The notes beneath the pieces are model-generated. The model ran no database searches, was not told the DNA's origin, and saw nothing but the letters and a program-made list of their open reading frames with translations. The position numbers and the translations under genes were made by a program. Positions 1-64,000 of a stretch of DNA of 64,000 nucleotides are shown here, in pieces. Positions within the stretch are counted from its first letter, which is position 1; every line of letters begins with the position of its first letter. This stretch comes from an uncultured Parabacteroides sp. (lineage in GTDB: Bacteria; Bacteroidota; Bacteroidia; Bacteroidales; Tannerellaceae): positions 728 to 64,727 of the forward strand of contig CAAGLQ010000049.1 of assembly GCA_900770835.1 (NCBI GenBank). Direction: 5' to 3'.

Positions 1-1055
1 TCTAAACGCTTCGGATCGGCGATACGCTCCGACCACATGCAGCACTGGATGCCGAGTATTTGGGACTCGTAGCCTTTTGTCAGGTGAACAATAGGGTCGG
101 GAAAACGATAGACATCTTCCAGCATGTTACAGCTTTCTGTTCGACCAACGGTGTGGGTCGGGAATTGAACGAAATCACCATACATCGGGAGGCGAGGACA
201 CATCACTACCTGATAGCCTTTCTCAAGGGCTTTGACCAGTTGATACTTGCGGTCATGGCGCCACCACATGACTATGGCTTTATCAGGGGCTACCTCTGCA
301 TCAACGATCTCATCCCAGCCGATCATCGTCTTGCCTCTGGATTGTACCATGTCTGCTACTCGACGGACGAAATAGTGCTCCAATCCAGACTCGTTCTTAA
401 GGTTGTTTTGCTGAATGAATTGCTGGATGGTAGGGGCTGTGAACCACTCTTGATTGCCGAAGTGCACTTCGTCACCCCCGATATGGATGTATGGACTGGG
501 GAATAATGCAATCAGCTCGTCTAACACATTGCCGATGAACTCAAATGTCTCCTCACGGCAGGGGTGGAAGGTGAATCCATCTCCACCGCCCGATAACTCA
601 GGATAGGCCTTGCAAGCCGAGGTGGCATGGCCGGGCATGTCAAATTCGGGCACTACCATGATGTGGCGGGCTGCGGCATAGGCAACAATCTCCTTGATCT
701 CCTCTTGGGTATAATAGGCGGGTTTGGCGTTGGGATCATGCCAATTGCCTTGTGCTCCTATGGTGGTTAACTTCGGATAGCGTTTGATCTCGATTCGCCA
801 ACCGGGGACATCGGTCAAGTGCCAGTGGAATACATTTAGGCGCAGTTTTTCCATGATGTCTAAATACTGCAGGACCTTCTTCTTGCCGAAGAAGTGGCGG
901 CTCTCATCCAGCATGAATCCACGCCATTCGAAACGGGGTTGCTGCTGGTCTGTTCCCACAAAATAGGTTGGTTGATCGGAGGAAGTGGCCGTAGGTTGTG
1001 CCTGTAGGATCCCTGCCGATATAATCAATAACACACTGATAATGATTCGTAACAT
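1..1055 (-). CDS. Beta-N-acetylhexosaminidase, glycoside hydrolase family 20 (3' end outside window)
   Basis: Manual translation from ATG at 1055: signal peptide, then PRFEWRGFMLDESRHFF, NVFHWHLTD and YIHIGGDEV (GH20 catalytic motif). Not in the ORF track because it has no stop in the window. Confidence 0.92.
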   Translation of the reverse strand, partial: MLRIIISVLLIISAGILQAQPTATSSDQPTYFVGTDQQQPRFEWRGFMLDESRHFFGKKKVLQYLDIMEKLRLNVFHWHLTDVPGWRIEIKRYPKLTTIGAQGNWHDPNAKPAYYTQEEIKEIVAYAAARHIMVVPEFDMPGHATSACKAYPELSGGGDGFTFHPCREETFEFIGNVLDELIALFPSPYIHIGGDEVHFGNQEWFTAPTIQQFIQQNNLKNESGLEHYFVRRVADMVQSRGKTMIGWDEIVDAEVAPDKAIVMWWRHDRKYQLVKALEKGYQVVMCPRLPMYGDFVQFPTHTVGRTESCNMLEDVYRFPDPIVHLTKGYESQILGIQCCMWSERIADPKRL

Positions 1056-1436
1056 GATACTTGAGTTTTTAGATTTCTATGGCGCAGGATGGTGTTTGTC
1101 GTCCTGCTGGACAAAGATACAACAAACAGTAGGGAAATAAATGGCTTACTCGGGTTTTTGGCTGGTTACAATGTCTATTTCTTTGGGCTGATCTTTTCTT
1201 CGGTGGGGTGGGAGCGGGCTTAGGTTGGGGCTTGTCAAACGGGCTGGATAGTTGGGGTACAACCTATCTCTTATCGGGCTAACTTTGTCGTGAAATCTTA
1301 ACTATGCGAATGGCGGCTTGTTGTATGGTTATCAGACGGGGTGGTTTACTTGCCACGTTTCGTATAGGACTGGGTTCACTTTGGTTGTAGTGACTGATTT
1401 TAGGGAGATAGTTTTAACCATATAATAGTAACGATT

Positions 1437-2168
1437 ATGCAAGGTGATATGTCAACATTGCTCAGCCTGATGGAATTATTCTATGGCGGAGAAAAAGGTG
1501 TCGGGATGATGGGCCAGCTGATGCACTCGCTGATGACCGTGGGGGTCGATGGTAAGCCGAAAAAAGAGGAGCAAGCGGCGAAGAAGGCTGTTGGGGGTGT
1601 GGCCGCTGGCGCTACCACGCAACAGCTGTTTGTGGCATCGGTAAAGGAGGCGATGGCCGATGCCCGGCGAATGAGCGAACAGCATGTGCAGCCTGATCTA
1701 TTTGAGCAGGCGATCCTTGATCAGCTGGAACAGCTGGGCTTTAAAGGTGAAGAGGCTGAATACTTCGCAAGGGTCAGCGCGATCATGGCCGAGGATGTAC
1801 GGGCAGCGGTTGAGCATGAACCAGACTTGACCAAACGGGCTGATCTGGCCAAACAGGCGGCAGCTGAGCTGATACCGAAACGACGGGTGATCTATAATGC
1901 CTGCTTGGAAATTATCCAGGGTGGTACCCAAGCACTGGATGCGATGTTCCAAGCTAATCCGTCAGGACTGAGTACGTTCCTGCAACAGACCGAGCTGACC
2001 ACTATCTATTATCAGATTAAGCAGGCTGAGCATGCACAGGATCAAGCTCGATTGACAAAGCTGAACGAAGAACTGAAGAAAAGGTGCGAAGCAATCAAGG
2101 CGGGTAGGGCTTTTTCTCAGGAGGATCAGCTCAAGCATGAACGTCATCAAGTCCGTAGAGGTCGGTAA
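1437..2168 (+). CDS. Hypothetical helical protein
   Basis: 243-aa ORF, upstream TAACTTTG promoter-like motif near 1280, downstream hairpin. Confidence 0.7.
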   Translation: MQGDMSTLLSLMELFYGGEKGVGMMGQLMHSLMTVGVDGKPKKEEQAAKKAVGGVAAGATTQQLFVASVKEAMADARRMSEQHVQPDLFEQAILDQLEQLGFKGEEAEYFARVSAIMAEDVRAAVEHEPDLTKRADLAKQAAAELIPKRRVIYNACLEIIQGGTQALDAMFQANPSGLSTFLQQTELTTIYYQIKQAEHAQDQARLTKLNEELKKRCEAIKAGRAFSQEDQLKHERHQVRRGR

Positions 2169-2186
2169 GGGATGACTTCGTAAGAT

Positions 2187-2222
2187 ATAGGAGGCTGTAG
2201 GTTTGATGCCACAGCCTCCTAT
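2187..2222 (+). terminator. Stem-loop, probable terminator
   Basis: ATAGGAGGCTGT ... ACAGCCTCCTAT, 12-bp inverted repeat just after the stop at 2168. Confidence 0.6.
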
Positions 2223-3226
2223 CTTGCATATGAGTACAGTACGTCCTTTTTAGGACTCGGTAAAGTTACGCTTATTTGTTGAGCGTACAAAATGGGGGGA
2301 TAGGTTTTTCAAAGGAGTGCCGCTCTATTTCTGAAACCATTGTGGTTTGTCCGGATGGTCTTGCCTTTATCTGGCTGTATTGAGGGCTAATTCGGGGATA
2401 GTTGTATGAAATTCGTATTGGTGCTCTTGTCCTTGATAACGTTTACTTGGTAATACATAATGGTAATTTTGTACATGAAACGTATTTGCTAAGTGCTGAG
2501 CTTTGGTAGGTGGATGATAATCCGTAATTTTGTAGTGGATACTAGGACGCTTGTCCAGTATTTGTTAGTATTGCGGCTTCTGGCATGTGAATGTAGGGGG
2601 CTTGATCCTTCCTCTAACAGGGAAGGATTATTTTTTTTCATGAGATTTGAATAGGTCTCATAGTTGGTCATTGGTTTTTTCGGGTTATATAGGTCTATTT
2701 AGCTCTCTGTTTTTCACCTCTAAGGATGGGCTGGTTTTCGGGAATTGGCTATCGTCGTTGCGCAAAGCTGTACATATTAATATAAGGAGGGCGAGCCGGG
2801 TTAGGTGCGATCATGGGTGATATGGTGGGGAGTCGGTGGGAGTTTGATCCAACGAATGATTACCACTTTGAGCTTCGCTTCGGTCCTCAATCGTTTTTGC
2901 CTGCAAACGGATCGAAGTTTGTCTAGGGTGCATCTTCAGGGTAGTTCTGCGGATTGATGGGCTGTTGAATAAGGAACAATAGGGGAAATAAATGGCTGCG
3001 TGCGGATCAATGGCACAGCGAATAGGACAGGTTGGCTTCAGTAGGATTCTTCTTTCGGGAATCAGGTGTCTCATGACATTTTGGAGGGTTAGTATGGAAC
3101 AATCCAACTGAAACGGGCGTGGATTGGCTTGAATTTGATAGGATTAGCCCGAATTTTGTAGTTATCCCGTTATTATTTGGAAAATGTTTGTACCTTTGTT
3201 TCGTGCAAACCAAAACCGCACGAACT

Positions 3227-4180
3227 ATGAAGAAAAATTTTACCATGCATGAACTATCCCAATTGGTGAGGCGCGTGGAGCAGGTGCTCCACGAAATACA
3301 ATCTTTGCCACTCGGGAAATCAATCAAAAAAATCGATTTCGAATGCTCTGCCGACCCACGGGTGGAAGAGGTGGAGGAGGTGTCACTTCTCATCAAGGGG
3401 CGTCCGACCGATTCACACCTGAAATGTCTGGAGAGTCTTTTGGAGCCTTTCCCGGATACGCCTGTTCCGGGTTCTACCTGTGGGGAACGGATTGGCTTGC
3501 GTTACAAAATCCAACTGCGCTCACAGTCGGCGGTCGTTACGCTGCGTTGGATCGGCCTGCGGGTGATCGACCAGATCCATGTGGGGGATTACCTGTTCGA
3601 TGACCGCTCCTTCTCCTCCAAATACATGGCGGACAAATATCCCTTGGCAGTGGTTTATGAGGTGACGCCTGAACAGGTGCGTTTGATCGCCGCTCGGGCT
3701 ACCCGTCTGGCCTGGGGCGAGGGTAGCGTGCTACCCCCACGTCCCGATGTCGATAGTTTTATCTCCTTCAACAAGGGTTGGAAACTGGGCGATTTCTTCC
3801 AACTCCGCAAAGCCTGGAACGATAAGATCAAGCTATTGTCTGGCAGTAAACTGCCGGCAGCGGCTTATGTGGCGGGGCTCTATGATACGGTGTTTCAGCC
3901 GGGCGAGTGGTGCCTTCCGACGGTGGATGAGGGGGCGTTGATCTATTCGGCGGGGCTGCGTCCGATACTGTCCCGTGCCTTGTCCAAGGCAGGTGTGAGC
4001 CTGAACAAGAACTGCTGGCTCATGGATGAGAAATCGGAGGATGAGGCGTACCGTATCCATTATGGTCCGATCCATTGCTCGGTGGTGGAGGCGCCAAAGA
4101 GCGAACTGAACCAGGTATTGGCAGTGACCGCACTGCGTTGGGATGAGCTGGAGAAGTTTACCATCCGGGATGGTATTTAA
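3227..4180 (+). CDS. Hypothetical protein with C-terminal DUF1566/C-type-lectin-like region
   Basis: ATG at 3227 after TACCTTTG promoter motif; C-terminal AAAYV...GEWCLPTVDE motif. Confidence 0.55.
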   Translation: MKKNFTMHELSQLVRRVEQVLHEIQSLPLGKSIKKIDFECSADPRVEEVEEVSLLIKGRPTDSHLKCLESLLEPFPDTPVPGSTCGERIGLRYKIQLRSQSAVVTLRWIGLRVIDQIHVGDYLFDDRSFSSKYMADKYPLAVVYEVTPEQVRLIAARATRLAWGEGSVLPPRPDVDSFISFNKGWKLGDFFQLRKAWNDKIKLLSGSKLPAAAYVAGLYDTVFQPGEWCLPTVDEGALIYSAGLRPILSRALSKAGVSLNKNCWLMDEKSEDEAYRIHYGPIHCSVVEAPKSELNQVLAVTALRWDELEKFTIRDGI

Positions 4181-4208
4181 TTGGTAATTACATCAAAACC
4201 TGATTACT

Positions 4209-4958
4209 ATGCGATGTGCTTATTTGGGGTTAATAGGGTTATGTAGTGCATTACTCTTTGCGTGTACGGAATCCGTCGATACACCGAAAGCGGCGATGAC
4301 GCATCCCTCACTGGTGGTGTCGGTAACCGATGCGGAGAGTAAGGCGCTGATCACCGGCTTCAGCACGGGCGATCAGCTGGGACTGTGCGTGACGGAGAGT
4401 GGTTCTACCGCTCCCTATGAGGGGGAGGTGGATTGTTTCAACGCTCCCTTTACCTACCAGTCGAACGGCGATTGGAAGGCCGAACGGACTATCAATTTGG
4501 TACAAACAGTAGGGAAGGCGTACGCCTATTTCCCCTATGTATCCGATCTCTCGGATGGTACGGTGATACCGCTCGAAAATGGCTTGGATCGTTTGTTCTT
4601 GCGAGAGGCGCAAAGCCTGTCGGCACAAAGCCCTACAGCGGTGATCAAGCTGGGGCATGCCATGGCTTTGATCCGGCTGACGTTGGACAGTTCCTTGGGT
4701 ACGGTCAGTCGAGTGCGGCTCCGCAAGGTGCCTCTCTCGGGTACCCTGAACCTTTATACCGGTGTGGTGACACCCTCTGCCGAAACGACGGTTTATGATA
4801 TGGAGGCCGCCTACACGGAGTGGCTAACGGGTGTACCGGTGGTGCCGGGCACGGCGGTAGAGGTGATGGTTTATACCGACCAGGGTTGTTTTGTCTCGAA
4901 ACCGGGTGTGGTGACCACGGCCGGCAAAGTGTATAACTTGACCATTCGGGCTAACTGA
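4209..4958 (+). CDS. Fimbrillin-family lipoprotein
   Basis: Lipobox LFAC; ESKA; GDQLGL; AYAYFPY; LGHAMALI. Confidence 0.8.
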   Translation: MRCAYLGLIGLCSALLFACTESVDTPKAAMTHPSLVVSVTDAESKALITGFSTGDQLGLCVTESGSTAPYEGEVDCFNAPFTYQSNGDWKAERTINLVQTVGKAYAYFPYVSDLSDGTVIPLENGLDRLFLREAQSLSAQSPTAVIKLGHAMALIRLTLDSSLGTVSRVRLRKVPLSGTLNLYTGVVTPSAETTVYDMEAAYTEWLTGVPVVPGTAVEVMVYTDQGCFVSKPGVVTTAGKVYNLTIRAN

Positions 4959-4964
4959 TCGGCG

Positions 4965-5417
4965 ATGGGCGTTGTAGCATCCTATAATCGGTATAAACGG
5001 CAACGACGGATCCGGATGGGCCGCAAGCTGTTGGCTGTGCTACTGGTGTTGTGCCCCATAGCCTTGATAGCTTATGCCTGCTCGCACCGCCAGTCACCGC
5101 AGTTGACGGTTCGGAAATTACTGCTGCTGGATGAGCGACGCTATAACCGCAAGGGGTTACCGACAACGGTGGGTGGCGACAGCATGGATGTGCGACTCTC
5201 CTTTTGTCCCTACTCCCAGGGGCTCGAAAGGGCGGTCATCAAGGGTAACCATACGGCGTTAGCGTTATTATTTGACGAGGCACGCAGCTTCTCGGCTTAC
5301 GATCCGATCTCTGTTTCCTTAGGGCAGTGCTTATTGCTGCCGGAGGGTTTTTTTATATGGGGTGGCGACAGCTTGTTGTACACCGCATTTGCCAATTCTG
5401 ACTACCAAAATCATTAA
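4965..5417 (+). CDS. Hypothetical membrane or exported protein
   Basis: ORF in operon with a hydrophobic N-terminal segment. Confidence 0.55.
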   Translation: MGVVASYNRYKRQRRIRMGRKLLAVLLVLCPIALIAYACSHRQSPQLTVRKLLLLDERRYNRKGLPTTVGGDSMDVRLSFCPYSQGLERAVIKGNHTALALLFDEARSFSAYDPISVSLGQCLLLPEGFFIWGGDSLLYTAFANSDYQNH

Positions 5418-5420
5418 CTT

Positions 5421-6635
5421 ATGTACACTGAAATTCTGAAAGATACCGCAAACTATCATTTTTCTCTCCATGCGTATAACGGTGGGTTTATGGAAACGAT
5501 TCCTCCGGAATGGCTCCAAAACAAGGGGCGTTATCCGGTCTCTCTGCTGAAAAGTTTTATTGAGAAGAGTGGCCGTCGATGGCCGGATACCCTGATCAAC
5601 GATTATGCGATGCGACTCACGACGATCAATGGGGATAAGATGTACTTCACGGCGACCGTACGGGTCAAGGAGTTTGCGACGATGATCACACGGGTGGAGA
5701 ATATGCAGTCGGCTCCTCGTAAACGCTCGGTGCGGATCATGGACTTCCTCACGAAATGTGAGACGAAATGGGTGGCGCTGGTGTTTCAAATAAAACGACC
5801 GGGTATGGTGCCGGATAAGAACCAGGCGCATCAGATGCGGGCGCTCAAGGAACAGTTGGGTTATGGCTTGTCTAAAGGGCAGTTTAAACCGTTCGATGCG
5901 GAATGCTTGCGTCGGGGTAGTTATATCCAGGATCGGAAAGGAAACTATGGGGTGGTGTTCGCGGGCTTCCCGCTCACCAATGAGGAGCCGGAGGGGGGCT
6001 CTCCCTTGCAGGTATTGATGCTGGATCGGGACGAGGAGTTTCAACCCTCGCTCCGGATCATGGTGGCTGACACAGGTCAACTGCCGGATGGTTCCGTGGC
6101 ACGGATCTGCACGGACAGGGTGTGCGAGCCAAAAATGGTGGATCGGCTATATGGTCTCTACATACAAAATCATTTCTATCGAAACGGTAGGGTGGTGTCA
6201 CCTAAGTTTGGGTTTGACCAGGCGTTGGCACTGGCGGCTAACTATTATTCTGGGGTGGTCGATATGGGCCACGAGCCTTACCTGCTGCATGTACTGCGGG
6301 TGACCATGGAGATGCGTAATGAGGCGCAACGGATGGTGGCGCTGTTGCACGATGCGCTTTGTGTGCGTCCGGCGGTGTCGATTGCGCAGTTATTGAACGA
6401 TGGGGTGCCTATCGAGGTGATTCGCTCCGTGGTCTCGCTGCAAGAGGTGCAGGGTGAGGGCTATTACGACTATATCTATCGATTGCGCAGGGACCCTGTG
6501 GCAATATGTGTCAAGAAGGCTTGCCTACGTGACGATATGAATCTGGCTCGTCTGCCGAATGAACCGACTGAGGAGGATAATGACCGTAAGTGTCATATGC
6601 TCCGTACGTATAACTTATTAACGATTAAGCCATGA
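5421..6635 (+). CDS. Protein with C-terminal RelA/SpoT-type HD domain (degenerate)
   Basis: DMGHEPYLLHVLRV...VALLHDAL...AICVKKACLRDDM. Confidence 0.7.
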   Translation: MYTEILKDTANYHFSLHAYNGGFMETIPPEWLQNKGRYPVSLLKSFIEKSGRRWPDTLINDYAMRLTTINGDKMYFTATVRVKEFATMITRVENMQSAPRKRSVRIMDFLTKCETKWVALVFQIKRPGMVPDKNQAHQMRALKEQLGYGLSKGQFKPFDAECLRRGSYIQDRKGNYGVVFAGFPLTNEEPEGGSPLQVLMLDRDEEFQPSLRIMVADTGQLPDGSVARICTDRVCEPKMVDRLYGLYIQNHFYRNGRVVSPKFGFDQALALAANYYSGVVDMGHEPYLLHVLRVTMEMRNEAQRMVALLHDALCVRPAVSIAQLLNDGVPIEVIRSVVSLQEVQGEGYYDYIYRLRRDPVAICVKKACLRDDMNLARLPNEPTEEDNDRKCHMLRTYNLLTIKP

Positions 6636-7204
6636 CAGGAAAGTTAATGTGCGAGGGGTTGGATCGTTTTCTGAAGGCTTTCCCCGACAGGGAGCGTTTT
6701 GCAAAGGTCTATGTGGAGACCTTGCAACCCTATACGGATATGGATATAAGCATCATGCCGATTATCAAAGCGGAGGATTATATGAGTTGGTTCCCCTTTG
6801 AGGAGATAGCGGTGATGCTGAAACTGTTTCAAGCGACGGGACTGGCGCATTATGCCTCCATGCTGGATGCGCAGCTGGCGCATGAGGCGCTGGTGGACGA
6901 TGCCGATGATTGGTGTATGGCTACTGAGCCTTGGGAGGCGTTGGGGCTGGCGTTTTGCTATTTTACCATCGATTATAACATTGATACGATGTGTGCGATG
7001 GCACGGACAGGACAGCTGCCTGTTCCAGATGGGAATCTTTTCAGTGAGACAGCGAGTGTACCATCGGCCGATTATGTGCGTTGTTGGGAAGGGCTTGATG
7101 CGGCGAGCAGGGAACGCTTCGTCACGACGCTGTGGCGTTGGTTCGGACGGTCAGGGCACTGCCTGTTCGGACGGGAGGTGATGGATCAGAAGGAGGGGGT
7201 CTAA
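6632..7204 (+). CDS. Hypothetical protein
   Basis: 190-aa ORF, ATGA overlap with the upstream gene. Confidence 0.65.
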   Translation: MTGKLMCEGLDRFLKAFPDRERFAKVYVETLQPYTDMDISIMPIIKAEDYMSWFPFEEIAVMLKLFQATGLAHYASMLDAQLAHEALVDDADDWCMATEPWEALGLAFCYFTIDYNIDTMCAMARTGQLPVPDGNLFSETASVPSADYVRCWEGLDAASRERFVTTLWRWFGRSGHCLFGREVMDQKEGV

Positions 7205-7863
7205 TGAGACTGGAACGTGGACATTGGGTGCTGTGGTATTGCCTCTGTTGCTTGTGGTGCACAACAGTAGGGGGAGCGGAACAGGTCTATACGCATCCTT
7301 TTGACTACCAAACGGAGGAGGTGCAGTATGTGGGTAAGGCGACACGGGGTGTGAACCGGGTGCTGATCCGCTCCAAGCTGTCTATCGTACAGCCAGGGCC
7401 GGAGCTACAGCTGATCGGCAAGGAGACCTACTACACGGTGAACATGGAGTCCTTTATGATACCCAACTACATTGATAACGCCTTCCTTGAGCATGTGCTC
7501 TTGGTCAAGGAGCAGCTGACGATGGCGAGTGTCTTCTTCCAAGTTGGGATACAGCTATGTGGGGGTGAGCCGGCCTATCGCCGGCGGATGATGACGAATG
7601 CGATCGACTATTTTCGGACGGCGCAGGCGATGTTTCAGGCGGGTAAGAATGTACGGGGGGCGGAGCTGACGGCTGAGATTATTGGCTTGGTGCGGCAGGC
7701 GATACCGGAGCCTCCAAGTAAGGTGACTCCCGATTACTCAGCGTTCTATCGGGTGTTGAACAGCTTGATGGAGCAGACCGTGGTGCTGGCGAAGGATTTT
7801 GACGCGGAGTACAAAGTGGTGATATTGGAAGAATCAAATAAAGTTGGATATGAACAGAGGTAA
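7204..7863 (+). CDS. Hypothetical exported protein
   Basis: ATG overlapping the upstream stop; signal-peptide-like N-terminus. Confidence 0.6.
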   Translation: MRLERGHWVLWYCLCCLWCTTVGGAEQVYTHPFDYQTEEVQYVGKATRGVNRVLIRSKLSIVQPGPELQLIGKETYYTVNMESFMIPNYIDNAFLEHVLLVKEQLTMASVFFQVGIQLCGGEPAYRRRMMTNAIDYFRTAQAMFQAGKNVRGAELTAEIIGLVRQAIPEPPSKVTPDYSAFYRVLNSLMEQTVVLAKDFDAEYKVVILEESNKVGYEQR

Positions 7864-8497
7864 GTGGTTGCTGCTGGGTTGCCTGGTGACCCAGCTGGGT
7901 TGGGGTCAGTCCAGGACATACCGGGTGGAGAACAACGGGATCGAGACAGTGGGCTACTGCACCCTCAAACAGGGGGAGGTGGTGCACAAATATACCTCCC
8001 TGCCGGTAGGGAATAAAGGGGTCAATATGGGGGAACGCTCCCTGACGGTCACGGTCCCTGAATATGGCAACACGGAGGAACGGTTTCGGGTGTGCGAGGG
8101 GGTACTGTTTGATCAGGTGTTTAACACTATCCATGCGCGCTACTGCATCCGACAGGGGTATAACAACTTCAACGATGCGGTGCGTGAGCGGGACAAACTG
8201 ACTTATGCCCGAAAGATTAAGGCGATATTGGGATATTATAATGAGGCTTACATCACGCTCGTGAACGATGGTCGCGAGGAGGTGGCGGCACTGGTAGAGC
8301 AACTGTCTCGTTACACCGAGGAATTCCCTTTTTCCAAGGGTAAACCATCCAAGGGGGCTATGCCCGAGTATGTGCGGCTGGTGGAACGGGCTTTGGCCGG
8401 TACATTGGTGTTCTGTGACGAGGTGAAACCGGAGTATTCGGAGGTGAAGCATAAGGCTACCGAGGAGGAGGTGCTGGGCAAGAAGAAACGGAGATAA
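7850..8497 (+). CDS. Hypothetical exported protein
   Basis: Signal peptide ending GWG-Q, typical Bacteroidetes Gln after cleavage. Confidence 0.6.
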   Translation: MNRGKWLLLGCLVTQLGWGQSRTYRVENNGIETVGYCTLKQGEVVHKYTSLPVGNKGVNMGERSLTVTVPEYGNTEERFRVCEGVLFDQVFNTIHARYCIRQGYNNFNDAVRERDKLTYARKIKAILGYYNEAYITLVNDGREEVAALVEQLSRYTEEFPFSKGKPSKGAMPEYVRLVERALAGTLVFCDEVKPEYSEVKHKATEEEVLGKKKRR

Positions 8498-8522
8498 TAA
8501 GGTGATAGTCGGATTAAATCGA

Positions 8523-8870
8523 ATGAGTATGTCGGAATATAATAAGGTACTGTTTCAAGAGGATGAGATGGGGGGTTGGCTGGATGATGAGTTGTCACAA
8601 GCACCCCCGAAGGGGTTTAAGGAGTCGAGGGTGTTTTCCGAACGGGAGGCTACGCCTGTGACGGAGGTGATACCGAAGGAGGAGCCCTCACAACCGGCCC
8701 CTGAACCGGAACGTCCCCAGGAGCCGGAAACGGCACCGAAAGGACAACCTGCTGGGCGCAAAGGGGTGCCGCTGCGCATCGAGGATCTGCATCTGCATGA
8801 GTGGATCCATGGGACAGGGGAGGAGGTGACTCCCGACGAGGAGGATGAGTCGGATCATTTGGGATTGTAA
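8523..8870 (+). CDS. Acidic Pro/Glu-rich hypothetical protein
   Basis: ORF in operon context. Confidence 0.55.
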   Translation: MSMSEYNKVLFQEDEMGGWLDDELSQAPPKGFKESRVFSEREATPVTEVIPKEEPSQPAPEPERPQEPETAPKGQPAGRKGVPLRIEDLHLHEWIHGTGEEVTPDEEDESDHLGL

Positions 8871-8888
8871 AACTAAAAACGGTAGGGT

Positions 8889-9398
8889 ATGTTAGACAGA
8901 CAGTTTACATATATTAATGAGGTGGTGACACCGGGGCAGGCGATCAAGTTTCAAAGTATGGGGCTTGAGCAACGGCTCTGTATCTACTATTGGAAGGCTT
9001 TCATGAACGATGAGGGTGTATTGGCTTTTGGTCTTTATGAGTCGGGCCACGCGGATAGGGCTCCGCAGCTGCGGGCGGCAGATAGCGTGCTGACTGAATG
9101 GATGGGCCAGGGGTTTGACCCGGATCAGGTGGATGGCCGGTTTATGGCGGCTTTCTCGACGGCTCAGATGATGCATCTGCTCGGGGACGGCATGGCGCTG
9201 CTACGAGTGGTCGAGGGTGGTTTTCAGATACCCGATAACGAGCGGGTGTTCCGCTACTACGAGATGGCTGAGGCGGCCGGTGAGCTGCTGGAACAGCTGG
9301 TGGAAAAGGAGGTGCTGTCGGTGGAACGGATCAACTGGGCCTTGCGTATCTATAGTCAGGATAGTAACCAAATCATGAAGAGCGTATGCGAGGGCTGA
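8889..9398 (+). CDS. Hypothetical protein
   Basis: 169-aa ORF in operon. Confidence 0.6.
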   Translation: MLDRQFTYINEVVTPGQAIKFQSMGLEQRLCIYYWKAFMNDEGVLAFGLYESGHADRAPQLRAADSVLTEWMGQGFDPDQVDGRFMAAFSTAQMMHLLGDGMALLRVVEGGFQIPDNERVFRYYEMAEAAGELLEQLVEKEVLSVERINWALRIYSQDSNQIMKSVCEG

Positions 9399-10267
9399 GT
9401 GTCTTATTAATAGGGCTGTGTTTGTGGATGGCGAGCTGTGATGACGATGCCATGCGTCCGTCAACGCCGCTGTCTCGCTCGCTGGAGCTGCTGGTCAGCG
9501 TGCCTTCGCTGGAGAATCCGGAGGTGCAGGCCAATCAACCGATCGCCTCGGCTGTGGGGTTGTTCTCACGTGACTTGGCGGGTGTAGTAGGGTCGGTGCT
9601 CGATAACACACCGGCGGCATACAATGGATATAAATGGTATCTGCGGGGTGTCGAGAGTGTGCAACTGGGTACGGATAGTCTGACGCTCTACGGCTATTAT
9701 CCGTATGACCCGTCTTGGACGGACCGGATACAGCTGCCTGTGGCAGCGGGCACAACGGACTATCTCTATGGGCAACATGACCTGAAGAACCGGGGGTATG
9801 TCTGTGCTGATCAACCGGTGGCTCATCTACGGATGCGCCATGCGCTCTCCTGCTTGTCGTTCGATCTTCGTCCGATCCTGCAACAGGGGAAGAAGGTGGG
9901 TAAGCTGCAGCTGCGGGCCGATGAGTTTATGGATAAGCCGGTGGGGCGGGCGATGCTCAATATACAGACTGGGGAGCTGACGCCGGTGTCTCTGCTGAAC
10001 ACGACCCTGACGGCAACCATGAACCTGGAGGGGACCACGGCGAATCTGTTTCTGATTCCCTCCGAACAGGTGACAATATGGGTTGGACTGGAGCTCAAGG
10101 GGCAGATGATGTGGGTGTCTCGCAGGGGACTCGACCTGGCATCGGGCAAACAGTACAATTTTTTGCTGGATTACGATGTCAAGGAGGAGGCGATGGTCAT
10201 CCGGGAGATGACGATCCAGGATTGGAACGAGGGGCCGGGCATTGATCTGGGTGATCTTGGGGTATGA
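9386..10267 (+). CDS. Fimbrillin-family lipoprotein
   Basis: Lipobox MASC; YGYYPY; TDYLYG; MRHALS; C-terminal IQDW. Confidence 0.85.
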   Translation: MRGLSVLLIGLCLWMASCDDDAMRPSTPLSRSLELLVSVPSLENPEVQANQPIASAVGLFSRDLAGVVGSVLDNTPAAYNGYKWYLRGVESVQLGTDSLTLYGYYPYDPSWTDRIQLPVAAGTTDYLYGQHDLKNRGYVCADQPVAHLRMRHALSCLSFDLRPILQQGKKVGKLQLRADEFMDKPVGRAMLNIQTGELTPVSLLNTTLTATMNLEGTTANLFLIPSEQVTIWVGLELKGQMMWVSRRGLDLASGKQYNFLLDYDVKEEAMVIREMTIQDWNEGPGIDLGDLGV

Positions 10268-10371
10268 ATGGGTGCACTTTTAACAGTCTGGGATTTGGAA
10301 TTGTGCTAATTCTCTGTATTTTTGTGGCGTAGTAAGGACGGTTCCTTACTTTGATTTTAAGTAATGTAATT

Positions 10372-10800
10372 ATGATTACCAAGACCTTGATTCTTTTCAT
10401 AGGGTGTAGTTGCGTATCCCTGGTCGCTTCGGCGCAGAAACGGGAGGCGACAAAACGCCAATCTTCCCGAACGATCCAGATAGAGCTGACGGATACGGTG
10501 CGTAGCCAACGTACCACGACCGTGACGGAGGAACCTGTGGGCAAACCGAACAAGAAGGTAAGGGTGCTGCGTCCAAAGGATATGAAATACCGGGTGACGC
10601 TGCTGGAGGTGGAGTTTGAGACGGAGCAGTACCGGGCACGGATTGCGAAAGCGACAGGGGAGGAGCGCCGGGCGCTCCTGCAGGAACTGATCGATAAGGT
10701 GGCACATATCAAACAGATTCAATCGGCCGAGTATGACCGGGATTATACGCAGGTGATCGTGACATTACCGGATGACTCTGAGTATCGGGTGAAACTGTGA
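10372..10800 (+). CDS. Hypothetical exported protein
   Basis: Signal peptide ending ASA-Q; TATTTTTG promoter motif near 10317. Confidence 0.65.
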   Translation: MITKTLILFIGCSCVSLVASAQKREATKRQSSRTIQIELTDTVRSQRTTTVTEEPVGKPNKKVRVLRPKDMKYRVTLLEVEFETEQYRARIAKATGEERRALLQELIDKVAHIKQIQSAEYDRDYTQVIVTLPDDSEYRVKL

Positions 10801-10900
10801 TGGAGGGTATGGATCTGTGTGGACTGTGTGCAAGGCGTTGGTCTTGAGCGTAAAACGAAGAGTTTAATTTAAAAAACTTTGTGGTTTTAAAATTTACACT

Positions 10901-10908
10901 TATTTTTG
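10901..10908 (+). promoter_or_regulatory. Bacteroidetes sigma-A -7 element for the ompA/pilus operon
   Basis: TATTTTTG matching TAnnTTTG, with TTTG at 10878-10881 (19-bp spacer). Confidence 0.6.
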
Positions 10909-11079
10909 TGGCGAAATCCAAAACGACTATGAGACATTATGATTCAATAGAAACAACGATACTGTGCGTTGAATTAAGTAACGGACGTGAACCTTATCCT
11001 GTCGCTTGTGCGAAAGGGTAAGGTTGTGTTGTTTATAGGCGGTTGGAATTTAATTTGATATTTATAACTGAAACTTTAC

Positions 11080-12252
11080 ATGAAAAGGTTTTTATCTTTG
11101 GCCGCATTGGCCTTAACTATGAGTGTGGCAACTGCCACTGCGCAAAATGAACCGGAGAGGGGCATCGAGTTTCCTCCTCGTGTGGTAACTAACAGTTTTT
11201 GGAGTAATTGGTTTGTGGGGGCCGGTGGTGGCGTGAATGTGTACTTCGGTGACAACGACCAGCATCGCTCGTTCAGTAACCGTCTCGCTCCGAACTTCAA
11301 TCTGTATGTCGGTAAGTGGTTTACTCCTGGCTTGGGTCTGCGTGTGGGATACAGCGGTCTGAGTTGGAAAGGTGCTCGTGAGGGCATGGGTGAGTTTGCC
11401 ACGGGTAAGCATCATGGTCAGTGGTATAACCAGAAGGGTAACTTTGGTCATGGCCACGTGGATGTGATGTTTAACATTATCGAGATGGTGTCTCGTCATA
11501 ACCCCAGTCGTCGATACAACATTATCCCTTATGCGGGTGCGGGCTTGATCCACTCTTGGACCTATCCGGGTCATGACGAGCTTGCGCTTAACTTGGGTAT
11601 CATCAACCGTTTCCGTGTGACGGATCGTTTGGCGATCAACGTGGAGCTCTCTACGGTTGGGTTTAAAGATAACTTCGATGGGGAGTGGTCTGGTAGTAGA
11701 GCCGATGTGCTGGGCTCCTTGACGGCGGGTGTTTCTTATCGCATTGGCCAGAATGGTTTTAATCGCAACGTCATCAAATTTACGGGTGTGGCTCAGAAGG
11801 ATTACGATGAGCTGAACCAACGTACCAATACCTTGCGCGAGGAGGTGGCGAAGCTGCAGGCTGAGAATGATCGCCTGAAGGCGACTCCGGCTCCAGCTCC
11901 GGTTAAGGAGGTGGTTAAGGAACCTACCGCTACGATGGCTCCGGTACTGGTTGTATTCGACCTTGGCAAGTCCACGCTTACCAAGCAGCAACGTGTGAAC
12001 TTGAAGTTTGCGGCGGAGTCTATGAAGTCTATCCCGGGTAAGGTGTTCACCTTGGAGGGCTATGCCGATAACTCCACCGGTACGGCAGAGATCAACGAGC
12101 GTCTGTCTCGTGAGCGTATCTCAGCGGTAATGGATTGCTTGGTGAACGAGTTTGGGGTAAAGCGTGATCAACTGAAGGCAGAGGTCAAAGGTGCTGTGGA
12201 TAATATGTTTTATAATGACCCAGCATTGAGCCGTGCGGTGATCATCAAGTAG
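11080..12252 (+). CDS. OmpA family outer-membrane protein
   Basis: TNSFWSNWF, GKWFTPGLGLR beta-barrel; coiled linker; C-terminal OmpA-like domain GYAD...NERLSRER. Confidence 0.92.
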   Translation: MKRFLSLAALALTMSVATATAQNEPERGIEFPPRVVTNSFWSNWFVGAGGGVNVYFGDNDQHRSFSNRLAPNFNLYVGKWFTPGLGLRVGYSGLSWKGAREGMGEFATGKHHGQWYNQKGNFGHGHVDVMFNIIEMVSRHNPSRRYNIIPYAGAGLIHSWTYPGHDELALNLGIINRFRVTDRLAINVELSTVGFKDNFDGEWSGSRADVLGSLTAGVSYRIGQNGFNRNVIKFTGVAQKDYDELNQRTNTLREEVAKLQAENDRLKATPAPAPVKEVVKEPTATMAPVLVVFDLGKSTLTKQQRVNLKFAAESMKSIPGKVFTLEGYADNSTGTAEINERLSRERISAVMDCLVNEFGVKRDQLKAEVKGAVDNMFYNDPALSRAVIIK

Positions 12253-12311
12253 GTTGACTATTTAAATGTGTTTATAATTCACTCAATGTTTAATTTAACG
12301 ATAAGAAAACT

Positions 12312-13364
12312 ATGAGAAAATCTTATTTGTTGTTGGCTGGGGTGGCGCTCATGAGTGCTTTCACAGCATGTAGTAATGAGGAGGATATTCCTCAGGCAGC
12401 TCAGGCCAATGGCTCTGAGCTGGTGATCAAGAACGTAGGTGTGGCCGAGGTTGGTACTAAGGCAGGGATTCGTGGAAATGCTTTTGCGGATGGTGCACAA
12501 TTGGCAATTTTCCTGAACAGCGGTGATTTAGGATCTTCGTATAATGCAAGTGGTGATTTTAAAGAAACCACGAATATTTTGTTTGAGAAGTCAGCTGGGG
12601 CATGGCAGTGGACGGGAGGTACGATCATGCTTTCTAATACAGTTGGTACTGTACGTGCTTATTATCCTTATGCAGATGGAAATAAGACACAAGATGGTAC
12701 AGCAATTCCAGTAACTGTGGCTGCCGAACAGACTTCTATTTCTACTGGTACTACCGATGTTAGTGACCAAAAAGATTATATGTATGCAGAGGCAGTTAGT
12801 AATATCAGCAATGCTTCAGGTAAGTCTACGATTGGGACTTTAACTATGAAGCATGCATTGGCTATGGTTACCTTTGAGATTGCTAATAGTTCAACAACTC
12901 CTTATAAAGGAGCCGGAAAGATCTCTTCTATTAAGTTGTATAATAACGCTCCTGAATCAAAGGCTGTGATCCAGACAGGCGATGGAACAATGAATATCAA
13001 TGATGGTTCTATTTCAATTGGGTCGCCTGTAACTGCGGGTGTTACGACAAACATCGCTGAGGGATCGCAGAATTTCTTGAATAAAACGAACGAAGCCAAC
13101 CCTGAACTGGTTCCTCATATTTTGATTAAACCCTATACTGAGGATGGCGGTTTTGCGCAGGGCGATGTTAAGGTGTCATTCGTTATTGATGGCGCTACTT
13201 ATATCTTGGGCTTGCCAGCAATTGCAAGTGGCTATGAGGCGGGTAAAAACTATGTATATAGCTTCACTCTTGCGGGTACCCAATTGGAAATTACTAGTGT
13301 TGAGATTACAGATTGGACCAAGGAGTCTCAAGATGGTGGTACAATTAAACAGCCGGAGGCTTAG
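12312..13364 (+). CDS. Type V pilus major fimbrillin, paralog 1
   Basis: Lipobox FTAC; TKAGI; RAYYPY; DYMYA; MKHALA; C-terminal ITDW. Confidence 0.9.
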   Translation: MRKSYLLLAGVALMSAFTACSNEEDIPQAAQANGSELVIKNVGVAEVGTKAGIRGNAFADGAQLAIFLNSGDLGSSYNASGDFKETTNILFEKSAGAWQWTGGTIMLSNTVGTVRAYYPYADGNKTQDGTAIPVTVAAEQTSISTGTTDVSDQKDYMYAEAVSNISNASGKSTIGTLTMKHALAMVTFEIANSSTTPYKGAGKISSIKLYNNAPESKAVIQTGDGTMNINDGSISIGSPVTAGVTTNIAEGSQNFLNKTNEANPELVPHILIKPYTEDGGFAQGDVKVSFVIDGATYILGLPAIASGYEAGKNYVYSFTLAGTQLEITSVEITDWTKESQDGGTIKQPEA

Positions 13365-13442
13365 CTTGATTTTATCATAATCCCATCTGTGTTAACGTAG
13401 ATGACATATCTATAAAAATGAGTATTTATCAATGATATAACT

Positions 13443-14549
13443 ATGAAAAAGTCTTATTTATTATTGGCTGGTGTGGCACTCATGAGTGCTTTCACCGCAT
13501 GTAGTAACGATGACGATATGCCGAAAGTGGCTAATGCCAATGGCTCTGAGTTGATCGTGAAATCCGTAGGTGTTGCAGGAATTGATACCAAGGCTGGTAT
13601 TATGGCGAATAAGTTTACGAATAGCGAGACACTTGGCTTGTATATTTATAAAGGTGCAGGTATCAATGAGGGCGCTATCGCATCAGGTGATGAGAAGTAT
13701 AACGTTGGAGATGGTTTGGTATCAACAATCAATGTACCTTATCAAACAAATGTTGGAGGAACTAGTTGGACTGCTACTCAACCCATCATTCTTTCCAATG
13801 TCAAGGGTAAGGTTTATGCTTACTATCCGTATGCTAAATTCAACAACGCTGATGAGAATGAGGCAGATGATGGGTTAGCTGTTAAGGTATCTGTTCTCGC
13901 TGAGCAGGGTACTGGTCAGTCTGATGGTTCAAAAGACGATGTTCAGACAGATTATATGTGGGCAGACCCGAAATCAGATGTTTCTAATGCATCTAATTCT
14001 GTTTCTTTGACCATGAATCATGCGTTGACCATGATTACGTTCAAGTTCAAACAGACAGCAGATAATACCCAGTATTATCCTGGTGAGGGTAAGGTCTCAG
14101 AGATTATTTTGAGAAACCAAACCAACGGTCATGTTGTGAAAACGGGTGCTGCAACCATGAATATTGCCACTGGTGAGATTGACTTAGCTACAGCAGATGA
14201 TGGTCAGATTAAGTTAACTCCGAATGACGGTGAGACTTTGATGGGTGAAGAGACTGCTTCCAAGTTACCGAGATTGCTGGTTTATCCTACAGAGGAAAAT
14301 ATTACAGCTAATGATGCAGAGGTATCTGTAAAAGTGGATGGTAATACATATACGGTTGCTATTCCGGCATTGATGGTAGATGCTCTAGCGTCTAAATGGT
14401 TACCCGGCAAGAACTATGAATATACCTTAACAATGAAGGGTACTGGTCTCGAAATCTCTAATGTGGAAATTAGACAATGGGAGAATAAGAATGGTAACAC
14501 AGGTGAGGATATGCCTGTTCAAACTCCAGTGGCTCCTGCGGAACCATAG
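13443..14549 (+). CDS. Type V pilus major fimbrillin, paralog 2
   Basis: FTAC; TKAGI; YAYYPY; DYMWA; MNHAL. Confidence 0.9.
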   Translation: MKKSYLLLAGVALMSAFTACSNDDDMPKVANANGSELIVKSVGVAGIDTKAGIMANKFTNSETLGLYIYKGAGINEGAIASGDEKYNVGDGLVSTINVPYQTNVGGTSWTATQPIILSNVKGKVYAYYPYAKFNNADENEADDGLAVKVSVLAEQGTGQSDGSKDDVQTDYMWADPKSDVSNASNSVSLTMNHALTMITFKFKQTADNTQYYPGEGKVSEIILRNQTNGHVVKTGAATMNIATGEIDLATADDGQIKLTPNDGETLMGEETASKLPRLLVYPTEENITANDAEVSVKVDGNTYTVAIPALMVDALASKWLPGKNYEYTLTMKGTGLEISNVEIRQWENKNGNTGEDMPVQTPVAPAEP

Positions 14550-14585
14550 CCTTAACCTGATTAGGGTGTAAAAATGTACATTATG

Positions 14586-14613
14586 CTACTCCCTCTTAAT
14601 AATGAGGGAGTAG
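14586..14613 (+). terminator. Intergenic stem-loop
   Basis: CTACTCCCTC-ttaataat-GAGGGAGTAG followed by TTT. Confidence 0.55.
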
Positions 14614-14648
14614 TTTAATTCAATTCGAATATTATCATAACAATATCT

Positions 14649-15773
14649 ATGAAAAAGTCTTATTTATTTATGGCTGGTTTGGCACTCATGAGTGCCTTCA
14701 CAGCATGTAGCAACGATGATGAGGTACCCACTCAGATGGCTCAGAATGAAAACACTGAGTTGATTGTCAACACGGTTGGTGTATCTCAGGTGAATACAAA
14801 GGCAGGTATTAGGGCCGAAGAGTTCACAAAAGGAGAGTCATTAGGTTTGTATATATACCGTGGTGATGGCATTAAGGATGGTGCGATTTCTGGTGAGGAT
14901 GCGAAATACAATGATGGTACTACAGGTATCTCTACGGTAAATGTGCCCTATCAGCAAAATTACAACACTACAGGTAAGTGGGGTGCAGTTCAACCTATTA
15001 TGCTGTCTAATATTGTAGGTAAAGTATATGCATATTATCCTTATATTGCGAATAATAATGCAGCGGGTGATGATGTTGACGATGGATTAGCTGTTAAGGT
15101 TACAGTTAACGAGGACCAGGGCACAGGACAGTCTTCTGGTATTGAGGATGCAAATGGTCAAACTGATTACATGTGGGCTGATGTAAACGAGGGTGTTTCT
15201 AATATGAAACCTGTGGTCAACTTGTCAATGAATCATGCCTTGGCGATGATTTCATTTACATTTGTTCAATCTCCTGATGCAAACGATAAGTATCCGGGTA
15301 TAGGACAAGTCAGTTCCATCGTATTAAAGAATAAGGATGGTGGTGCTCATTCACCGGTAACAACTGGTAATGCTACAATGAATATTTCTGATGGTACTAT
15401 TACTGGTAATGCAGCTGGTAGTATCACTGTTTCTGGAATTACAACTCCGACATTAATGGGTGTTTCAAGTAGTGTTAATCCCGAATTGATCCCTCGTATG
15501 TTGGTCTATCCGTCATCTCAAAACGTGGGAGACAATGAGGCACAAGTTGTTGTAACTGTAGATGGTAAAGCATATACCGTAGATATCCCTGCATTATTGG
15601 TCGCTGGTCAACCTGCAAAATGGGAGGCTAATAAGAACTATGAGTATACCTTGACGCTCAGAGGTGTGGAATTAGTTGTAAATCAGGTGACTATCAAGAC
15701 TTGGACGTTGGTTGAGGGTAATGACGGTGGTATGGATGTACAGAATCCTGACAGCCAGAATCGTCAACCATAA
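14649..15773 (+). CDS. Type V pilus major fimbrillin, paralog 3
   Basis: FTAC; TKAGI; YAYYPY; DYMWA; MNHAL. Confidence 0.9.
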   Translation: MKKSYLFMAGLALMSAFTACSNDDEVPTQMAQNENTELIVNTVGVSQVNTKAGIRAEEFTKGESLGLYIYRGDGIKDGAISGEDAKYNDGTTGISTVNVPYQQNYNTTGKWGAVQPIMLSNIVGKVYAYYPYIANNNAAGDDVDDGLAVKVTVNEDQGTGQSSGIEDANGQTDYMWADVNEGVSNMKPVVNLSMNHALAMISFTFVQSPDANDKYPGIGQVSSIVLKNKDGGAHSPVTTGNATMNISDGTITGNAAGSITVSGITTPTLMGVSSSVNPELIPRMLVYPSSQNVGDNEAQVVVTVDGKAYTVDIPALLVAGQPAKWEANKNYEYTLTLRGVELVVNQVTIKTWTLVEGNDGGMDVQNPDSQNRQP

Positions 15774-15850
15774 TTTGCGGCTTTTGGACATTTGCTCTTC
15801 CCTTTTGGGAAGGGCATTGTTGCATGTTTTTATTCATCAAATCAATTTCT

Positions 15851-16912
15851 ATGAAACAATCGTTCGCTTTATTGGTAGGCTTGGCGTTTATGAGTGCTTT
15901 CACAGCTTGTAGCAATGACGACGAGTTCGCTGTTGCTAAGACTGACAACCAATTGGTGGTTAAGGCTGTCGGTTTGGCTGGGGTGGATACTAAGGCGGGT
16001 ATCACGGCTACGGCTTTTGCGGGTAATGAGTCTATCGGTTTGTATGTCAACAATGGACCGTTGGGTACGAAGTATGACAACGATGTTGACTACGAAAATG
16101 TCAAGTACACAGCCAACGGTGGTGCTGATTGGGCCACGGAGTCTATGGTAACATTGACCAACGTGTCAGGTACGGTTCGTGCTTATTATCCCTATTCTGA
16201 GGATAATGGGGTTTATACACCCAGTGATCCCAATGTTGCCAACAATGGTACATCTATCCAGCTGCGTGTAAACGCTACGCAGGGTACGGGTATCGGTGGT
16301 GTGACTGCGGATGATCCTGCTCAGATTGACTATATGTGGGCTACCCCGGTAGAGAATGTAAGCAGCAGCAAGCCTGATGTTTCCTTGTCGTTGAACCATG
16401 CCTTGACGATGTTGAGCTTCCAGTTCACTAATAGTACAGAGAAACCCTATCCGGGTGTTGGTAAGGTATCTAAGATCACCTTGAAGAACAAGGATGGTGT
16501 GACTCCGTTAAAGGCAGGATTGGCAACGATGAATATAGACAATGGGGAAATCACATTGGATGCTGGGGCGGCTGCGGCTGAGTTTAGCGTTTTGCCGAAT
16601 GCTGAGTCTTTGAAGAATGTGGCTGACCTGAATGCGATGCCTCGTTTCTTGGTGTTCCCGGCGAATACGGCAACGGCAACCAATATCAATGCGGGCGATA
16701 TCATTGCCGAGATTATCTTGGATGATGTGAAGTTCTCCTTGAAACTACCGGCTATTCCTGGTGGTTTTGTCGCTGGCAAGAACTATCAATTCCAATTCAC
16801 CATAAAGGGTGTTGAGCTTGAGGTGGATCAGGTTACGATCAAACCGTGGGTTACTATACCTACATCGGCAGGCGATATTCAGGATCCGGATGATCAGGTG
16901 CGTGTGCCATAA
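15851..16912 (+). CDS. Type V pilus major fimbrillin, paralog 4
   Basis: ATG at 15851; FTAC; TKAGI; RAYYPY; DYMWA. Confidence 0.9.
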   Translation: MKQSFALLVGLAFMSAFTACSNDDEFAVAKTDNQLVVKAVGLAGVDTKAGITATAFAGNESIGLYVNNGPLGTKYDNDVDYENVKYTANGGADWATESMVTLTNVSGTVRAYYPYSEDNGVYTPSDPNVANNGTSIQLRVNATQGTGIGGVTADDPAQIDYMWATPVENVSSSKPDVSLSLNHALTMLSFQFTNSTEKPYPGVGKVSKITLKNKDGVTPLKAGLATMNIDNGEITLDAGAAAAEFSVLPNAESLKNVADLNAMPRFLVFPANTATATNINAGDIIAEIILDDVKFSLKLPAIPGGFVAGKNYQFQFTIKGVELEVDQVTIKPWVTIPTSAGDIQDPDDQVRVP

Positions 16913-16996
16913 TCAAGTTTAATCCTGTACTATTTATTTTTTATGGGTAGAGGGATGTGCTCATCACTCTATTTACACAACTAATTGATTTTTACA

Positions 16997-17542
16997 ATGA
17001 AATTAAAGTATTTGCTGGTTTTGTCGTTGTTGTGTGCCTGCTGCATGGGGGCACAGGCGCAGAGTATGGGTGTGAAAACATCTGCCACGCTTTGGGCAAC
17101 CTTGACACCGAACGTGGAGCTTAGCTATGTGGTGACTGAACATATTACGGCGCACTTGCCGGTGCAGTATAATCCCTTTGTGCTGGGCGAGAACTCGCGG
17201 TTCCAACAGCTGACGGTCATGCCGGGTGCGCGCTATTGGTTTAAATTGGCGCACGCTCGCTATTTTGTTTCTGGCTACGCCATCGCTTCGCGTTTCCACG
17301 TTGGGGGTTGGTTTGACCAACCGTATCGGTACGATGGCAAGTGCTTTGGCTTGGGCATTGGTGGTGGCTATAGCTGGTTGCTGAGTAAGTGCTTTAATTT
17401 AGAGGCTGAGTTGGGGTTTGGTGGTGCATACGCCAACTACGACAAGTGCTATTGGCCCAAGAACTCCAAACGGATTTCGAATGAGAAGGGTATTCGTTTC
17501 TTTCCCTCTAAGTTCGATGTGAGTCTGGTCTATTTCTTTTGA
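16997..17542 (+). CDS. DUF3575 outer-membrane beta-barrel protein
   Basis: VKTS.TLWATLTPNVEL, PGARYW, FNLEAELG, terminal Phe; typical of Bacteroidales fimbrial loci. Confidence 0.85.
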   Translation: MKLKYLLVLSLLCACCMGAQAQSMGVKTSATLWATLTPNVELSYVVTEHITAHLPVQYNPFVLGENSRFQQLTVMPGARYWFKLAHARYFVSGYAIASRFHVGGWFDQPYRYDGKCFGLGIGGGYSWLLSKCFNLEAELGFGGAYANYDKCYWPKNSKRISNEKGIRFFPSKFDVSLVYFF

Positions 17543-17560
17543 TATGGAGTGTTTAAGGAT

Positions 17561-19321
17561 ATGCGCAGAGTCGGGATTCAACATATTATTACTGCTTGCT
17601 TGCTGCTGACAGTGGGGTGTAATACGCGCTACCAGCTGGATAAGATGCAACGGAAGGAGGGTATTGTCAATATCAGACAGCCGCTCCGTAGCGAGAAGAA
17701 GGAGCAGGCTGACTCTACCGCGGTTCCGAAAGAGATTAAGTTTAAAGATAAGGACGGTAAAGAGGTCAACATCTTGAGTGGTGAGCTCGATGGGGATGAT
17801 TATATCTATTCCGTCCAATTGGAGGGGGTCGAGGTCGTGGCGAAGTCCAAGACGGTCCCCGAACGGGATGGTATGATTACCATCTCTTTTATCGTCTGTG
17901 TGCCGGCTAGCTACCTGCAGAGCGAATGGCGACTGACGGTGCATCCGAGCTTGGATAACAATGGGGTGATTACACAGCTGAAACCGGTGGTGCTCTCTGG
18001 GTCTGATTTTCGGACGATCACCAATCGGCATCGTTTCTACTCGGACAAGGGGGCGCTGGCGGATCTGAAGCTGGAGCGTGATCTGTTGGAGCGCCGAATG
18101 GCACTGAGCAGTAAGCATGCGCCGAGCCAGCAGGAGGTGGATTCCCTAGAGGCGGTGCTGACAAATTGGGATGAGACACGGAGCGCACTGTATGCGCAGG
18201 ACTGGAAACTGGATTCGATTATCCAACGGAAATCGAATTTTGAGTATTACTATAACCAGGAGTTCCCGAGCGAGGATATGGAGAAGAAACTGAAGCTCTC
18301 CTTTACAGCGGACATTCAGGATCTGGATGGGCGACAGTATGACCTTGCCTTCGGTGATACGTTGAACTATTTCATCTCTTCGATGATGCAGTTTCTGGAT
18401 CGTACGCCTCGCTATGTACGGCAGACGATCTATCGTAAGTCAACGGAGAGTACCTCTTGCTATATCAATTTCCCGGTGGGTTCAACCGTAGTGCTGGATA
18501 CATTAGGAAACAATAGGGAGGAACTGGATAAGGTGAGTCAGAAAATGCGTGAGATCAACGAGGGGAACGAGTTTGTGATTGACTCGATCTTGTTGATGGC
18601 GGGCTGCTCGCCCGAGGGGGCGTACGAGATGAACCGCACGCTGGCGGCGGGCCGTGCGTCTGCGTTGCATACCTATCTGGCTCCGGTGCTGGAGTCAAAT
18701 GCCGAGGCGGTGGAGCTGGTTAAGGAGAAGCCGCAGGCGGAGAACTGGGACAAGCTGATCAAGCTGATACGGGATAAGAAGTTTGAGAACCAGGATGGCA
18801 TCATGGCGATCATCCGGGAGACGGAGGATCTCGATCAGCGCGAGTTTAAGATAAGGAATGACTTTCCGGAGGAGTACGAGGTGATTCGTAATGAGCTCTA
18901 CCCGGAGCTGCGTTCCGTCGATTTTGTGTTTTACCTCTCTCGTAGGGGTATGGTGGAGGACGTCGTTTATACGGACGTGATTGACACGGCTTATGCGAAT
19001 GCGATCAAGCTGATGGATAAGCGTAAGTATAAGGAGGCGATGCCTAAACTGTTGGAGTATAAGGATTGGAACATGGCGATTTGTTATATGTCGCTGGGTT
19101 ACAACGATTCTGCGATAAAGATTTTTGAGTCACTGCCACAGAACCCCGATAGGGATTATATGCTGGCGATTCTCTATTCCCGGGTGGGACGCATTGAGGA
19201 TGCGGTGGCGACCTTCGTTCGGTGCTGCCAGGAGGATGACTCTAAAATCGATAGGGGTGAATTGGATCCGGAGATTTCAAAGTTGATGGATCAATATAAG
19301 TTACGAGATCGTTTATATTGA
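17561..19321 (+). CDS. Pilus-associated lipoprotein (DUF3868-like, OmpA-like domain plus TPR)
   Basis: Lipobox TVGC; INFPVG; CSPEG.YEMNRTLA..RA; ENW; LYPELR; TPR-like C-terminus. Confidence 0.75.
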   Translation: MRRVGIQHIITACLLLTVGCNTRYQLDKMQRKEGIVNIRQPLRSEKKEQADSTAVPKEIKFKDKDGKEVNILSGELDGDDYIYSVQLEGVEVVAKSKTVPERDGMITISFIVCVPASYLQSEWRLTVHPSLDNNGVITQLKPVVLSGSDFRTITNRHRFYSDKGALADLKLERDLLERRMALSSKHAPSQQEVDSLEAVLTNWDETRSALYAQDWKLDSIIQRKSNFEYYYNQEFPSEDMEKKLKLSFTADIQDLDGRQYDLAFGDTLNYFISSMMQFLDRTPRYVRQTIYRKSTESTSCYINFPVGSTVVLDTLGNNREELDKVSQKMREINEGNEFVIDSILLMAGCSPEGAYEMNRTLAAGRASALHTYLAPVLESNAEAVELVKEKPQAENWDKLIKLIRDKKFENQDGIMAIIRETEDLDQREFKIRNDFPEEYEVIRNELYPELRSVDFVFYLSRRGMVEDVVYTDVIDTAYANAIKLMDKRKYKEAMPKLLEYKDWNMAICYMSLGYNDSAIKIFESLPQNPDRDYMLAILYSRVGRIEDAVATFVRCCQEDDSKIDRGELDPEISKLMDQYKLRDRLY

Positions 19322-19334
19322 ATTGGATTTTTAT

Positions 19335-20240
19335 ATGAGAATGTCACGGTTAAAGCATTGGTTGGGTTTGGGCTGCTTGGCTTCGGTCATGGCGTGCTCA
19401 GACGATGCGCAGTGGGTGGATCATACCGCACAGCTTCAAGTGTCGGTGGCTATCTCGGACGGGATCTTGACCAAAGGCTTGGTTGAGGGTACGTCGTTCG
19501 ACAATGGAGCGAAGATCGGTTTGTACCTTGAGGGGATGTCCGCTACTGCCTACGATGGTTATTCCTATAAGAATGTTTGTTTCACGTCATCGATTGTGGA
19601 TGAGGTACAGTCCTGGTCGGGTGGGCCGATCCTGCTCTCTTCAACCAAAGGGAAGGTGTTTTGCTACTGGCCTTTCAAAGAGGAGGGGTATGCGAACTAT
19701 ACGGCAGTGCCTATTTCAGCGGCCGATCAGATCGATTATATGTATAGTGGCTGGCATACCGATGTCTCTAATGCGAATGCGGCCCTGTCCGTGACGATGA
19801 AACATGCGCTGACTGCTGTCCAGTTTAATGTGAAACGGGGTGACTACACGGGTGTAGGTAATCTAACGGATGTCAAGATCGCTTCTGAGGGTCTGGGGGC
19901 TACGGGTAACCTGGACTTCTCCACGGGTGCTCTCTCGAATCTAACAGTAGGGGAGATAACGCTGACTGGGCTGGATGCCAACTTGGTGGCGGATCCGGCG
20001 TATGAGGCGAAGCTGCTGGCGCTGCCGATGGGTCTTGGGCAGGCGAAATCGATTCAGGCGTCCTTCACGATCGATGGGAAGGTGTTCCCGATTGAGTTGA
20101 GCGTGACGGAGCCGTGTGCGGCGGGTAGCAAGTATGTCTATGAGATTACTCTCAATAGTCTGGGTCTTGTCGTGCAGCGAGTGACGGTGACCAAATGGGC
20201 CGACAGTGGGGTGGATCAGAGTATTGATACGCAGTTATAA
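19335..20240 (+). CDS. Fimbrillin-family lipoprotein (minor pilin)
   Basis: VMAC; TKG; CYWPF; DYMYS; MKHAL. Confidence 0.85.
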   Translation: MRMSRLKHWLGLGCLASVMACSDDAQWVDHTAQLQVSVAISDGILTKGLVEGTSFDNGAKIGLYLEGMSATAYDGYSYKNVCFTSSIVDEVQSWSGGPILLSSTKGKVFCYWPFKEEGYANYTAVPISAADQIDYMYSGWHTDVSNANAALSVTMKHALTAVQFNVKRGDYTGVGNLTDVKIASEGLGATGNLDFSTGALSNLTVGEITLTGLDANLVADPAYEAKLLALPMGLGQAKSIQASFTIDGKVFPIELSVTEPCAAGSKYVYEITLNSLGLVVQRVTVTKWADSGVDQSIDTQL

Positions 20241-20252
20241 GAGGGGGTGACT

Positions 20253-21152
20253 ATGAATTGGAAATGTTTAGGCTTGGTTGTCTTATTGACCATAGGGGCA
20301 TGCGAACCGATCAACGAGCAGAATTGGTTTGAGAACGAGGTGGTTACGCTGGATTGGACCGCCGCAAATCCGACAACGGGCTATCGCCCGTCTGAGGTGG
20401 GTTCCCTCGCTTTGTATTACTACCCGCAGGATAAATCAGGCACGATGAGTTGCCAGGAGTATTTGTGCGACAAAGATGTGGTGTCGGTGCCGCTGGAGTC
20501 AGGTCACTATGACATGCTGGCGATCTCTAATGATAAGAGTGTGCATAAGGATAAATATTATCGCTCGGCCTATGTAGCGTTTCAAACGGAACTGGACTCG
20601 CTCCAAAATCGGGTGATCGTGGCCGGTGGCGAGGAGATGATCTATAAGGGATCGCTGAGCGATGTGTCGGTCGAGAATGACCGTAAGCAGAGCCGGAAGG
20701 TGGTTCTGCATCGTTTATTGAAGAAGCTTACCTTTATTGTGAATATCTTCGATTATCAAGAGCTGACGCATAATGTGGCGATCGAGATGTCGGGCGTTGC
20801 GTCCCGTATGTTGCTACATAACGAGAAACCAGAGGCGGACTCGGAGGCGATCCTGCGAACGCGTATCAACAAGCTGGGGCGTGAGGCGCAAACGGAGCTG
20901 GGCGTGCATACGACCTTCAAAGGTACGGTGCATGTGCTGGGGGTAACGGGGTACAACATCCTGAGCCTCGCGTTCGTTGACTGCAGGGGCGTAGAGAAGA
21001 TGCTCGAACTGGATATTACCTCCTATCTCAAGACTTGGGATACCGAGGAGGCGGTGGTTTATGTCAACATCAATAGTCCGCAGGAGTATGCGAATCTTGA
21101 GCGTTGGAATACGATTAATGGGGATATCATTATTAACAACCAAGACCTATGA
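20253..21152 (+). CDS. Mfa2/FimB-like (DUF5119-like) pilus anchor lipoprotein
   Basis: IGAC lipobox; LDW, LYYYP, L.SGHYDMLA. Confidence 0.6.
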   Translation: MNWKCLGLVVLLTIGACEPINEQNWFENEVVTLDWTAANPTTGYRPSEVGSLALYYYPQDKSGTMSCQEYLCDKDVVSVPLESGHYDMLAISNDKSVHKDKYYRSAYVAFQTELDSLQNRVIVAGGEEMIYKGSLSDVSVENDRKQSRKVVLHRLLKKLTFIVNIFDYQELTHNVAIEMSGVASRMLLHNEKPEADSEAILRTRINKLGREAQTELGVHTTFKGTVHVLGVTGYNILSLAFVDCRGVEKMLELDITSYLKTWDTEEAVVYVNINSPQEYANLERWNTINGDIIINNQDL

Positions 21153-22084
21153 CTATGTGGAATCGATTTTTCTTACTTGGGGTGGTACTAACCATCTGCG
21201 CTTGCAATAAGCTGGAGGATATGCCGCAGGATATCCAAGAGGATATTCCTCCGGTCGTGGTGGATCCGACACCGACGAAACAGGTGTATCTTGATGTGTC
21301 GCTTGGGGCTAACTTCTCTCATAAGTGGGGGGATTTGGATAGCATCTCGATGTTCGTCATGCGGGACGAGCAGATGGATATCGAGCATCCGGAGAATAAC
21401 AACGTGCCGGCAGTCTATCGGTATGGGGCGTGGTCGATCGAGAGCCCAATTACGATTACGGATGATAAATGGAAAGCTTATGCTTATTATCCCTATACGG
21501 CGAATCTGGAAAGTTTCAAGGTGCCTATCGTGTCGGGTGATAGTGTCCGTCGTATGGTAGGCAAGACAGCTCTGCCGTTTGGCTTCCATAATAATAATAT
21601 CGTGATCGAGATGTGGCAGCCTGTGGCGCTGGTTACGGTCTATGTGCGCAAGCAGGGCAAGGTGGAACGCAAGGTGGTGGATCAGGTGCGCTTGTATAAG
21701 AAGAACAGCGGTCTGCCGATCGAGGGTCTGCTGGATATCTTGTCGCAGTCGATTACCTATACGAAGATGGGTGACTATGTCAAGTCTGATTTGGGGTATG
21801 AGGTCTCATCGGCACAATCTGCCGAACCGATCGATATAGAGGTGTTACCGACGTATCAGCAGACCAAGGCGGCGACGGTGGATCTCTCTTCGCCTACCTA
21901 CCTAGAGCTTATGATTAATGATAGTCCCTTCTCGGCTGAACTGCCGAAGGCGGTGACTGAGTGGGAGTCGGGTAACCATTATACGATTAATGTGATTTAT
22001 AATAACGATGTGGTGACGATCGAGAGTGTCTCGATCCGACCGTGGAATACCGAGCATCTGGAGATTTTCCCGGAGGAACAGTAG
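21149..22084 (+). CDS. Fimbrillin-family lipoprotein (minor pilin)
   Basis: ICAC; AYAYYPY; WESGNHYT; IRPW. Confidence 0.8.
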   Translation: MTMWNRFFLLGVVLTICACNKLEDMPQDIQEDIPPVVVDPTPTKQVYLDVSLGANFSHKWGDLDSISMFVMRDEQMDIEHPENNNVPAVYRYGAWSIESPITITDDKWKAYAYYPYTANLESFKVPIVSGDSVRRMVGKTALPFGFHNNNIVIEMWQPVALVTVYVRKQGKVERKVVDQVRLYKKNSGLPIEGLLDILSQSITYTKMGDYVKSDLGYEVSSAQSAEPIDIEVLPTYQQTKAATVDLSSPTYLELMINDSPFSAELPKAVTEWESGNHYTINVIYNNDVVTIESVSIRPWNTEHLEIFPEEQ

Positions 22085-22519
22085 GGAGTAAAAGTTGTAG
22101 TAGGTATATTGGATATTGCGTTACCATTACGTGGGTTATGTCCAATAATGGATAATATCACTATCTGCTTGAGATAGAGTGGCTATTGCCTGTTTTGAGG
22201 GGCTGTTTTTGTGCAATTTGTAAGGTTTTGTTAAATATTTGACGATTCTGCGCGGTATTGTAGGTGTGTTTCATAGACTGCGCTTACATTTGCCGTACGA
22301 GAAAAGTCACTTTTTCTTGAACACACACTTAACTGCTTTCAGATGGGAATCTTGGAGCAGTTATACTTTTTCCGAAATCATAGTAGGCTGTCTCGGTGAG
22401 AACCAAGGCGGCTTTTATTTTGGTAAAATCGTGGTGTATTCTATTTTTGAGGTTTGTATTGTGGAATCTTAAAAGATATTGTACTTTTGCGGTGAATTAG
22501 AAACCATTTCCTTAGAACT

Positions 22520-24028
22520 ATGAGATTTGTTTGTACTTTAATTCTTTGGTGCCTTTCACTGAGCCTCTCGGCGCAATCGGGCGTGTCTGTTAAGACGGTG
22601 ACCCAAGCGGGCACTTTGCATGAGCAGTTCCAAGGGGAATCCTTGGAGCGCATTCGCATCCTCAAAGTCAAAGGTGTTCTTAATCTGCAGGACTTGAAGT
22701 TTCTCAATAACGAGCTGCGTTTGCAGGATCTCGATCTGACTGACGTGAACTTTGACTCAACGGTAGGGAAGGAGGGTCTGCTTCCTGGTTATATGTTCGA
22801 ACGTATGAAGGAATCGCTGCAGTTTATTCGCATTCCGGCTAGTGTCCGTTACTTGGGTGAAGGGGCGTTTGAGGGGATGACGGCACTGCAGCATATCGGG
22901 GTGTCTGGTGAGATTTTGGAGGTGGGCAAGAACGCTTTCCGGGGTTGTACCAAGCTCTCTATCCAAGGCGATGAGTTTGTGCGTGCCGAGGTGATCGATG
23001 ATTATGCGTTCGCAGATTGTGCGGCGTTGGTGGAGATCCACCTGGGTCCGAAATTGGCTAAGTTGGGAATGAAGGTGTTCCAGCATTGCAAATCCCTCAT
23101 GCGGGTGTCGATCGATCCGGCGAATGAGTCCTTGCTGTTTATCCCCGAGGGGGCCTTCTTCCAGTGTACCTCTTTGCAAGAGGTGGATATCCCGAACTTG
23201 GTGAAATCTATCGATAAGTCCTCTTTTATTGGGTGTAGCTCGCTCTCGCAAATAAACCTGCGTACCTTGGTACCGCCGATGTTGGCGGATGCGGCGTTTG
23301 AGTCACGGGTGCATCCGATGTCGGTCTATGTGAATGCGAAGTCTCTCCAGTTCTATAAAAGGTCGGGTACCTGGCGACGGTTCCGTAATTATTTCATCGA
23401 GGCGAGGAGCAAGACGCTCTATGTGGCTGATAAGGCTGAGGAACGGATTCGCCCGAATGTGACACAACCGGCGGAGGTGTATGTACCCACCGAAGAGGGG
23501 ACACCAGACGATCCTAAGGGCTCTGATAACGAGGATCATCCGGTCGAGAGTGCACCCGCTGAACCGGTAGTCGAGCAACCGAAGGAGGCTGCGCCCAAGA
23601 ATGAGGTAGAGATTCCGGAGGAGGAGCGTTGGCCGGAGATTGATAAGCCGATGGTGCAAACTCCGGTAGAGACACCTGCCGAGGTGGAGCGGATCACCAG
23701 TCCGCTGCCGAAACAGGAGGATCAATCCTTCGTGGAGGAGGTGACCGAGAAACATGGGCAGCAGCCGGAGCCTGTGCAACAGACCTACTTCAATTCGGAG
23801 GTGATTAATCCGGCGGTTTCCGCGCTGACCTTCTACGTGAAGGGGGGCATCGTCCATATCGAGGCACCGGTAAAGATCAAACAGCTGACGATCCTCGATC
23901 TGCAGGGGCGCTCGATCTTCGCGAATAAATTATCTGATACGCTATATACGACCTCTATTTCCCAAGCCTCCATGCGGCTGATCCGTGCGGTGTACGAGGG
24001 TGGTGTCGAAACGAAAAGATTTCGGTAA
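22520..24028 (+). CDS. BspA-like leucine-rich repeat surface protein with Pro/Glu linker and T9SS-type C-terminal domain
   Basis: Repeated IP..V..LG..AF.GC motifs; C-terminal ILDLQGR...ETKRFR. Confidence 0.8.
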   Translation: MRFVCTLILWCLSLSLSAQSGVSVKTVTQAGTLHEQFQGESLERIRILKVKGVLNLQDLKFLNNELRLQDLDLTDVNFDSTVGKEGLLPGYMFERMKESLQFIRIPASVRYLGEGAFEGMTALQHIGVSGEILEVGKNAFRGCTKLSIQGDEFVRAEVIDDYAFADCAALVEIHLGPKLAKLGMKVFQHCKSLMRVSIDPANESLLFIPEGAFFQCTSLQEVDIPNLVKSIDKSSFIGCSSLSQINLRTLVPPMLADAAFESRVHPMSVYVNAKSLQFYKRSGTWRRFRNYFIEARSKTLYVADKAEERIRPNVTQPAEVYVPTEEGTPDDPKGSDNEDHPVESAPAEPVVEQPKEAAPKNEVEIPEEERWPEIDKPMVQTPVETPAEVERITSPLPKQEDQSFVEEVTEKHGQQPEPVQQTYFNSEVINPAVSALTFYVKGGIVHIEAPVKIKQLTILDLQGRSIFANKLSDTLYTTSISQASMRLIRAVYEGGVETKRFR

Positions 24029-24229
24029 GATGCGAGTGGATGGTAGTAATGGCGTATATGGGTTGAACAGGGCCTTCCGGATGATGCTGACTAAATATCC
24101 AATCGAAAAATCAGGTTTTTGGAGGGGCTTGGTTAATGAGTGTATAATTCAGTGGGTTTCTGCCGCTGTCTTTAGGATGGAGTAGGGGACCTGTTTACCT
24201 TTGCTTCAAACAATAAAGCGTTGAACGAA

Positions 24230-24877
24230 ATGAATGCGAACGTATTACGATATGGTTGGTTGGGATTCCTGATGGGGCTGATGGCTTGTACGGAATCGGT
24301 AGATCCGGCAGTGGGCCGGGTCTATAATGCGGATCATTCCTTTACAATAGGGGTGGTATCCGACCGTCAACCGTTGGGTATGGTGTTCGCAATGGAGGCG
24401 GGGCCGGATAGTGCGTATGCCTATGTGGTGTCTCTGACGGAGTGTAGCCTGCCAATCGCTGGCGACAGAGGCTTCTTGTCTGCAGATACCTCGTCAACGG
24501 CATTCAATGGGTTCGCTAATACGCAGCTGTGGCGTGACTCCCTGTCGGGAGGGGCGCTGTTGGATCAGCTGGCTGCCTATGGTAAGGGGTGGTTCATCCC
24601 TTCTGTGGGGGAGTGGCGTATGCTGCGGGATTCGTTCCTGGTCACGAACGAGCGTCTGGCGTTGTTGCCGGCGACCGATCCGCTGTGCCAGGGGCAGTAT
24701 TGGTGCTCAACGGGTCATGCTGAGCGTAACTATGGCTACTGCGGTGTGGCTTACGATGTGTATTCGGATACCTTCGGCCTGTTCAACCGGGCGGACTCTT
24801 GTCGAGTGCGTCCGATGCGAAGGGTGCTGCTGAAGGGATCTTTGTGGAAGAAATGGATAGAAAATCAAACCTTTTAA
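24230..24877 (+). CDS. DUF1566/C-type-lectin-like lipoprotein
   Basis: LMAC; NGFANT; GWFIPSVGEW; YWCST...CRVRPMR. Confidence 0.7.
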   Translation: MNANVLRYGWLGFLMGLMACTESVDPAVGRVYNADHSFTIGVVSDRQPLGMVFAMEAGPDSAYAYVVSLTECSLPIAGDRGFLSADTSSTAFNGFANTQLWRDSLSGGALLDQLAAYGKGWFIPSVGEWRMLRDSFLVTNERLALLPATDPLCQGQYWCSTGHAERNYGYCGVAYDVYSDTFGLFNRADSCRVRPMRRVLLKGSLWKKWIENQTF

Positions 24878-24879
24878 CT

Positions 24880-27800
24880 ATGTGTTGTATGAATAAAGTA
24901 CGCAATGTGTTATGGTCACTCCTGTTCTTAATGGGCTTAGTTGGGGTGACTGCCTGTGGGGATGATGACGGTCCCCAGACAAATGGGAATGGTGATGTGC
25001 TGGCATATCTCTACGACGTGGAGGAGCGGACAGATGGCACAGAGACCAAGGCTCCGAAATCGACCTGGACAACAGGGGACGCCATCGGCGTATTCTGTGT
25101 GGAGCCAGGTAAGCAACTGGGTCGTGTCAACTATGTCTCCAATTATAAATATGTATATGACGGGAGTAAATTCAAACCGGCTACCGCTGCGGATAATATC
25201 TGGATCAGCCGACAGGGTTCGTTTAAGTTCTTTGCGTATTATCCCTACGACGCAAGCAAGACGGGTGTCGATGCGACGGCTATGGAATTTACGCTGTCTT
25301 CGGACCAATCGGTTGAGACGAACCGGATCGCTTCCGATATTATCGCAGGTCAGTCCTATACGGCGGATAACACGACGGGTGAGGTGGATATGATTTTCTA
25401 CCACATGATGTCGGATGTGCGTTTTGTATGGACACGTGACGATGCGGAGAATGGGGAGTATGTGCGGGCGTTGTTCGCACCGAAGGCGATTGTGAACTTG
25501 GATCAGCTGACCTCACAGGTGGCTCCGGGGCAGACGATCGGTACCGGTATCCGCATGAACGTAAAAACGGAGTTTAATGCGGTGGCGGGTTCGACGGAGT
25601 ATCAGGTGTATGTGCCGCCCGTGTCGATTAACCATGATCAGGATGTGTTTGTACCCTATGATGCGAACGAGGAGAAGCTCTCCTCGATCAAGGCGAACTT
25701 GGGTGCGCCGGGTACAGCCAAACAGCTGGAGCGGGGCAAGACCTATGACCTGGCGGGAACCATGTACACGATCACGGCGGACGTGCGCCGTAACGGCGAC
25801 CTGGTGACTGACGGGTGTGACGATTTCGACGGCTGCGTGGTGAACGCCGACGGCGGTGGCGACGCAGGAGACTTGAAACAGTTTGTGGGTCGTTACCTCT
25901 CCGGGCGGACCTGCACGGTGACAGCGGAGATAGCGGACAACGTAGTGCCGGGAACGCAGTTCATCGGGTGGTTTGAGTACGACCGGACAAGTGCTACTTG
26001 GTCTAAGGTGGAGGGCGCTACCGAGACCTATACGTTTGACGTGACAAAAAATAGACGCTTGCAGGCTCGTTATGAGAACTACGTCTTCGGTCCTTGGACG
26101 TTGCAATGGACCCATGCGGGTGTGTCTACTGACGGGAGTGGTAACTTCACAACGACGATATCGAACATGGGTACTCCGGCAGGGGGCTTGACGCTGGTGC
26201 CGAAGGCGACCCGCGACGTGACCCTCGATGGCGAGGTGGTAACGGATCCGGCGTTCACGACCCGCGAGGGTAGCCAGGTGGTGATGGAGATCGTGGACCA
26301 GACCCCGGACACGGATATGTGGGACGTGAACCCGTGGACGTTTGATGACGCCACGAAGGTTGTCACGGTTACCCCGAACATCGACTTTACCGATAACGGG
26401 ACAAGCGGCACGCCGCTTGAGCGTAACCTGAAACTGAGCGTGAAGCTGCTGCAGGGTGGCCCGAACTACGATCCGGTCAACCATATCTATGACGACCTGT
26501 TGCTGACAGGCAACGGTGGGGATATGAGCATCGTGCAGAGCAAGGGTACCATGGCTTACAGCGCTTGGAAAGTGGAGACCGCTCCGACGGATAACTCGGG
26601 TATGCTGGCCAACGGCACGACAGTATCTTCAGTGGACGCGTTCGCCTATCGGACTTGGACATTGTCGGGCCAGACAGTGAAACGGGAGTCCACCTCCGCC
26701 TATACGAATATCACGGCGGCGTTCACGACAACGGACAGCCACTGGACAGTGACTCCGGGCACGGAGGCGCTGACCAAGACGGTGACGATCGAGGGGCATG
26801 AGTTCACCCTGATCAATGGACGTAACTTCAAGGTGCAGGCGGCGAACAATGAGTCACTCAATGTACGAAACATCACCTGCCGCTTCAGCAGCAACTCGGT
26901 GTACTTGGATGTGGCGTTTAGCCAGCAGGCGGGTGTCAAGACGAACCGGAGCTACTCGGATTGGGTGATCGCCTTGACGGCGACGCCGACAACGCTGGAG
27001 CCGTACGCCTCCTCGGGCAACACCAATACCTCGTTGATCACGACATCGGCTTCCCGTACGATGACCTTTAAGTGGAACGAGACGGGTGACGACAAGACGG
27101 AGTCCCAGACGGACGGCGGCAGCTATAACTTTGGTAATGGCAATACCGGCACGCATCCGAAGGTGACCTGGACGGTGACGCCGGAGAAGAGCGGACAGTT
27201 CTTCGCGCAGAGCGGCAACATCACGGGTAACCGTGTGGCGGTGAATAAGAACTATATTCTCATGCAGGATACACCGGCCACGAGTGCCACGGTGACGGCA
27301 ACGATCTCGAACAGTGTATCGGATAATGGCAACGGTAACGCGAATAGCTCAAAGGATATTACCTTGACTCAGAAGGGTGGTGCCTATACGGAGACGTTTG
27401 ATGGTTGGACGGGCCAAAAGATTACCGTGGGGTCTGCGATCAATGGTGACGGTGGTACGACAACGTTCTCGGTAACGGTACCGAGCGGGTGGATCCGGGC
27501 GTATATCAATGGTGACCGCATGGCGGCGGGTGACTACCAGATATCGGCGGAGTGGAGTACGACATCGATTAGTAGTTCGTCTAATCAGTTCTCTGTTCAG
27601 AACGCTTCAAGCGGTAATGTGTCGGCCGAGGGTAACCATAGTAGCACACAGCCGGATTATACCTCTTGGTCGGGTGGTGGGGCTTCGTTGAGTAGCTCCA
27701 GCTTCGGGCGCAGTGGTGGATCAACGACGATATCGGCATCGGCTTATCCTACCCGTGAGGTATGGACACGGTACAATACCTCTACTCGTACGGCTACGTT

Positions 27801-28758
27801 GACGGCTACGTTTACGAAACCTGCTTCGCATGCGTCTCAGAGTTATGTACCTACTCCGCCGAATGCGACGGCCACTGTTTCACAGAATGGCTCTTCAACG
27901 GAGTTGAGTGGAACACGTAGCACAGAAAGTGATACGGAGTTTTCATGCTCGGAGAATCAGTCCTGGTCGAGTACATCGGGGAAGACGTTGTATGTGGATT
28001 CGTATGCGCCAACAGAAACGGTGACAACGGATGTGTCTGCAGGTTCTTTGTCAGTGTCTCCTACAAGTATAAGTGCAAGAGGTGGTAACATTAGTGCCTC
28101 GGCTGGCTCTGGTACTCGTTATTACGATGTTTATTATTCATCGTATAACCGGAGTGGTACAGTGACGATTACATTTACTAAGTCTGGTATATCCAAGACT
28201 GTTGGGTATTCACAATCGAGCTCAAGGACCTATAAAGAAAGTGGTACATCAAGTGTTTCGGGTTCTATCTCTTGGCCGTCTTGGGCAAGTGGAGGGTATG
28301 CGAGCGAAAATACTTCAACCTCGTCACGGTCGGGTTCGGTAACGGCTAAGTATAGTTATGATGGGTATTCAGATTCAAGGTCGGTGACGATTACGCAGGC
28401 TGCGGCTGAGATTACCTATAGTAATTACAAGATTACGGTGAATCCGACGTCAATGAGCTGGGCTGGTAACTCTGAAACAAGCAAATCGTATTCGGTTTCA
28501 GGTTCTGCTACGAAATATGTCAATGGGACTTCTCAGGGTACGGTTAGCTTTAGTGTGACAAGTATCAGTGCGTCTTGTACGGGTGACTTTAGTGGCAGCT
28601 CAAGTAGTATTTGGCCGGATGGAACTAATGAAACGAGCTCGACTAAGACAGGTACGGCGACTATTACAGGTTATGTGAATGGGACGAAGTGTACTGCTAC
28701 TATTAGCTTGTCGCAGGCGGTTCGTGATTGGACGGTCACTGGTGGTGGAGGGAATTAA
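24880..28758 (+). CDS. Large fimbrillin-anchored tip adhesin with Ser/Thr-rich repeat modules
   Basis: VTAC; TKA; GDAIGVF; FFAYYPY; FYHMMS; InlB-B-repeat-like FIGW..YTF; modules ending T.SQ/T.TQ. Confidence 0.8.
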   Translation: MCCMNKVRNVLWSLLFLMGLVGVTACGDDDGPQTNGNGDVLAYLYDVEERTDGTETKAPKSTWTTGDAIGVFCVEPGKQLGRVNYVSNYKYVYDGSKFKPATAADNIWISRQGSFKFFAYYPYDASKTGVDATAMEFTLSSDQSVETNRIASDIIAGQSYTADNTTGEVDMIFYHMMSDVRFVWTRDDAENGEYVRALFAPKAIVNLDQLTSQVAPGQTIGTGIRMNVKTEFNAVAGSTEYQVYVPPVSINHDQDVFVPYDANEEKLSSIKANLGAPGTAKQLERGKTYDLAGTMYTITADVRRNGDLVTDGCDDFDGCVVNADGGGDAGDLKQFVGRYLSGRTCTVTAEIADNVVPGTQFIGWFEYDRTSATWSKVEGATETYTFDVTKNRRLQARYENYVFGPWTLQWTHAGVSTDGSGNFTTTISNMGTPAGGLTLVPKATRDVTLDGEVVTDPAFTTREGSQVVMEIVDQTPDTDMWDVNPWTFDDATKVVTVTPNIDFTDNGTSGTPLERNLKLSVKLLQGGPNYDPVNHIYDDLLLTGNGGDMSIVQSKGTMAYSAWKVETAPTDNSGMLANGTTVSSVDAFAYRTWTLSGQTVKRESTSAYTNITAAFTTTDSHWTVTPGTEALTKTVTIEGHEFTLINGRNFKVQAANNESLNVRNITCRFSSNSVYLDVAFSQQAGVKTNRSYSDWVIALTATPTTLEPYASSGNTNTSLITTSASRTMTFKWNETGDDKTESQTDGGSYNFGNGNTGTHPKVTWTVTPEKSGQFFAQSGNITGNRVAVNKNYILMQDTPATSATVTATISNSVSDNGNGNANSSKDITLTQKGGAYTETFDGWTGQKITVGSAINGDGGTTTFSVTVPSGWIRAYINGDRMAAGDYQISAEWSTTSISSSSNQFSVQNASSGNVSAEGNHSSTQPDYTSWSGGGASLSSSSFGRSGGSTTISASAYPTREVWTRYNTSTRTATLTATFTKPASHASQSYVPTPPNATATVSQNGSSTELSGTRSTESDTEFSCSENQSWSSTSGKTLYVDSYAPTETVTTDVSAGSLSVSPTSISARGGNISASAGSGTRYYDVYYSSYNRSGTVTITFTKSGISKTVGYSQSSSRTYKESGTSSVSGSISWPSWASGGYASENTSTSSRSGSVTAKYSYDGYSDSRSVTITQAAAEITYSNYKITVNPTSMSWAGNSETSKSYSVSGSATKYVNGTSQGTVSFSVTSISASCTGDFSGSSSSIWPDGTNETSSTKTGTATITGYVNGTKCTATISLSQAVRDWTVTGGGGN

Positions 28759-28812
28759 TTCCTCCACTATTTATGGAAATTATTATATCTTTGTAATCTA
28801 AATATTTTTTCT

Positions 28813-30090
28813 ATGAACAAACTAAAATTGTATTTATCATTGATAGGGCTACTATTAATAGCCTCTATGCCAAAAGCGTGGTCATACGAAGATTTGACAA
28901 ACGTAGTTGTGGAATTGGTTGATATACCAGATGTTTCTGTTACTATAAGAGAGACTCATTATGGGAATATTGCCGTAAAAGGTCAAACCAAAGTATTGGG
29001 TGTAACTTTGTACAGTAACTTGACAAGTACGAAACAATGCGATATAACCTTTGCAGCATTTAAAAATGATGGAGAGGTTGTACAAATCTATGATGGCGAC
29101 AAGAATGTTTCACTCGAGGCAAACGGTAGCTATGAATTGAAGGTTCCTTGTTTAATCAATTTGCCAGAAGGAGACTATCATTTTGTACCGGTGATCCATT
29201 TTACGGGTGATTCTAAATGGTATATATGTCGTAGGATGACTTCTGTTGTCAAGAACGGATATTGGAAGTTACATGTCTATGAGGATTATAAGGCTCCCTC
29301 TTCAGATTACATGAACCTACCAGATATAGAAGGTAAGGGCGATAGCGAATATAGCCTCTATCATTTTTATCAGAACGAAAAGTTCAGAGTAGAGATGAAT
29401 TTAGTTAATAAGCGTTCTGAGGAATTAAGAGGAAAGCTAAAAATCGTTTGGGAACGAAATATGGCTAAGTTTTGGCGGGGAATGAGCTATGAATCCGGCG
29501 ATATTACCACCGAATGGCAAGAGTGTGCTTCAATGTTAGCTTATGCAGGAGATACGAGAGCGGTCAATGGAGCAATACCTATATCAATACCTGCGAATGA
29601 GTCTCTGCATTTGATCATAAAGGATTGTTATTTGTGTAGTTATCATGATTATGGTAATAGATGGAGTCCTTTTTTGTGTGCTTATTTTTTACCTGAGGGG
29701 AGTGCTGATATAGAATCTAACTGGTTATTGGTCAATGAAAATGCAGACTTCGCTTTTGATGAAACGGTTTTGAAAGATAATTATGGCTGGGACCATGGCT
29801 TGAATCAGTTGGCTTGCAAAACCTTTGAAGGTTCATTATCAACGGAACGCATCAATATAGAATCGATAGTATTTTCTTATAATAGAAGCGTCCGGATGGT
29901 TACTATTGAAGGGCTCACGGACTCTGGCTTTATCCGTGTGATAACTATGGATGGAAAATTAGTAGAAACAGCCTGTTCAATCGTAAATGGATCATCTTCA
30001 TTTGTGCTACCCTCAAATGGGAGGATCTACATCATTAGTATTTATGATTCGGATGGGATGTTAGTTAAGTCATTCAAGGTCCTTTCATAA
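28813..30090 (+). CDS. Secreted protein with T9SS-type C-terminal domain
   Basis: Signal peptide; C-terminal MDGKLV...GRIYII...KSFKV; AT-rich; TATCTTTG promoter near 28786. Confidence 0.65.
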   Translation: MNKLKLYLSLIGLLLIASMPKAWSYEDLTNVVVELVDIPDVSVTIRETHYGNIAVKGQTKVLGVTLYSNLTSTKQCDITFAAFKNDGEVVQIYDGDKNVSLEANGSYELKVPCLINLPEGDYHFVPVIHFTGDSKWYICRRMTSVVKNGYWKLHVYEDYKAPSSDYMNLPDIEGKGDSEYSLYHFYQNEKFRVEMNLVNKRSEELRGKLKIVWERNMAKFWRGMSYESGDITTEWQECASMLAYAGDTRAVNGAIPISIPANESLHLIIKDCYLCSYHDYGNRWSPFLCAYFLPEGSADIESNWLLVNENADFAFDETVLKDNYGWDHGLNQLACKTFEGSLSTERINIESIVFSYNRSVRMVTIEGLTDSGFIRVITMDGKLVETACSIVNGSSSFVLPSNGRIYIISIYDSDGMLVKSFKVLS

Positions 30091-30277
30091 AACTGCGGAA
30101 ATTCTTGACTGAAAGATGTTGCATAGAACAACTGTGAGAATCAGTTGAGAACTGTTATATGAAAGGTGTATGATTCCTTGGTTATAGATTGTTAAAAAAT
30201 ATCGGTATGTTTTGATATATATCTATTGATATAATAAGTTATATATACCTTTGTTTCACAAACTAAAATGTTTAACT

Positions 30278-31141
30278 ATGAAAAGATTACGTTTATGCTA
30301 TTTATTGCTGACATTAGTCTTATTTGGATTAGGTGCATGTCAGGAGAAGTTTGAGAATGAATCAGAGTATTCTGATTCAAATCGTACGGAATTCTCAGTC
30401 AAAGAAGAGGTAATAACTAAGGCTGGGACTAAGTCCACCTCCATTACTGGTGGTACGGGAACTTTTAAGACTGGATCAAGCACTACAGTTACTGCAAAGG
30501 GTGGGGCGACAATCACAGGGAAGCGCACATCTGGCAGCGGTTCTATTGGCGCTACTTATCAACAAGGTGGAGTTGCTAAAGCTGATATTAATGACATCCA
30601 TGGTGATTGGACTGTTTCTGCAACAATCCCCACTTATACAGTTACTGTAAAAGCTGGAACGGGTGGATCTGCGTCTGGAGGTGGTACTGTTGAGGCTGGT
30701 GATGCAGTTACATTGAGATATTCAAAGAATAGCGGCTATGATTTTAATGGTTGGACATCTAGTAATGGTCAATCAATAGCAAGTTCTGCTTCATCATTCG
30801 TGCCTAGTTCGGACTGTACTGTGACTGCAAATTTCAAGGCTGCTGCAGCATCTACTGGAACCTTGGTTGTGTCTGTTTTAAATTGGTATGGTAGTGATAG
30901 TTATCTATCAAAAGTGTCGTATAACTTAGATGGAAGTACTACTACTGTAACGGGCAGGTGGGATGAACCAGATGACTTCTTGACCAAAACATTGTCTGCT
31001 GGTTCACACAGCATTTCTATTGTTTCTTCAGGAACTACAGTGGTTGGAGCAAGTGGTTACAAAGTGTATTTTGATCCCGCAACATTTACTATAAGCGCAG
31101 GTCAAACCACGTATGTGAATTTGATAGTTACAACTAACTAA
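30278..31141 (+). CDS. Surface lipoprotein with InlB B-repeat-like domain and putatively switchable C-terminal domain
   Basis: LGAC; TKA; GGSASGGG..GYDFNGW...TVTANF; contains the left inverted repeat. Confidence 0.8.
   Translation: MKRLRLCYLLLTLVLFGLGACQEKFENESEYSDSNRTEFSVKEEVITKAGTKSTSITGGTGTFKTGSSTTVTAKGGATITGKRTSGSGSIGATYQQGGVAKADINDIHGDWTVSATIPTYTVTVKAGTGGSASGGGTVEAGDAVTLRYSKNSGYDFNGWTSSNGQSIASSASSFVPSSDCTVTANFKAAAASTGTLVVSVLNWYGSDSYLSKVSYNLDGSTTTVTGRWDEPDDFLTKTLSAGSHSISIVSSGTTVVGASGYKVYFDPATFTISAGQTTYVNLIVTTN
30806..30842 (+). repeat. 37-bp inverted repeat, left copy
   Basis: AGTTCGGACTGTACTGTGACTGCAAATTTCAAGGCTG, exact reverse complement of 31737-31773. Confidence 0.95.
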
Positions 31142-31154
31142 ATAACAGCACAAT

Positions 31155-31203
31155 CAATTGGGTAGGAGCGCAGGGAATTAATCTCTACGCTCCTACCCGA
31201 TTG
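31155..31203. terminator. Long hairpin between the convergent alternative C-termini
   Basis: CAATTGGGTAGGAGCGCAGGGA-attaa-TCTCTACGCTCCTACCCGATTG. Confidence 0.7.
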
Positions 31204-31238
31204 TATCAGAGTTTGCGTACTCCACCTATATGTATGGT

Positions 31239-31310
31239 AGCGCCGTATACGAAACCCGTACTTACGGTGCAATGAGTGGTGCTGGGGCGAAATCCCCACA
31301 TCTACTCTAT
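31239..31310 (+). ncRNA. Group II intron (class C-like) domain V-VI remnant
   Basis: GCGCCGTA-TACG-aaacc-CGTA-ct-TACGGTGC (CGC triad, 2-nt bulge), then a TGGGG/CCCCA stem ending CTACTCTAT. Confidence 0.65.
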
Positions 31311-31434
31311 TAGCACACAACATTATCTTGTTATCTAATCTGTTGGAAAGTCGAAGTCATCATGAATAGATGTAAACATAATTACTTTGCGCTATTCCAA
31401 ACTTCTCGATATGACAACTAAAAATGGTATTGGC

Positions 31435-31773
31435 TTAGTAATTGATATAAATTGTCGCTGACTGATTGGTTGATAAATTGGAAAAAGTTTTTGTTGTAGA
31501 TCCTGCCATGTCAAAATCACAACCATAATTATCACACGATACCGTCATTGTGACATTAGCCCCTTTGTTTGCTGTTATTGTCCAAGTTTTTACTGAAGCA
31601 CTAGAAGCAACAATTTGTGAAGTGTTAGGGCTCATTGAGTTATGGCCACTCACAGCCAAGGAAACTGTAGCCTTTTTCCCTGTTGCGATGCCTGTCGATT
31701 TTGTTGAAACTGTAATAGTATAAGTTTGTGTCTCTACAGCCTTGAAATTTGCAGTCACAGTACAGTCCGAACT
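31435..31773 (-). other. Silent alternative C-terminal cassette for the 30278 lipoprotein
   Basis: Reads SSDCTVTANFKA-VETQTYTITV...IYINY*, first 12 aa identical to the 30278 protein; no signal peptide. Confidence 0.8.
31737..31773 (-). repeat. 37-bp inverted repeat, right copy
   Basis: Exact reverse complement of 30806-30842. Confidence 0.95.
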
Positions 31774-32137
31774 GTTGTCTTTTAGTTGGGACGTGATTGG
31801 CTCTATATCTGAACTTTAAGCTATATGTAGTGATTTGATAATTTGACTAAGGTTGGTACATTTTTGGAGTACCTATTTGGTATCTTTAGATGATCCGAGC
31901 TAATGTGATAATCCAAAAGAATGCTAAATCTTCAGATCTTCAGTGACATGGGATTCAGATTATGGATATATTTGAATGCTGAAAAAATTAAACTATTTCA
32001 TTTTGTTGGTGAGCGGTCGTTGGGAAACGGTCGCTTTTTCTTTTAGATAATTTCTGATATAGTGTTTTTGCCAACCTTTTCTTCTTAGGTTGGCGTCGAT
32101 CGTTTACTTGGTCTCCACTGGAGAATTAGATGTTGTA

Positions 32138-32347
32138 TTAGAGATGCGGTGGTTCATCCTCACTCGCTGATCTCAATTTTGCGATCACATAGTCGATTTC
32201 ACCCTTTACTTCGAATGGTTCTAACGCACCTGGGACAAGTATATAGGTATAACTGTAGTTTTCTGAAGGGCATACGCAACTGACTTGTGCGGGATTGATG
32301 TATACCGGATCCCCAACTTCACGTGTATAGAACTTGACAAACTTCAT
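32138..32347 (-). CDS. Small FlbD-like protein
   Basis: MKFVKF...VYINPAQV...TYI...FEVKGEIDYVIAKL resembles the FlbD/SwrD pattern. Confidence 0.5.
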   Translation of the reverse strand: MKFVKFYTREVGDPVYINPAQVSCVCPSENYSYTYILVPGALEPFEVKGEIDYVIAKLRSASEDEPPHL

Positions 32348-32359
32348 AACTCTTCCTCC

Positions 32360-32674
32360 TTAGTTTTTTTCTTTTAGATTTTCAAACCACTCTTGCTCGG
32401 TAATGGAAAGCGCATTGAATGAGATATAGCACTTGTCTTGATAACAGTTTACCGTTTTGCCTTTCTTGAGACAATAGGATGCCAAATGCCTAAACTCAAT
32501 GGTATGCCCTGCCTTCTTTTCCATTTCCTTCAGGAAATCTTGACGAAAGTAATAGGCTTTTCCGTCGGCAACCATACCAATGTGTGCGGCCAACATTTTT
32601 GCGAGGCTAACGGCAGGTTTTATCATATTGTTTCCCTGCATACATTTTGGGTGTTGGGTGATCGGTTCCTCCAT
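32360..32674 (-). CDS. Hypothetical protein, paralog of 32690-33049
   Basis: Shared IG..A.GKA.YF...ISF..L....EW. Confidence 0.7.
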   Translation of the reverse strand: MEEPITQHPKCMQGNNMIKPAVSLAKMLAAHIGMVADGKAYYFRQDFLKEMEKKAGHTIEFRHLASYCLKKGKTVNCYQDKCYISFNALSITEQEWFENLKEKN

Positions 32675-32689
32675 ATCTTTTTCTGTTAT

Positions 32690-33049
32690 TTATTCATCCT
32701 CTGACTCTTCATCAATTTCTTCGTCGCAGTCTTTATTCTGCAGGTCAATCGCTTCCTGAAGCCACTCATCTGCTGTGGTGTCTAGCGAATGGAATGAGAT
32801 CCCTGATTTGACGTTATTACAATCGATCTCCTTTCCAATGTCTCTGGTCAGTACGACAAGGTGGCCGATCTGGATGGTTTTGTCAGTCTTCGTCTGTATA
32901 TCTTCTAACACATCCTTATAAAAGTAGAAAGCCTTGCCATAGGCTATGATCCCAATGTTGGCGTTCTTCGACTGGGCTAACTCAACTGCGCTCTTCGATA
33001 AGATATCATCCAGTTGCTGCGTGCTTTGTTGTTTGTGTTCTTCTTCCAT
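32690..33049 (-). CDS. Hypothetical protein, paralog of 32360-32674
   Basis: Same shared motif; TAATTTTG promoter motif just upstream on the - strand. Confidence 0.7.
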   Translation of the reverse strand: MEEEHKQQSTQQLDDILSKSAVELAQSKNANIGIIAYGKAFYFYKDVLEDIQTKTDKTIQIGHLVVLTRDIGKEIDCNNVKSGISFHSLDTTADEWLQEAIDLQNKDCDEEIDEESEDE

Positions 33050-33407
33050 CTCTTTTTTGCCCCAAAATTACCCTTTCTAAGTCTTACTTGGAAGCGTTTT
33101 GTTATGTTTCGTAGCATGGTTTCGGTTTTATGGGCTTACGTTACTCTTCTCGGATAGTCGATTTTGGTTTTCTTGGATTGTTAAGGTAAATTAAATTTTA
33201 CGGTGTTTGGAAACCAAAACAGTAGGGGACAATGACATAATCCCTACTTTTGGCTCGGTTTTTTGACGATTAGCTGGTTTTTGGGCTGATCTGCTTTTTT
33301 TGAGAAAAAGCTGTTTTTTGTATTTGAATATCACTTGGCTCAGGCGTGGGTGTGTGGTGATTCGAATCTTTGCAATACTAATAAATACATTATTTAAACA
33401 AGTGTCT

Positions 33408-36400
33408 ATGAAAGGATTGACAAATCTTTTTCTTTGCGCCTCTGTGGTTAGTGTGACCGCAGTGCATGCGCAGACGACTAAGGTGGTCGGCAAGGTGATT
33501 TCTGCCGACGATGATGCGCCGGTCATCGGGGCATCGGTGATCGTAGAAGGGACTACGATAGGTACAATAACCGATTTTAATGGTGCTTTTTCCTTGGATG
33601 TACCTAAGAACGCAAAAACCCTGATTATCTCCTACATCGGTATGGAATCGGTCAAAGTGGGTGTAAAGCCTGTTTTGAGTGTGGTCATGAAGACGGATTC
33701 GCAGAATCTGGACGAGGTGGTTGTCGTGGGTTATGGTACCCAACGCAAGAAGGATGTTACCAGCGCGATCTCTAAAGTGGGTGGTGAGGATCTGGCTAAC
33801 TTGGCGGCTCCCTCTTTTGATACCCAGCTGGCGGGTCGTGCGGCGGGTGTGCAGGTGACCACGACGAACGGTGTCCTGGGTTCCGCTCCACAGTTTAAGG
33901 TGCGTGGTATGGCCACGATCTCTGCTTCTTCCCAACCGTTGTTTATCATCGATGGTATGCCACTGGCAACCGGCGACAATGGAAATGGTGGTACGGGTTT
34001 GGGTATGTTGTATGCCGAGTATAACTCACTCGCCGATATCAACCCGAACGATATCGAGTCTATCGAGATCTTGAAGGATGGTGCGGCCACGGCGATCTAT
34101 GGTTCTCGTGCCTCTAATGGTGTGGTTTTGATCACGACTAAGAAGGGTTCTAAAGGCCGTACCTCTGTCTCTTATGATGGCTATATCACAGCGGCCTCCC
34201 CGGCAAAGACGCATTCTTTGTTAGGGGCAAAGGATTTTGTGATGATCGCCAACGAGAAATTGGAGAACTGGGGTGCGCAGGGACAGGCGGTCTATGACCC
34301 GAATGGTCCGGATACCAATTGGAATGATTATATCTTCCGCACGGGTTTCCAACATAACCATAACCTCTCGGCCAGCGGTGGTACGGAGCGTAGTCAGTAC
34401 TACATGTCATTGGGCTTCTCTGAGCAGGAGGGTATCGTCCGTGCGAACGATCTGAATCGTCTCAGCTTGAAGGCGGATTTGACGCAGCAGGCGACTAAGT
34501 GGTTCCGAATCGGACTCAGTGGCCAGATGAGCCGTACACGCATGAACGGTATCATGCATGGTGAGAACTCTCTCGGAGGCGTGGGCTTCGCTGGTCCTCG
34601 TATGTTCCCGAACGTTTCTGTGTTTGATGCGTCAGATCCGACGGGTTATAACATCGATAAGGAAAACCGGAAGACCTTGGGTCGTGGCAGTAACTTGTCT
34701 TATATCGACAATGGCTTGCAGAACATCGTATGGGCGCTTGATAACAATGTGAACCGTACGACCAATACCCGTGTGATCGGTAACGGTTGGGGTGAGATCA
34801 CCTTTATGGATGGCTTGACCTTGAAGACGCAGGCGGGTCTGGATATCGCTAACGTTCGTGACTTTATGTACTGGGACTCTGAGTCGGGTGATGGTTATGG
34901 TTACGGTGGCTTAATCGAGGAGGTGAACAGCACCTATGAGACTTGGAACTGGCAGAATGTCCTGAACTTCGTTCGTACGTTCAACGACGTGCACAACGTG
35001 ACTGCGACAGCGGTACAGGAGTACACGCACAGTCAGACTGAGTACACTGATGCGTCGGTGAATCAGCTGTCTGACCGTTTCTTCTCTGACCATATCATCA
35101 GCAACACGTTTGGCCAAAAGGATGTGGGTGGCTGGAAATCTGAGAATGGCTTGGCATCTTACATGTTCCGGGCGAACTATAACTTCGATAGTAAGTACTA
35201 CGTTGGGGCATCTATCCGTCGTGACGGCCTGTCTCGTTTGCCGAAGGATAACCGCTGGGGTACCTTCTGGGGCGCATCTGCCGCTTGGCGTCTCTCTCGT
35301 GAGAAATTTTGGACGGAGGCTCCGGTAAGTAAGTGGTTCAACGACCTGCGTCTGCGTGCTAGCTACGCAACCATCGGTAACTCGGCCTTGGGTAGCGATT
35401 ATCCCTACCTCGGTACCTATGGCGCAAAATTGGTTGGCCCGATGGCGGGTATCGCTTGGACACGTATGGGTAATAACAACTTGAAGTGGGAGAGCACCGG
35501 TACGTTTGACGTGGGTGTTGATGGCGCTTTGTTCGACAACCGCATGACCTTTGAGCTGGCGTACTGGCAGAAGGATTCCAAGGACTTGGTGCTCCAGGTA
35601 CCGACGGCTCCGACTTTGGGTATTCCCTCCAACTCTTACTACGATAACATCGGTAAGATCAAGAACTCGGGTGTGGAGATCACCATCGGCGGTACGATCA
35701 TCAATACCAAGGATTGGAACTGGCACTCTGATATCAACTTCTCTACGGTCAAGAATAGAGTGAAGGAGCTCTATGGCGGTACGGATATCATCGATAACTA
35801 CACGATCATCCGTGAGGGTGAGTCTTATCGCTCTTTGTATGGGTATGATTACTACGGCGTGAACAAATCGAACGGTAACCCGATTTGGCGCAAGGCCGAT
35901 GGCTCCTTAGTGCAGTTTGATACGTTTGGGGATTATGACTATAAGGTTTATGACCCGTCAAACCCGGAGGATGTGTCTCAGCCCTCTTCGTTGACTTCCA
36001 AGGATCGGAAGATCCTCGGTTCCTCTATGCCGACCTGGTTCGGTGGTTGGAACAACACGGTGACCTTCCGTGATTTCGATTTGAATGTATTCTTCCGTTT
36101 CTCGGGTGGTAATAAGGTGATGAACGCCTCTCGTCAGAGCACCTTGCTCAACATGGAGCTGGCTAACAACGGTACCGAGATCCTTGGCCGCTGGGTATCT
36201 GTCGAGCAGCCGGGTGATGGCATGACACCGAAGATCGGTTATGGCGATGAGCAGGCTTTGTTCAACGATGGTTATACGGATTCTCACTTCGTGGAGAACG
36301 GCAGCTTCTTGAAACTGGCTAACCTGACTCTGGGTTACACGATTCCTCGTTCCATTGTCTCTAAATTGGGAATGACGAAGATCCGTCTCTATGCGCAGGG

Positions 36401-36527
36401 GCAGAACCTGTTCACGATTACAGAGTATAGCGGTCTCGATCCGGAGACACAGTCTCGTGATGGTGTGGATTGGAACGGTATGCCGCAGCAGCGCTCATTT
36501 ACCTTTGGTGCGAACGTGACTTTCTAA
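33408..36527 (+). CDS. susC: SusC/RagA TonB-dependent transporter
   Basis: LDEVVVVGYG; PLFIIDG; DIESIEILKDGAATAIYGSRASNGVVLITTKKG; LKWE; terminal F. Confidence 0.95.
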   Translation: MKGLTNLFLCASVVSVTAVHAQTTKVVGKVISADDDAPVIGASVIVEGTTIGTITDFNGAFSLDVPKNAKTLIISYIGMESVKVGVKPVLSVVMKTDSQNLDEVVVVGYGTQRKKDVTSAISKVGGEDLANLAAPSFDTQLAGRAAGVQVTTTNGVLGSAPQFKVRGMATISASSQPLFIIDGMPLATGDNGNGGTGLGMLYAEYNSLADINPNDIESIEILKDGAATAIYGSRASNGVVLITTKKGSKGRTSVSYDGYITAASPAKTHSLLGAKDFVMIANEKLENWGAQGQAVYDPNGPDTNWNDYIFRTGFQHNHNLSASGGTERSQYYMSLGFSEQEGIVRANDLNRLSLKADLTQQATKWFRIGLSGQMSRTRMNGIMHGENSLGGVGFAGPRMFPNVSVFDASDPTGYNIDKENRKTLGRGSNLSYIDNGLQNIVWALDNNVNRTTNTRVIGNGWGEITFMDGLTLKTQAGLDIANVRDFMYWDSESGDGYGYGGLIEEVNSTYETWNWQNVLNFVRTFNDVHNVTATAVQEYTHSQTEYTDASVNQLSDRFFSDHIISNTFGQKDVGGWKSENGLASYMFRANYNFDSKYYVGASIRRDGLSRLPKDNRWGTFWGASAAWRLSREKFWTEAPVSKWFNDLRLRASYATIGNSALGSDYPYLGTYGAKLVGPMAGIAWTRMGNNNLKWESTGTFDVGVDGALFDNRMTFELAYWQKDSKDLVLQVPTAPTLGIPSNSYYDNIGKIKNSGVEITIGGTIINTKDWNWHSDINFSTVKNRVKELYGGTDIIDNYTIIREGESYRSLYGYDYYGVNKSNGNPIWRKADGSLVQFDTFGDYDYKVYDPSNPEDVSQPSSLTSKDRKILGSSMPTWFGGWNNTVTFRDFDLNVFFRFSGGNKVMNASRQSTLLNMELANNGTEILGRWVSVEQPGDGMTPKIGYGDEQALFNDGYTDSHFVENGSFLKLANLTLGYTIPRSIVSKLGMTKIRLYAQGQNLFTITEYSGLDPETQSRDGVDWNGMPQQRSFTFGANVTF

Positions 36528-36556
36528 ACATGGTTTGATATTTAGTTTTTAAGCGT

Positions 36557-38140
36557 ATGTTATACAATAAGATATATAAGAGTTATTTATCGGTAGCGAT
36601 GGGTGCCGTCCTCTCGTTGCCGTTGTTCACCGCCTGCGAGAACGACGTGGTGGACTTGATGCCGGTGGATAAGTTCTCCGACCAGACGGCCTATGAGACG
36701 GCTGCCCGTTGCGAGCTGGCGGTGATCGGTGCCTATGATGCGGCGCAGTGTGGTTATTACTCGGGTAGTGGCTGGACACGTGGTTATCCTTTTGGTGCGG
36801 CGAGCATCCTGCAGGGTGAGATGCGTGGTGAGGATATGAACCTCACGGCTGTGTTCTATGACTATACCTATTCTTCGACTTATAGCACCACGACCATGAA
36901 CAACGTGGCGATGTGGGAGACCTCCTTCGAGGCGATCAACCGCTACAACACGGTGCTCAAGGGTATCGAGGATTCCTTTGCGAATGGTTTGATCACCGAG
37001 GAAGTGGCTAACCAATACCGGGGCGAGATGTATTTCTTGCGTGGATTGACTTATCATAACTTGATGATCCATTATGCGCTGCCTTATAACGTTGAGGGGA
37101 ATAATAACTATGGTATGCCGATCTACTTGAAGCCGGTGAACCAGCCTTCAGAGATCGAGGAGCAGCTGAAGATCGGCCGCTCCACGGTGAAGGAGACCTA
37201 TGCGCAGATCTTGAAGGATCTGAACGAGGCCGAGAACTTGCTACCGGAGGTAATTTCCGCTAATACGATTGGTCGTGCCTCCAAGGGTGCTGCCATCGCG
37301 TTGAAGAGCCGTGTCTATCTGCACATGCGCGATTGGGACAAGGTGATCACCGAGGCGCAGAAGCTGGAGGGTGGTCGCTATGAACTGGAATCTAATCCGG
37401 CTACTCCCTTTACGGCGTATGACAAGAATAAGGAGTCGATCTTCTCCATGCCGAACAGCTCCGAGGATAATGGTTCTGTAAACGGTGCGATGTCAACCAT
37501 GATGTCTGCACGCACTGGTGGACGTGCCATCTGTACTTCCTCCCCAACAATCTATAACTCTAAATTTTGGTTAGGCGACGATAAGCGTCGTGATCTTTTG
37601 ATGTACCGTGAATCGGATAAGTATTATTTTGTGGATAAGTACCAGAATCCGCAGACGAACGAGGAGTATGCGCCGATTATTCGCTATGCCGAGGTGCTGC
37701 TGAACGAGGCTGAGGCGGCTGCTCGTAAGGGTGACACCGATTTGGCGCTGACGAAGCTGAACGAGGTGCGTGATCGCTCATTGGCGGATCCTTCTACGCA
37801 GAGTTATAAGGCGAGTGACTTCGCCGATAAGACAGCGTTGGTAGAGGCGATCTTGTGGGAGCGTCGTATCGAGTTCCACGGTGAGGGTCGTCGCTGGGAG
37901 GATATCCACCGCTTGGCGAACGATGACCTCTGTCCGAGCAAGGGTATCCCGGCCAAGATTGAGTACAACAACGCTAAAGGCAAAGGTGCCTTTGTCGCAG
38001 GTGGCGAGGTTAAGGCGGAGTGGTTTGGTGCGGCTAAGAAGTTTATCCCTTACACGGATAAGCGTTTTATCTGGCCGATCCCGCAGAATGACTTGCTGCG
38101 TAACCCGACACTGGCCGCACAGCAGAATGCTGGTTGGTAA
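36557..38140 (+). CDS. susD: SusD/RagB lipoprotein
   Basis: FTAC; GEMYFLRG; IIRYAEVLLNEAEA; ERRIEFHGEGRRW; WPIP; QNAGW. Confidence 0.95.
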   Translation: MLYNKIYKSYLSVAMGAVLSLPLFTACENDVVDLMPVDKFSDQTAYETAARCELAVIGAYDAAQCGYYSGSGWTRGYPFGAASILQGEMRGEDMNLTAVFYDYTYSSTYSTTTMNNVAMWETSFEAINRYNTVLKGIEDSFANGLITEEVANQYRGEMYFLRGLTYHNLMIHYALPYNVEGNNNYGMPIYLKPVNQPSEIEEQLKIGRSTVKETYAQILKDLNEAENLLPEVISANTIGRASKGAAIALKSRVYLHMRDWDKVITEAQKLEGGRYELESNPATPFTAYDKNKESIFSMPNSSEDNGSVNGAMSTMMSARTGGRAICTSSPTIYNSKFWLGDDKRRDLLMYRESDKYYFVDKYQNPQTNEEYAPIIRYAEVLLNEAEAAARKGDTDLALTKLNEVRDRSLADPSTQSYKASDFADKTALVEAILWERRIEFHGEGRRWEDIHRLANDDLCPSKGIPAKIEYNNAKGKGAFVAGGEVKAEWFGAAKKFIPYTDKRFIWPIPQNDLLRNPTLAAQQNAGW

Positions 38141-38288
38141 CAGTTTGTGGATTGATAATGTTACTAATTTGAACTTTTTGTGTTTCTTTTTTGGAGGGCG
38201 TGGGATAGCTGTCTCACGCCTTCTTTGCTCTCTGGCTGTACCGGATGGGGCTACGGATACGATAACAGTAGGGGAATCGGCGGTTCCA

Positions 38289-39161
38289 ATGAACTATTCC
38301 GTGGTGCTGGCCGAAGGGTGTGGGGCTGGGTCTGCGGAGCTGGACGAGGTACAGGAGGCGATCGCCTGGACTTCGGCCTGGTATGCGGCTCGGTACAGAC
38401 TCCAGAAATCCGACGGTTATCCTTATTTGACAGAGACGGAGCATCAGCTGATTCAAGATCGGCTGCGGAATATGCGGGTGGTGTTGTCAGTGGCTCCCTT
38501 TGTGGATCTCTACCGAGAGGTGCTGGCGGGTAATCTACACCTGCGGAAACCGCTCAAACCTGGCTATGAATTGAACGATAGGGAGGTGAAAAGATTACGG
38601 CGGGCTTCCAAGGATCTGGTGGGCTTTCATAGTCCTGTGGTCAAGGAACCGAATGTCTTCATTAATCCCTTGGAGCTCTTACATGCGAACTTGCGCTGGG
38701 AAGAGAGCCGTGCGGAGACGGTCTATGGGCGGCTGTCTAAAGCAGTCGTACATGAGCTGACACATGCGGTGACATCGGGTATGCGGCAGGATCGGGTGGT
38801 GGAGCAGTGCTTGAATCCCTTGACCCGACAGTGGAACGACGGGCAATTCGATAATCCGAATGAGATCTATGCCCGGGTTATGGAACTGCGGTATAGCCTG
38901 CGGGTTGAACCGGGGCATCTGTTTACGCTGAAGGAGGTGCGTGCACTGCGTGCACGGGCTGAACAGGACACCAAGGCGTATAAGCAGGAGGTTAAGGGAA
39001 TTGGAAAGGTGCGGATCAAATCATTGCGTGATTTGCCGGTCAAAGGGCGAATACTGGATCATCAACTTTTTATTCGTTATACGGACGAGGAGATTATGCG
39101 GCTGCTCAATGATTTGGCTGATTGGCCAATTCGGAGCAGGTGTCTTGACTCTGAGATCTGA
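38289..39161 (+). CDS. Putative zincin-like metallopeptidase (start uncertain)
   Basis: VVHELTHA plus downstream NPNEIYAR. Confidence 0.55.
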   Translation: MNYSVVLAEGCGAGSAELDEVQEAIAWTSAWYAARYRLQKSDGYPYLTETEHQLIQDRLRNMRVVLSVAPFVDLYREVLAGNLHLRKPLKPGYELNDREVKRLRRASKDLVGFHSPVVKEPNVFINPLELLHANLRWEESRAETVYGRLSKAVVHELTHAVTSGMRQDRVVEQCLNPLTRQWNDGQFDNPNEIYARVMELRYSLRVEPGHLFTLKEVRALRARAEQDTKAYKQEVKGIGKVRIKSLRDLPVKGRILDHQLFIRYTDEEIMRLLNDLADWPIRSRCLDSEI

Positions 39162-39462
39162 GTTTAGAGTAGAGTGGGAGGGGTACCAAATGGAGGGTAT
39201 GCCTCCCATTCTGTAGTTTGTTAGGAATACGTAGTTTTTTCTGTTCGGTCGATTGTATGGTTATGGGATACTTTGTTGATTTAGAATTGCAAGGTTGCTG
39301 TTGCAGAACAAAATTGCGTAATTAAACGATTGAAGCATTGGTTATATATCATGAAAATCAAACTGCGCATGCTCAGCCATCAATTTGCTCAAGTCAGAAA
39401 TACATGTTAAGTTTGCACTGCTAAATCTACAATCCGTAAAAACTAAATTTTCTCATAGCTCC

Positions 39463-39762
39463 ATGTATCGGAAATTCATTATCACCTTGGACGGTGAAAT
39501 TCGCTTTGGAACGGTCTATCTACACCGGGATCTGTTGCCGGCAGGTGATCCAGTATGCTTTGGCGGCGGACTTTGGGAGGTGGACAAGGAACGACAGTGT
39601 ATCATCCTTTTTGGGAGGAGCTTTGATTTTGGAACGCCAGATTTTTCCTATGCTAAACGGATCAACAAAACGACTTTCCCAGGCAATCTGGGCTATCCGC
39701 TGTTCTATCGGAGAAACCATCTTGGCGAGGAACAGTTAGAGCCAGTTCTCTTAGGTTATTAG
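39463..39762 (+). CDS. Conserved-looking small hypothetical protein
   Basis: RFGTVYLHRDLL...CFGGGLW...LFGRSFDFG; TAAGTTTG promoter near 39408. Confidence 0.7.
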   Translation: MYRKFIITLDGEIRFGTVYLHRDLLPAGDPVCFGGGLWEVDKERQCIILFGRSFDFGTPDFSYAKRINKTTFPGNLGYPLFYRRNHLGEEQLEPVLLGY

Positions 39763-39770
39763 GGGGCGTG

Positions 39771-39806
39771 TGTGCTAAACCCATCGAATTCGAGGGGTTT
39801 AGCACA
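39771..39806. repeat. Near-perfect 36-bp palindrome
   Basis: TGTGCTAAACCCATCGAATTCGAGGGGTTTAGCACA, one mismatched pair. Confidence 0.8.
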
Positions 39807-40139
39807 AGATTGATATTGTTTTCGTAACTTGTCGGGTATGGCTAATTCTGTTGGTGCGGAAATAATCACAAGTTTCCCCTGGTTTTTATATGATTCAGTA
39901 TTGACAGTGCAGTTGTAGTGAAAACGCTCTGTGTGCCGAGTGTGGCTTGTTGATAGGAATTAGTCGGTTTCTTCGTTGCATATGTGTTTGAAAGTTTAGA
40001 CCTTTGCTCAAAATCTTTGAACTATGAAATTGAGTCTTGTTTCTTTTGCTGCATATCGCCTCAGAAAGGCGAATGCACCCGCTGAGTTGGGATGGTGTGT
40101 TAGTTGTATGTTGTTCAACCCATCCAGTTGTTTGTAGCC

Positions 40140-41048
40140 ATGTTGTCGTTAGAATCCATTTGTGATCGTATGGAGATCGCCTGCGTGGATAGCGTGGATG
40201 ATGCATTGCAAATTTTGAAAAAGCATGCGTGTGACTATTGGGATAAGGGGTTGTTCAACTCGGATTTTTTGATGTCGGCCTTTAGCATCGAGCGGCTGCA
40301 ACGCCATGGTATCTTTTGTGATGAGCCGCTGAGCAAACGGGTGATCGACAGTTTACCAGAAGGGCATCAATTTTTAGAGGAGGAGGGGTGCGTCAACTTC
40401 TTTGTGCTTAGTGGTTATGTGATACAAGACCTGACCCTGAGAGGACATTATTTTAATCATGCTTCCAGTCAGGTACGCAAGGGTATTGGTGCGTTTTGGA
40501 ATGAGTCTTCAGGCATTATAGTAGGTGAGGCCTACGGATATGGGGCTAACCAAAGCCATGTGGACGGGAGGGATAAGTCCTCGGTATTCTTGAGTGATTC
40601 TGCGGTTGGGTCTTACACTGGGAATTGTATGGCTGTGTTAGTAGATCAAGCCACGGGTTTCGGTTATGACGAGGCGGTGTTGATGGGCTTGGATAATAGC
40701 AGTCTCATCCTGCGGAATCAGGCTTCTGCAACCTGCAGGGATAACTGTTTCTTCACGGCTTGTCAAGAGGCTTCCTTATTGGCCGAAGGAGAGGCCTTCG
40801 GCATCACCTTCGGATCGAAGGTTCGATTCACAAAGAAGGCTCCTTATTGGGTGGTGGGTGTAGGATCTGCGCCTCGCATGAATGATTCTGTACTTCAGTG
40901 TCCCGTCGTGGATCCTAATTGGGAGCCGTTACAGGACTTGTCTAAGTGGCGGAATCAGTTCCCGGATAATAAGTTGCTCTTGGGTGCTTTGAAAGAGGCG
41001 CTGCATCCGCAGCTGGAAAACAGTAGGGGGAAAAATCTGAAACGGTAG
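40140..41048 (+). CDS. Hypothetical beta-helix-like repeat protein, paralog of 57761
   Basis: Periodic small-residue repeats; N-terminus aligns with the 57761 protein. Confidence 0.65.
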   Translation: MLSLESICDRMEIACVDSVDDALQILKKHACDYWDKGLFNSDFLMSAFSIERLQRHGIFCDEPLSKRVIDSLPEGHQFLEEEGCVNFFVLSGYVIQDLTLRGHYFNHASSQVRKGIGAFWNESSGIIVGEAYGYGANQSHVDGRDKSSVFLSDSAVGSYTGNCMAVLVDQATGFGYDEAVLMGLDNSSLILRNQASATCRDNCFFTACQEASLLAEGEAFGITFGSKVRFTKKAPYWVVGVGSAPRMNDSVLQCPVVDPNWEPLQDLSKWRNQFPDNKLLLGALKEALHPQLENSRGKNLKR

Positions 41049-41159
41049 GACTGCTGGCTTGTTGACGGGCGTTGTGTCACGTGCTGGGTTTGCTGGTGGT
41101 GGCGGGTACGAACATTCTATGTATTTTCGCGATGTATTAACAACCAAAATCTTAAGTTT

Positions 41160-41525
41160 ATGTTTGGAGGAGATGGGAGTTCACACCCCGGGAGCGTGGT
41201 GCTGAACGCTTTGATTGATATTATTGGTGGGTTGTTCACGAAAGTTGCTCAGGCTGGGAAAGACCAACTGGGGGTGTCGGCTGATGGACAACCGGATGAG
41301 CTCAGCAAAACGGGGTTGGACGAGCAGAATAACGGTGGTCTGTCTCAAGAGGAGAAGGCAAAAGCTGAGGAGCGACTGAAAATGGATGCGGAGCATAATA
41401 CCTCCGCTCAGCTGAATGCGTATCGCAAAGCGAATGAGGCGATGCAAAATGAGGTGTCGACAGCGGAGAAGAGTTCTATCGTTGACAAAGTCACGAGTTC
41501 GGTTAAGTCGGCCTTCAAGTGGTGA
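41160..41525 (+). CDS. Hypothetical protein
   Basis: 121-aa ORF. Confidence 0.6.
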   Translation: MFGGDGSSHPGSVVLNALIDIIGGLFTKVAQAGKDQLGVSADGQPDELSKTGLDEQNNGGLSQEEKAKAEERLKMDAEHNTSAQLNAYRKANEAMQNEVSTAEKSSIVDKVTSSVKSAFKW

Positions 41526-41961
41526 TTTGACCCCTTTTTTGACTAATCAGGATTTCAACTATATGATTGGATTTGTTTCGAGAATGCTATAGCTTTGCGG
41601 CATTATAGAAACAGATATGATCAGATATGCAGAATTTAGGGAAAAATTGCTGCCAGTGGGTTGCTTCTCAATCGATCAGGCACGGATGTTATTTCCTGCG
41701 TTTGATCGAAATAGTCTGACGAGGTGGATCAAGAAGGGGTTGCTTGTCAGGTTGCGTCAGGGCTGGTATGCCTTTCCTGAATTGCTGCAACGAGTGGATT
41801 TTGCGCGCTTTATCAAAACCTGCCGGAATACCCCCACCAAAGCATGATGGTGGCGGGATGGATAGGCACAGTTAAATAATGTCATAGCGTAGCGGATAAT
41901 TAGCCGAACATTTTGACGGTTAGTCGTTTGTGAGTAAATTAGAAGCCAGTAAGCAATCATA

Positions 41962-43872
41962 ATGCATATGGATACAGACACACATATTGAGACAATGGCT
42001 AAAGCGCCAGAATCCACCAACAGGGAGATAAGCTCGTGCTACCACGTCATCCGGGTCGGTCTTCGGTTGAACAATCATACCGACCGCATGCTGCGGCACT
42101 TCTTTCATGGATGCGACGCGTTCAAGGTTGAGCTGGGCAATCTCGTGTCAGGGCGTTTGAACACGCTCATGTCCGAGAAAGAGAACGCCGAGCTTGCCAA
42201 GGAGCTGGATACCCTGACCATGAAGAAGAGGATGAGCAAGGAGGACAAGAACCACTTCTCCGAGATGACCAAGGAGCTCCGGGAGCTGTTCAAGGATAAC
42301 GGTCTCGACAAGGGCGGCGTGTACCGGCTGGCTAAGGAGTTGCGCAAGAGCATGACCGACAGCAACAAGTCCGCCCTGTACTCGCTGGTCTCACAATCCA
42401 TAGCAGACGCTTACGTTCAGGGACTCTCCGTCATCGCCTCCGGAAAGGGCAAGTATCTCCATGTGCCGAAATGGGGCTGCCTTGACGCCATATCCTTCAA
42501 GCAAGAGGGTAACGGCTGCCACCTCGACATCGAGAAGCGGACGTTCACCTTCAGGGCGTGGAAGAAGATCGACGGCAAGATCAAGACCTTCCAGTTGACG
42601 CTTCCGATCGTGGTACCCCGCCATAGCTCCGCCGGTGACGAGCTGGACGATCTGCAGAGGAAGGTCATGGAGTACAAGGTACAAGGAGAGGACATATCCA
42701 CGGCCTATAACCCCGTTCGCTACTGCGTCATCCGTCGGAGGCGCTGCCAGGACCACGGCAAGATCATATTCCGTTACGAGCTGCAGATCCTCGTCGAGGG
42801 TTCGGCTCCGGAGCGCAAGCACCGCCCCGTTCTCGGGGTGGGCAAGGCCGGCATAGACCCCTCCACATTCACGCACGCCGTGGTCAGCGACAGCTACGCG
42901 GGTTTCTTCACGCCATCGCCCTCGATGACGAAGTTGCAAAACAAGTGCGCCCACCTGCTCCGCCGCATGGATGCCGAGCTTCGAGCCAAGAACGAGTCCT
43001 GGTTTGACGAAAAGGGACGCTGGCATCGCCCGGACGACGAGGAGGTGGCCAAAAAGGGCCTTGTCAAAAGCAAGCTCTACCGCAAGCTGCTCCACAGGCT
43101 GCAATACTACTGGCAGCGATACACGGATACCCGTCTCTGCCTCTTCCATGCCGAGGCCAGGTTCGTTTGCGCCCTGGCGAGCGTTCTCTTCGTCGAGGAT
43201 ATGAGCTACAGCGGCCTGCAGAAAAGAGGGCACAGTGAGGTGCTCGTGACGCACCGTGACGAGAACGGCAACGATGTCACCGAGTCCGAGGAATGGACAC
43301 GGCGCCGCTTCGGTCGCTCCATCCTGAGAGGGGCTCCGGGGTTGTTCCTCAGTATCCTCGAGAACACGGTGAAAGCCGCCGGCGGCAGATTCGTCAAGGT
43401 CAGTCCATGGGATATCAAGGCAAGCCAGTACAACCCGCTGACCGGAGCGTACAACAAGCACGGGCTTGACGAGCGGGTCATCGAGGTGACTCCCGGCATC
43501 TATATCCAGCGGGACTTGCTGGCGGCGTACATCCTGAAGCATTGCGAGCTGGTGATAGACCCAGAGAAAGCGAAGAGTAAGGCCAAGAAGGATGAGTCCA
43601 TAGCGCAGGAAACAGAGACGGACATGGTTAGTGAGCCAAGGAAGAACGGGCGTATCCGCCCAAGGCATGAGCGGAAGGTAAAGTCCTCCGAGACCTACCA
43701 GACAAACAAGCTCGCCTGTCGGGAAGAATTCGAGCGATTCCGCCAGATCCACGATGACTGCATCCAGTATATCGTGCGCCATTACGATGAGTTGCCAGCC
43801 TCCGTGGGACTGAAGGACTTGAAGGAGATTTTCCTTGAAAAAAATTGTCAAGACCAGCGAAAAACCGCCTGA
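41962..43872 (+). CDS. tnpB: Large TnpB-family RNA-guided endonuclease
   Basis: RuvC-I GIDP, RuvC-II FVEDM, RuvC-III QRDLLAA; RRFGRSI..GAPG; KASQYNP. Confidence 0.85.
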   Translation: MHMDTDTHIETMAKAPESTNREISSCYHVIRVGLRLNNHTDRMLRHFFHGCDAFKVELGNLVSGRLNTLMSEKENAELAKELDTLTMKKRMSKEDKNHFSEMTKELRELFKDNGLDKGGVYRLAKELRKSMTDSNKSALYSLVSQSIADAYVQGLSVIASGKGKYLHVPKWGCLDAISFKQEGNGCHLDIEKRTFTFRAWKKIDGKIKTFQLTLPIVVPRHSSAGDELDDLQRKVMEYKVQGEDISTAYNPVRYCVIRRRRCQDHGKIIFRYELQILVEGSAPERKHRPVLGVGKAGIDPSTFTHAVVSDSYAGFFTPSPSMTKLQNKCAHLLRRMDAELRAKNESWFDEKGRWHRPDDEEVAKKGLVKSKLYRKLLHRLQYYWQRYTDTRLCLFHAEARFVCALASVLFVEDMSYSGLQKRGHSEVLVTHRDENGNDVTESEEWTRRRFGRSILRGAPGLFLSILENTVKAAGGRFVKVSPWDIKASQYNPLTGAYNKHGLDERVIEVTPGIYIQRDLLAAYILKHCELVIDPEKAKSKAKKDESIAQETETDMVSEPRKNGRIRPRHERKVKSSETYQTNKLACREEFERFRQIHDDCIQYIVRHYDELPASVGLKDLKEIFLEKNCQDQRKTA

Positions 43873-43876
43873 TATA

Positions 43877-43908
43877 TTTGGTTATCAGGCAGATCGTTCG
43901 TACTTTTG
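43877..43908 (+). promoter_or_regulatory. Bacteroidetes sigma-A promoter upstream of the putative omega-RNA
   Basis: TTTG-N20-TACTTTTG matches TTTG-N19-21-TAnnTTTG. Confidence 0.7.
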
Positions 43909-43912
43909 TGAC

Positions 43913-44111
43913 GTGAGCCCTTGTCGATCGAAACGACCTGTGGTGGATTCTCCCGGAGAAGGACTGTTCGGGTAATCCCTAACTCACCTTGCCAATAATA
44001 TTGCGGATAGGCTTCCGCCCTTCCGCTAAAATGGCCCCCGGTTTACCGGGGTTAGAATCCCCCTCCATGCATAGCGTGGTGGTGGGAGTAGTCAATGCGG
44101 GGCAGATCTAC
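43913..44111 (+). ncRNA. Putative TnpB omega-RNA (scaffold to 44095 plus flank-derived guide); boundaries approximate
   Basis: Lies between tnpB stop and right end, downstream of a promoter; contains several short inverted repeats. Confidence 0.55.
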
Positions 44112-44578
44112 AGACCGTCGTATATTAGTTTGCATACGGCTCTTAGTTTCTATGGCATGATTCCAGAGGGGGTCGTCAGCCTTACTTCCATATCGCCCTT
44201 GAAAACCGCATTCTTTGAGAATGCTTTCGGACAATATACCTACTATCATGTCAAGCCAGAACTGTTTTTCGGATACAAGCCTATGCTATTGCTACAAAAT
44301 CATTCCGTTGATAATTCGTCCTCGATGGCATGGATGCTGGCGCTTCCTGAAAAGGCACTGCTGGACTTGCTCTATCTGTATCCTTTCTATAATACGGAGC
44401 AGGAAATGATTGATCTTAGATTGGATGAGGAATTTATGGCCGAGGATTTGGATTTGGAACGTTTGGGCACTTATCTTGAGAAAATGCGCAATAAGGCTTT
44501 GGACGCAAGAGTGGAATTGCTTCTGAGAGCGTATGGCTTACTATAACTGTCCTTCGACTCTTGCGCCCAAATCAGGTG

Positions 44579-46693
44579 TCAACTGTCGGTGTTGATTGTT
44601 TCGATGGGCTCTATGCTCCAGCCAGCTTCCTTCAGTGTAGCCAAGATCGGTTTGAATCGCTCCTCGGAATGGCTTTCAGCCATCAGCTCGTGAATGTCAC
44701 TTACGATAGCCTGCTCCCAGGTGATGTCGATCGTGGGGTAGGGGCGATACTCCTTCGGGAAGGACTGATAGAGGGCGAGTGCCTCTTCGGTTTTCCCGGT
44801 GAGGACTAACGCATGGGCGTATGCGCAGACATAAGGTGGCTTTTGTCGTTTAGTGCGGACAAAAGAGTCGTATAACATGCAGGCTAAATTGAGGTACCCT
44901 TGAGTCAGGCAGTGCCATAGGTCGGTGATTCCGAAGGTGTGGCAGCTCTTGTGACAGTTGAATAGGGCGATGCGCTGGATATTGGAGGTGGCGAAGATAC
45001 GGGACTCCTTTCGTAAGTTGCAATAGCCGGAGAAATAGCTCCAATTTGTGTCCAGGAACTTTTGGTGGTACTTCACCTTGATAGCTTGATCGTAGGTGAA
45101 CTTGTACCCGGTCTTGTTATTCATAATCCAATTGGCTATGTAAAGTACCTCGCGATCATGTACCTCGCCTTCGTTATTTCGATAGGTCATCGAAATGGGG
45201 TGCATGCCAAAGGATGCCTCAAATATGAAGTTGTTTAACTGTTTCTCTCCCGCTGCATCCCCAGTAGGTGTGTAGGTGGGGTGTAGCCAGAGGCTATCTA
45301 ACGGAGTGATCTCGACAATATCACTATGGGGAATGAATACTTCCTTCTTCTCTACCAGGTCATAGATGCGCCATCCCCGCTCGTAGTCTTTGGTGTCGTT
45401 TTGTTGGGTACCGGTCTCGAATAGGTACTCGTTGTTATGGGTGCGGACACTGATCTTGGTATAGGGGTGCCCTTCAACTTGCATCAGCAGCTGCGCTAGC
45501 GACGTTGTTCGATCGGGCAGGATGTCAATGGTGGGTCGATCTCCTTCGTAGGGGTCGGCGGTGATATCGGTCAACTCTATCTGCGCAGCTTGTAGATAGC
45601 GCTCTCGCTCTTGCTGTTGTTCCATCACCTCTGCCTCTGTATAACTCCAGCGGGGTTGGGTGTTCAGTGATTCGGCCTCGATCAATAGCTCCTCATTCCG
45701 GGTGAATTGGGCTATGTATTGGTGTACTTTAGCGACTACGGCTTCGGGTTGTTCGATGACTTGGCGCTCGGCGAAGTGACAAATAGCCCAACCGCTCTCG
45801 ATGAAATAGAGGTTGCGTAAGAGGTCGCTTTTCCCCGCATAGTGCGTGGGTCTGCGGGTAGCGAGGTTATAGGGTGTGTCAATCTCGATGGCGATGTAGA
45901 GGTGACAGGGCTCGATGTAGAGCGTGATGCCGGGCAGGTAGCTGTAGGTTTTGCCTGCGACCGGTAGGGCTACGGACTCTAATAGCTGTATCTCGGGGTA
46001 GGGACGAAGGCTTTCTCTCAATCGCTCTCGCAACAAACAGGTGCCTATATCGCTGTGTGCGTTTTGGACGGCATGAGGTGGTCTGACGGTTCTCTGATCT
46101 TCCTCTGTCAGGATATAGGGGTAGTTGGTCCCTTCTGTTCGGATGGGGTCGATCTCTTGGCTGAAATGAGTAGTCAGGACAGGTCTGTTCTGGTCTTCCG
46201 CCGCTGCGGTTTCCGTGGTGATTAGGTTGCCTTCGATCTGCATGACACAGCGGGGCGTGGGCTTCGATAGCTTGAGCTTATCGATCTCTGCTTTGAGACT
46301 GTTGATTTGTTGCTGCAAGATTAGCTTCGCTTCGCTGTCTTGGGATAGGTGCTGTCGCTGCTGCTCAATTTGATGCTCACGGTCGGAGAGCTGTCCCTGC
46401 ATGGATTGGATCTGGGTGTCTTTCTCCATGATTGTTTGCTGGGCTTGTGCTAACTGCTGCTCTAAGGATTGACGGATGGACTCGATGATGTTGTTTTCCT
46501 TTTGCAATCGTGAGATGATTTGATCTTGCACCATCAATCGGGCCTCGGCATTCCGGCGTTGCTGGTCTGCCTGGGTTTGCAGGGTGTCCAGTTGGGAACG
46601 GAGCATGGATAGACTATGTTGCATCTTTCTCAAACGAAGATAGGCCAGGAGGAGCAGGGCTCCGCATAGGATGATGATAACACCTGTGATCAT
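44579..46693 (-). CDS. Membrane-anchored coiled-coil protein with DUF559-like, WYL-like and TPR-like regions
   Basis: N-terminal TM; Gln-rich coiled coil; IAIEID...RNLYF...GWAICHFAERQV; MTY...G...REV...GYCNLRKESRIF...I. Confidence 0.6.
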   Translation of the reverse strand: MITGVIIILCGALLLLAYLRLRKMQHSLSMLRSQLDTLQTQADQQRRNAEARLMVQDQIISRLQKENNIIESIRQSLEQQLAQAQQTIMEKDTQIQSMQGQLSDREHQIEQQRQHLSQDSEAKLILQQQINSLKAEIDKLKLSKPTPRCVMQIEGNLITTETAAAEDQNRPVLTTHFSQEIDPIRTEGTNYPYILTEEDQRTVRPPHAVQNAHSDIGTCLLRERLRESLRPYPEIQLLESVALPVAGKTYSYLPGITLYIEPCHLYIAIEIDTPYNLATRRPTHYAGKSDLLRNLYFIESGWAICHFAERQVIEQPEAVVAKVHQYIAQFTRNEELLIEAESLNTQPRWSYTEAEVMEQQQERERYLQAAQIELTDITADPYEGDRPTIDILPDRTTSLAQLLMQVEGHPYTKISVRTHNNEYLFETGTQQNDTKDYERGWRIYDLVEKKEVFIPHSDIVEITPLDSLWLHPTYTPTGDAAGEKQLNNFIFEASFGMHPISMTYRNNEGEVHDREVLYIANWIMNNKTGYKFTYDQAIKVKYHQKFLDTNWSYFSGYCNLRKESRIFATSNIQRIALFNCHKSCHTFGITDLWHCLTQGYLNLACMLYDSFVRTKRQKPPYVCAYAHALVLTGKTEEALALYQSFPKEYRPYPTIDITWEQAIVSDIHELMAESHSEERFKPILATLKEAGWSIEPIETINTDS

Positions 46694-46801
46694 GGTACGC
46701 TAATTTTTGGAGTATTTGATTTTGTTTTTGTAACTGCGAAAGTATTAGTTTTTGCGCTTCTTTGCAAGGATTATGGGGCTTTTCAGTGGGAGTTTGCTTC
46801 T

Positions 46802-47593
46802 CTATTCTGTGTCGGTGTCGTAGTAGGTGGCGGTTTCTGGGACGGAGTCTTTGCCGATCCGATAGTCTATGTTGGCTTTGCTGGCTTGGCTTAGCTGGTG
46901 ACTGCGTGGAACGTTGTATAGCTTGCCGTCCTTGACAAAGTGGGCGCCTGTTTGGTGAAAACAGAAGGGGACATTGGCTTGGATGCATTGCTGTCGGATG
47001 CTTAGTATCCATTCATAATGGCAGGGCCGGGCGTGTAGTCCTGACTCGCCACCGACACTGACCTCTTCGATCGTGTGGTCCAAATAGGCGGATAGGTCAA
47101 CGGGCTCGATAAGGGGTGCGACGATGATGCTCTTGTGCTTGATGGGTAGTGCCTTGAATATCGGCAGGCGATAATCGGCCATCTGCTGATTCTCCACTGT
47201 GCAGCCGACTAAGACATTGTCATAGCCTGTTCCCCAGTCCTCAGGCACGCAGTCCATGAATCGGTCAATGCGCTTAGTGAAAAAGTAGAAACAGAGGTCC
47301 TTGCGAATTTTCATCATCTGCCAACAATCGTCTCTCCAGGCATCGGCGTCTTTCAACAGAAAGTCGGAAGTGAAACAGGTGAATACGACATGCCCACTCT
47401 CGATCTTCCAACTGCGGTCTCGCTTGCGCTTGATGGGTAGGTTGAAATTACCGGTCTTGCGGCACTCGCTGCTGGAGACCTCACTGCCGTACATCTCGTC
47501 CTGCCGATAGACATAGCAGTACTTGCAACCGGGGCTCAGCTTGGTGCAGCCGTGCCAGGGGTTCCAGCTTGTGTAGCGTGCTTTCTGCGTCAT
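46802..47593 (-). CDS. DUF5131 (phage Gp37/Gp68-like) protein
   Basis: WNPWHGCTKLSPGCKYCY; TSDF; FTKR; GCTVENQ; GGESG. Confidence 0.9.
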   Translation of the reverse strand: MTQKARYTSWNPWHGCTKLSPGCKYCYVYRQDEMYGSEVSSSECRKTGNFNLPIKRKRDRSWKIESGHVVFTCFTSDFLLKDADAWRDDCWQMMKIRKDLCFYFFTKRIDRFMDCVPEDWGTGYDNVLVGCTVENQQMADYRLPIFKALPIKHKSIIVAPLIEPVDLSAYLDHTIEEVSVGGESGLHARPCHYEWILSIRQQCIQANVPFCFHQTGAHFVKDGKLYNVPRSHQLSQASKANIDYRIGKDSVPETATYYDTDTE

Positions 47594-47697
47594 TGGGTGT
47601 TCATTTGTGTGGCGAAGATAAGGAATTATTGTTTGTTTGATTGTGTTTCGCTAAATTTGCGCTGAATTACAAAACCGAATATTAATACTTTAGGACT

Positions 47698-49491
47698 ATG
47701 AAATCAATTAACTTATTCCTGTCAATTTGTGCGCTATTTTTCACTTCATGTGATAATGAATTGACTGATAGTGACTTATATGGGGGGGGGAATGACCTCT
47801 CTATATCAGTCTTAACCCATACTGAAAGTAAAGGGGTGCTCTCTTCAACATATCTTCCCTCGGAGAGTCAGATCGGTGTTTGTGTTACGAATACGTCAGG
47901 TGGCAATTACGACGGGCATTCTTATAATAATATTCTATTTACTGCGAATGGTTCCGATGCTAGCCAAATTTGGACACCTTCATCTGCCATCCAACTGTCT
48001 ATGAATGAAGGTTCCTGTAGTGCCTATTACCCTTATAGTTCTTCGGTAAATGATATCACAAAAGTACCTGTTTCCACCTCTGGTCAACTAGATTATCTCT
48101 ATGCAACACCGGTATTAGTTAATGCAGAGAATAAAACGGCAACATTATCTATGAAGCATGCGCTTTCGGTGGTACGATTTGCAGTTAAAAAGGGTACATA
48201 CTATGGCTCAGGAAAATTAACATCAGTGTCAGTAAAGAGTAGTGCATTGGGTACAACGGCTACATTAAATGCAAAGACGGGGGCACTTTCGAATGTAGCA
48301 GGAAAGAATAGTGCGATTAGTGTTAGTAAAAGCATTACTTTAAATTCTGCTGTCCAATATATAAACGTAATTGTAATACCTACCGAATCGACAGCTGACC
48401 TAATGCTTTCTGTGAAGATTGACGGGGTCTCTTATTCTAAAGTGATTAGTAATTCTTTAGTGGCTAAGGCTAACTGCAATACTTATACACTAACAGTGAA
48501 CAAAGGAGAACTGGCTCTGTCGGGGATGAAGATTGGCAATTGGAGTTACAATGACAGTGGTTCTTTGGTCATTTCTGCAAATGGTAATACAATTACATTT
48601 GATGGGGATTATGACAAAATAGCTCTAAATAATCGTATAGTAGGTGATACTGTTATAATTAAAGCATTAAGTGTACTTGACGATTGTTTACCTGTACCGA
48701 TTACGACTTCGTCTGGAACAATAATGCAAAGATATGAAGGCAATATGCTATCAATTTCATTGTTTGACATTGATACAGATTTACAACTGACTTTTAAAGG
48801 GGTTTTGTCACCACCAGAAGCTATCGCAGAAGATTTTTCCCAGCTTCATCAGACCGGTGTTTTTGCTATTAGACATGATATGAAACCAGCACTTTCGTCT
48901 GAAGCTAATGAAACTTGTATTGGGGTATGTCTTTACTTTAATTTAATCTATAGCGGTGGTTGTTTGATGATAGAGAAATATGAACATGCAAATTTGAGTT
49001 ATAAAGTTGCAACACTAAATAAATACAGTAATAACTCTTTCTGTTGGGGTGGATATGGTACTGATCAGGAAGACATTCCCAGTTATCCGGAAGTAGAAGG
49101 TGCTACTCATGATTGGTTCGGACAGTCAAATACTGAGACCTTAAAAACTATTATGTCTGGAGGGGAGGGTGACAACGAGAATAAATATCCAACAATAGGG
49201 TGCTTAGTAAATGAGTTTATTAAAAGTGATTATTTTGAAAATTTAGGCTTTGACGATTGGTACGTGCCAGCAGCAGCTCAATTACAAAGGATAGCTGCTG
49301 ATGTTTCAACAATAAATGAGACTTTATCTGCCATGGGAGGGACACCATTGTCAACTTCTACTATGTATTGGTCATCTTCTGAGTATGACAGTCAAAACGG
49401 CTGGAGTATTTATACAATGTATAATGGAGCTTATTCAAGTAGATCAAAATCAGCACCTGCTAGTCTTAGATTAGTGAGAAGTTTAGATTAA
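47698..49491 (+). CDS. Fimbrillin-anchored tip adhesin with C-terminal DUF1566/C-type-lectin-like domain
   Basis: FTSC; AYYPY; DYLYA; MKHAL; C-terminal DWYVPA..QL...YWSSSE...LRLVR. Confidence 0.8.
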   Translation: MKSINLFLSICALFFTSCDNELTDSDLYGGGNDLSISVLTHTESKGVLSSTYLPSESQIGVCVTNTSGGNYDGHSYNNILFTANGSDASQIWTPSSAIQLSMNEGSCSAYYPYSSSVNDITKVPVSTSGQLDYLYATPVLVNAENKTATLSMKHALSVVRFAVKKGTYYGSGKLTSVSVKSSALGTTATLNAKTGALSNVAGKNSAISVSKSITLNSAVQYINVIVIPTESTADLMLSVKIDGVSYSKVISNSLVAKANCNTYTLTVNKGELALSGMKIGNWSYNDSGSLVISANGNTITFDGDYDKIALNNRIVGDTVIIKALSVLDDCLPVPITTSSGTIMQRYEGNMLSISLFDIDTDLQLTFKGVLSPPEAIAEDFSQLHQTGVFAIRHDMKPALSSEANETCIGVCLYFNLIYSGGCLMIEKYEHANLSYKVATLNKYSNNSFCWGGYGTDQEDIPSYPEVEGATHDWFGQSNTETLKTIMSGGEGDNENKYPTIGCLVNEFIKSDYFENLGFDDWYVPAAAQLQRIAADVSTINETLSAMGGTPLSTSTMYWSSSEYDSQNGWSIYTMYNGAYSSRSKSAPASLRLVRSLD

Positions 49492-49625
49492 TGATCGTAA
49501 ATCATGTTTTACTACAGTTTTAAACATAATCAGATGCTACCTGTGGGTTATTTTTGATTGGATATGGATGGTCATTTTATATAAATGGACTACCTTTGTC
49601 GCATATAACATTTAAAACCTTAGCT

Positions 49626-50801
49626 ATGTGGCTTTCAAAATGGAATAAGGGGCTGGCGCTTACCATGTGTATGATGCTGGCATGTGGATGCTCAGATGAT
49701 ACTGAGTCGACTAGTGTACAAGGCAACACCTTGCGTATCGATGCTTATTTGGATATGCCGGGTGAGAGCAAGGCACTTAAAACTGAGTGGAAATCCAGCG
49801 ATCAACTGGGCCTGTTTATCAAGGCTGACAATTATCTCTCGGCTGGTAACTATGGGGAGGTAACGGGTCAGGTGGTAGGTAACTTCAATGGTACTTCTTG
49901 GTCAACAACACCGACGGTGACTTTGTCTTCTGCTCCGGCTTATGTGTTTTCCTATTATCCGTATAACAATGGGGTTAGCTCGGGCGCTGCTGTGCCAGTA
50001 GATATCTCTACGCAGACGGATTATCTGTATGGCGGTGCACCGGCCACTGCGAATAATCAAGATGCTTCGGTCTCATTGGCGATGAAACATGCGTTGTGCG
50101 TGCTGTCATTCAACGTGAAACGAAACGGCTATATAGGGACAGGTAACTTGACCTCTATTACGATTCGCAATAAGTCGGGTAAGCAGGTGTTTGTCTCTTC
50201 GGGTACGATGGATATTGCTACTGGTAGTATTACGGGTTCTGCGTATAATTCATACACGATATCCAAGAGCAAGACGATCGGCGAATCGGGCTGGACGACC
50301 GATCTGCCGATGGCAATGGTGGTACCTTTCTCTACGGGTTCTCCCTCTGAGTTGGAACTGGAGTTTGTGGTGGATGCGAAGAGCTATGTAGTAGATGTAC
50401 CGGTCAATAAGGCGTTTACCGCTGGGTCAAAGTATGTCATTAATCTGACAATCAATAGCTCGACCTTGGAATTGGATGCTTCCAATATTACGATTATCCC
50501 ATGGGGGAGCGAGCAGTCCGTGGATCTGGAGGATGTGGCGAGCAAGGTGAAAGGTGTCGCTTTTACCTTGACTACTACATCCGCCGGTCAGTCGATTACG
50601 GGGCCTAACTTAGGCTCCGTATCGGCTACGGTGGACTGGGGCGATAGCCAAACGGGTAATTTTACTGCTAACGCTACGCATAGCTACGCTAATCCGGGTA
50701 CCTATAGCGTACAGGTATCCTCTGAGGATAATGTGCAGACGGTTACCTTCTCCTCAATCGTTAATATTGATGAGATCGACTTGTCTCAGTTGCAAGACTG
50801 A
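49626..50801 (+). CDS. Fimbrillin-family lipoprotein with C-terminal PKD-like domain
   Basis: ACGC; SYYPY; DYLYG; MKHAL; VDWGD...THSYANPGTYSV. Confidence 0.85.
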   Translation: MWLSKWNKGLALTMCMMLACGCSDDTESTSVQGNTLRIDAYLDMPGESKALKTEWKSSDQLGLFIKADNYLSAGNYGEVTGQVVGNFNGTSWSTTPTVTLSSAPAYVFSYYPYNNGVSSGAAVPVDISTQTDYLYGGAPATANNQDASVSLAMKHALCVLSFNVKRNGYIGTGNLTSITIRNKSGKQVFVSSGTMDIATGSITGSAYNSYTISKSKTIGESGWTTDLPMAMVVPFSTGSPSELELEFVVDAKSYVVDVPVNKAFTAGSKYVINLTINSSTLELDASNITIIPWGSEQSVDLEDVASKVKGVAFTLTTTSAGQSITGPNLGSVSATVDWGDSQTGNFTANATHSYANPGTYSVQVSSEDNVQTVTFSSIVNIDEIDLSQLQD

Positions 50802-50802
50802 A

Positions 50803-51711
50803 TCAGGCAGGGTTGGAGGGGTTATATCTACCCATCATCTTTTGCAACACGCCGATTATCTCTTCCCGAAAGGCATCTGGTGAGATGACTTCGATGTGCT
50901 CTCGATTCCATAATAGATGCTGAACTAAATCATAACTGGGTCGTACGAAGATCCGGAACAATGAATAATCTAATTGCGTCTCTATCTCCTCCTGACTGGG
51001 ATGGATCGGTACCGAACGTATATAGTTGACCTGCGGTTGGTACACCTTGAGGGTGATCCATTGGGGTGCCTTGTCATCATAGATAACGCCGAAACAATCC
51101 GAATAAAATAACTCCGGGGACATGCGGCTGCTGGGCTTGCGCTTTTGATCGGTGGCTGTGACGTTGCGCATCCGCTCTAATGCTAACACACGGTGCTGCT
51201 TATGGTTGGTAAATTCTCCAATCAGGTACCAACGGCGCTCGAATAGCCTGACAAAGCAGGGGATTAACTCAAAGTGTTTCACCTTGTCTGGCTCATAATA
51301 CGAGACGTAATCAAATTGGACCGTCACACCTTGCTCTATGGCGTTGAGCAGGGGTTGCAGATACTCCGATCCGGACTGGAACGGCTCCAGATAGATCTTG
51401 TCTTGCATTTTGGTGGACAGGTTCGCCAGTCCAAACAAACGGTTTTGCTCAATGGAGTACTGGAGCAGACCCTGCTGTTTGATGAGCTCCGGATTGGCCA
51501 ACGTATAGGTTCTCGAGGCTCGGTCATAGCTGATTTCTAACTGAAAGGTCTCCGCAATGTACTCCTTGTCGCGTATGAATGTACGACGGCTGTAGCTCTC
51601 GCATTCATCGTTGATACTGCTGCGCTCCCAACGGTCGCAGATCTCGTCCCGATCGAGGGACTCCCGGCTGAGCAGGTCAATTAACCAAAGACTTCTTCTA
51701 TATGGATCCAT
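50803..51711 (-). CDS. WYL-domain transcriptional regulator (HTH-WYL-WCX)
   Basis: WLIDLL..RRTF.RD; RWYLIG; RVLALERM; PIHPSQ. Confidence 0.9.
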   Translation of the reverse strand: MDPYRRSLWLIDLLSRESLDRDEICDRWERSSINDECESYSRRTFIRDKEYIAETFQLEISYDRASRTYTLANPELIKQQGLLQYSIEQNRLFGLANLSTKMQDKIYLEPFQSGSEYLQPLLNAIEQGVTVQFDYVSYYEPDKVKHFELIPCFVRLFERRWYLIGEFTNHKQHRVLALERMRNVTATDQKRKPSSRMSPELFYSDCFGVIYDDKAPQWITLKVYQPQVNYIRSVPIHPSQEEIETQLDYSLFRIFVRPSYDLVQHLLWNREHIEVISPDAFREEIIGVLQKMMGRYNPSNPA

Positions 51712-52684
51712 GGAATGCTTTTTCGACAAAATTAGAACTTTCTGGCTTAGCTGATGTGTCTGCGTGCTGATATTTATCAAAATTCGTTGATTTGGACTGT
51801 GTCTCAACGAACAGTATCTGACAACGGATATGGGGTTCATCAGTGACAGTCTGGTTGATTTGCATGTGGTCATGACCTAGCCATTGACGCAAAGCCTCAT
51901 ACAATGCTTGCAGGTGCGCAGGCTCTATCCGGAGAGCCTGCGGACGGGCCACTCGGCAAAAGACGGTGTCAAAACAGTAGGGGTTAAAGGTACTATAACG
52001 CTGGATGGACTGTATGATATAGGTCAGGGGCTCTTCGCCTTGGGACAGATCACGGTAGGTGAGTTGCTTGCCTTGGGTCATTAGCATCACGGCGGAGCGT
52101 TGGTCGGGTGTGTGGAGGTCACGCCATTGGCTGCATAATTGGGTGCGGGCTTTACGGATACGAGCTCGACTGATGCGGATGTCTCGTGGGGTTTGATAGG
52201 TCTTTATGCTTGAATTTGTAGGCTCCGGCTCCATGTCAACGGGTAGGTCCCCTGTGCTCTTATTAATGTGGGTGGGTTGAGGAAATGGGGCATACGTCGT
52301 GGCAGGGATAACCAGGGGCTCCTGCTCGGCATTATAGATTTGCTCCGCTTGGGATTGGGATAGGTACTCGATCAGGCATTTGGCTACCAACTCGGCGGGA
52401 ATCAACGATCCTCCTTGCATGTAACAGATTTGTCGGCCGACATCCTCAAAGGTATGCGTGGATGTCATGAACCTAAGTCCGGATTCCCAATGTCCCTTGT
52501 TTTGCGTAAACAGGCCAGCATAAATGGGGTAATCAAGTGGATGCGTTGGGGTATAGGTACGCAATAGGTCGTAGGTCTCTCGCAGGTGAAAAAGGTCCAT
52601 GTTCAATGCCTCTAACTCCTTTTTGGAAATAAATGGTATCACCGTTTCAAATGGATGGTGATTGATTAATGTACTTAATGTCAT
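51698..52684 (-). CDS. Hypothetical protein
   Basis: Long ORF overlapping the WYL gene start. Confidence 0.55.
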   Translation of the reverse strand: MTLSTLINHHPFETVIPFISKKELEALNMDLFHLRETYDLLRTYTPTHPLDYPIYAGLFTQNKGHWESGLRFMTSTHTFEDVGRQICYMQGGSLIPAELVAKCLIEYLSQSQAEQIYNAEQEPLVIPATTYAPFPQPTHINKSTGDLPVDMEPEPTNSSIKTYQTPRDIRISRARIRKARTQLCSQWRDLHTPDQRSAVMLMTQGKQLTYRDLSQGEEPLTYIIQSIQRYSTFNPYCFDTVFCRVARPQALRIEPAHLQALYEALRQWLGHDHMQINQTVTDEPHIRCQILFVETQSKSTNFDKYQHADTSAKPESSNFVEKAFHGSI

Positions 52685-52831
52685 ATCGAAAATTTTTAGG
52701 ATTGAGCCGCAAATAAAGCGGTTGTCTGTGCCAGATGCTGTCACATACCATATGTTTTGAATCATTTCTGCATGTGCCATGAATTGTCACAGTGGGGCTG
52801 TTCCTTTGCGGTGGATTTAAAATAGTAGCTT

Positions 52832-53629
52832 ATGTTTTGGAATTGTATTTTTGAGATGGCATCCACCTTGGATGCGAATAGACAGTGTGTTGGACAGGTG
52901 TTTGACTTGACCATGCGGTATTTAAGTGGCAAAGAGTTGGATTGCCTCTTTATGGCGGGGGTAGAAAAGGCATTGGATGCAGCCAAGGAGGATGAACAGG
53001 CAACTGCCATGTTGGATGATTGGCTGACGGGTTTGTGTCTGCATCAGTTGGGACTGTTCACGGTTTGGGGACTCAAGGGGCGGTGGCGTCAAGCCTATAT
53101 CTGCTGGTCTGACGCGGCGGCTAAGCTGGCGAAGATGACCGGCGGGGATTGGCCTGCCGTGAACATGGACGATATGATGGCGGAGTGGGAACTGCTGGGG
53201 TGTGGCGCCCACAAGAAGTCGATCCACGCCATCCTGACCTTGGCGGCCACCTATCCGCAACTGAAACAACTGCGGGCTACGATCCAATCGGAGGCCCGTT
53301 GGGTGACCTCCTTGCGATACCCGGTATTCGGAGTGGCGCAACATACGATCGAGGCCTCCTTTGGGTTATTTACCCTGTTGATTTTTGTTGTATCGCTTAT
53401 TTTGCTCTATCGGATGATGATCACTTATCCGATCTTGTCACTGACTAGTGATGTAAGCCGAGATAGCCTTAAGGCGTTACGGCTGATTTCCTATGAGGGG
53501 TCGGCGCTCTTTCAGAACGGGTTGCAGATCTTTGGCTCGCGGATTCTGTATTGGATTCATCTAGGGTTGTGGGTGCTGGTGCTCGAACGGGTTCCTGGGT
53601 GGTGGATTCGTCGTGTGCTGCGTCATTGA
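52832..53629 (+). CDS. Hypothetical membrane protein
   Basis: Two C-terminal hydrophobic segments. Confidence 0.55.
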   Translation: MFWNCIFEMASTLDANRQCVGQVFDLTMRYLSGKELDCLFMAGVEKALDAAKEDEQATAMLDDWLTGLCLHQLGLFTVWGLKGRWRQAYICWSDAAAKLAKMTGGDWPAVNMDDMMAEWELLGCGAHKKSIHAILTLAATYPQLKQLRATIQSEARWVTSLRYPVFGVAQHTIEASFGLFTLLIFVVSLILLYRMMITYPILSLTSDVSRDSLKALRLISYEGSALFQNGLQIFGSRILYWIHLGLWVLVLERVPGWWIRRVLRH

Positions 53630-53738
53630 GACGGACGGGGACGAAAGCTTTTCGAATGTTAATTCTGAGTGCTACGCAGTGCGCTGGGTTGGGTGGTTTG
53701 GGTGGATCGGGTTATCTTTGCGTCAGAATTGGTGTCGC

Positions 53739-54695
53739 ATGATTGATTGTCTATACACAGCGGAGTCTCGTTTGAAGGAGTTGGCATTGGATGCTATACA
53801 GGCGGATTTGTGGTTTCAGAAGGAGTGTGGAGGTCGGAAACGGTTTCGCAACCTGATGGATCGACTGTCTAAACGGGTATCGTCCGAGAATCGGACCTTG
53901 GTTTCCAATGTGTGTGAGTTTCAATCACCTCGGCGTAACCGATGGCTGGTGTATCTGCAGGTGACACCCGAAGTTGCGTCGGGTATTCCTCATTGGGTGC
54001 GGTTGTGTGTCTGTGAGGGGGCCGAGGCTCCAACGGTGTATCTCTATCTCTCGGATAAACAGGGGAGGGGCTATGCCGATTTTACCCCTCGCTTTTTCTG
54101 TAGTTATGCGGAGGCGCTGGGTTATTCACCCAATGACCCGGCGGTACTGGCGCAGTTCATCCTGGACCTAAAGGTGGCTGAGTCGCGAATCTATGAGCCG
54201 GACGAGGAGGGTGGCTATGCCCTCGAATGGGGCTTTCAACAGGGCCTGGCCGCGGGCCAGGTCGAGTCGTTTGTGCCTTTTGCGTTGACCCTGTCGGATT
54301 ACTGGCCGGGTGGTACGCCAAGCGTAACACGCTCGGTGCTTCGACATCAGGTGGTTGAGCGGTTACGGAAGGGGATCAAACAACCGAAATCGGATGATCC
54401 TCGCATGGTTAAGATGACAAACTTTTTGGTGGCGCTGCTGAATGGGGTGCTCGTGGAATTGTCCATACCCATGGATAGGCGAATGGCCTTCTTTGCCACC
54501 AACCAACCGTTCTTCGCGGAACGGGTGGCGGTGTTGTTGCGTGAGTGGTATGCCGAGGGCCAGGGGCTGCACATGGGCTCCTTGGTTCGGCTGTTTCGGG
54601 AGTTTCAAAAGAGGGCGGGTCTCAATGTGTCAGTGCCGGATGAGCAACTGATGGTGCGCATGGAGCGTATCGCCGAAGATATGTATGTGAAATGA
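53739..54695 (+). CDS. Hypothetical protein
   Basis: ATG at 53739 after TATCTTTG promoter motif. Confidence 0.6.
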   Translation: MIDCLYTAESRLKELALDAIQADLWFQKECGGRKRFRNLMDRLSKRVSSENRTLVSNVCEFQSPRRNRWLVYLQVTPEVASGIPHWVRLCVCEGAEAPTVYLYLSDKQGRGYADFTPRFFCSYAEALGYSPNDPAVLAQFILDLKVAESRIYEPDEEGGYALEWGFQQGLAAGQVESFVPFALTLSDYWPGGTPSVTRSVLRHQVVERLRKGIKQPKSDDPRMVKMTNFLVALLNGVLVELSIPMDRRMAFFATNQPFFAERVAVLLREWYAEGQGLHMGSLVRLFREFQKRAGLNVSVPDEQLMVRMERIAEDMYVK

Positions 54696-55165
54696 AAGTT
54701 TTCGAGATTCATTATAGGACGTGGTTGCGCCGGTTTGTACTGGCCTTTTGTTGTGCCGTGCTGATGGCTTGCTTTGGGGTGCGTGGTTCCGTGGATTGTA
54801 TGTGTGCGGGCGCAGTGATTGCATCAGGGCTTTTCTTGTGGGCGCTCTATAACGCAGGCCGGTTGCCAGTCGGCGAGGTGCGTGATGACAAAGATCTCAG
54901 CCAATCGTTGATTGTGCTCAGAGTGTGTGCCATGCAGGCTCTTTGGGTGGATCATCTCATGCTGGATCTTTTCCCTTTGGTGGGATGGGGTATATTGGGT
55001 GTAGCGTTTGGTGCTCACTCGATACGACTGTGGGGCTCTGTGGTGTTGGATGTGTCGCTGTTGGCACTGGTTTGTCAGATCTTCTCGATCGTGTACCAGA
55101 CTTTTATCGGTAATCTCATTGCTGATGTGCGGGAGGATATGGTACAACGCATGAATCGGGAGTGA
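54692..55165 (+). CDS. Hypothetical membrane protein (about 4 TM)
   Basis: Hydrophobic ORF, ATGA overlap. Confidence 0.6.
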   Translation: MKVFEIHYRTWLRRFVLAFCCAVLMACFGVRGSVDCMCAGAVIASGLFLWALYNAGRLPVGEVRDDKDLSQSLIVLRVCAMQALWVDHLMLDLFPLVGWGILGVAFGAHSIRLWGSVVLDVSLLALVCQIFSIVYQTFIGNLIADVREDMVQRMNRE

Positions 55166-55234
55166 GAACCAAACAATAGGGTAAGGCGTATGAATCCTTG
55201 AATGGGTGTATTTTTTGACTAAATAGATTGAACA

Positions 55235-57037
55235 ATGGATCGTGCATATACTGATTTGGTTACAGACCTGATTAAGGAAGGCGACTATGAGTCGGCCCAG
55301 GCTGCTCTGCTGAAAAAAGTGGACGAAAATGATGGTGCCGCTTGTGCGATGTTAGGTGTGTATCTTTTCTCAGAGGCATTTCCGGGCTGTGACCGAAGGG
55401 ATGCGTATAAGTATTGGAAGCGAGGGGCTGCCTTAGGCGACAATGATTGTAAGGGTTTGTGTCACTTGGATGGGGCTGACCTGTATTTAGATGAAGACGC
55501 TGAATCGTTCGTATTGTCTATCGGAGAGAAACAAGCGGATGAGATGCTGAAGTATGCGGCCAAGGGGAATGGCTATATCTATGAGTTTTTACTCTCTTGG
55601 CTATGTCAGGATCATCTGGTGTTAGTGCTTTCAGATAGGCAGTATCTCCGGCTGATTACGGAGGGGGTGGAAGTGATTAAACGCATGATTCCGCATTTTT
55701 TGGAGTGTCGTGTGGTTGATATTCTTCTAAATTTCAATCAGATTCCGCATACAGAGGATGACTTTGCTCGGTTGTTTCAGGCCTTTAGGGATCTACTCAC
55801 AGAGGAGAATCTGGCCATTTGCTATGCGATCTCTGCGGAGATCCTTTCCTTCTTTCCGGATTTTGTGAGTAGGGATGAGCTGCTCAAATGGATCTCCTAC
55901 CTGAAGGAACCATTGCCTCAAGAATATCATTATCTCATGGGTGCCTTGAAAGACCGGGATTGTCTCATGAAAGAGGTGATTATCCATGCGGAGGAGGTGT
56001 ATCGCACGGAGCGGGAAGTTGGATTTGGTGAGAGTGTGTACGCCTATTGTCTGCTCAAAGGCAAGGGCATCGCCAAGGATCTGCGCAAAGTGGAACGACT
56101 GTTGGGGCAGAATACGTATAACTACGGATTGGTTATGCGCGCTCATTGCCGCATGTTCATTGACCCGGAGCATCCGGATATCGAGGGGGCTATCGCACTA
56201 TTGGATCAAGCGCCTGAGGACATGACTGTTTATTGGGATAAGATGTTATACCTGTTATACGCTGAATCGAAACAGGCGCTTACGGCTCCTCTCAAACAGC
56301 TGCTCGAAAGAGAAATGAAGGAGGTGAAAGAAGACGAATATGACTCCTATCTCTTTTTGCGGGGCGTTCAACTGGCTCTCAAACCGAATGTGGATCACAA
56401 AAGGGTTGAGGACTGTTTTCTGGACGAAAGGGCCCATCATCATGATCTGCTCATGATCTGGCTTTGTGGTCAAGTCGAAGATTTCCCATTGGATGTCATG
56501 GCGGATCTGGTCAAGGATGAGCATATCGACACCGATTTGCGTTACCATCTCGCCTTTAGGCTTGTGCTGTTCAGAGCCCAGCAAAATGACTCGAACGCGG
56601 TGAAAGAGGCTCTTCAGTGGGTGGATTCGTTAGGTGGACAGCGCTATGCGCTGCGCAATCGGACATTGAGATATGTCTTGGATATCGTAGGGGAGCGTGA
56701 CTCTCACAAGCGTCATCCTATGGTTAAGCGATTTTTATCGGAATACGATGAGCTCAAAGAGGAGGGGCTGGCGAATTATCTTCGGGTGTGGCTCGAGTTC
56801 TGCCATTTCAAGACGGATCGTAAACGGCTCAAACAGTTTGTCGATATGACGGTGGCTAGCCAGGATAGCTATGCGATCATTTGTGTGGGTCATGTGTTGA
56901 TGCATATGCGTGATCCGAAAGATGTCCGATGGGGCGAACAGGTCGAGCAGGTTGGTCTCGATATCTCGCCTTTCTGCCGGGTGGACTGGATGATTGAGGC
57001 ACTGACGGGTGGATACTATATGGATATGTTTATTTAG
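55235..57037 (+). CDS. Sel1/TPR-like repeat protein
   Basis: ACAMLGVYL...AYKYWKRGAALG; YAYCLLKGKGIAKD. Confidence 0.65.
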   Translation: MDRAYTDLVTDLIKEGDYESAQAALLKKVDENDGAACAMLGVYLFSEAFPGCDRRDAYKYWKRGAALGDNDCKGLCHLDGADLYLDEDAESFVLSIGEKQADEMLKYAAKGNGYIYEFLLSWLCQDHLVLVLSDRQYLRLITEGVEVIKRMIPHFLECRVVDILLNFNQIPHTEDDFARLFQAFRDLLTEENLAICYAISAEILSFFPDFVSRDELLKWISYLKEPLPQEYHYLMGALKDRDCLMKEVIIHAEEVYRTEREVGFGESVYAYCLLKGKGIAKDLRKVERLLGQNTYNYGLVMRAHCRMFIDPEHPDIEGAIALLDQAPEDMTVYWDKMLYLLYAESKQALTAPLKQLLEREMKEVKEDEYDSYLFLRGVQLALKPNVDHKRVEDCFLDERAHHHDLLMIWLCGQVEDFPLDVMADLVKDEHIDTDLRYHLAFRLVLFRAQQNDSNAVKEALQWVDSLGGQRYALRNRTLRYVLDIVGERDSHKRHPMVKRFLSEYDELKEEGLANYLRVWLEFCHFKTDRKRLKQFVDMTVASQDSYAIICVGHVLMHMRDPKDVRWGEQVEQVGLDISPFCRVDWMIEALTGGYYMDMFI

Positions 57038-57062
57038 GGAATAACAATAGGGGATGAAAAAG

Positions 57063-57093
57063 AGAGGGTTCGGCAGGGCGTCGGACCCTTTTG
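57063..57093 (+). terminator. Rho-independent terminator
   Basis: AGGGTTCGGC-agggc-GTCGGACCCT followed by TTT. Confidence 0.65.
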
Positions 57094-57232
57094 TTCAGAC
57101 GTTTGCTGTTGGTATCCATAGCTGTTTTGTCGTTCGGAGAACTCCATTGTTTAGTTTTGTGAAATAGTGATACTATCATTTGCTTTGCTGATTGGCCGGC
57201 TAATCAGACTGCCTATCTTTGAGCAAAAAAAT

Positions 57233-57526
57233 ATGATGAAACCGAAATTTCAACGATTATTGGATGGGGAGACATTTGAGACGTCTGAGAAGGGCAATTC
57301 GATGGTGCCCTTGTTGTATAGTGGTGAGAAGCATGTGGTGACACCGGTGCGAATTGAGGATGTGCAGGTGGGCGATATTGTATATTGCAAGGTCAAAGGA
57401 TGTTTCTATACACATTTGGTCAAAGCGATCAACAAGAAACGTGGGCTTTTGATTGGGAATAACCATGGTGGGATCAATGGATGGACGAAACAGGTGTATG
57501 GACGAGTCATTCGGTCGATAAGTTGA
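57233..57526 (+). CDS. S24/S26 peptidase-like protein
   Basis: GNSMVPLL..GE; VGDIV; YTHLV. Confidence 0.7.
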   Translation: MMKPKFQRLLDGETFETSEKGNSMVPLLYSGEKHVVTPVRIEDVQVGDIVYCKVKGCFYTHLVKAINKKRGLLIGNNHGGINGWTKQVYGRVIRSIS

Positions 57527-57760
57527 GAGCCTATTGGATTCAGTACTCAATGGCTTTTCTTCTACCAAACGTTGACTACGCAATCTTTATTTTGGCTTGT
57601 GTTGTATTTTACAATGAAACAGATTTTAACTGTTAATATTTGTGATTTTCGGGGGCAATTTTGAATGGTGCTTCTTTTGCTTAGTGAGTATCTTCTAATT
57701 TTGTTTCGCTGATTCCAAGGAATTTAGTAATTTAGATTGTGAAAACGAATCCAATTGGTT

Positions 57761-58567
57761 ATGCGGAATTTAGAGTCCATCATAGAGTTATTTGGGGAAA
57801 AGGCGCAAGCGGCCTGTGACATCGAGGATGTGTTGCGTTTGATCCTGGAGGATGTGCCTTATTTCAACAATAGGGGATTGCTGAAGGCGGAGCTGCTACG
57901 CTCTTGTTTCCCAGCTGAGCGTTTGGCGGCGCATCAGATTTTTCTTCAAGCGAATGAGGAGACGTTGATGGACGGTGGAATATCGGGTAACTATATCGTA
58001 GTGGGTGGTACCGCTGTTCAACAGGAGCGGGCTGCACACGGATTCTTTCTGTCGGGAACGCACGCCACGGTATTGGATGGCGAGGCGGATTTCTTAGGGT
58101 TGGCATCCGGTGTGTTGCGTGGGGCTGCGAAAGGTCGAGCCTTTCAGCAGGCGAGGGTGAGTGCTCTCGATGAGTCCACCTTGTATTTGCGTGACCAATC
58201 ATTTGGGGTGGTGACCGATCGGGCAACCGGATATGCCACGGATGCCTGTTCGGTGCAGGTTTCGTCGGTGGGGCGGCTATTTGTCGAGGGTGTTGCCTTC
58301 TTTTTGGCTCGTCAGCGGGCTTGGGTCTCCGCTCAGGGGCAGGCGTTTGGCGTGGCCACCGACCGTGCAGAGCTGGAGTGTGGTCCCGCCAATCGGGTGT
58401 TTCCGCTGAGTGCAGACGTAGATATTACTTGCCCAGAGGTAAATCTTGTCGAGCAGGTGCCAGCCGATGCGGATCTGAGCGCGCAGATACTGTTTATCGC
58501 TGCGCGCGATCTACCCGTCGCTGAACGTAAACAGGCACTGGCGCGCCTGATTCCCAGTTGGGGTTAG
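57761..58567 (+). CDS. Hypothetical beta-helix-like repeat protein, paralog of 40140
   Basis: LESI...GLL.A.LL.S.F..ERL..H.IF shared with the 40140 protein; periodic A/G repeats. Confidence 0.65.
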   Translation: MRNLESIIELFGEKAQAACDIEDVLRLILEDVPYFNNRGLLKAELLRSCFPAERLAAHQIFLQANEETLMDGGISGNYIVVGGTAVQQERAAHGFFLSGTHATVLDGEADFLGLASGVLRGAAKGRAFQQARVSALDESTLYLRDQSFGVVTDRATGYATDACSVQVSSVGRLFVEGVAFFLARQRAWVSAQGQAFGVATDRAELECGPANRVFPLSADVDITCPEVNLVEQVPADADLSAQILFIAARDLPVAERKQALARLIPSWG

Positions 58568-58604
58568 TTGGATGGAGTTGTTTTATCTTTAAATACATTT
58601 TCTT

Positions 58605-59051
58605 ATGCCTAAAAATATCAATTTTCTAGAGTTGGAGTTAACCAAGCATATTATCGAGGATTTTCCGCAGTTGATCACAGACGAGGAGTTTATCGAGGGG
58701 CGGGCCGAACTGGCCCTGCAGACGTTAGTGAGTTATGATCGACAGGGGTATTCGTACGACGAGAGTCTCTATGAGGCGCATAAGGTGCTGTATGCGGGAC
58801 TGAACTACTCGTTGTTTAAGGACTTTGTGCGTCTCTTGGAGACTGAGTTTCCAGAGGTGCCGGAGGAGGAGTGGCGTCCAATGGCCGTCAAACTGATGGA
58901 GGCTTGCAAGGAGGTCACGGATAAGTATCAGATTGATGATGAATTTGACGGGAGCCCTGACCGGGATGTGATGTTAGCTGAACTGGTTGGGCATATCCGT
59001 ACTTATATAGATAAGCATGGCATACAACAGACAGGTCGCCTTGACGAGTAA
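58605..59051 (+). CDS. DUF1896 protein of Bacteroidetes conjugative elements
   Basis: FP.L..DEEFI..RAE.A...LYAGLNYS...LLETEF...Y.I.DEF..SP...ELVG.I. Confidence 0.75.
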   Translation: MPKNINFLELELTKHIIEDFPQLITDEEFIEGRAELALQTLVSYDRQGYSYDESLYEAHKVLYAGLNYSLFKDFVRLLETEFPEVPEEEWRPMAVKLMEACKEVTDKYQIDDEFDGSPDRDVMLAELVGHIRTYIDKHGIQQTGRLDE

Positions 59052-62000
59052 TATCTTGGCGATCCAAACGGCGATTCAATTACGCCGTGAACACCGAAAA
59101 CCGACAGACTATGAGAAGATGCTCTTGGGGGCCTACACGGGCTTTGGAGGGCTGAAATGTGTTTTGGACACCAATCCGGTGGAACAATGGCCGGCCTATG
59201 ACCGGATTCTCTACCCCTTTGTCCAGAATCTTTGGCAACTGTTAGTGAAGGAGGCCTCCTCCCCAATGGAGGCACAGGCTTGGAAAGAGGGGGTCAAGAG
59301 CTCGGTGCTGACTGCGTTCTATACCGATCCTTACCTGATTAAAAAGATGGGCATCGGCATCGCTCAGGCTATGGGGCCGGATCTGAAACGGTTCCTGGAC
59401 CCGTCAACGGGTACGGGGCGTTTCTTGCATATGTTCGACGAGGCCGGGGTGCAAGGGCTCTCTATGACAGCGGTCGAGAAGGATGCGCTGTCGGGCTTGA
59501 TCGCCCAAGCGCTGAACCCTGATGCCGATGTACGCATCGAGGGGTTAGAGCAGTTTCCGGCCGATCGCTTGGGTTCCTATGACTTAGTGGCTACGAATAT
59601 TCCCTTCGGACAGATCCAGGTGTTTGATCCGCTCTTTGACAAGGGGGATGAGTTGCACCGTTTGGCTCAAAAGAAAATTCATAACTATTTCTTCGTGAAA
59701 GGGCTGGATACGCTTCGTGAAGGGGGTGTGCTGCTCTTTATCACCAGTGCCGGTGTCCTGAATTCTCCCTCCAATGCGCAGATTCGTCGTTACCTCATGG
59801 ATCATGCGAACTTGATCGAGGCACTACCGCTCCCTACGGACTGTTTTAAGGAGGAATCGGGAATCGAGGTGGACACGATGTTTGTCGTGCTGCAGAAGAA
59901 CACGTATAAAAAGGAGTTGACCCAACGGGAGCAGTGGTTTATCGAGACCCAGGAGGTGGATTATGAACGAGTGGATCAACTGATTGATCAAGGTGCACAT
60001 TACCAGGGTAATAACCGAGAGGTCTATCGCTGCCCGAATCGTTATGTGTTTGAGCGCCTGTGTGAATTGGTTGAAAGTCCTATCCAGGATCAACATTATG
60101 GAATGTATCCTTATGTTGATACCGATCAGTTTGGTAAACCGTGTATTCATTATGTGGACAATACGTATGATTCGATGGTCGGATTGGATCCAAACGAGGA
60201 GTCTGCTTATACGCAGATTATTCGTCTGGCGATGGAGCGTTACTACGATCGGTCGCTTATGCCGGTACAGGAGGTCGAGGCAGTGGAGGTCAAGAACGTC
60301 CTCGGTGGCGAGTTGCTCTCGCTTCAGGAACTGTTTGGGATCACAGCGGATGAACGTACCCAGGTTCGGTCGGGTGCGAGAACGAAACGTTCCCGGATTC
60401 GGAAGCAGCCAACCGCTGCTTTGCCGGAAACGCAACTGGCTGAGCAACCCATCGAGGTGGACCCGACGGAATATGGGGCACATGTGTGCGAGGGTTTGAT
60501 CGTGGCGGCTCAAGATCGGATAGGGACCTTGGTTCTCCATTCGGGTCGTTATCTCCTGCAACCAATGGAGATTTCCTCGGGTAATGAGGAGCGATTCCGG
60601 GGCTATGCGGAGCTGCGCGCTGCGTATTGGAAGCTGGATGATGAGGAGCGCTTGATGCTCATGCCCCAGCCTGAGCTGCGGGAGGGGCTGAATCGGGCCT
60701 ATGATGCTTTTGTCGATCGCTTCGGCTCGTTACACAATGGCACGAATATGGCTACGTTGGCGTTGGATCCGGCATGGAAAGAGGTGTGGACCCTGGAGCG
60801 CATGGTCGATGGTCGTGCGGAGAAGGCGGATATCTTCCGGGAGCCGGTTGCGTTTCATCTCGATGTGCCGGAGGTAATGACGGCAGAGGAGGCCTTGGCC
60901 AGCAGCCTGAACTTGTACGGTAGGGTGAATATGGACTATATGATGTCGGTCACGGAGAAACCGTTTGACCAGTTGCGCAAGGAACTCTGGGAACAGGTGT
61001 TCTGGTCTGGTTACGATGAGTGGGTGACTAAGGAGCAGCTTCAGAGGGGCAACGGCTACGACGAGGTGGATCGGTTGGCTCGTTATTATGCGGATGAGTC
61101 CTTGACGGATGAGCTGACGCACTCCATCGAGGCGGTACGGGCGGCGATTCCCAAGGAGATCCCGTTTGAGGAGATCGGTATCAGCATGGGTGAGCGCTGG
61201 ATCGAGCCTCGTATCTATGCGGATTTTGCTCGTGACTGGCTGAAGGCGACTGGCAAAATGGAGGTACGGTACGACGAGGCGATTGATCAATATGCGGTAT
61301 CCTTCTCAGGTGTGCCCTCGGCCATGAGAGAGTTATGGTCGGTGGGTTATTCCATGGATGTGACTGAGATTTTTGTCAATGCGTTGATGGATACCTATCC
61401 GCAGATTACCATGACGGTGGGTTATGGCAGGGATAAAAAGGTGGTGGTGGATGTGGAGAGGACGCAGATGGCGGCCACGAAAATCACCGATGTGCGCAAC
61501 TTGTTTGTCGAATGGGTGGGGAAGTTGCCGGTCGCTGAACGGGACCGCCTGGCGGCTATGTATAACCGCCGCTATAATGGGATCATGAAACCGCATTTCG
61601 ATGGGTCTTTCCAGACATTTCCGGATCTGTCGTTAGAGCAGTTTAACTATAAGGAGCTGTATCCCTCGCAAAAGGATGCGATCTGGATGATCAAACAACA
61701 GCAAGGGGGTATCTGTGACCATGAGGTGGGCGCGGGTAAGACTATGATCATGTGCGTGGCGGCTCATGAGATGAAACGGTTGGGGATCGTGAATAAGCCC
61801 TTGATCATCGCCTTGAAAGCGAATGTGCATGATATTGCGGATACCTATCGGCGGGCTTATCCGGATGCGAAAATTCTTTATCCGGGCAAGGACGATTTTG
61901 CGCCGGCGAAGCGGCAGGAGCTGTTCGCGCAGATCAAGAATAACAATTGGGATTGTATCATCTTGACGCATACGCAATTTCAACAGATTCCGCAGAGCGC

Positions 62001-64000
62001 GGATACCGAGAATAGACTGTTGTCCGAGGAACTGGCGGCGGTAGAGGATTCCCTGCGTAAAACTGCTGGGGCAGACTATGCCATCACCCGAATGCTTCAG
62101 AAGCGTTTGGAGGCGCGTAAACGGTCGTTGGAGGCGAAGGTGAACAAGACGTTGCATGAGATCCGGTCGAAACGGGATGATACGATAGACTTTAGGGATA
62201 TGGGTATTGACCATATCTTTGTTGATGAGAGTCACCATTTTAAGAATCTGGGTTTTACCTCCCGACATACTCGTGTGGCTGGGTTGGGTAACCAGGCGGG
62301 TAGTAAGCAGGCGTTTAACCTGCTGCTGGCGATCCGTGAGATCCAGCATCAAAAAGGGGGTGACCTGGGGGCGACCTTCTTGTCGGGTACGACGATTAGT
62401 AACTCCTTGACGGAGCTGTATAACTTATTCCGTTACTTGCGGCCGGAGGCATTGGCTCGACAACAGATTAACTCGATCGATAGCTGGCTGGCGGTGTATG
62501 CCAAGAAGTCGGCGGAGTATGAGTTCTCCGTGACGAATACGATTATCCAAAAGGAGCGGTTCCGGCAGTTTGTCAAGGTGCCGGAGCTGGCGGCGTTCTA
62601 TAGCGAGGTGACGGACTACCGTACGGCGGAGGGTATCGGCATCGATCGTCCTAAGCAGAACACCGTGTTCTTTCCGATTGAGCCGACGGCGGCGCAGGTG
62701 GACTATACGGCCAAGTTGGTGAAATTTGCGGAGACGAGTGACGCTACGCTGCTTGGGCGGGAGCCGCTGAACGACAATGAGACGGCGGCGAAGATGTTGA
62801 TCGCTACTAACTATGCCAAGAAGATGGCGATCGATATGCGGCTGATCGATCCGGAGGCCTATGCCGACGAGCGGGGTAGTAAGGTGTTTGTCTGTGCGGA
62901 GAAGGTGGGTGAGTATTACCGGAAGTTCAACGAGTGGAAGGGGACCCAGTTTGTGTTCTGCGATGTGGGCACCTATGGCTCGGGTAAGGGCTTCGATCTC
63001 TATTCGGCGCTGAAACAGCTGCTAGTGGAGGAACAGGGTATCCCAGCGGATGAGATCCGCTTTATCCAGCAGTGCTCGACCGAGAAGGCGAAGAAGAAAC
63101 TGATCAGTGACATGAACGAGGGTAAGCTGCGTGTGGTAGTGGGGAGTACCCAGATGCTGGGTACGGGTGTCAACGCCCAGGAACGGGCGGTGGCGGTGCA
63201 TCACCTGGATATCCCGTGGCGTCCCTCGGATCTGGAACAGCGGAACGGTCGTGCGGTACGTAAGGGGAACTGGGTGGCGAAGGAGCATGCGGACAATCAG
63301 GTGGATGTACTTATCTACGCCACGGAACGAACGTTGGATGCCTATAAGTTTAACCTGCTGCAGAATAAACAGCAGTTCATTAACCAGCTGAAGCAGGGCG
63401 AGTATGGCGGTCGTACCATGGACGAGGGGGCTATGGAAGAGGATAACGGCATGAGCTTCGCGGAGTATGTGGCGGTATTGTCGGGTAACAACGACCTGCT
63501 CGAAAAGGCTAAGTTGGATAAGGTGATCAATCGACTGGAGAAAGATAAGGTGGTCTATAACAAGGAGACTTCTCAGTTGGAGCGTAGCTTGGTGTACGAG
63601 GAGCATCAGGTGGTCGAGTATGAGGCGTTGGTGCGGGATATGAAGGCGGATCATGAGTGCTTCATGAGCGCGCCGAAGACGGCGTTTATCTCCAACGAGG
63701 GAGAGGAACTGTCGGGTGTGGAACTAGGGCGCTACCTGAAACAGTTTAGGGGTAGGACGGAGTTGGGCCAAACCGATAAGCGGATGATGGGGCATATGCG
63801 TGGGTTTGAGTATTACGTTGACAGAAATGCGCTGGGTGCTGACTATGGCATAGTGGGCAAGGTGTCGGGGCGACATTATCAGGCCATGAGTAGTATGCCG
63901 ATGGCGTTTGAAATGATTCCGGAGTGGCTTGAACGACAGGGTACAGATCTGCTCTACCGCAGCCAGCAGAATGAGAATGTCTTGGCGAGGAAACGCCAGG
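59017..64000 (+). CDS. N6-adenine DNA methylase / SNF2 helicase fusion (DarB-like; 3' end outside window)
   Basis: Manual translation from ATG 59017: YTGFGGLK; LDPSTGTG; TNIPFG; HEVGAGKT; VDESHHFKN; LSGT; GTGVNAQER; EQRNGR. Confidence 0.92.
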   Translation, partial: MAYNRQVALTSNILAIQTAIQLRREHRKPTDYEKMLLGAYTGFGGLKCVLDTNPVEQWPAYDRILYPFVQNLWQLLVKEASSPMEAQAWKEGVKSSVLTAFYTDPYLIKKMGIGIAQAMGPDLKRFLDPSTGTGRFLHMFDEAGVQGLSMTAVEKDALSGLIAQALNPDADVRIEGLEQFPADRLGSYDLVATNIPFGQIQVFDPLFDKGDELHRLAQKKIHNYFFVKGLDTLREGGVLLFITSAGVLNSPSNAQIRRYLMDHANLIEALPLPTDCFKEESGIEVDTMFVVLQKNTYKKELTQREQWFIETQEVDYERVDQLIDQGAHYQGNNREVYRCPNRYVFERLCELVESPIQDQHYGMYPYVDTDQFGKPCIHYVDNTYDSMVGLDPNEESAYTQIIRLAMERYYDRSLMPVQEVEAVEVKNVLGGELLSLQELFGITADERTQVRSGARTKRSRIRKQPTAALPETQLAEQPIEVDPTEYGAHVCEGLIVAAQDRIGTLVLHSGRYLLQPMEISSGNEERFRGYAELRAAYWKLDDEERLMLMPQPELREGLNRAYDAFVDRFGSLHNGTNMATLALDPAWKEVWTLERMVDGRAEKADIFREPVAFHLDVPEVMTAEEALASSLNLYGRVNMDYMMSVTEKPFDQLRKELWEQVFWSGYDEWVTKEQLQRGNGYDEVDRLARYYADESLTDELTHSIEAVRAAIPKEIPFEEIGISMGERWIEPRIYADFARDWLKATGKMEVRYDEAIDQYAVSFSGVPSAMRELWSVGYSMDVTEIFVNALMDTYPQITMTVGYGRDKKVVVDVERTQMAATKITDVRNLFVEWVGKLPVAERDRLAAMYNRRYNGIMKPHFDGSFQTFPDLSLEQFNYKELYPSQKDAIWMIKQQQGGICDHEVGAGKTMIMCVAAHEMKRLGIVNKPLIIALKANVHDIADTYRRAYPDAKILYPGKDDFAPAKRQELFAQIKNNNWDCIILTHTQFQQIPQSADTENRLLSEELAAVEDSLRKTAGADYAITRMLQKRLEARKRSLEAKVNKTLHEIRSKRDDTIDFRDMGIDHIFVDESHHFKNLGFTSRHTRVAGLGNQAGSKQAFNLLLAIREIQHQKGGDLGATFLSGTTISNSLTELYNLFRYLRPEALARQQINSIDSWLAVYAKKSAEYEFSVTNTIIQKERFRQFVKVPELAAFYSEVTDYRTAEGIGIDRPKQNTVFFPIEPTAAQVDYTAKLVKFAETSDATLLGREPLNDNETAAKMLIATNYAKKMAIDMRLIDPEAYADERGSKVFVCAEKVGEYYRKFNEWKGTQFVFCDVGTYGSGKGFDLYSALKQLLVEEQGIPADEIRFIQQCSTEKAKKKLISDMNEGKLRVVVGSTQMLGTGVNAQERAVAVHHLDIPWRPSDLEQRNGRAVRKGNWVAKEHADNQVDVLIYATERTLDAYKFNLLQNKQQFINQLKQGEYGGRTMDEGAMEEDNGMSFAEYVAVLSGNNDLLEKAKLDKVINRLEKDKVVYNKETSQLERSLVYEEHQVVEYEALVRDMKADHECFMSAPKTAFISNEGEELSGVELGRYLKQFRGRTELGQTDKRMMGHMRGFEYYVDRNALGADYGIVGKVSGRHYQAMSSMPMAFEMIPEWLERQGTDLLYRSQQNENVLARKRQ

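Follow-up and report, generated by a model that had tools for sequence, protein, structure and literature searches.

A putative shufflon-type switch that would exchange the distal domain of a type V pilus-locus lipoprotein in Parabacteroides

Why should the gene for a small lipoprotein at the end of a pilus locus share a perfect inverted repeat with the DNA beyond its own end? The question is raised by a stretch of 64,000 nucleotides from an uncultured Parabacteroides sp. (GCA_900770835.1, contig CAAGLQ010000049.1, here C49, positions 728 to 64,727; in the following "the window"), which belongs to an assembly of 3.9 Mb in 324 contigs with a completeness of 85% (G000). A first reading of the letters alone, referred to below as the sequence-only reading, had proposed that the segment between the repeats inverts and so exchanges the end of the lipoprotein. 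The features that bear on this proposal are as follows.

11080 to 22084, plus strand: type V pilus gene cluster with OmpA, four tandem TKAG pilins, DUF3575, TPR and further Mfa-like genes
24799 to 28758, plus strand: pilin-like protein of 1319 aa (Mfa_like_1), conserved as a neighbour, whose C-terminus is a conserved tail containing W
28813 to 30090, plus strand: 425-aa gene of no known family, which adjoins the cassette locus in the relative too (50% identity)
30278 to 31141, plus strand: lipoprotein gene, 287 aa (P0001), with signal peptide, Cys21, acidic linker, TKAG, two B-repeat-like domains and a variable C-terminal domain
30416 to 30427, plus strand: TKAG motif, aa 47-50, as in the four upstream tandem pilins; candidate processing site
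30635 to 30844, plus strand: PF18998 divergent InlB B-repeat domain, aa 120-189 (E 2.5e-14)
30806 to 30842, plus strand: left 37-bp repeat, putative recombination site inside the gene (inverted-repeat scan, genome match count, site alignment)
30806 to 31773, no strand: putative invertible segment of 968 bp with two convergent tails (in-silico flip)
30843 to 31141, plus strand: cassette C1, the tail of the current lipoprotein gene, about 100 aa
31155 to 31203, no strand: long hairpin from group II intron domain-6 sequence, possible terminator (-34.8 kcal/mol, z -7.56)
31238 to 31310, plus strand: group II intron domain 5/6 remnant (RF00029, 30.7 bits, below the gathering score of 40)
31435 to 31736, minus strand: cassette C2, a silent, leaderless, intact tail of about 100 aa, 72-89% identical to the C-termini of five full-length proteins
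31737 to 31773, minus strand: right 37-bp repeat, putative outer recombination site (inverted-repeat scan, genome match count, site alignment)

The repeat is as exact as the sequence-only reading had described it. Its arms of 37 nt are 100% complementary across a spacer of 894 nt, their in-register flanks diverge immediately on either side, as had also been claimed, and the identity between them covers all third codon positions. It is the longest inverted repeat in the window, the runner-up being 71% complementary, and the search for further copies that had been recommended returned exactly two matches to the 37-mer in the whole genome, even when 10 mismatches were allowed. A genome-wide scan for perfect inverted repeats of at least 20 nt within 8 kb found 11, with a spacer of more than 60 nt in 5 of them; the 37-bp repeat is the sole one of its length that lies away from a contig end. 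Reversal of the 968-bp segment in silico converts the 287-aa gene into one for a 288-aa product, in frame and with the ends that had been foreseen, and sites within a reading frame that yield in-frame alternative C-termini are a feature of R64-type shufflons. One such segment with two sites is present in the 64 kb, where shufflons of the R64 type have multiple segments and several sites. What has to be given up is the label "intragenic". Intragenic invertons in the sense of Chanin et al. have both repeats in one gene, whereas here the right repeat lies outside it, and in the terms of PMC10028968 (available in part) the locus is a partial intergenic inverton, or else of shufflon type.

What would such an inversion exchange? 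The 37-bp repeat encodes the last strand of the PF18998 domain and sits at the boundary between this domain and a C-terminal beta-sandwich of about 100 aa, so that a swap would replace exactly the domain that follows. In the AlphaFold model of P0001 residues 41-190 are confident and the tail is poor; unrelated tails are mixed in the alignment for C1, hence the low confidence there. The right repeat is read by a minus-strand frame open from 14 codons upstream, in which no start codon precedes the repeat, in keeping with the leaderless frame of about 100 aa reported earlier, and 100 codons stay open in 25 of 20000 shuffles of the inner segment. With C2 as the query, 5 hits were obtained among 525 candidate longer proteins. 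All five are full-length lipoproteins of 280-310 aa that end in C2, and PF18998 was detected in all four that were scanned. The model of one of them, P0023, whose tail is 89% identical to C2, presents residues 208-304 as a confident domain of its own (pLDDT 81-88). Structural matches to this C2-type tail are weak (best Z 7.4, rmsd 3.1, 90 residues aligned) and fall on beta-sandwich domains in pilins and adhesins of Gram-positive bacteria, an arrangement that is common, so that the matches are no proof of function. An Atlas search with C2 gave only leads scoring under 0.9.

Between the two convergent ends lies the long hairpin that had been noted before. Its sequence matches the 3' ends of two other introns in G000, on C67 and C272, and judged by sequence this central hairpin is group II intron debris. 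The adjoining domain 5/6 remnant was missed by Rfam on 6 kb and detected by a 131-nt search; no U-tailed terminator was called at the hairpin by a simple scan. The related introns on C67 and C272 (L006 and L008) have no evident reverse transcriptase gene nearby. The G+C content at 28001-32000 is 38-40% as compared to 48% genome-wide, which suggests that the cassette locus was acquired.

That tails are exchanged at the site is indicated by the homologous proteins. A homolog search found 20 proteins among 8000 candidates scored, 17 of which are full family members, and a search of representatives, dominated by long B-repeat proteins, gained one member. The 17 members are conserved up to the C-T-V-T-A-N-F strand and unrelated beyond it, and the proteins, when split at the site (33 of 34), fall into 10 N-terminal and 14 C-terminal groups. 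P0029 and P0026, which end in C1 and C2, respectively, are 94% identical in their N-terminal and 23% identical in their C-terminal parts, so that one N-type is seen with both tails of the window. P0003 and P0004 (N 93%, C 31%) as well as P0018 and P0019 (N 83%, C 21%) differ in the same manner. The reverse holds for P0029 and P0003 (N 32%, C 99%) and for P0026 and P0027 (N 35%, C 95%). The window's own N-type is found with three tails, C1, C3 and C4. Tails also occur as leaderless orphans: in P0210, present on 4 contigs, the tail of P0018 (100%) follows 9 unrelated amino acids which stop just before D-C-T, and P0193 is an orphan C1 with 89% identity to P0003. P0192, on 2 short contigs, is the exact C1 of the window read from a GTG inside the site; such a product is expected from the flipped state, but the same call would arise if a contig happened to end close to the repeat, and P0192 may be read either way. 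On 3 contigs P0036, a protein of the P0012 type, stops precisely at the site, as would be seen if assemblies branched there.

The N-types of P0023, P0024 and P0027 have diverged sites, and their link to C2 may hence be fixed. In some cases two full-length paralogs seem to share a contig, judged by equal contig sizes, and P0208 looks like a mosaic with a crossover upstream of the site, so that homologous recombination explains part of the mosaicism. DNA context among these proteins was covered for the P0012 type and for L017, and in the other protein lineages inversion would be deduced from protein sequences. From the swapped tails of its relatives, the locus very probably belongs to a DNA-inversion system that varies what is displayed on the cell surface. 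The core of the sequence-only reading, a shufflon-like swap of the C-terminal domain at this repeat, is strongly supported by the two tails on one N-type, by the occurrence of fused as well as silent tails and by a relative with four cassettes; a protein joining the window's N-type to C2, on the other hand, which would be the flipped product, is not found among the five C2 hits.

The relative with four cassettes is Parabacteroides massiliensis. L009 (P. massiliensis), L011 and G070 represent the same locus, which in L009 and L011 lies beside the counterparts, of 426 and 1396 aa, of the window's 425-aa and 1319-aa genes. Both contain a truncated remnant of the N-terminal part together with four silent sites; these form two convergent pairs separated by an ATPase gene, and within each pair a hairpin lies between the tails. 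On comparison of the sequences this arrangement is the unit of the window twice over, and the window's two-state form resembles a larger multi-cassette system cut down to one unit. The P. massiliensis cassettes are decayed by stops or frameshifts, and the four L011 sites share 22-27 of 37 positions among themselves as opposed to 37 of 37 for the two sites of the window. A comparison of homologous loci for either orientation, advised at the outset, found all markers in one orientation in 11 loci of this type, with the exception that in G070 the last silent site is displaced and reversed, next to prophage genes. The single orientation, together with the stops and frameshifts, indicates that the system can freeze; set against this decay, the perfect identity of the arms and the intact C2 in the window argue for recent or present flipping. 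The displaced cassette of G070 adjoins a 578-aa large serine recombinase (L040, 9447-12888), and the other half of the locus in L009 is flanked by prophage-like genes.

Where within the site would strands be exchanged? An alignment of eight sites is consistent with a conserved core and downstream arm and a variable upstream arm, the conserved part being protein-coding as well. One site of L011 is split by an insert of 1513 bp (9608-11117), which carries another full-length gene of the family and has CGACTG on both sides. Taken with the boundary in P0210, this split would put the probable point of crossover at the site's 5' edge. The notion that the insert is a circularly permuted unit was discarded, the small-gene homology across its right junction being weak and out of register. 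Upstream of the insert, an IS end disrupts the expression gene.

We propose that a shufflon-type system recombines at this repeat and would thereby exchange the distal domain, about 100 aa long, of a surface lipoprotein whose gene closes the pilus locus. A single expression site, made up of promoter region, signal peptide and two B-repeat domains, would end in a recombination site, and the invertible unit would carry two convergent tails, each headed by a site. Crossover near the 5' edge of the site, presumably around the CGACTG/GGACTG core with its Asp codon, would invert the unit and fuse C2 in place of C1, in frame and at the domain boundary. The window would represent a minimal, one-unit version of such a system, flipping until very recently or still, under the action of a site-specific recombinase that is presumably encoded elsewhere and acts in trans. 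We are rather confident that the locus belongs to a cassette-exchange system. That, in addition, site-specific inversion is active here or was so recently is a reading towards which we lean slightly; inversion as the route, its recent activity and a role of the product as an adhesin are what we infer.

But where would the recombinase be encoded? None was found on C49, which bears out the earlier remark that the window contains none, and no counterpart to the adjacent Rci-like tyrosine invertase of R64 was detected there. The genome search for invertases that had been called for gave six tyrosine and two serine recombinase matches; every one of them lies on a contig other than C49, and none is tied to the site. 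With eight recombinases as queries, no remnant was detected in the 64-kb window. An Mpi-like serine invertase (C74, 17246-17866) and the recombinase on C77 were considered as candidates and set aside, since nothing ties either to the site. On C77, at 1854-3263, a tyrosine recombinase gene precedes an inverted repeat of 21 bp whose arms are 147 bp apart, possibly an invertible promoter. Beside the cassettes of the relative the only recombinase genes found are a prophage-type large serine recombinase and integrase fragments.

The empty surroundings would also suit a locus in which a true shufflon architecture has outlived its cognate invertase, lost with the rest of the array, so that the strain is locked on C1. 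The decayed locus of the relative with its single orientation, the intron debris within the segment and the lack of the flipped protein point in the same direction. Against a relic of this kind stand the two sites, which agree at every position when those of the decayed locus do not, and an intact C2 that is 89% identical to an expressed tail; P0192 speaks against it too, and Bacteroidales invertases can act at a distance (PMC12632263, available in part). We consider such a frozen state unlikely, though by no means negligible. Nor need there be a dedicated enzyme at all, if RecA-type recombination or gene conversion were to work through the short shared sequence and through full-length paralogs, with rare flips only. 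The paralog pairs, the upstream crossover in P0208 and the want of a recombinase on C49 agree with this, as does the length of the repeat, its 37 bp exceeding the 19 conserved bp of the R64 sfx sites, which have a 12-7-12 bp structure with a variable left arm (PMC11852207, available in part). Yet silent cassettes start at the same codon in separate lineages (in the window, four times in L011, and in P0210), and the split site of L011 indicates one 6-bp core, whereas exchange driven by homology would not fix the 5' edge so sharply, which makes this explanation improbable in our view.

Finally, the segment might not flip at all if the right copy were an artefact of the assembly, a linker motif that is shared, or the end that remains of a truncated paralog. 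The strand encoded by the site is indeed the one most conserved in a common domain, and the assembly is fragmented into 324 contigs. Against this, the identity extends to all third codon positions, and the genome has just two copies. With 21 family proteins as queries no N-terminal half was traced beyond the right copy, and the same orphan architecture is present in an independent genome and in 10 metagenome loci. Truncated paralog and artefact, which the sequence-only reading had itself named as its possible undoing, are therefore disfavoured, and this explanation as a whole is very improbable. We accordingly return to the shufflon-type system set out above and to the function of its product.

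Is the lipoprotein part of the pilus? At the sequence level it combines the features of a tip pilin, namely a signal peptide, Cys21, a strand at residues 38-43 and then the TKAG motif common to the pilins of the locus. All 21 family proteins checked retain T/S-K-[AGV], also where their N-types are only 32-35% alike. In type V pilins cleavage takes place at a basic residue that follows the anchor strand, and tip pilins are without donor strands (PMC13655056; 10.1101/2024.11.15.621889; both available in part). A Pfam scan of the lipoprotein gave no Mfa_like_1 or Mfa2 match, and no type V pilin was among the matches listed in a structural search, all of which are weak and among which its absence does not exclude one. 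We regard it as plausible, if somewhat short of probable, that the lipoprotein is a non-canonical tip incorporated into the pilus. The widest reading, in which a Bacteroidales shufflon family combines several N-termini of lipoproteins with a repertoire of at least 14 C-terminal binding domains through one site, with a recombinase acting in trans and the products serving as non-canonical type V tips, is rather doubtful.

The pilus locus offers some further observations. The four tandem Mfa_like_1 pilin genes (12312-16912) are 70-86% similar over 91 nt at their 5' ends and have the TKAG motif in common. The 1319-aa protein, whose homolog in L009 has 1396 aa, contains long Ser/Thr-rich repeats and a donor-strand-like tail like those of the other pilins. 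Two more Mfa_like_1 genes at 47698-50801 encode C-terminal Lcl_C-like and PKD-like domains and are possible conventional tip pilins. Between these and the cassette locus, at 41962-43872, lies a gene for a 636-aa TnpB-like protein (NF040570, E 7.6e-12, below the cut-off) that is longer than usual.

How widespread is the family? Among relatives compared by DNA, 3 of 61 matched, outside G000 with short intron-like hits only. A search of the genus gave hits in 7 of 79, full-length only in G000 and G070 and in the others as single B-repeat hits in unrelated proteins. The 425-aa neighbour and the site pattern were both found in 2 of 183 genomes of the taxonomic family, and a draw at the level of the order gave 1 of 401. 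Scans of viral sequences found no locus of the family and one unrelated B-repeat hit, and searches of plasmids and phages found none of the family. The family is rare, with 2 of 183 genomes, and this limits its reach.

The literature searched yielded no report of a shufflon that exchanges a whole domain at a type V pilus locus or acts on a PF18998 target. The available part of PMC9881135 makes no mention of PF18998, InlB, fimbriae or Parabacteroides, and one supplement gave no match; its list of about 11,000 predicted loci lies outside this comparison. In the available part of 10.1101/2024.11.17.624012 there is nothing on such a switch. The tables of PMC10028968 give coordinates without domain names, and the family could be listed there unnamed. 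Gut Bacteroidales are known to vary their surfaces through promoter inversions, SusC/D and HsdS shufflons and DGRs. If our proposal is true, a third way of varying pilus-linked binding would be added, proteins that match each other except in the distal domain would open a direct way to ligands or phage receptors, and the locus would point to a recombinase with a new, possibly asymmetric site.

Taken together, the locus is probably a shufflon-type C-terminal cassette switch on a new target. It resembles the shufflon of R64/IncI1 (Rci, sfx, pilV) in its convergent alternative C-termini, in sites that lie inside the frame and in a target beside a pilus operon. The apparent combination of a conserved core and downstream arm with a variable upstream flank recalls the R64 sfx sites (PMC11852207), though the conserved part is here coding as well. 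Different from R64, no adjacent rci-like gene was found and the site sequence is unrelated; moreover, the target is a PF18998 lipoprotein instead of the type IV PilV, the locus is chromosomal and of Bacteroidales, and the N-termini appear to vary too. Single-segment switches of C-termini are also known from phage tail fibres, in the Gin/gix system of Mu and the Cin/cix system of P1. With these the window shares one segment, two convergent C-termini and a perfect inverted repeat of similar length in the gene, but it has no adjacent serine invertase and no clear dyad in the site, and its target is not a phage gene. Inversions in tail genes are mentioned in PMC9881135 as well. Closer in descent are the SusC/SusD shufflon of Bacteroides fragilis (Tsr0667) and the HsdS shufflons, which belong to the same bacterial order and in which inversions likewise rebuild surface or specificity proteins, whereas in the window a single small lipoprotein domain would be exchanged and no linked invertase was found. 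Finally, the DGR-diversified type V tip adhesins of Bacteroides have a variable C-terminal lipoprotein domain at the operon end and a basic candidate processing residue, as does the lipoprotein described here, but they consist of a pilin NTD with a C-Lec head instead of a B-repeat stalk with a beta-sandwich tail, and they vary by mutagenic retrohoming, not by the recombinational swap of a whole domain (10.1101/2024.11.15.621889, available in part). On the widest reading given above, a shufflon family of this kind would be a recombination-based counterpart to DGR diversification of pilus tips.
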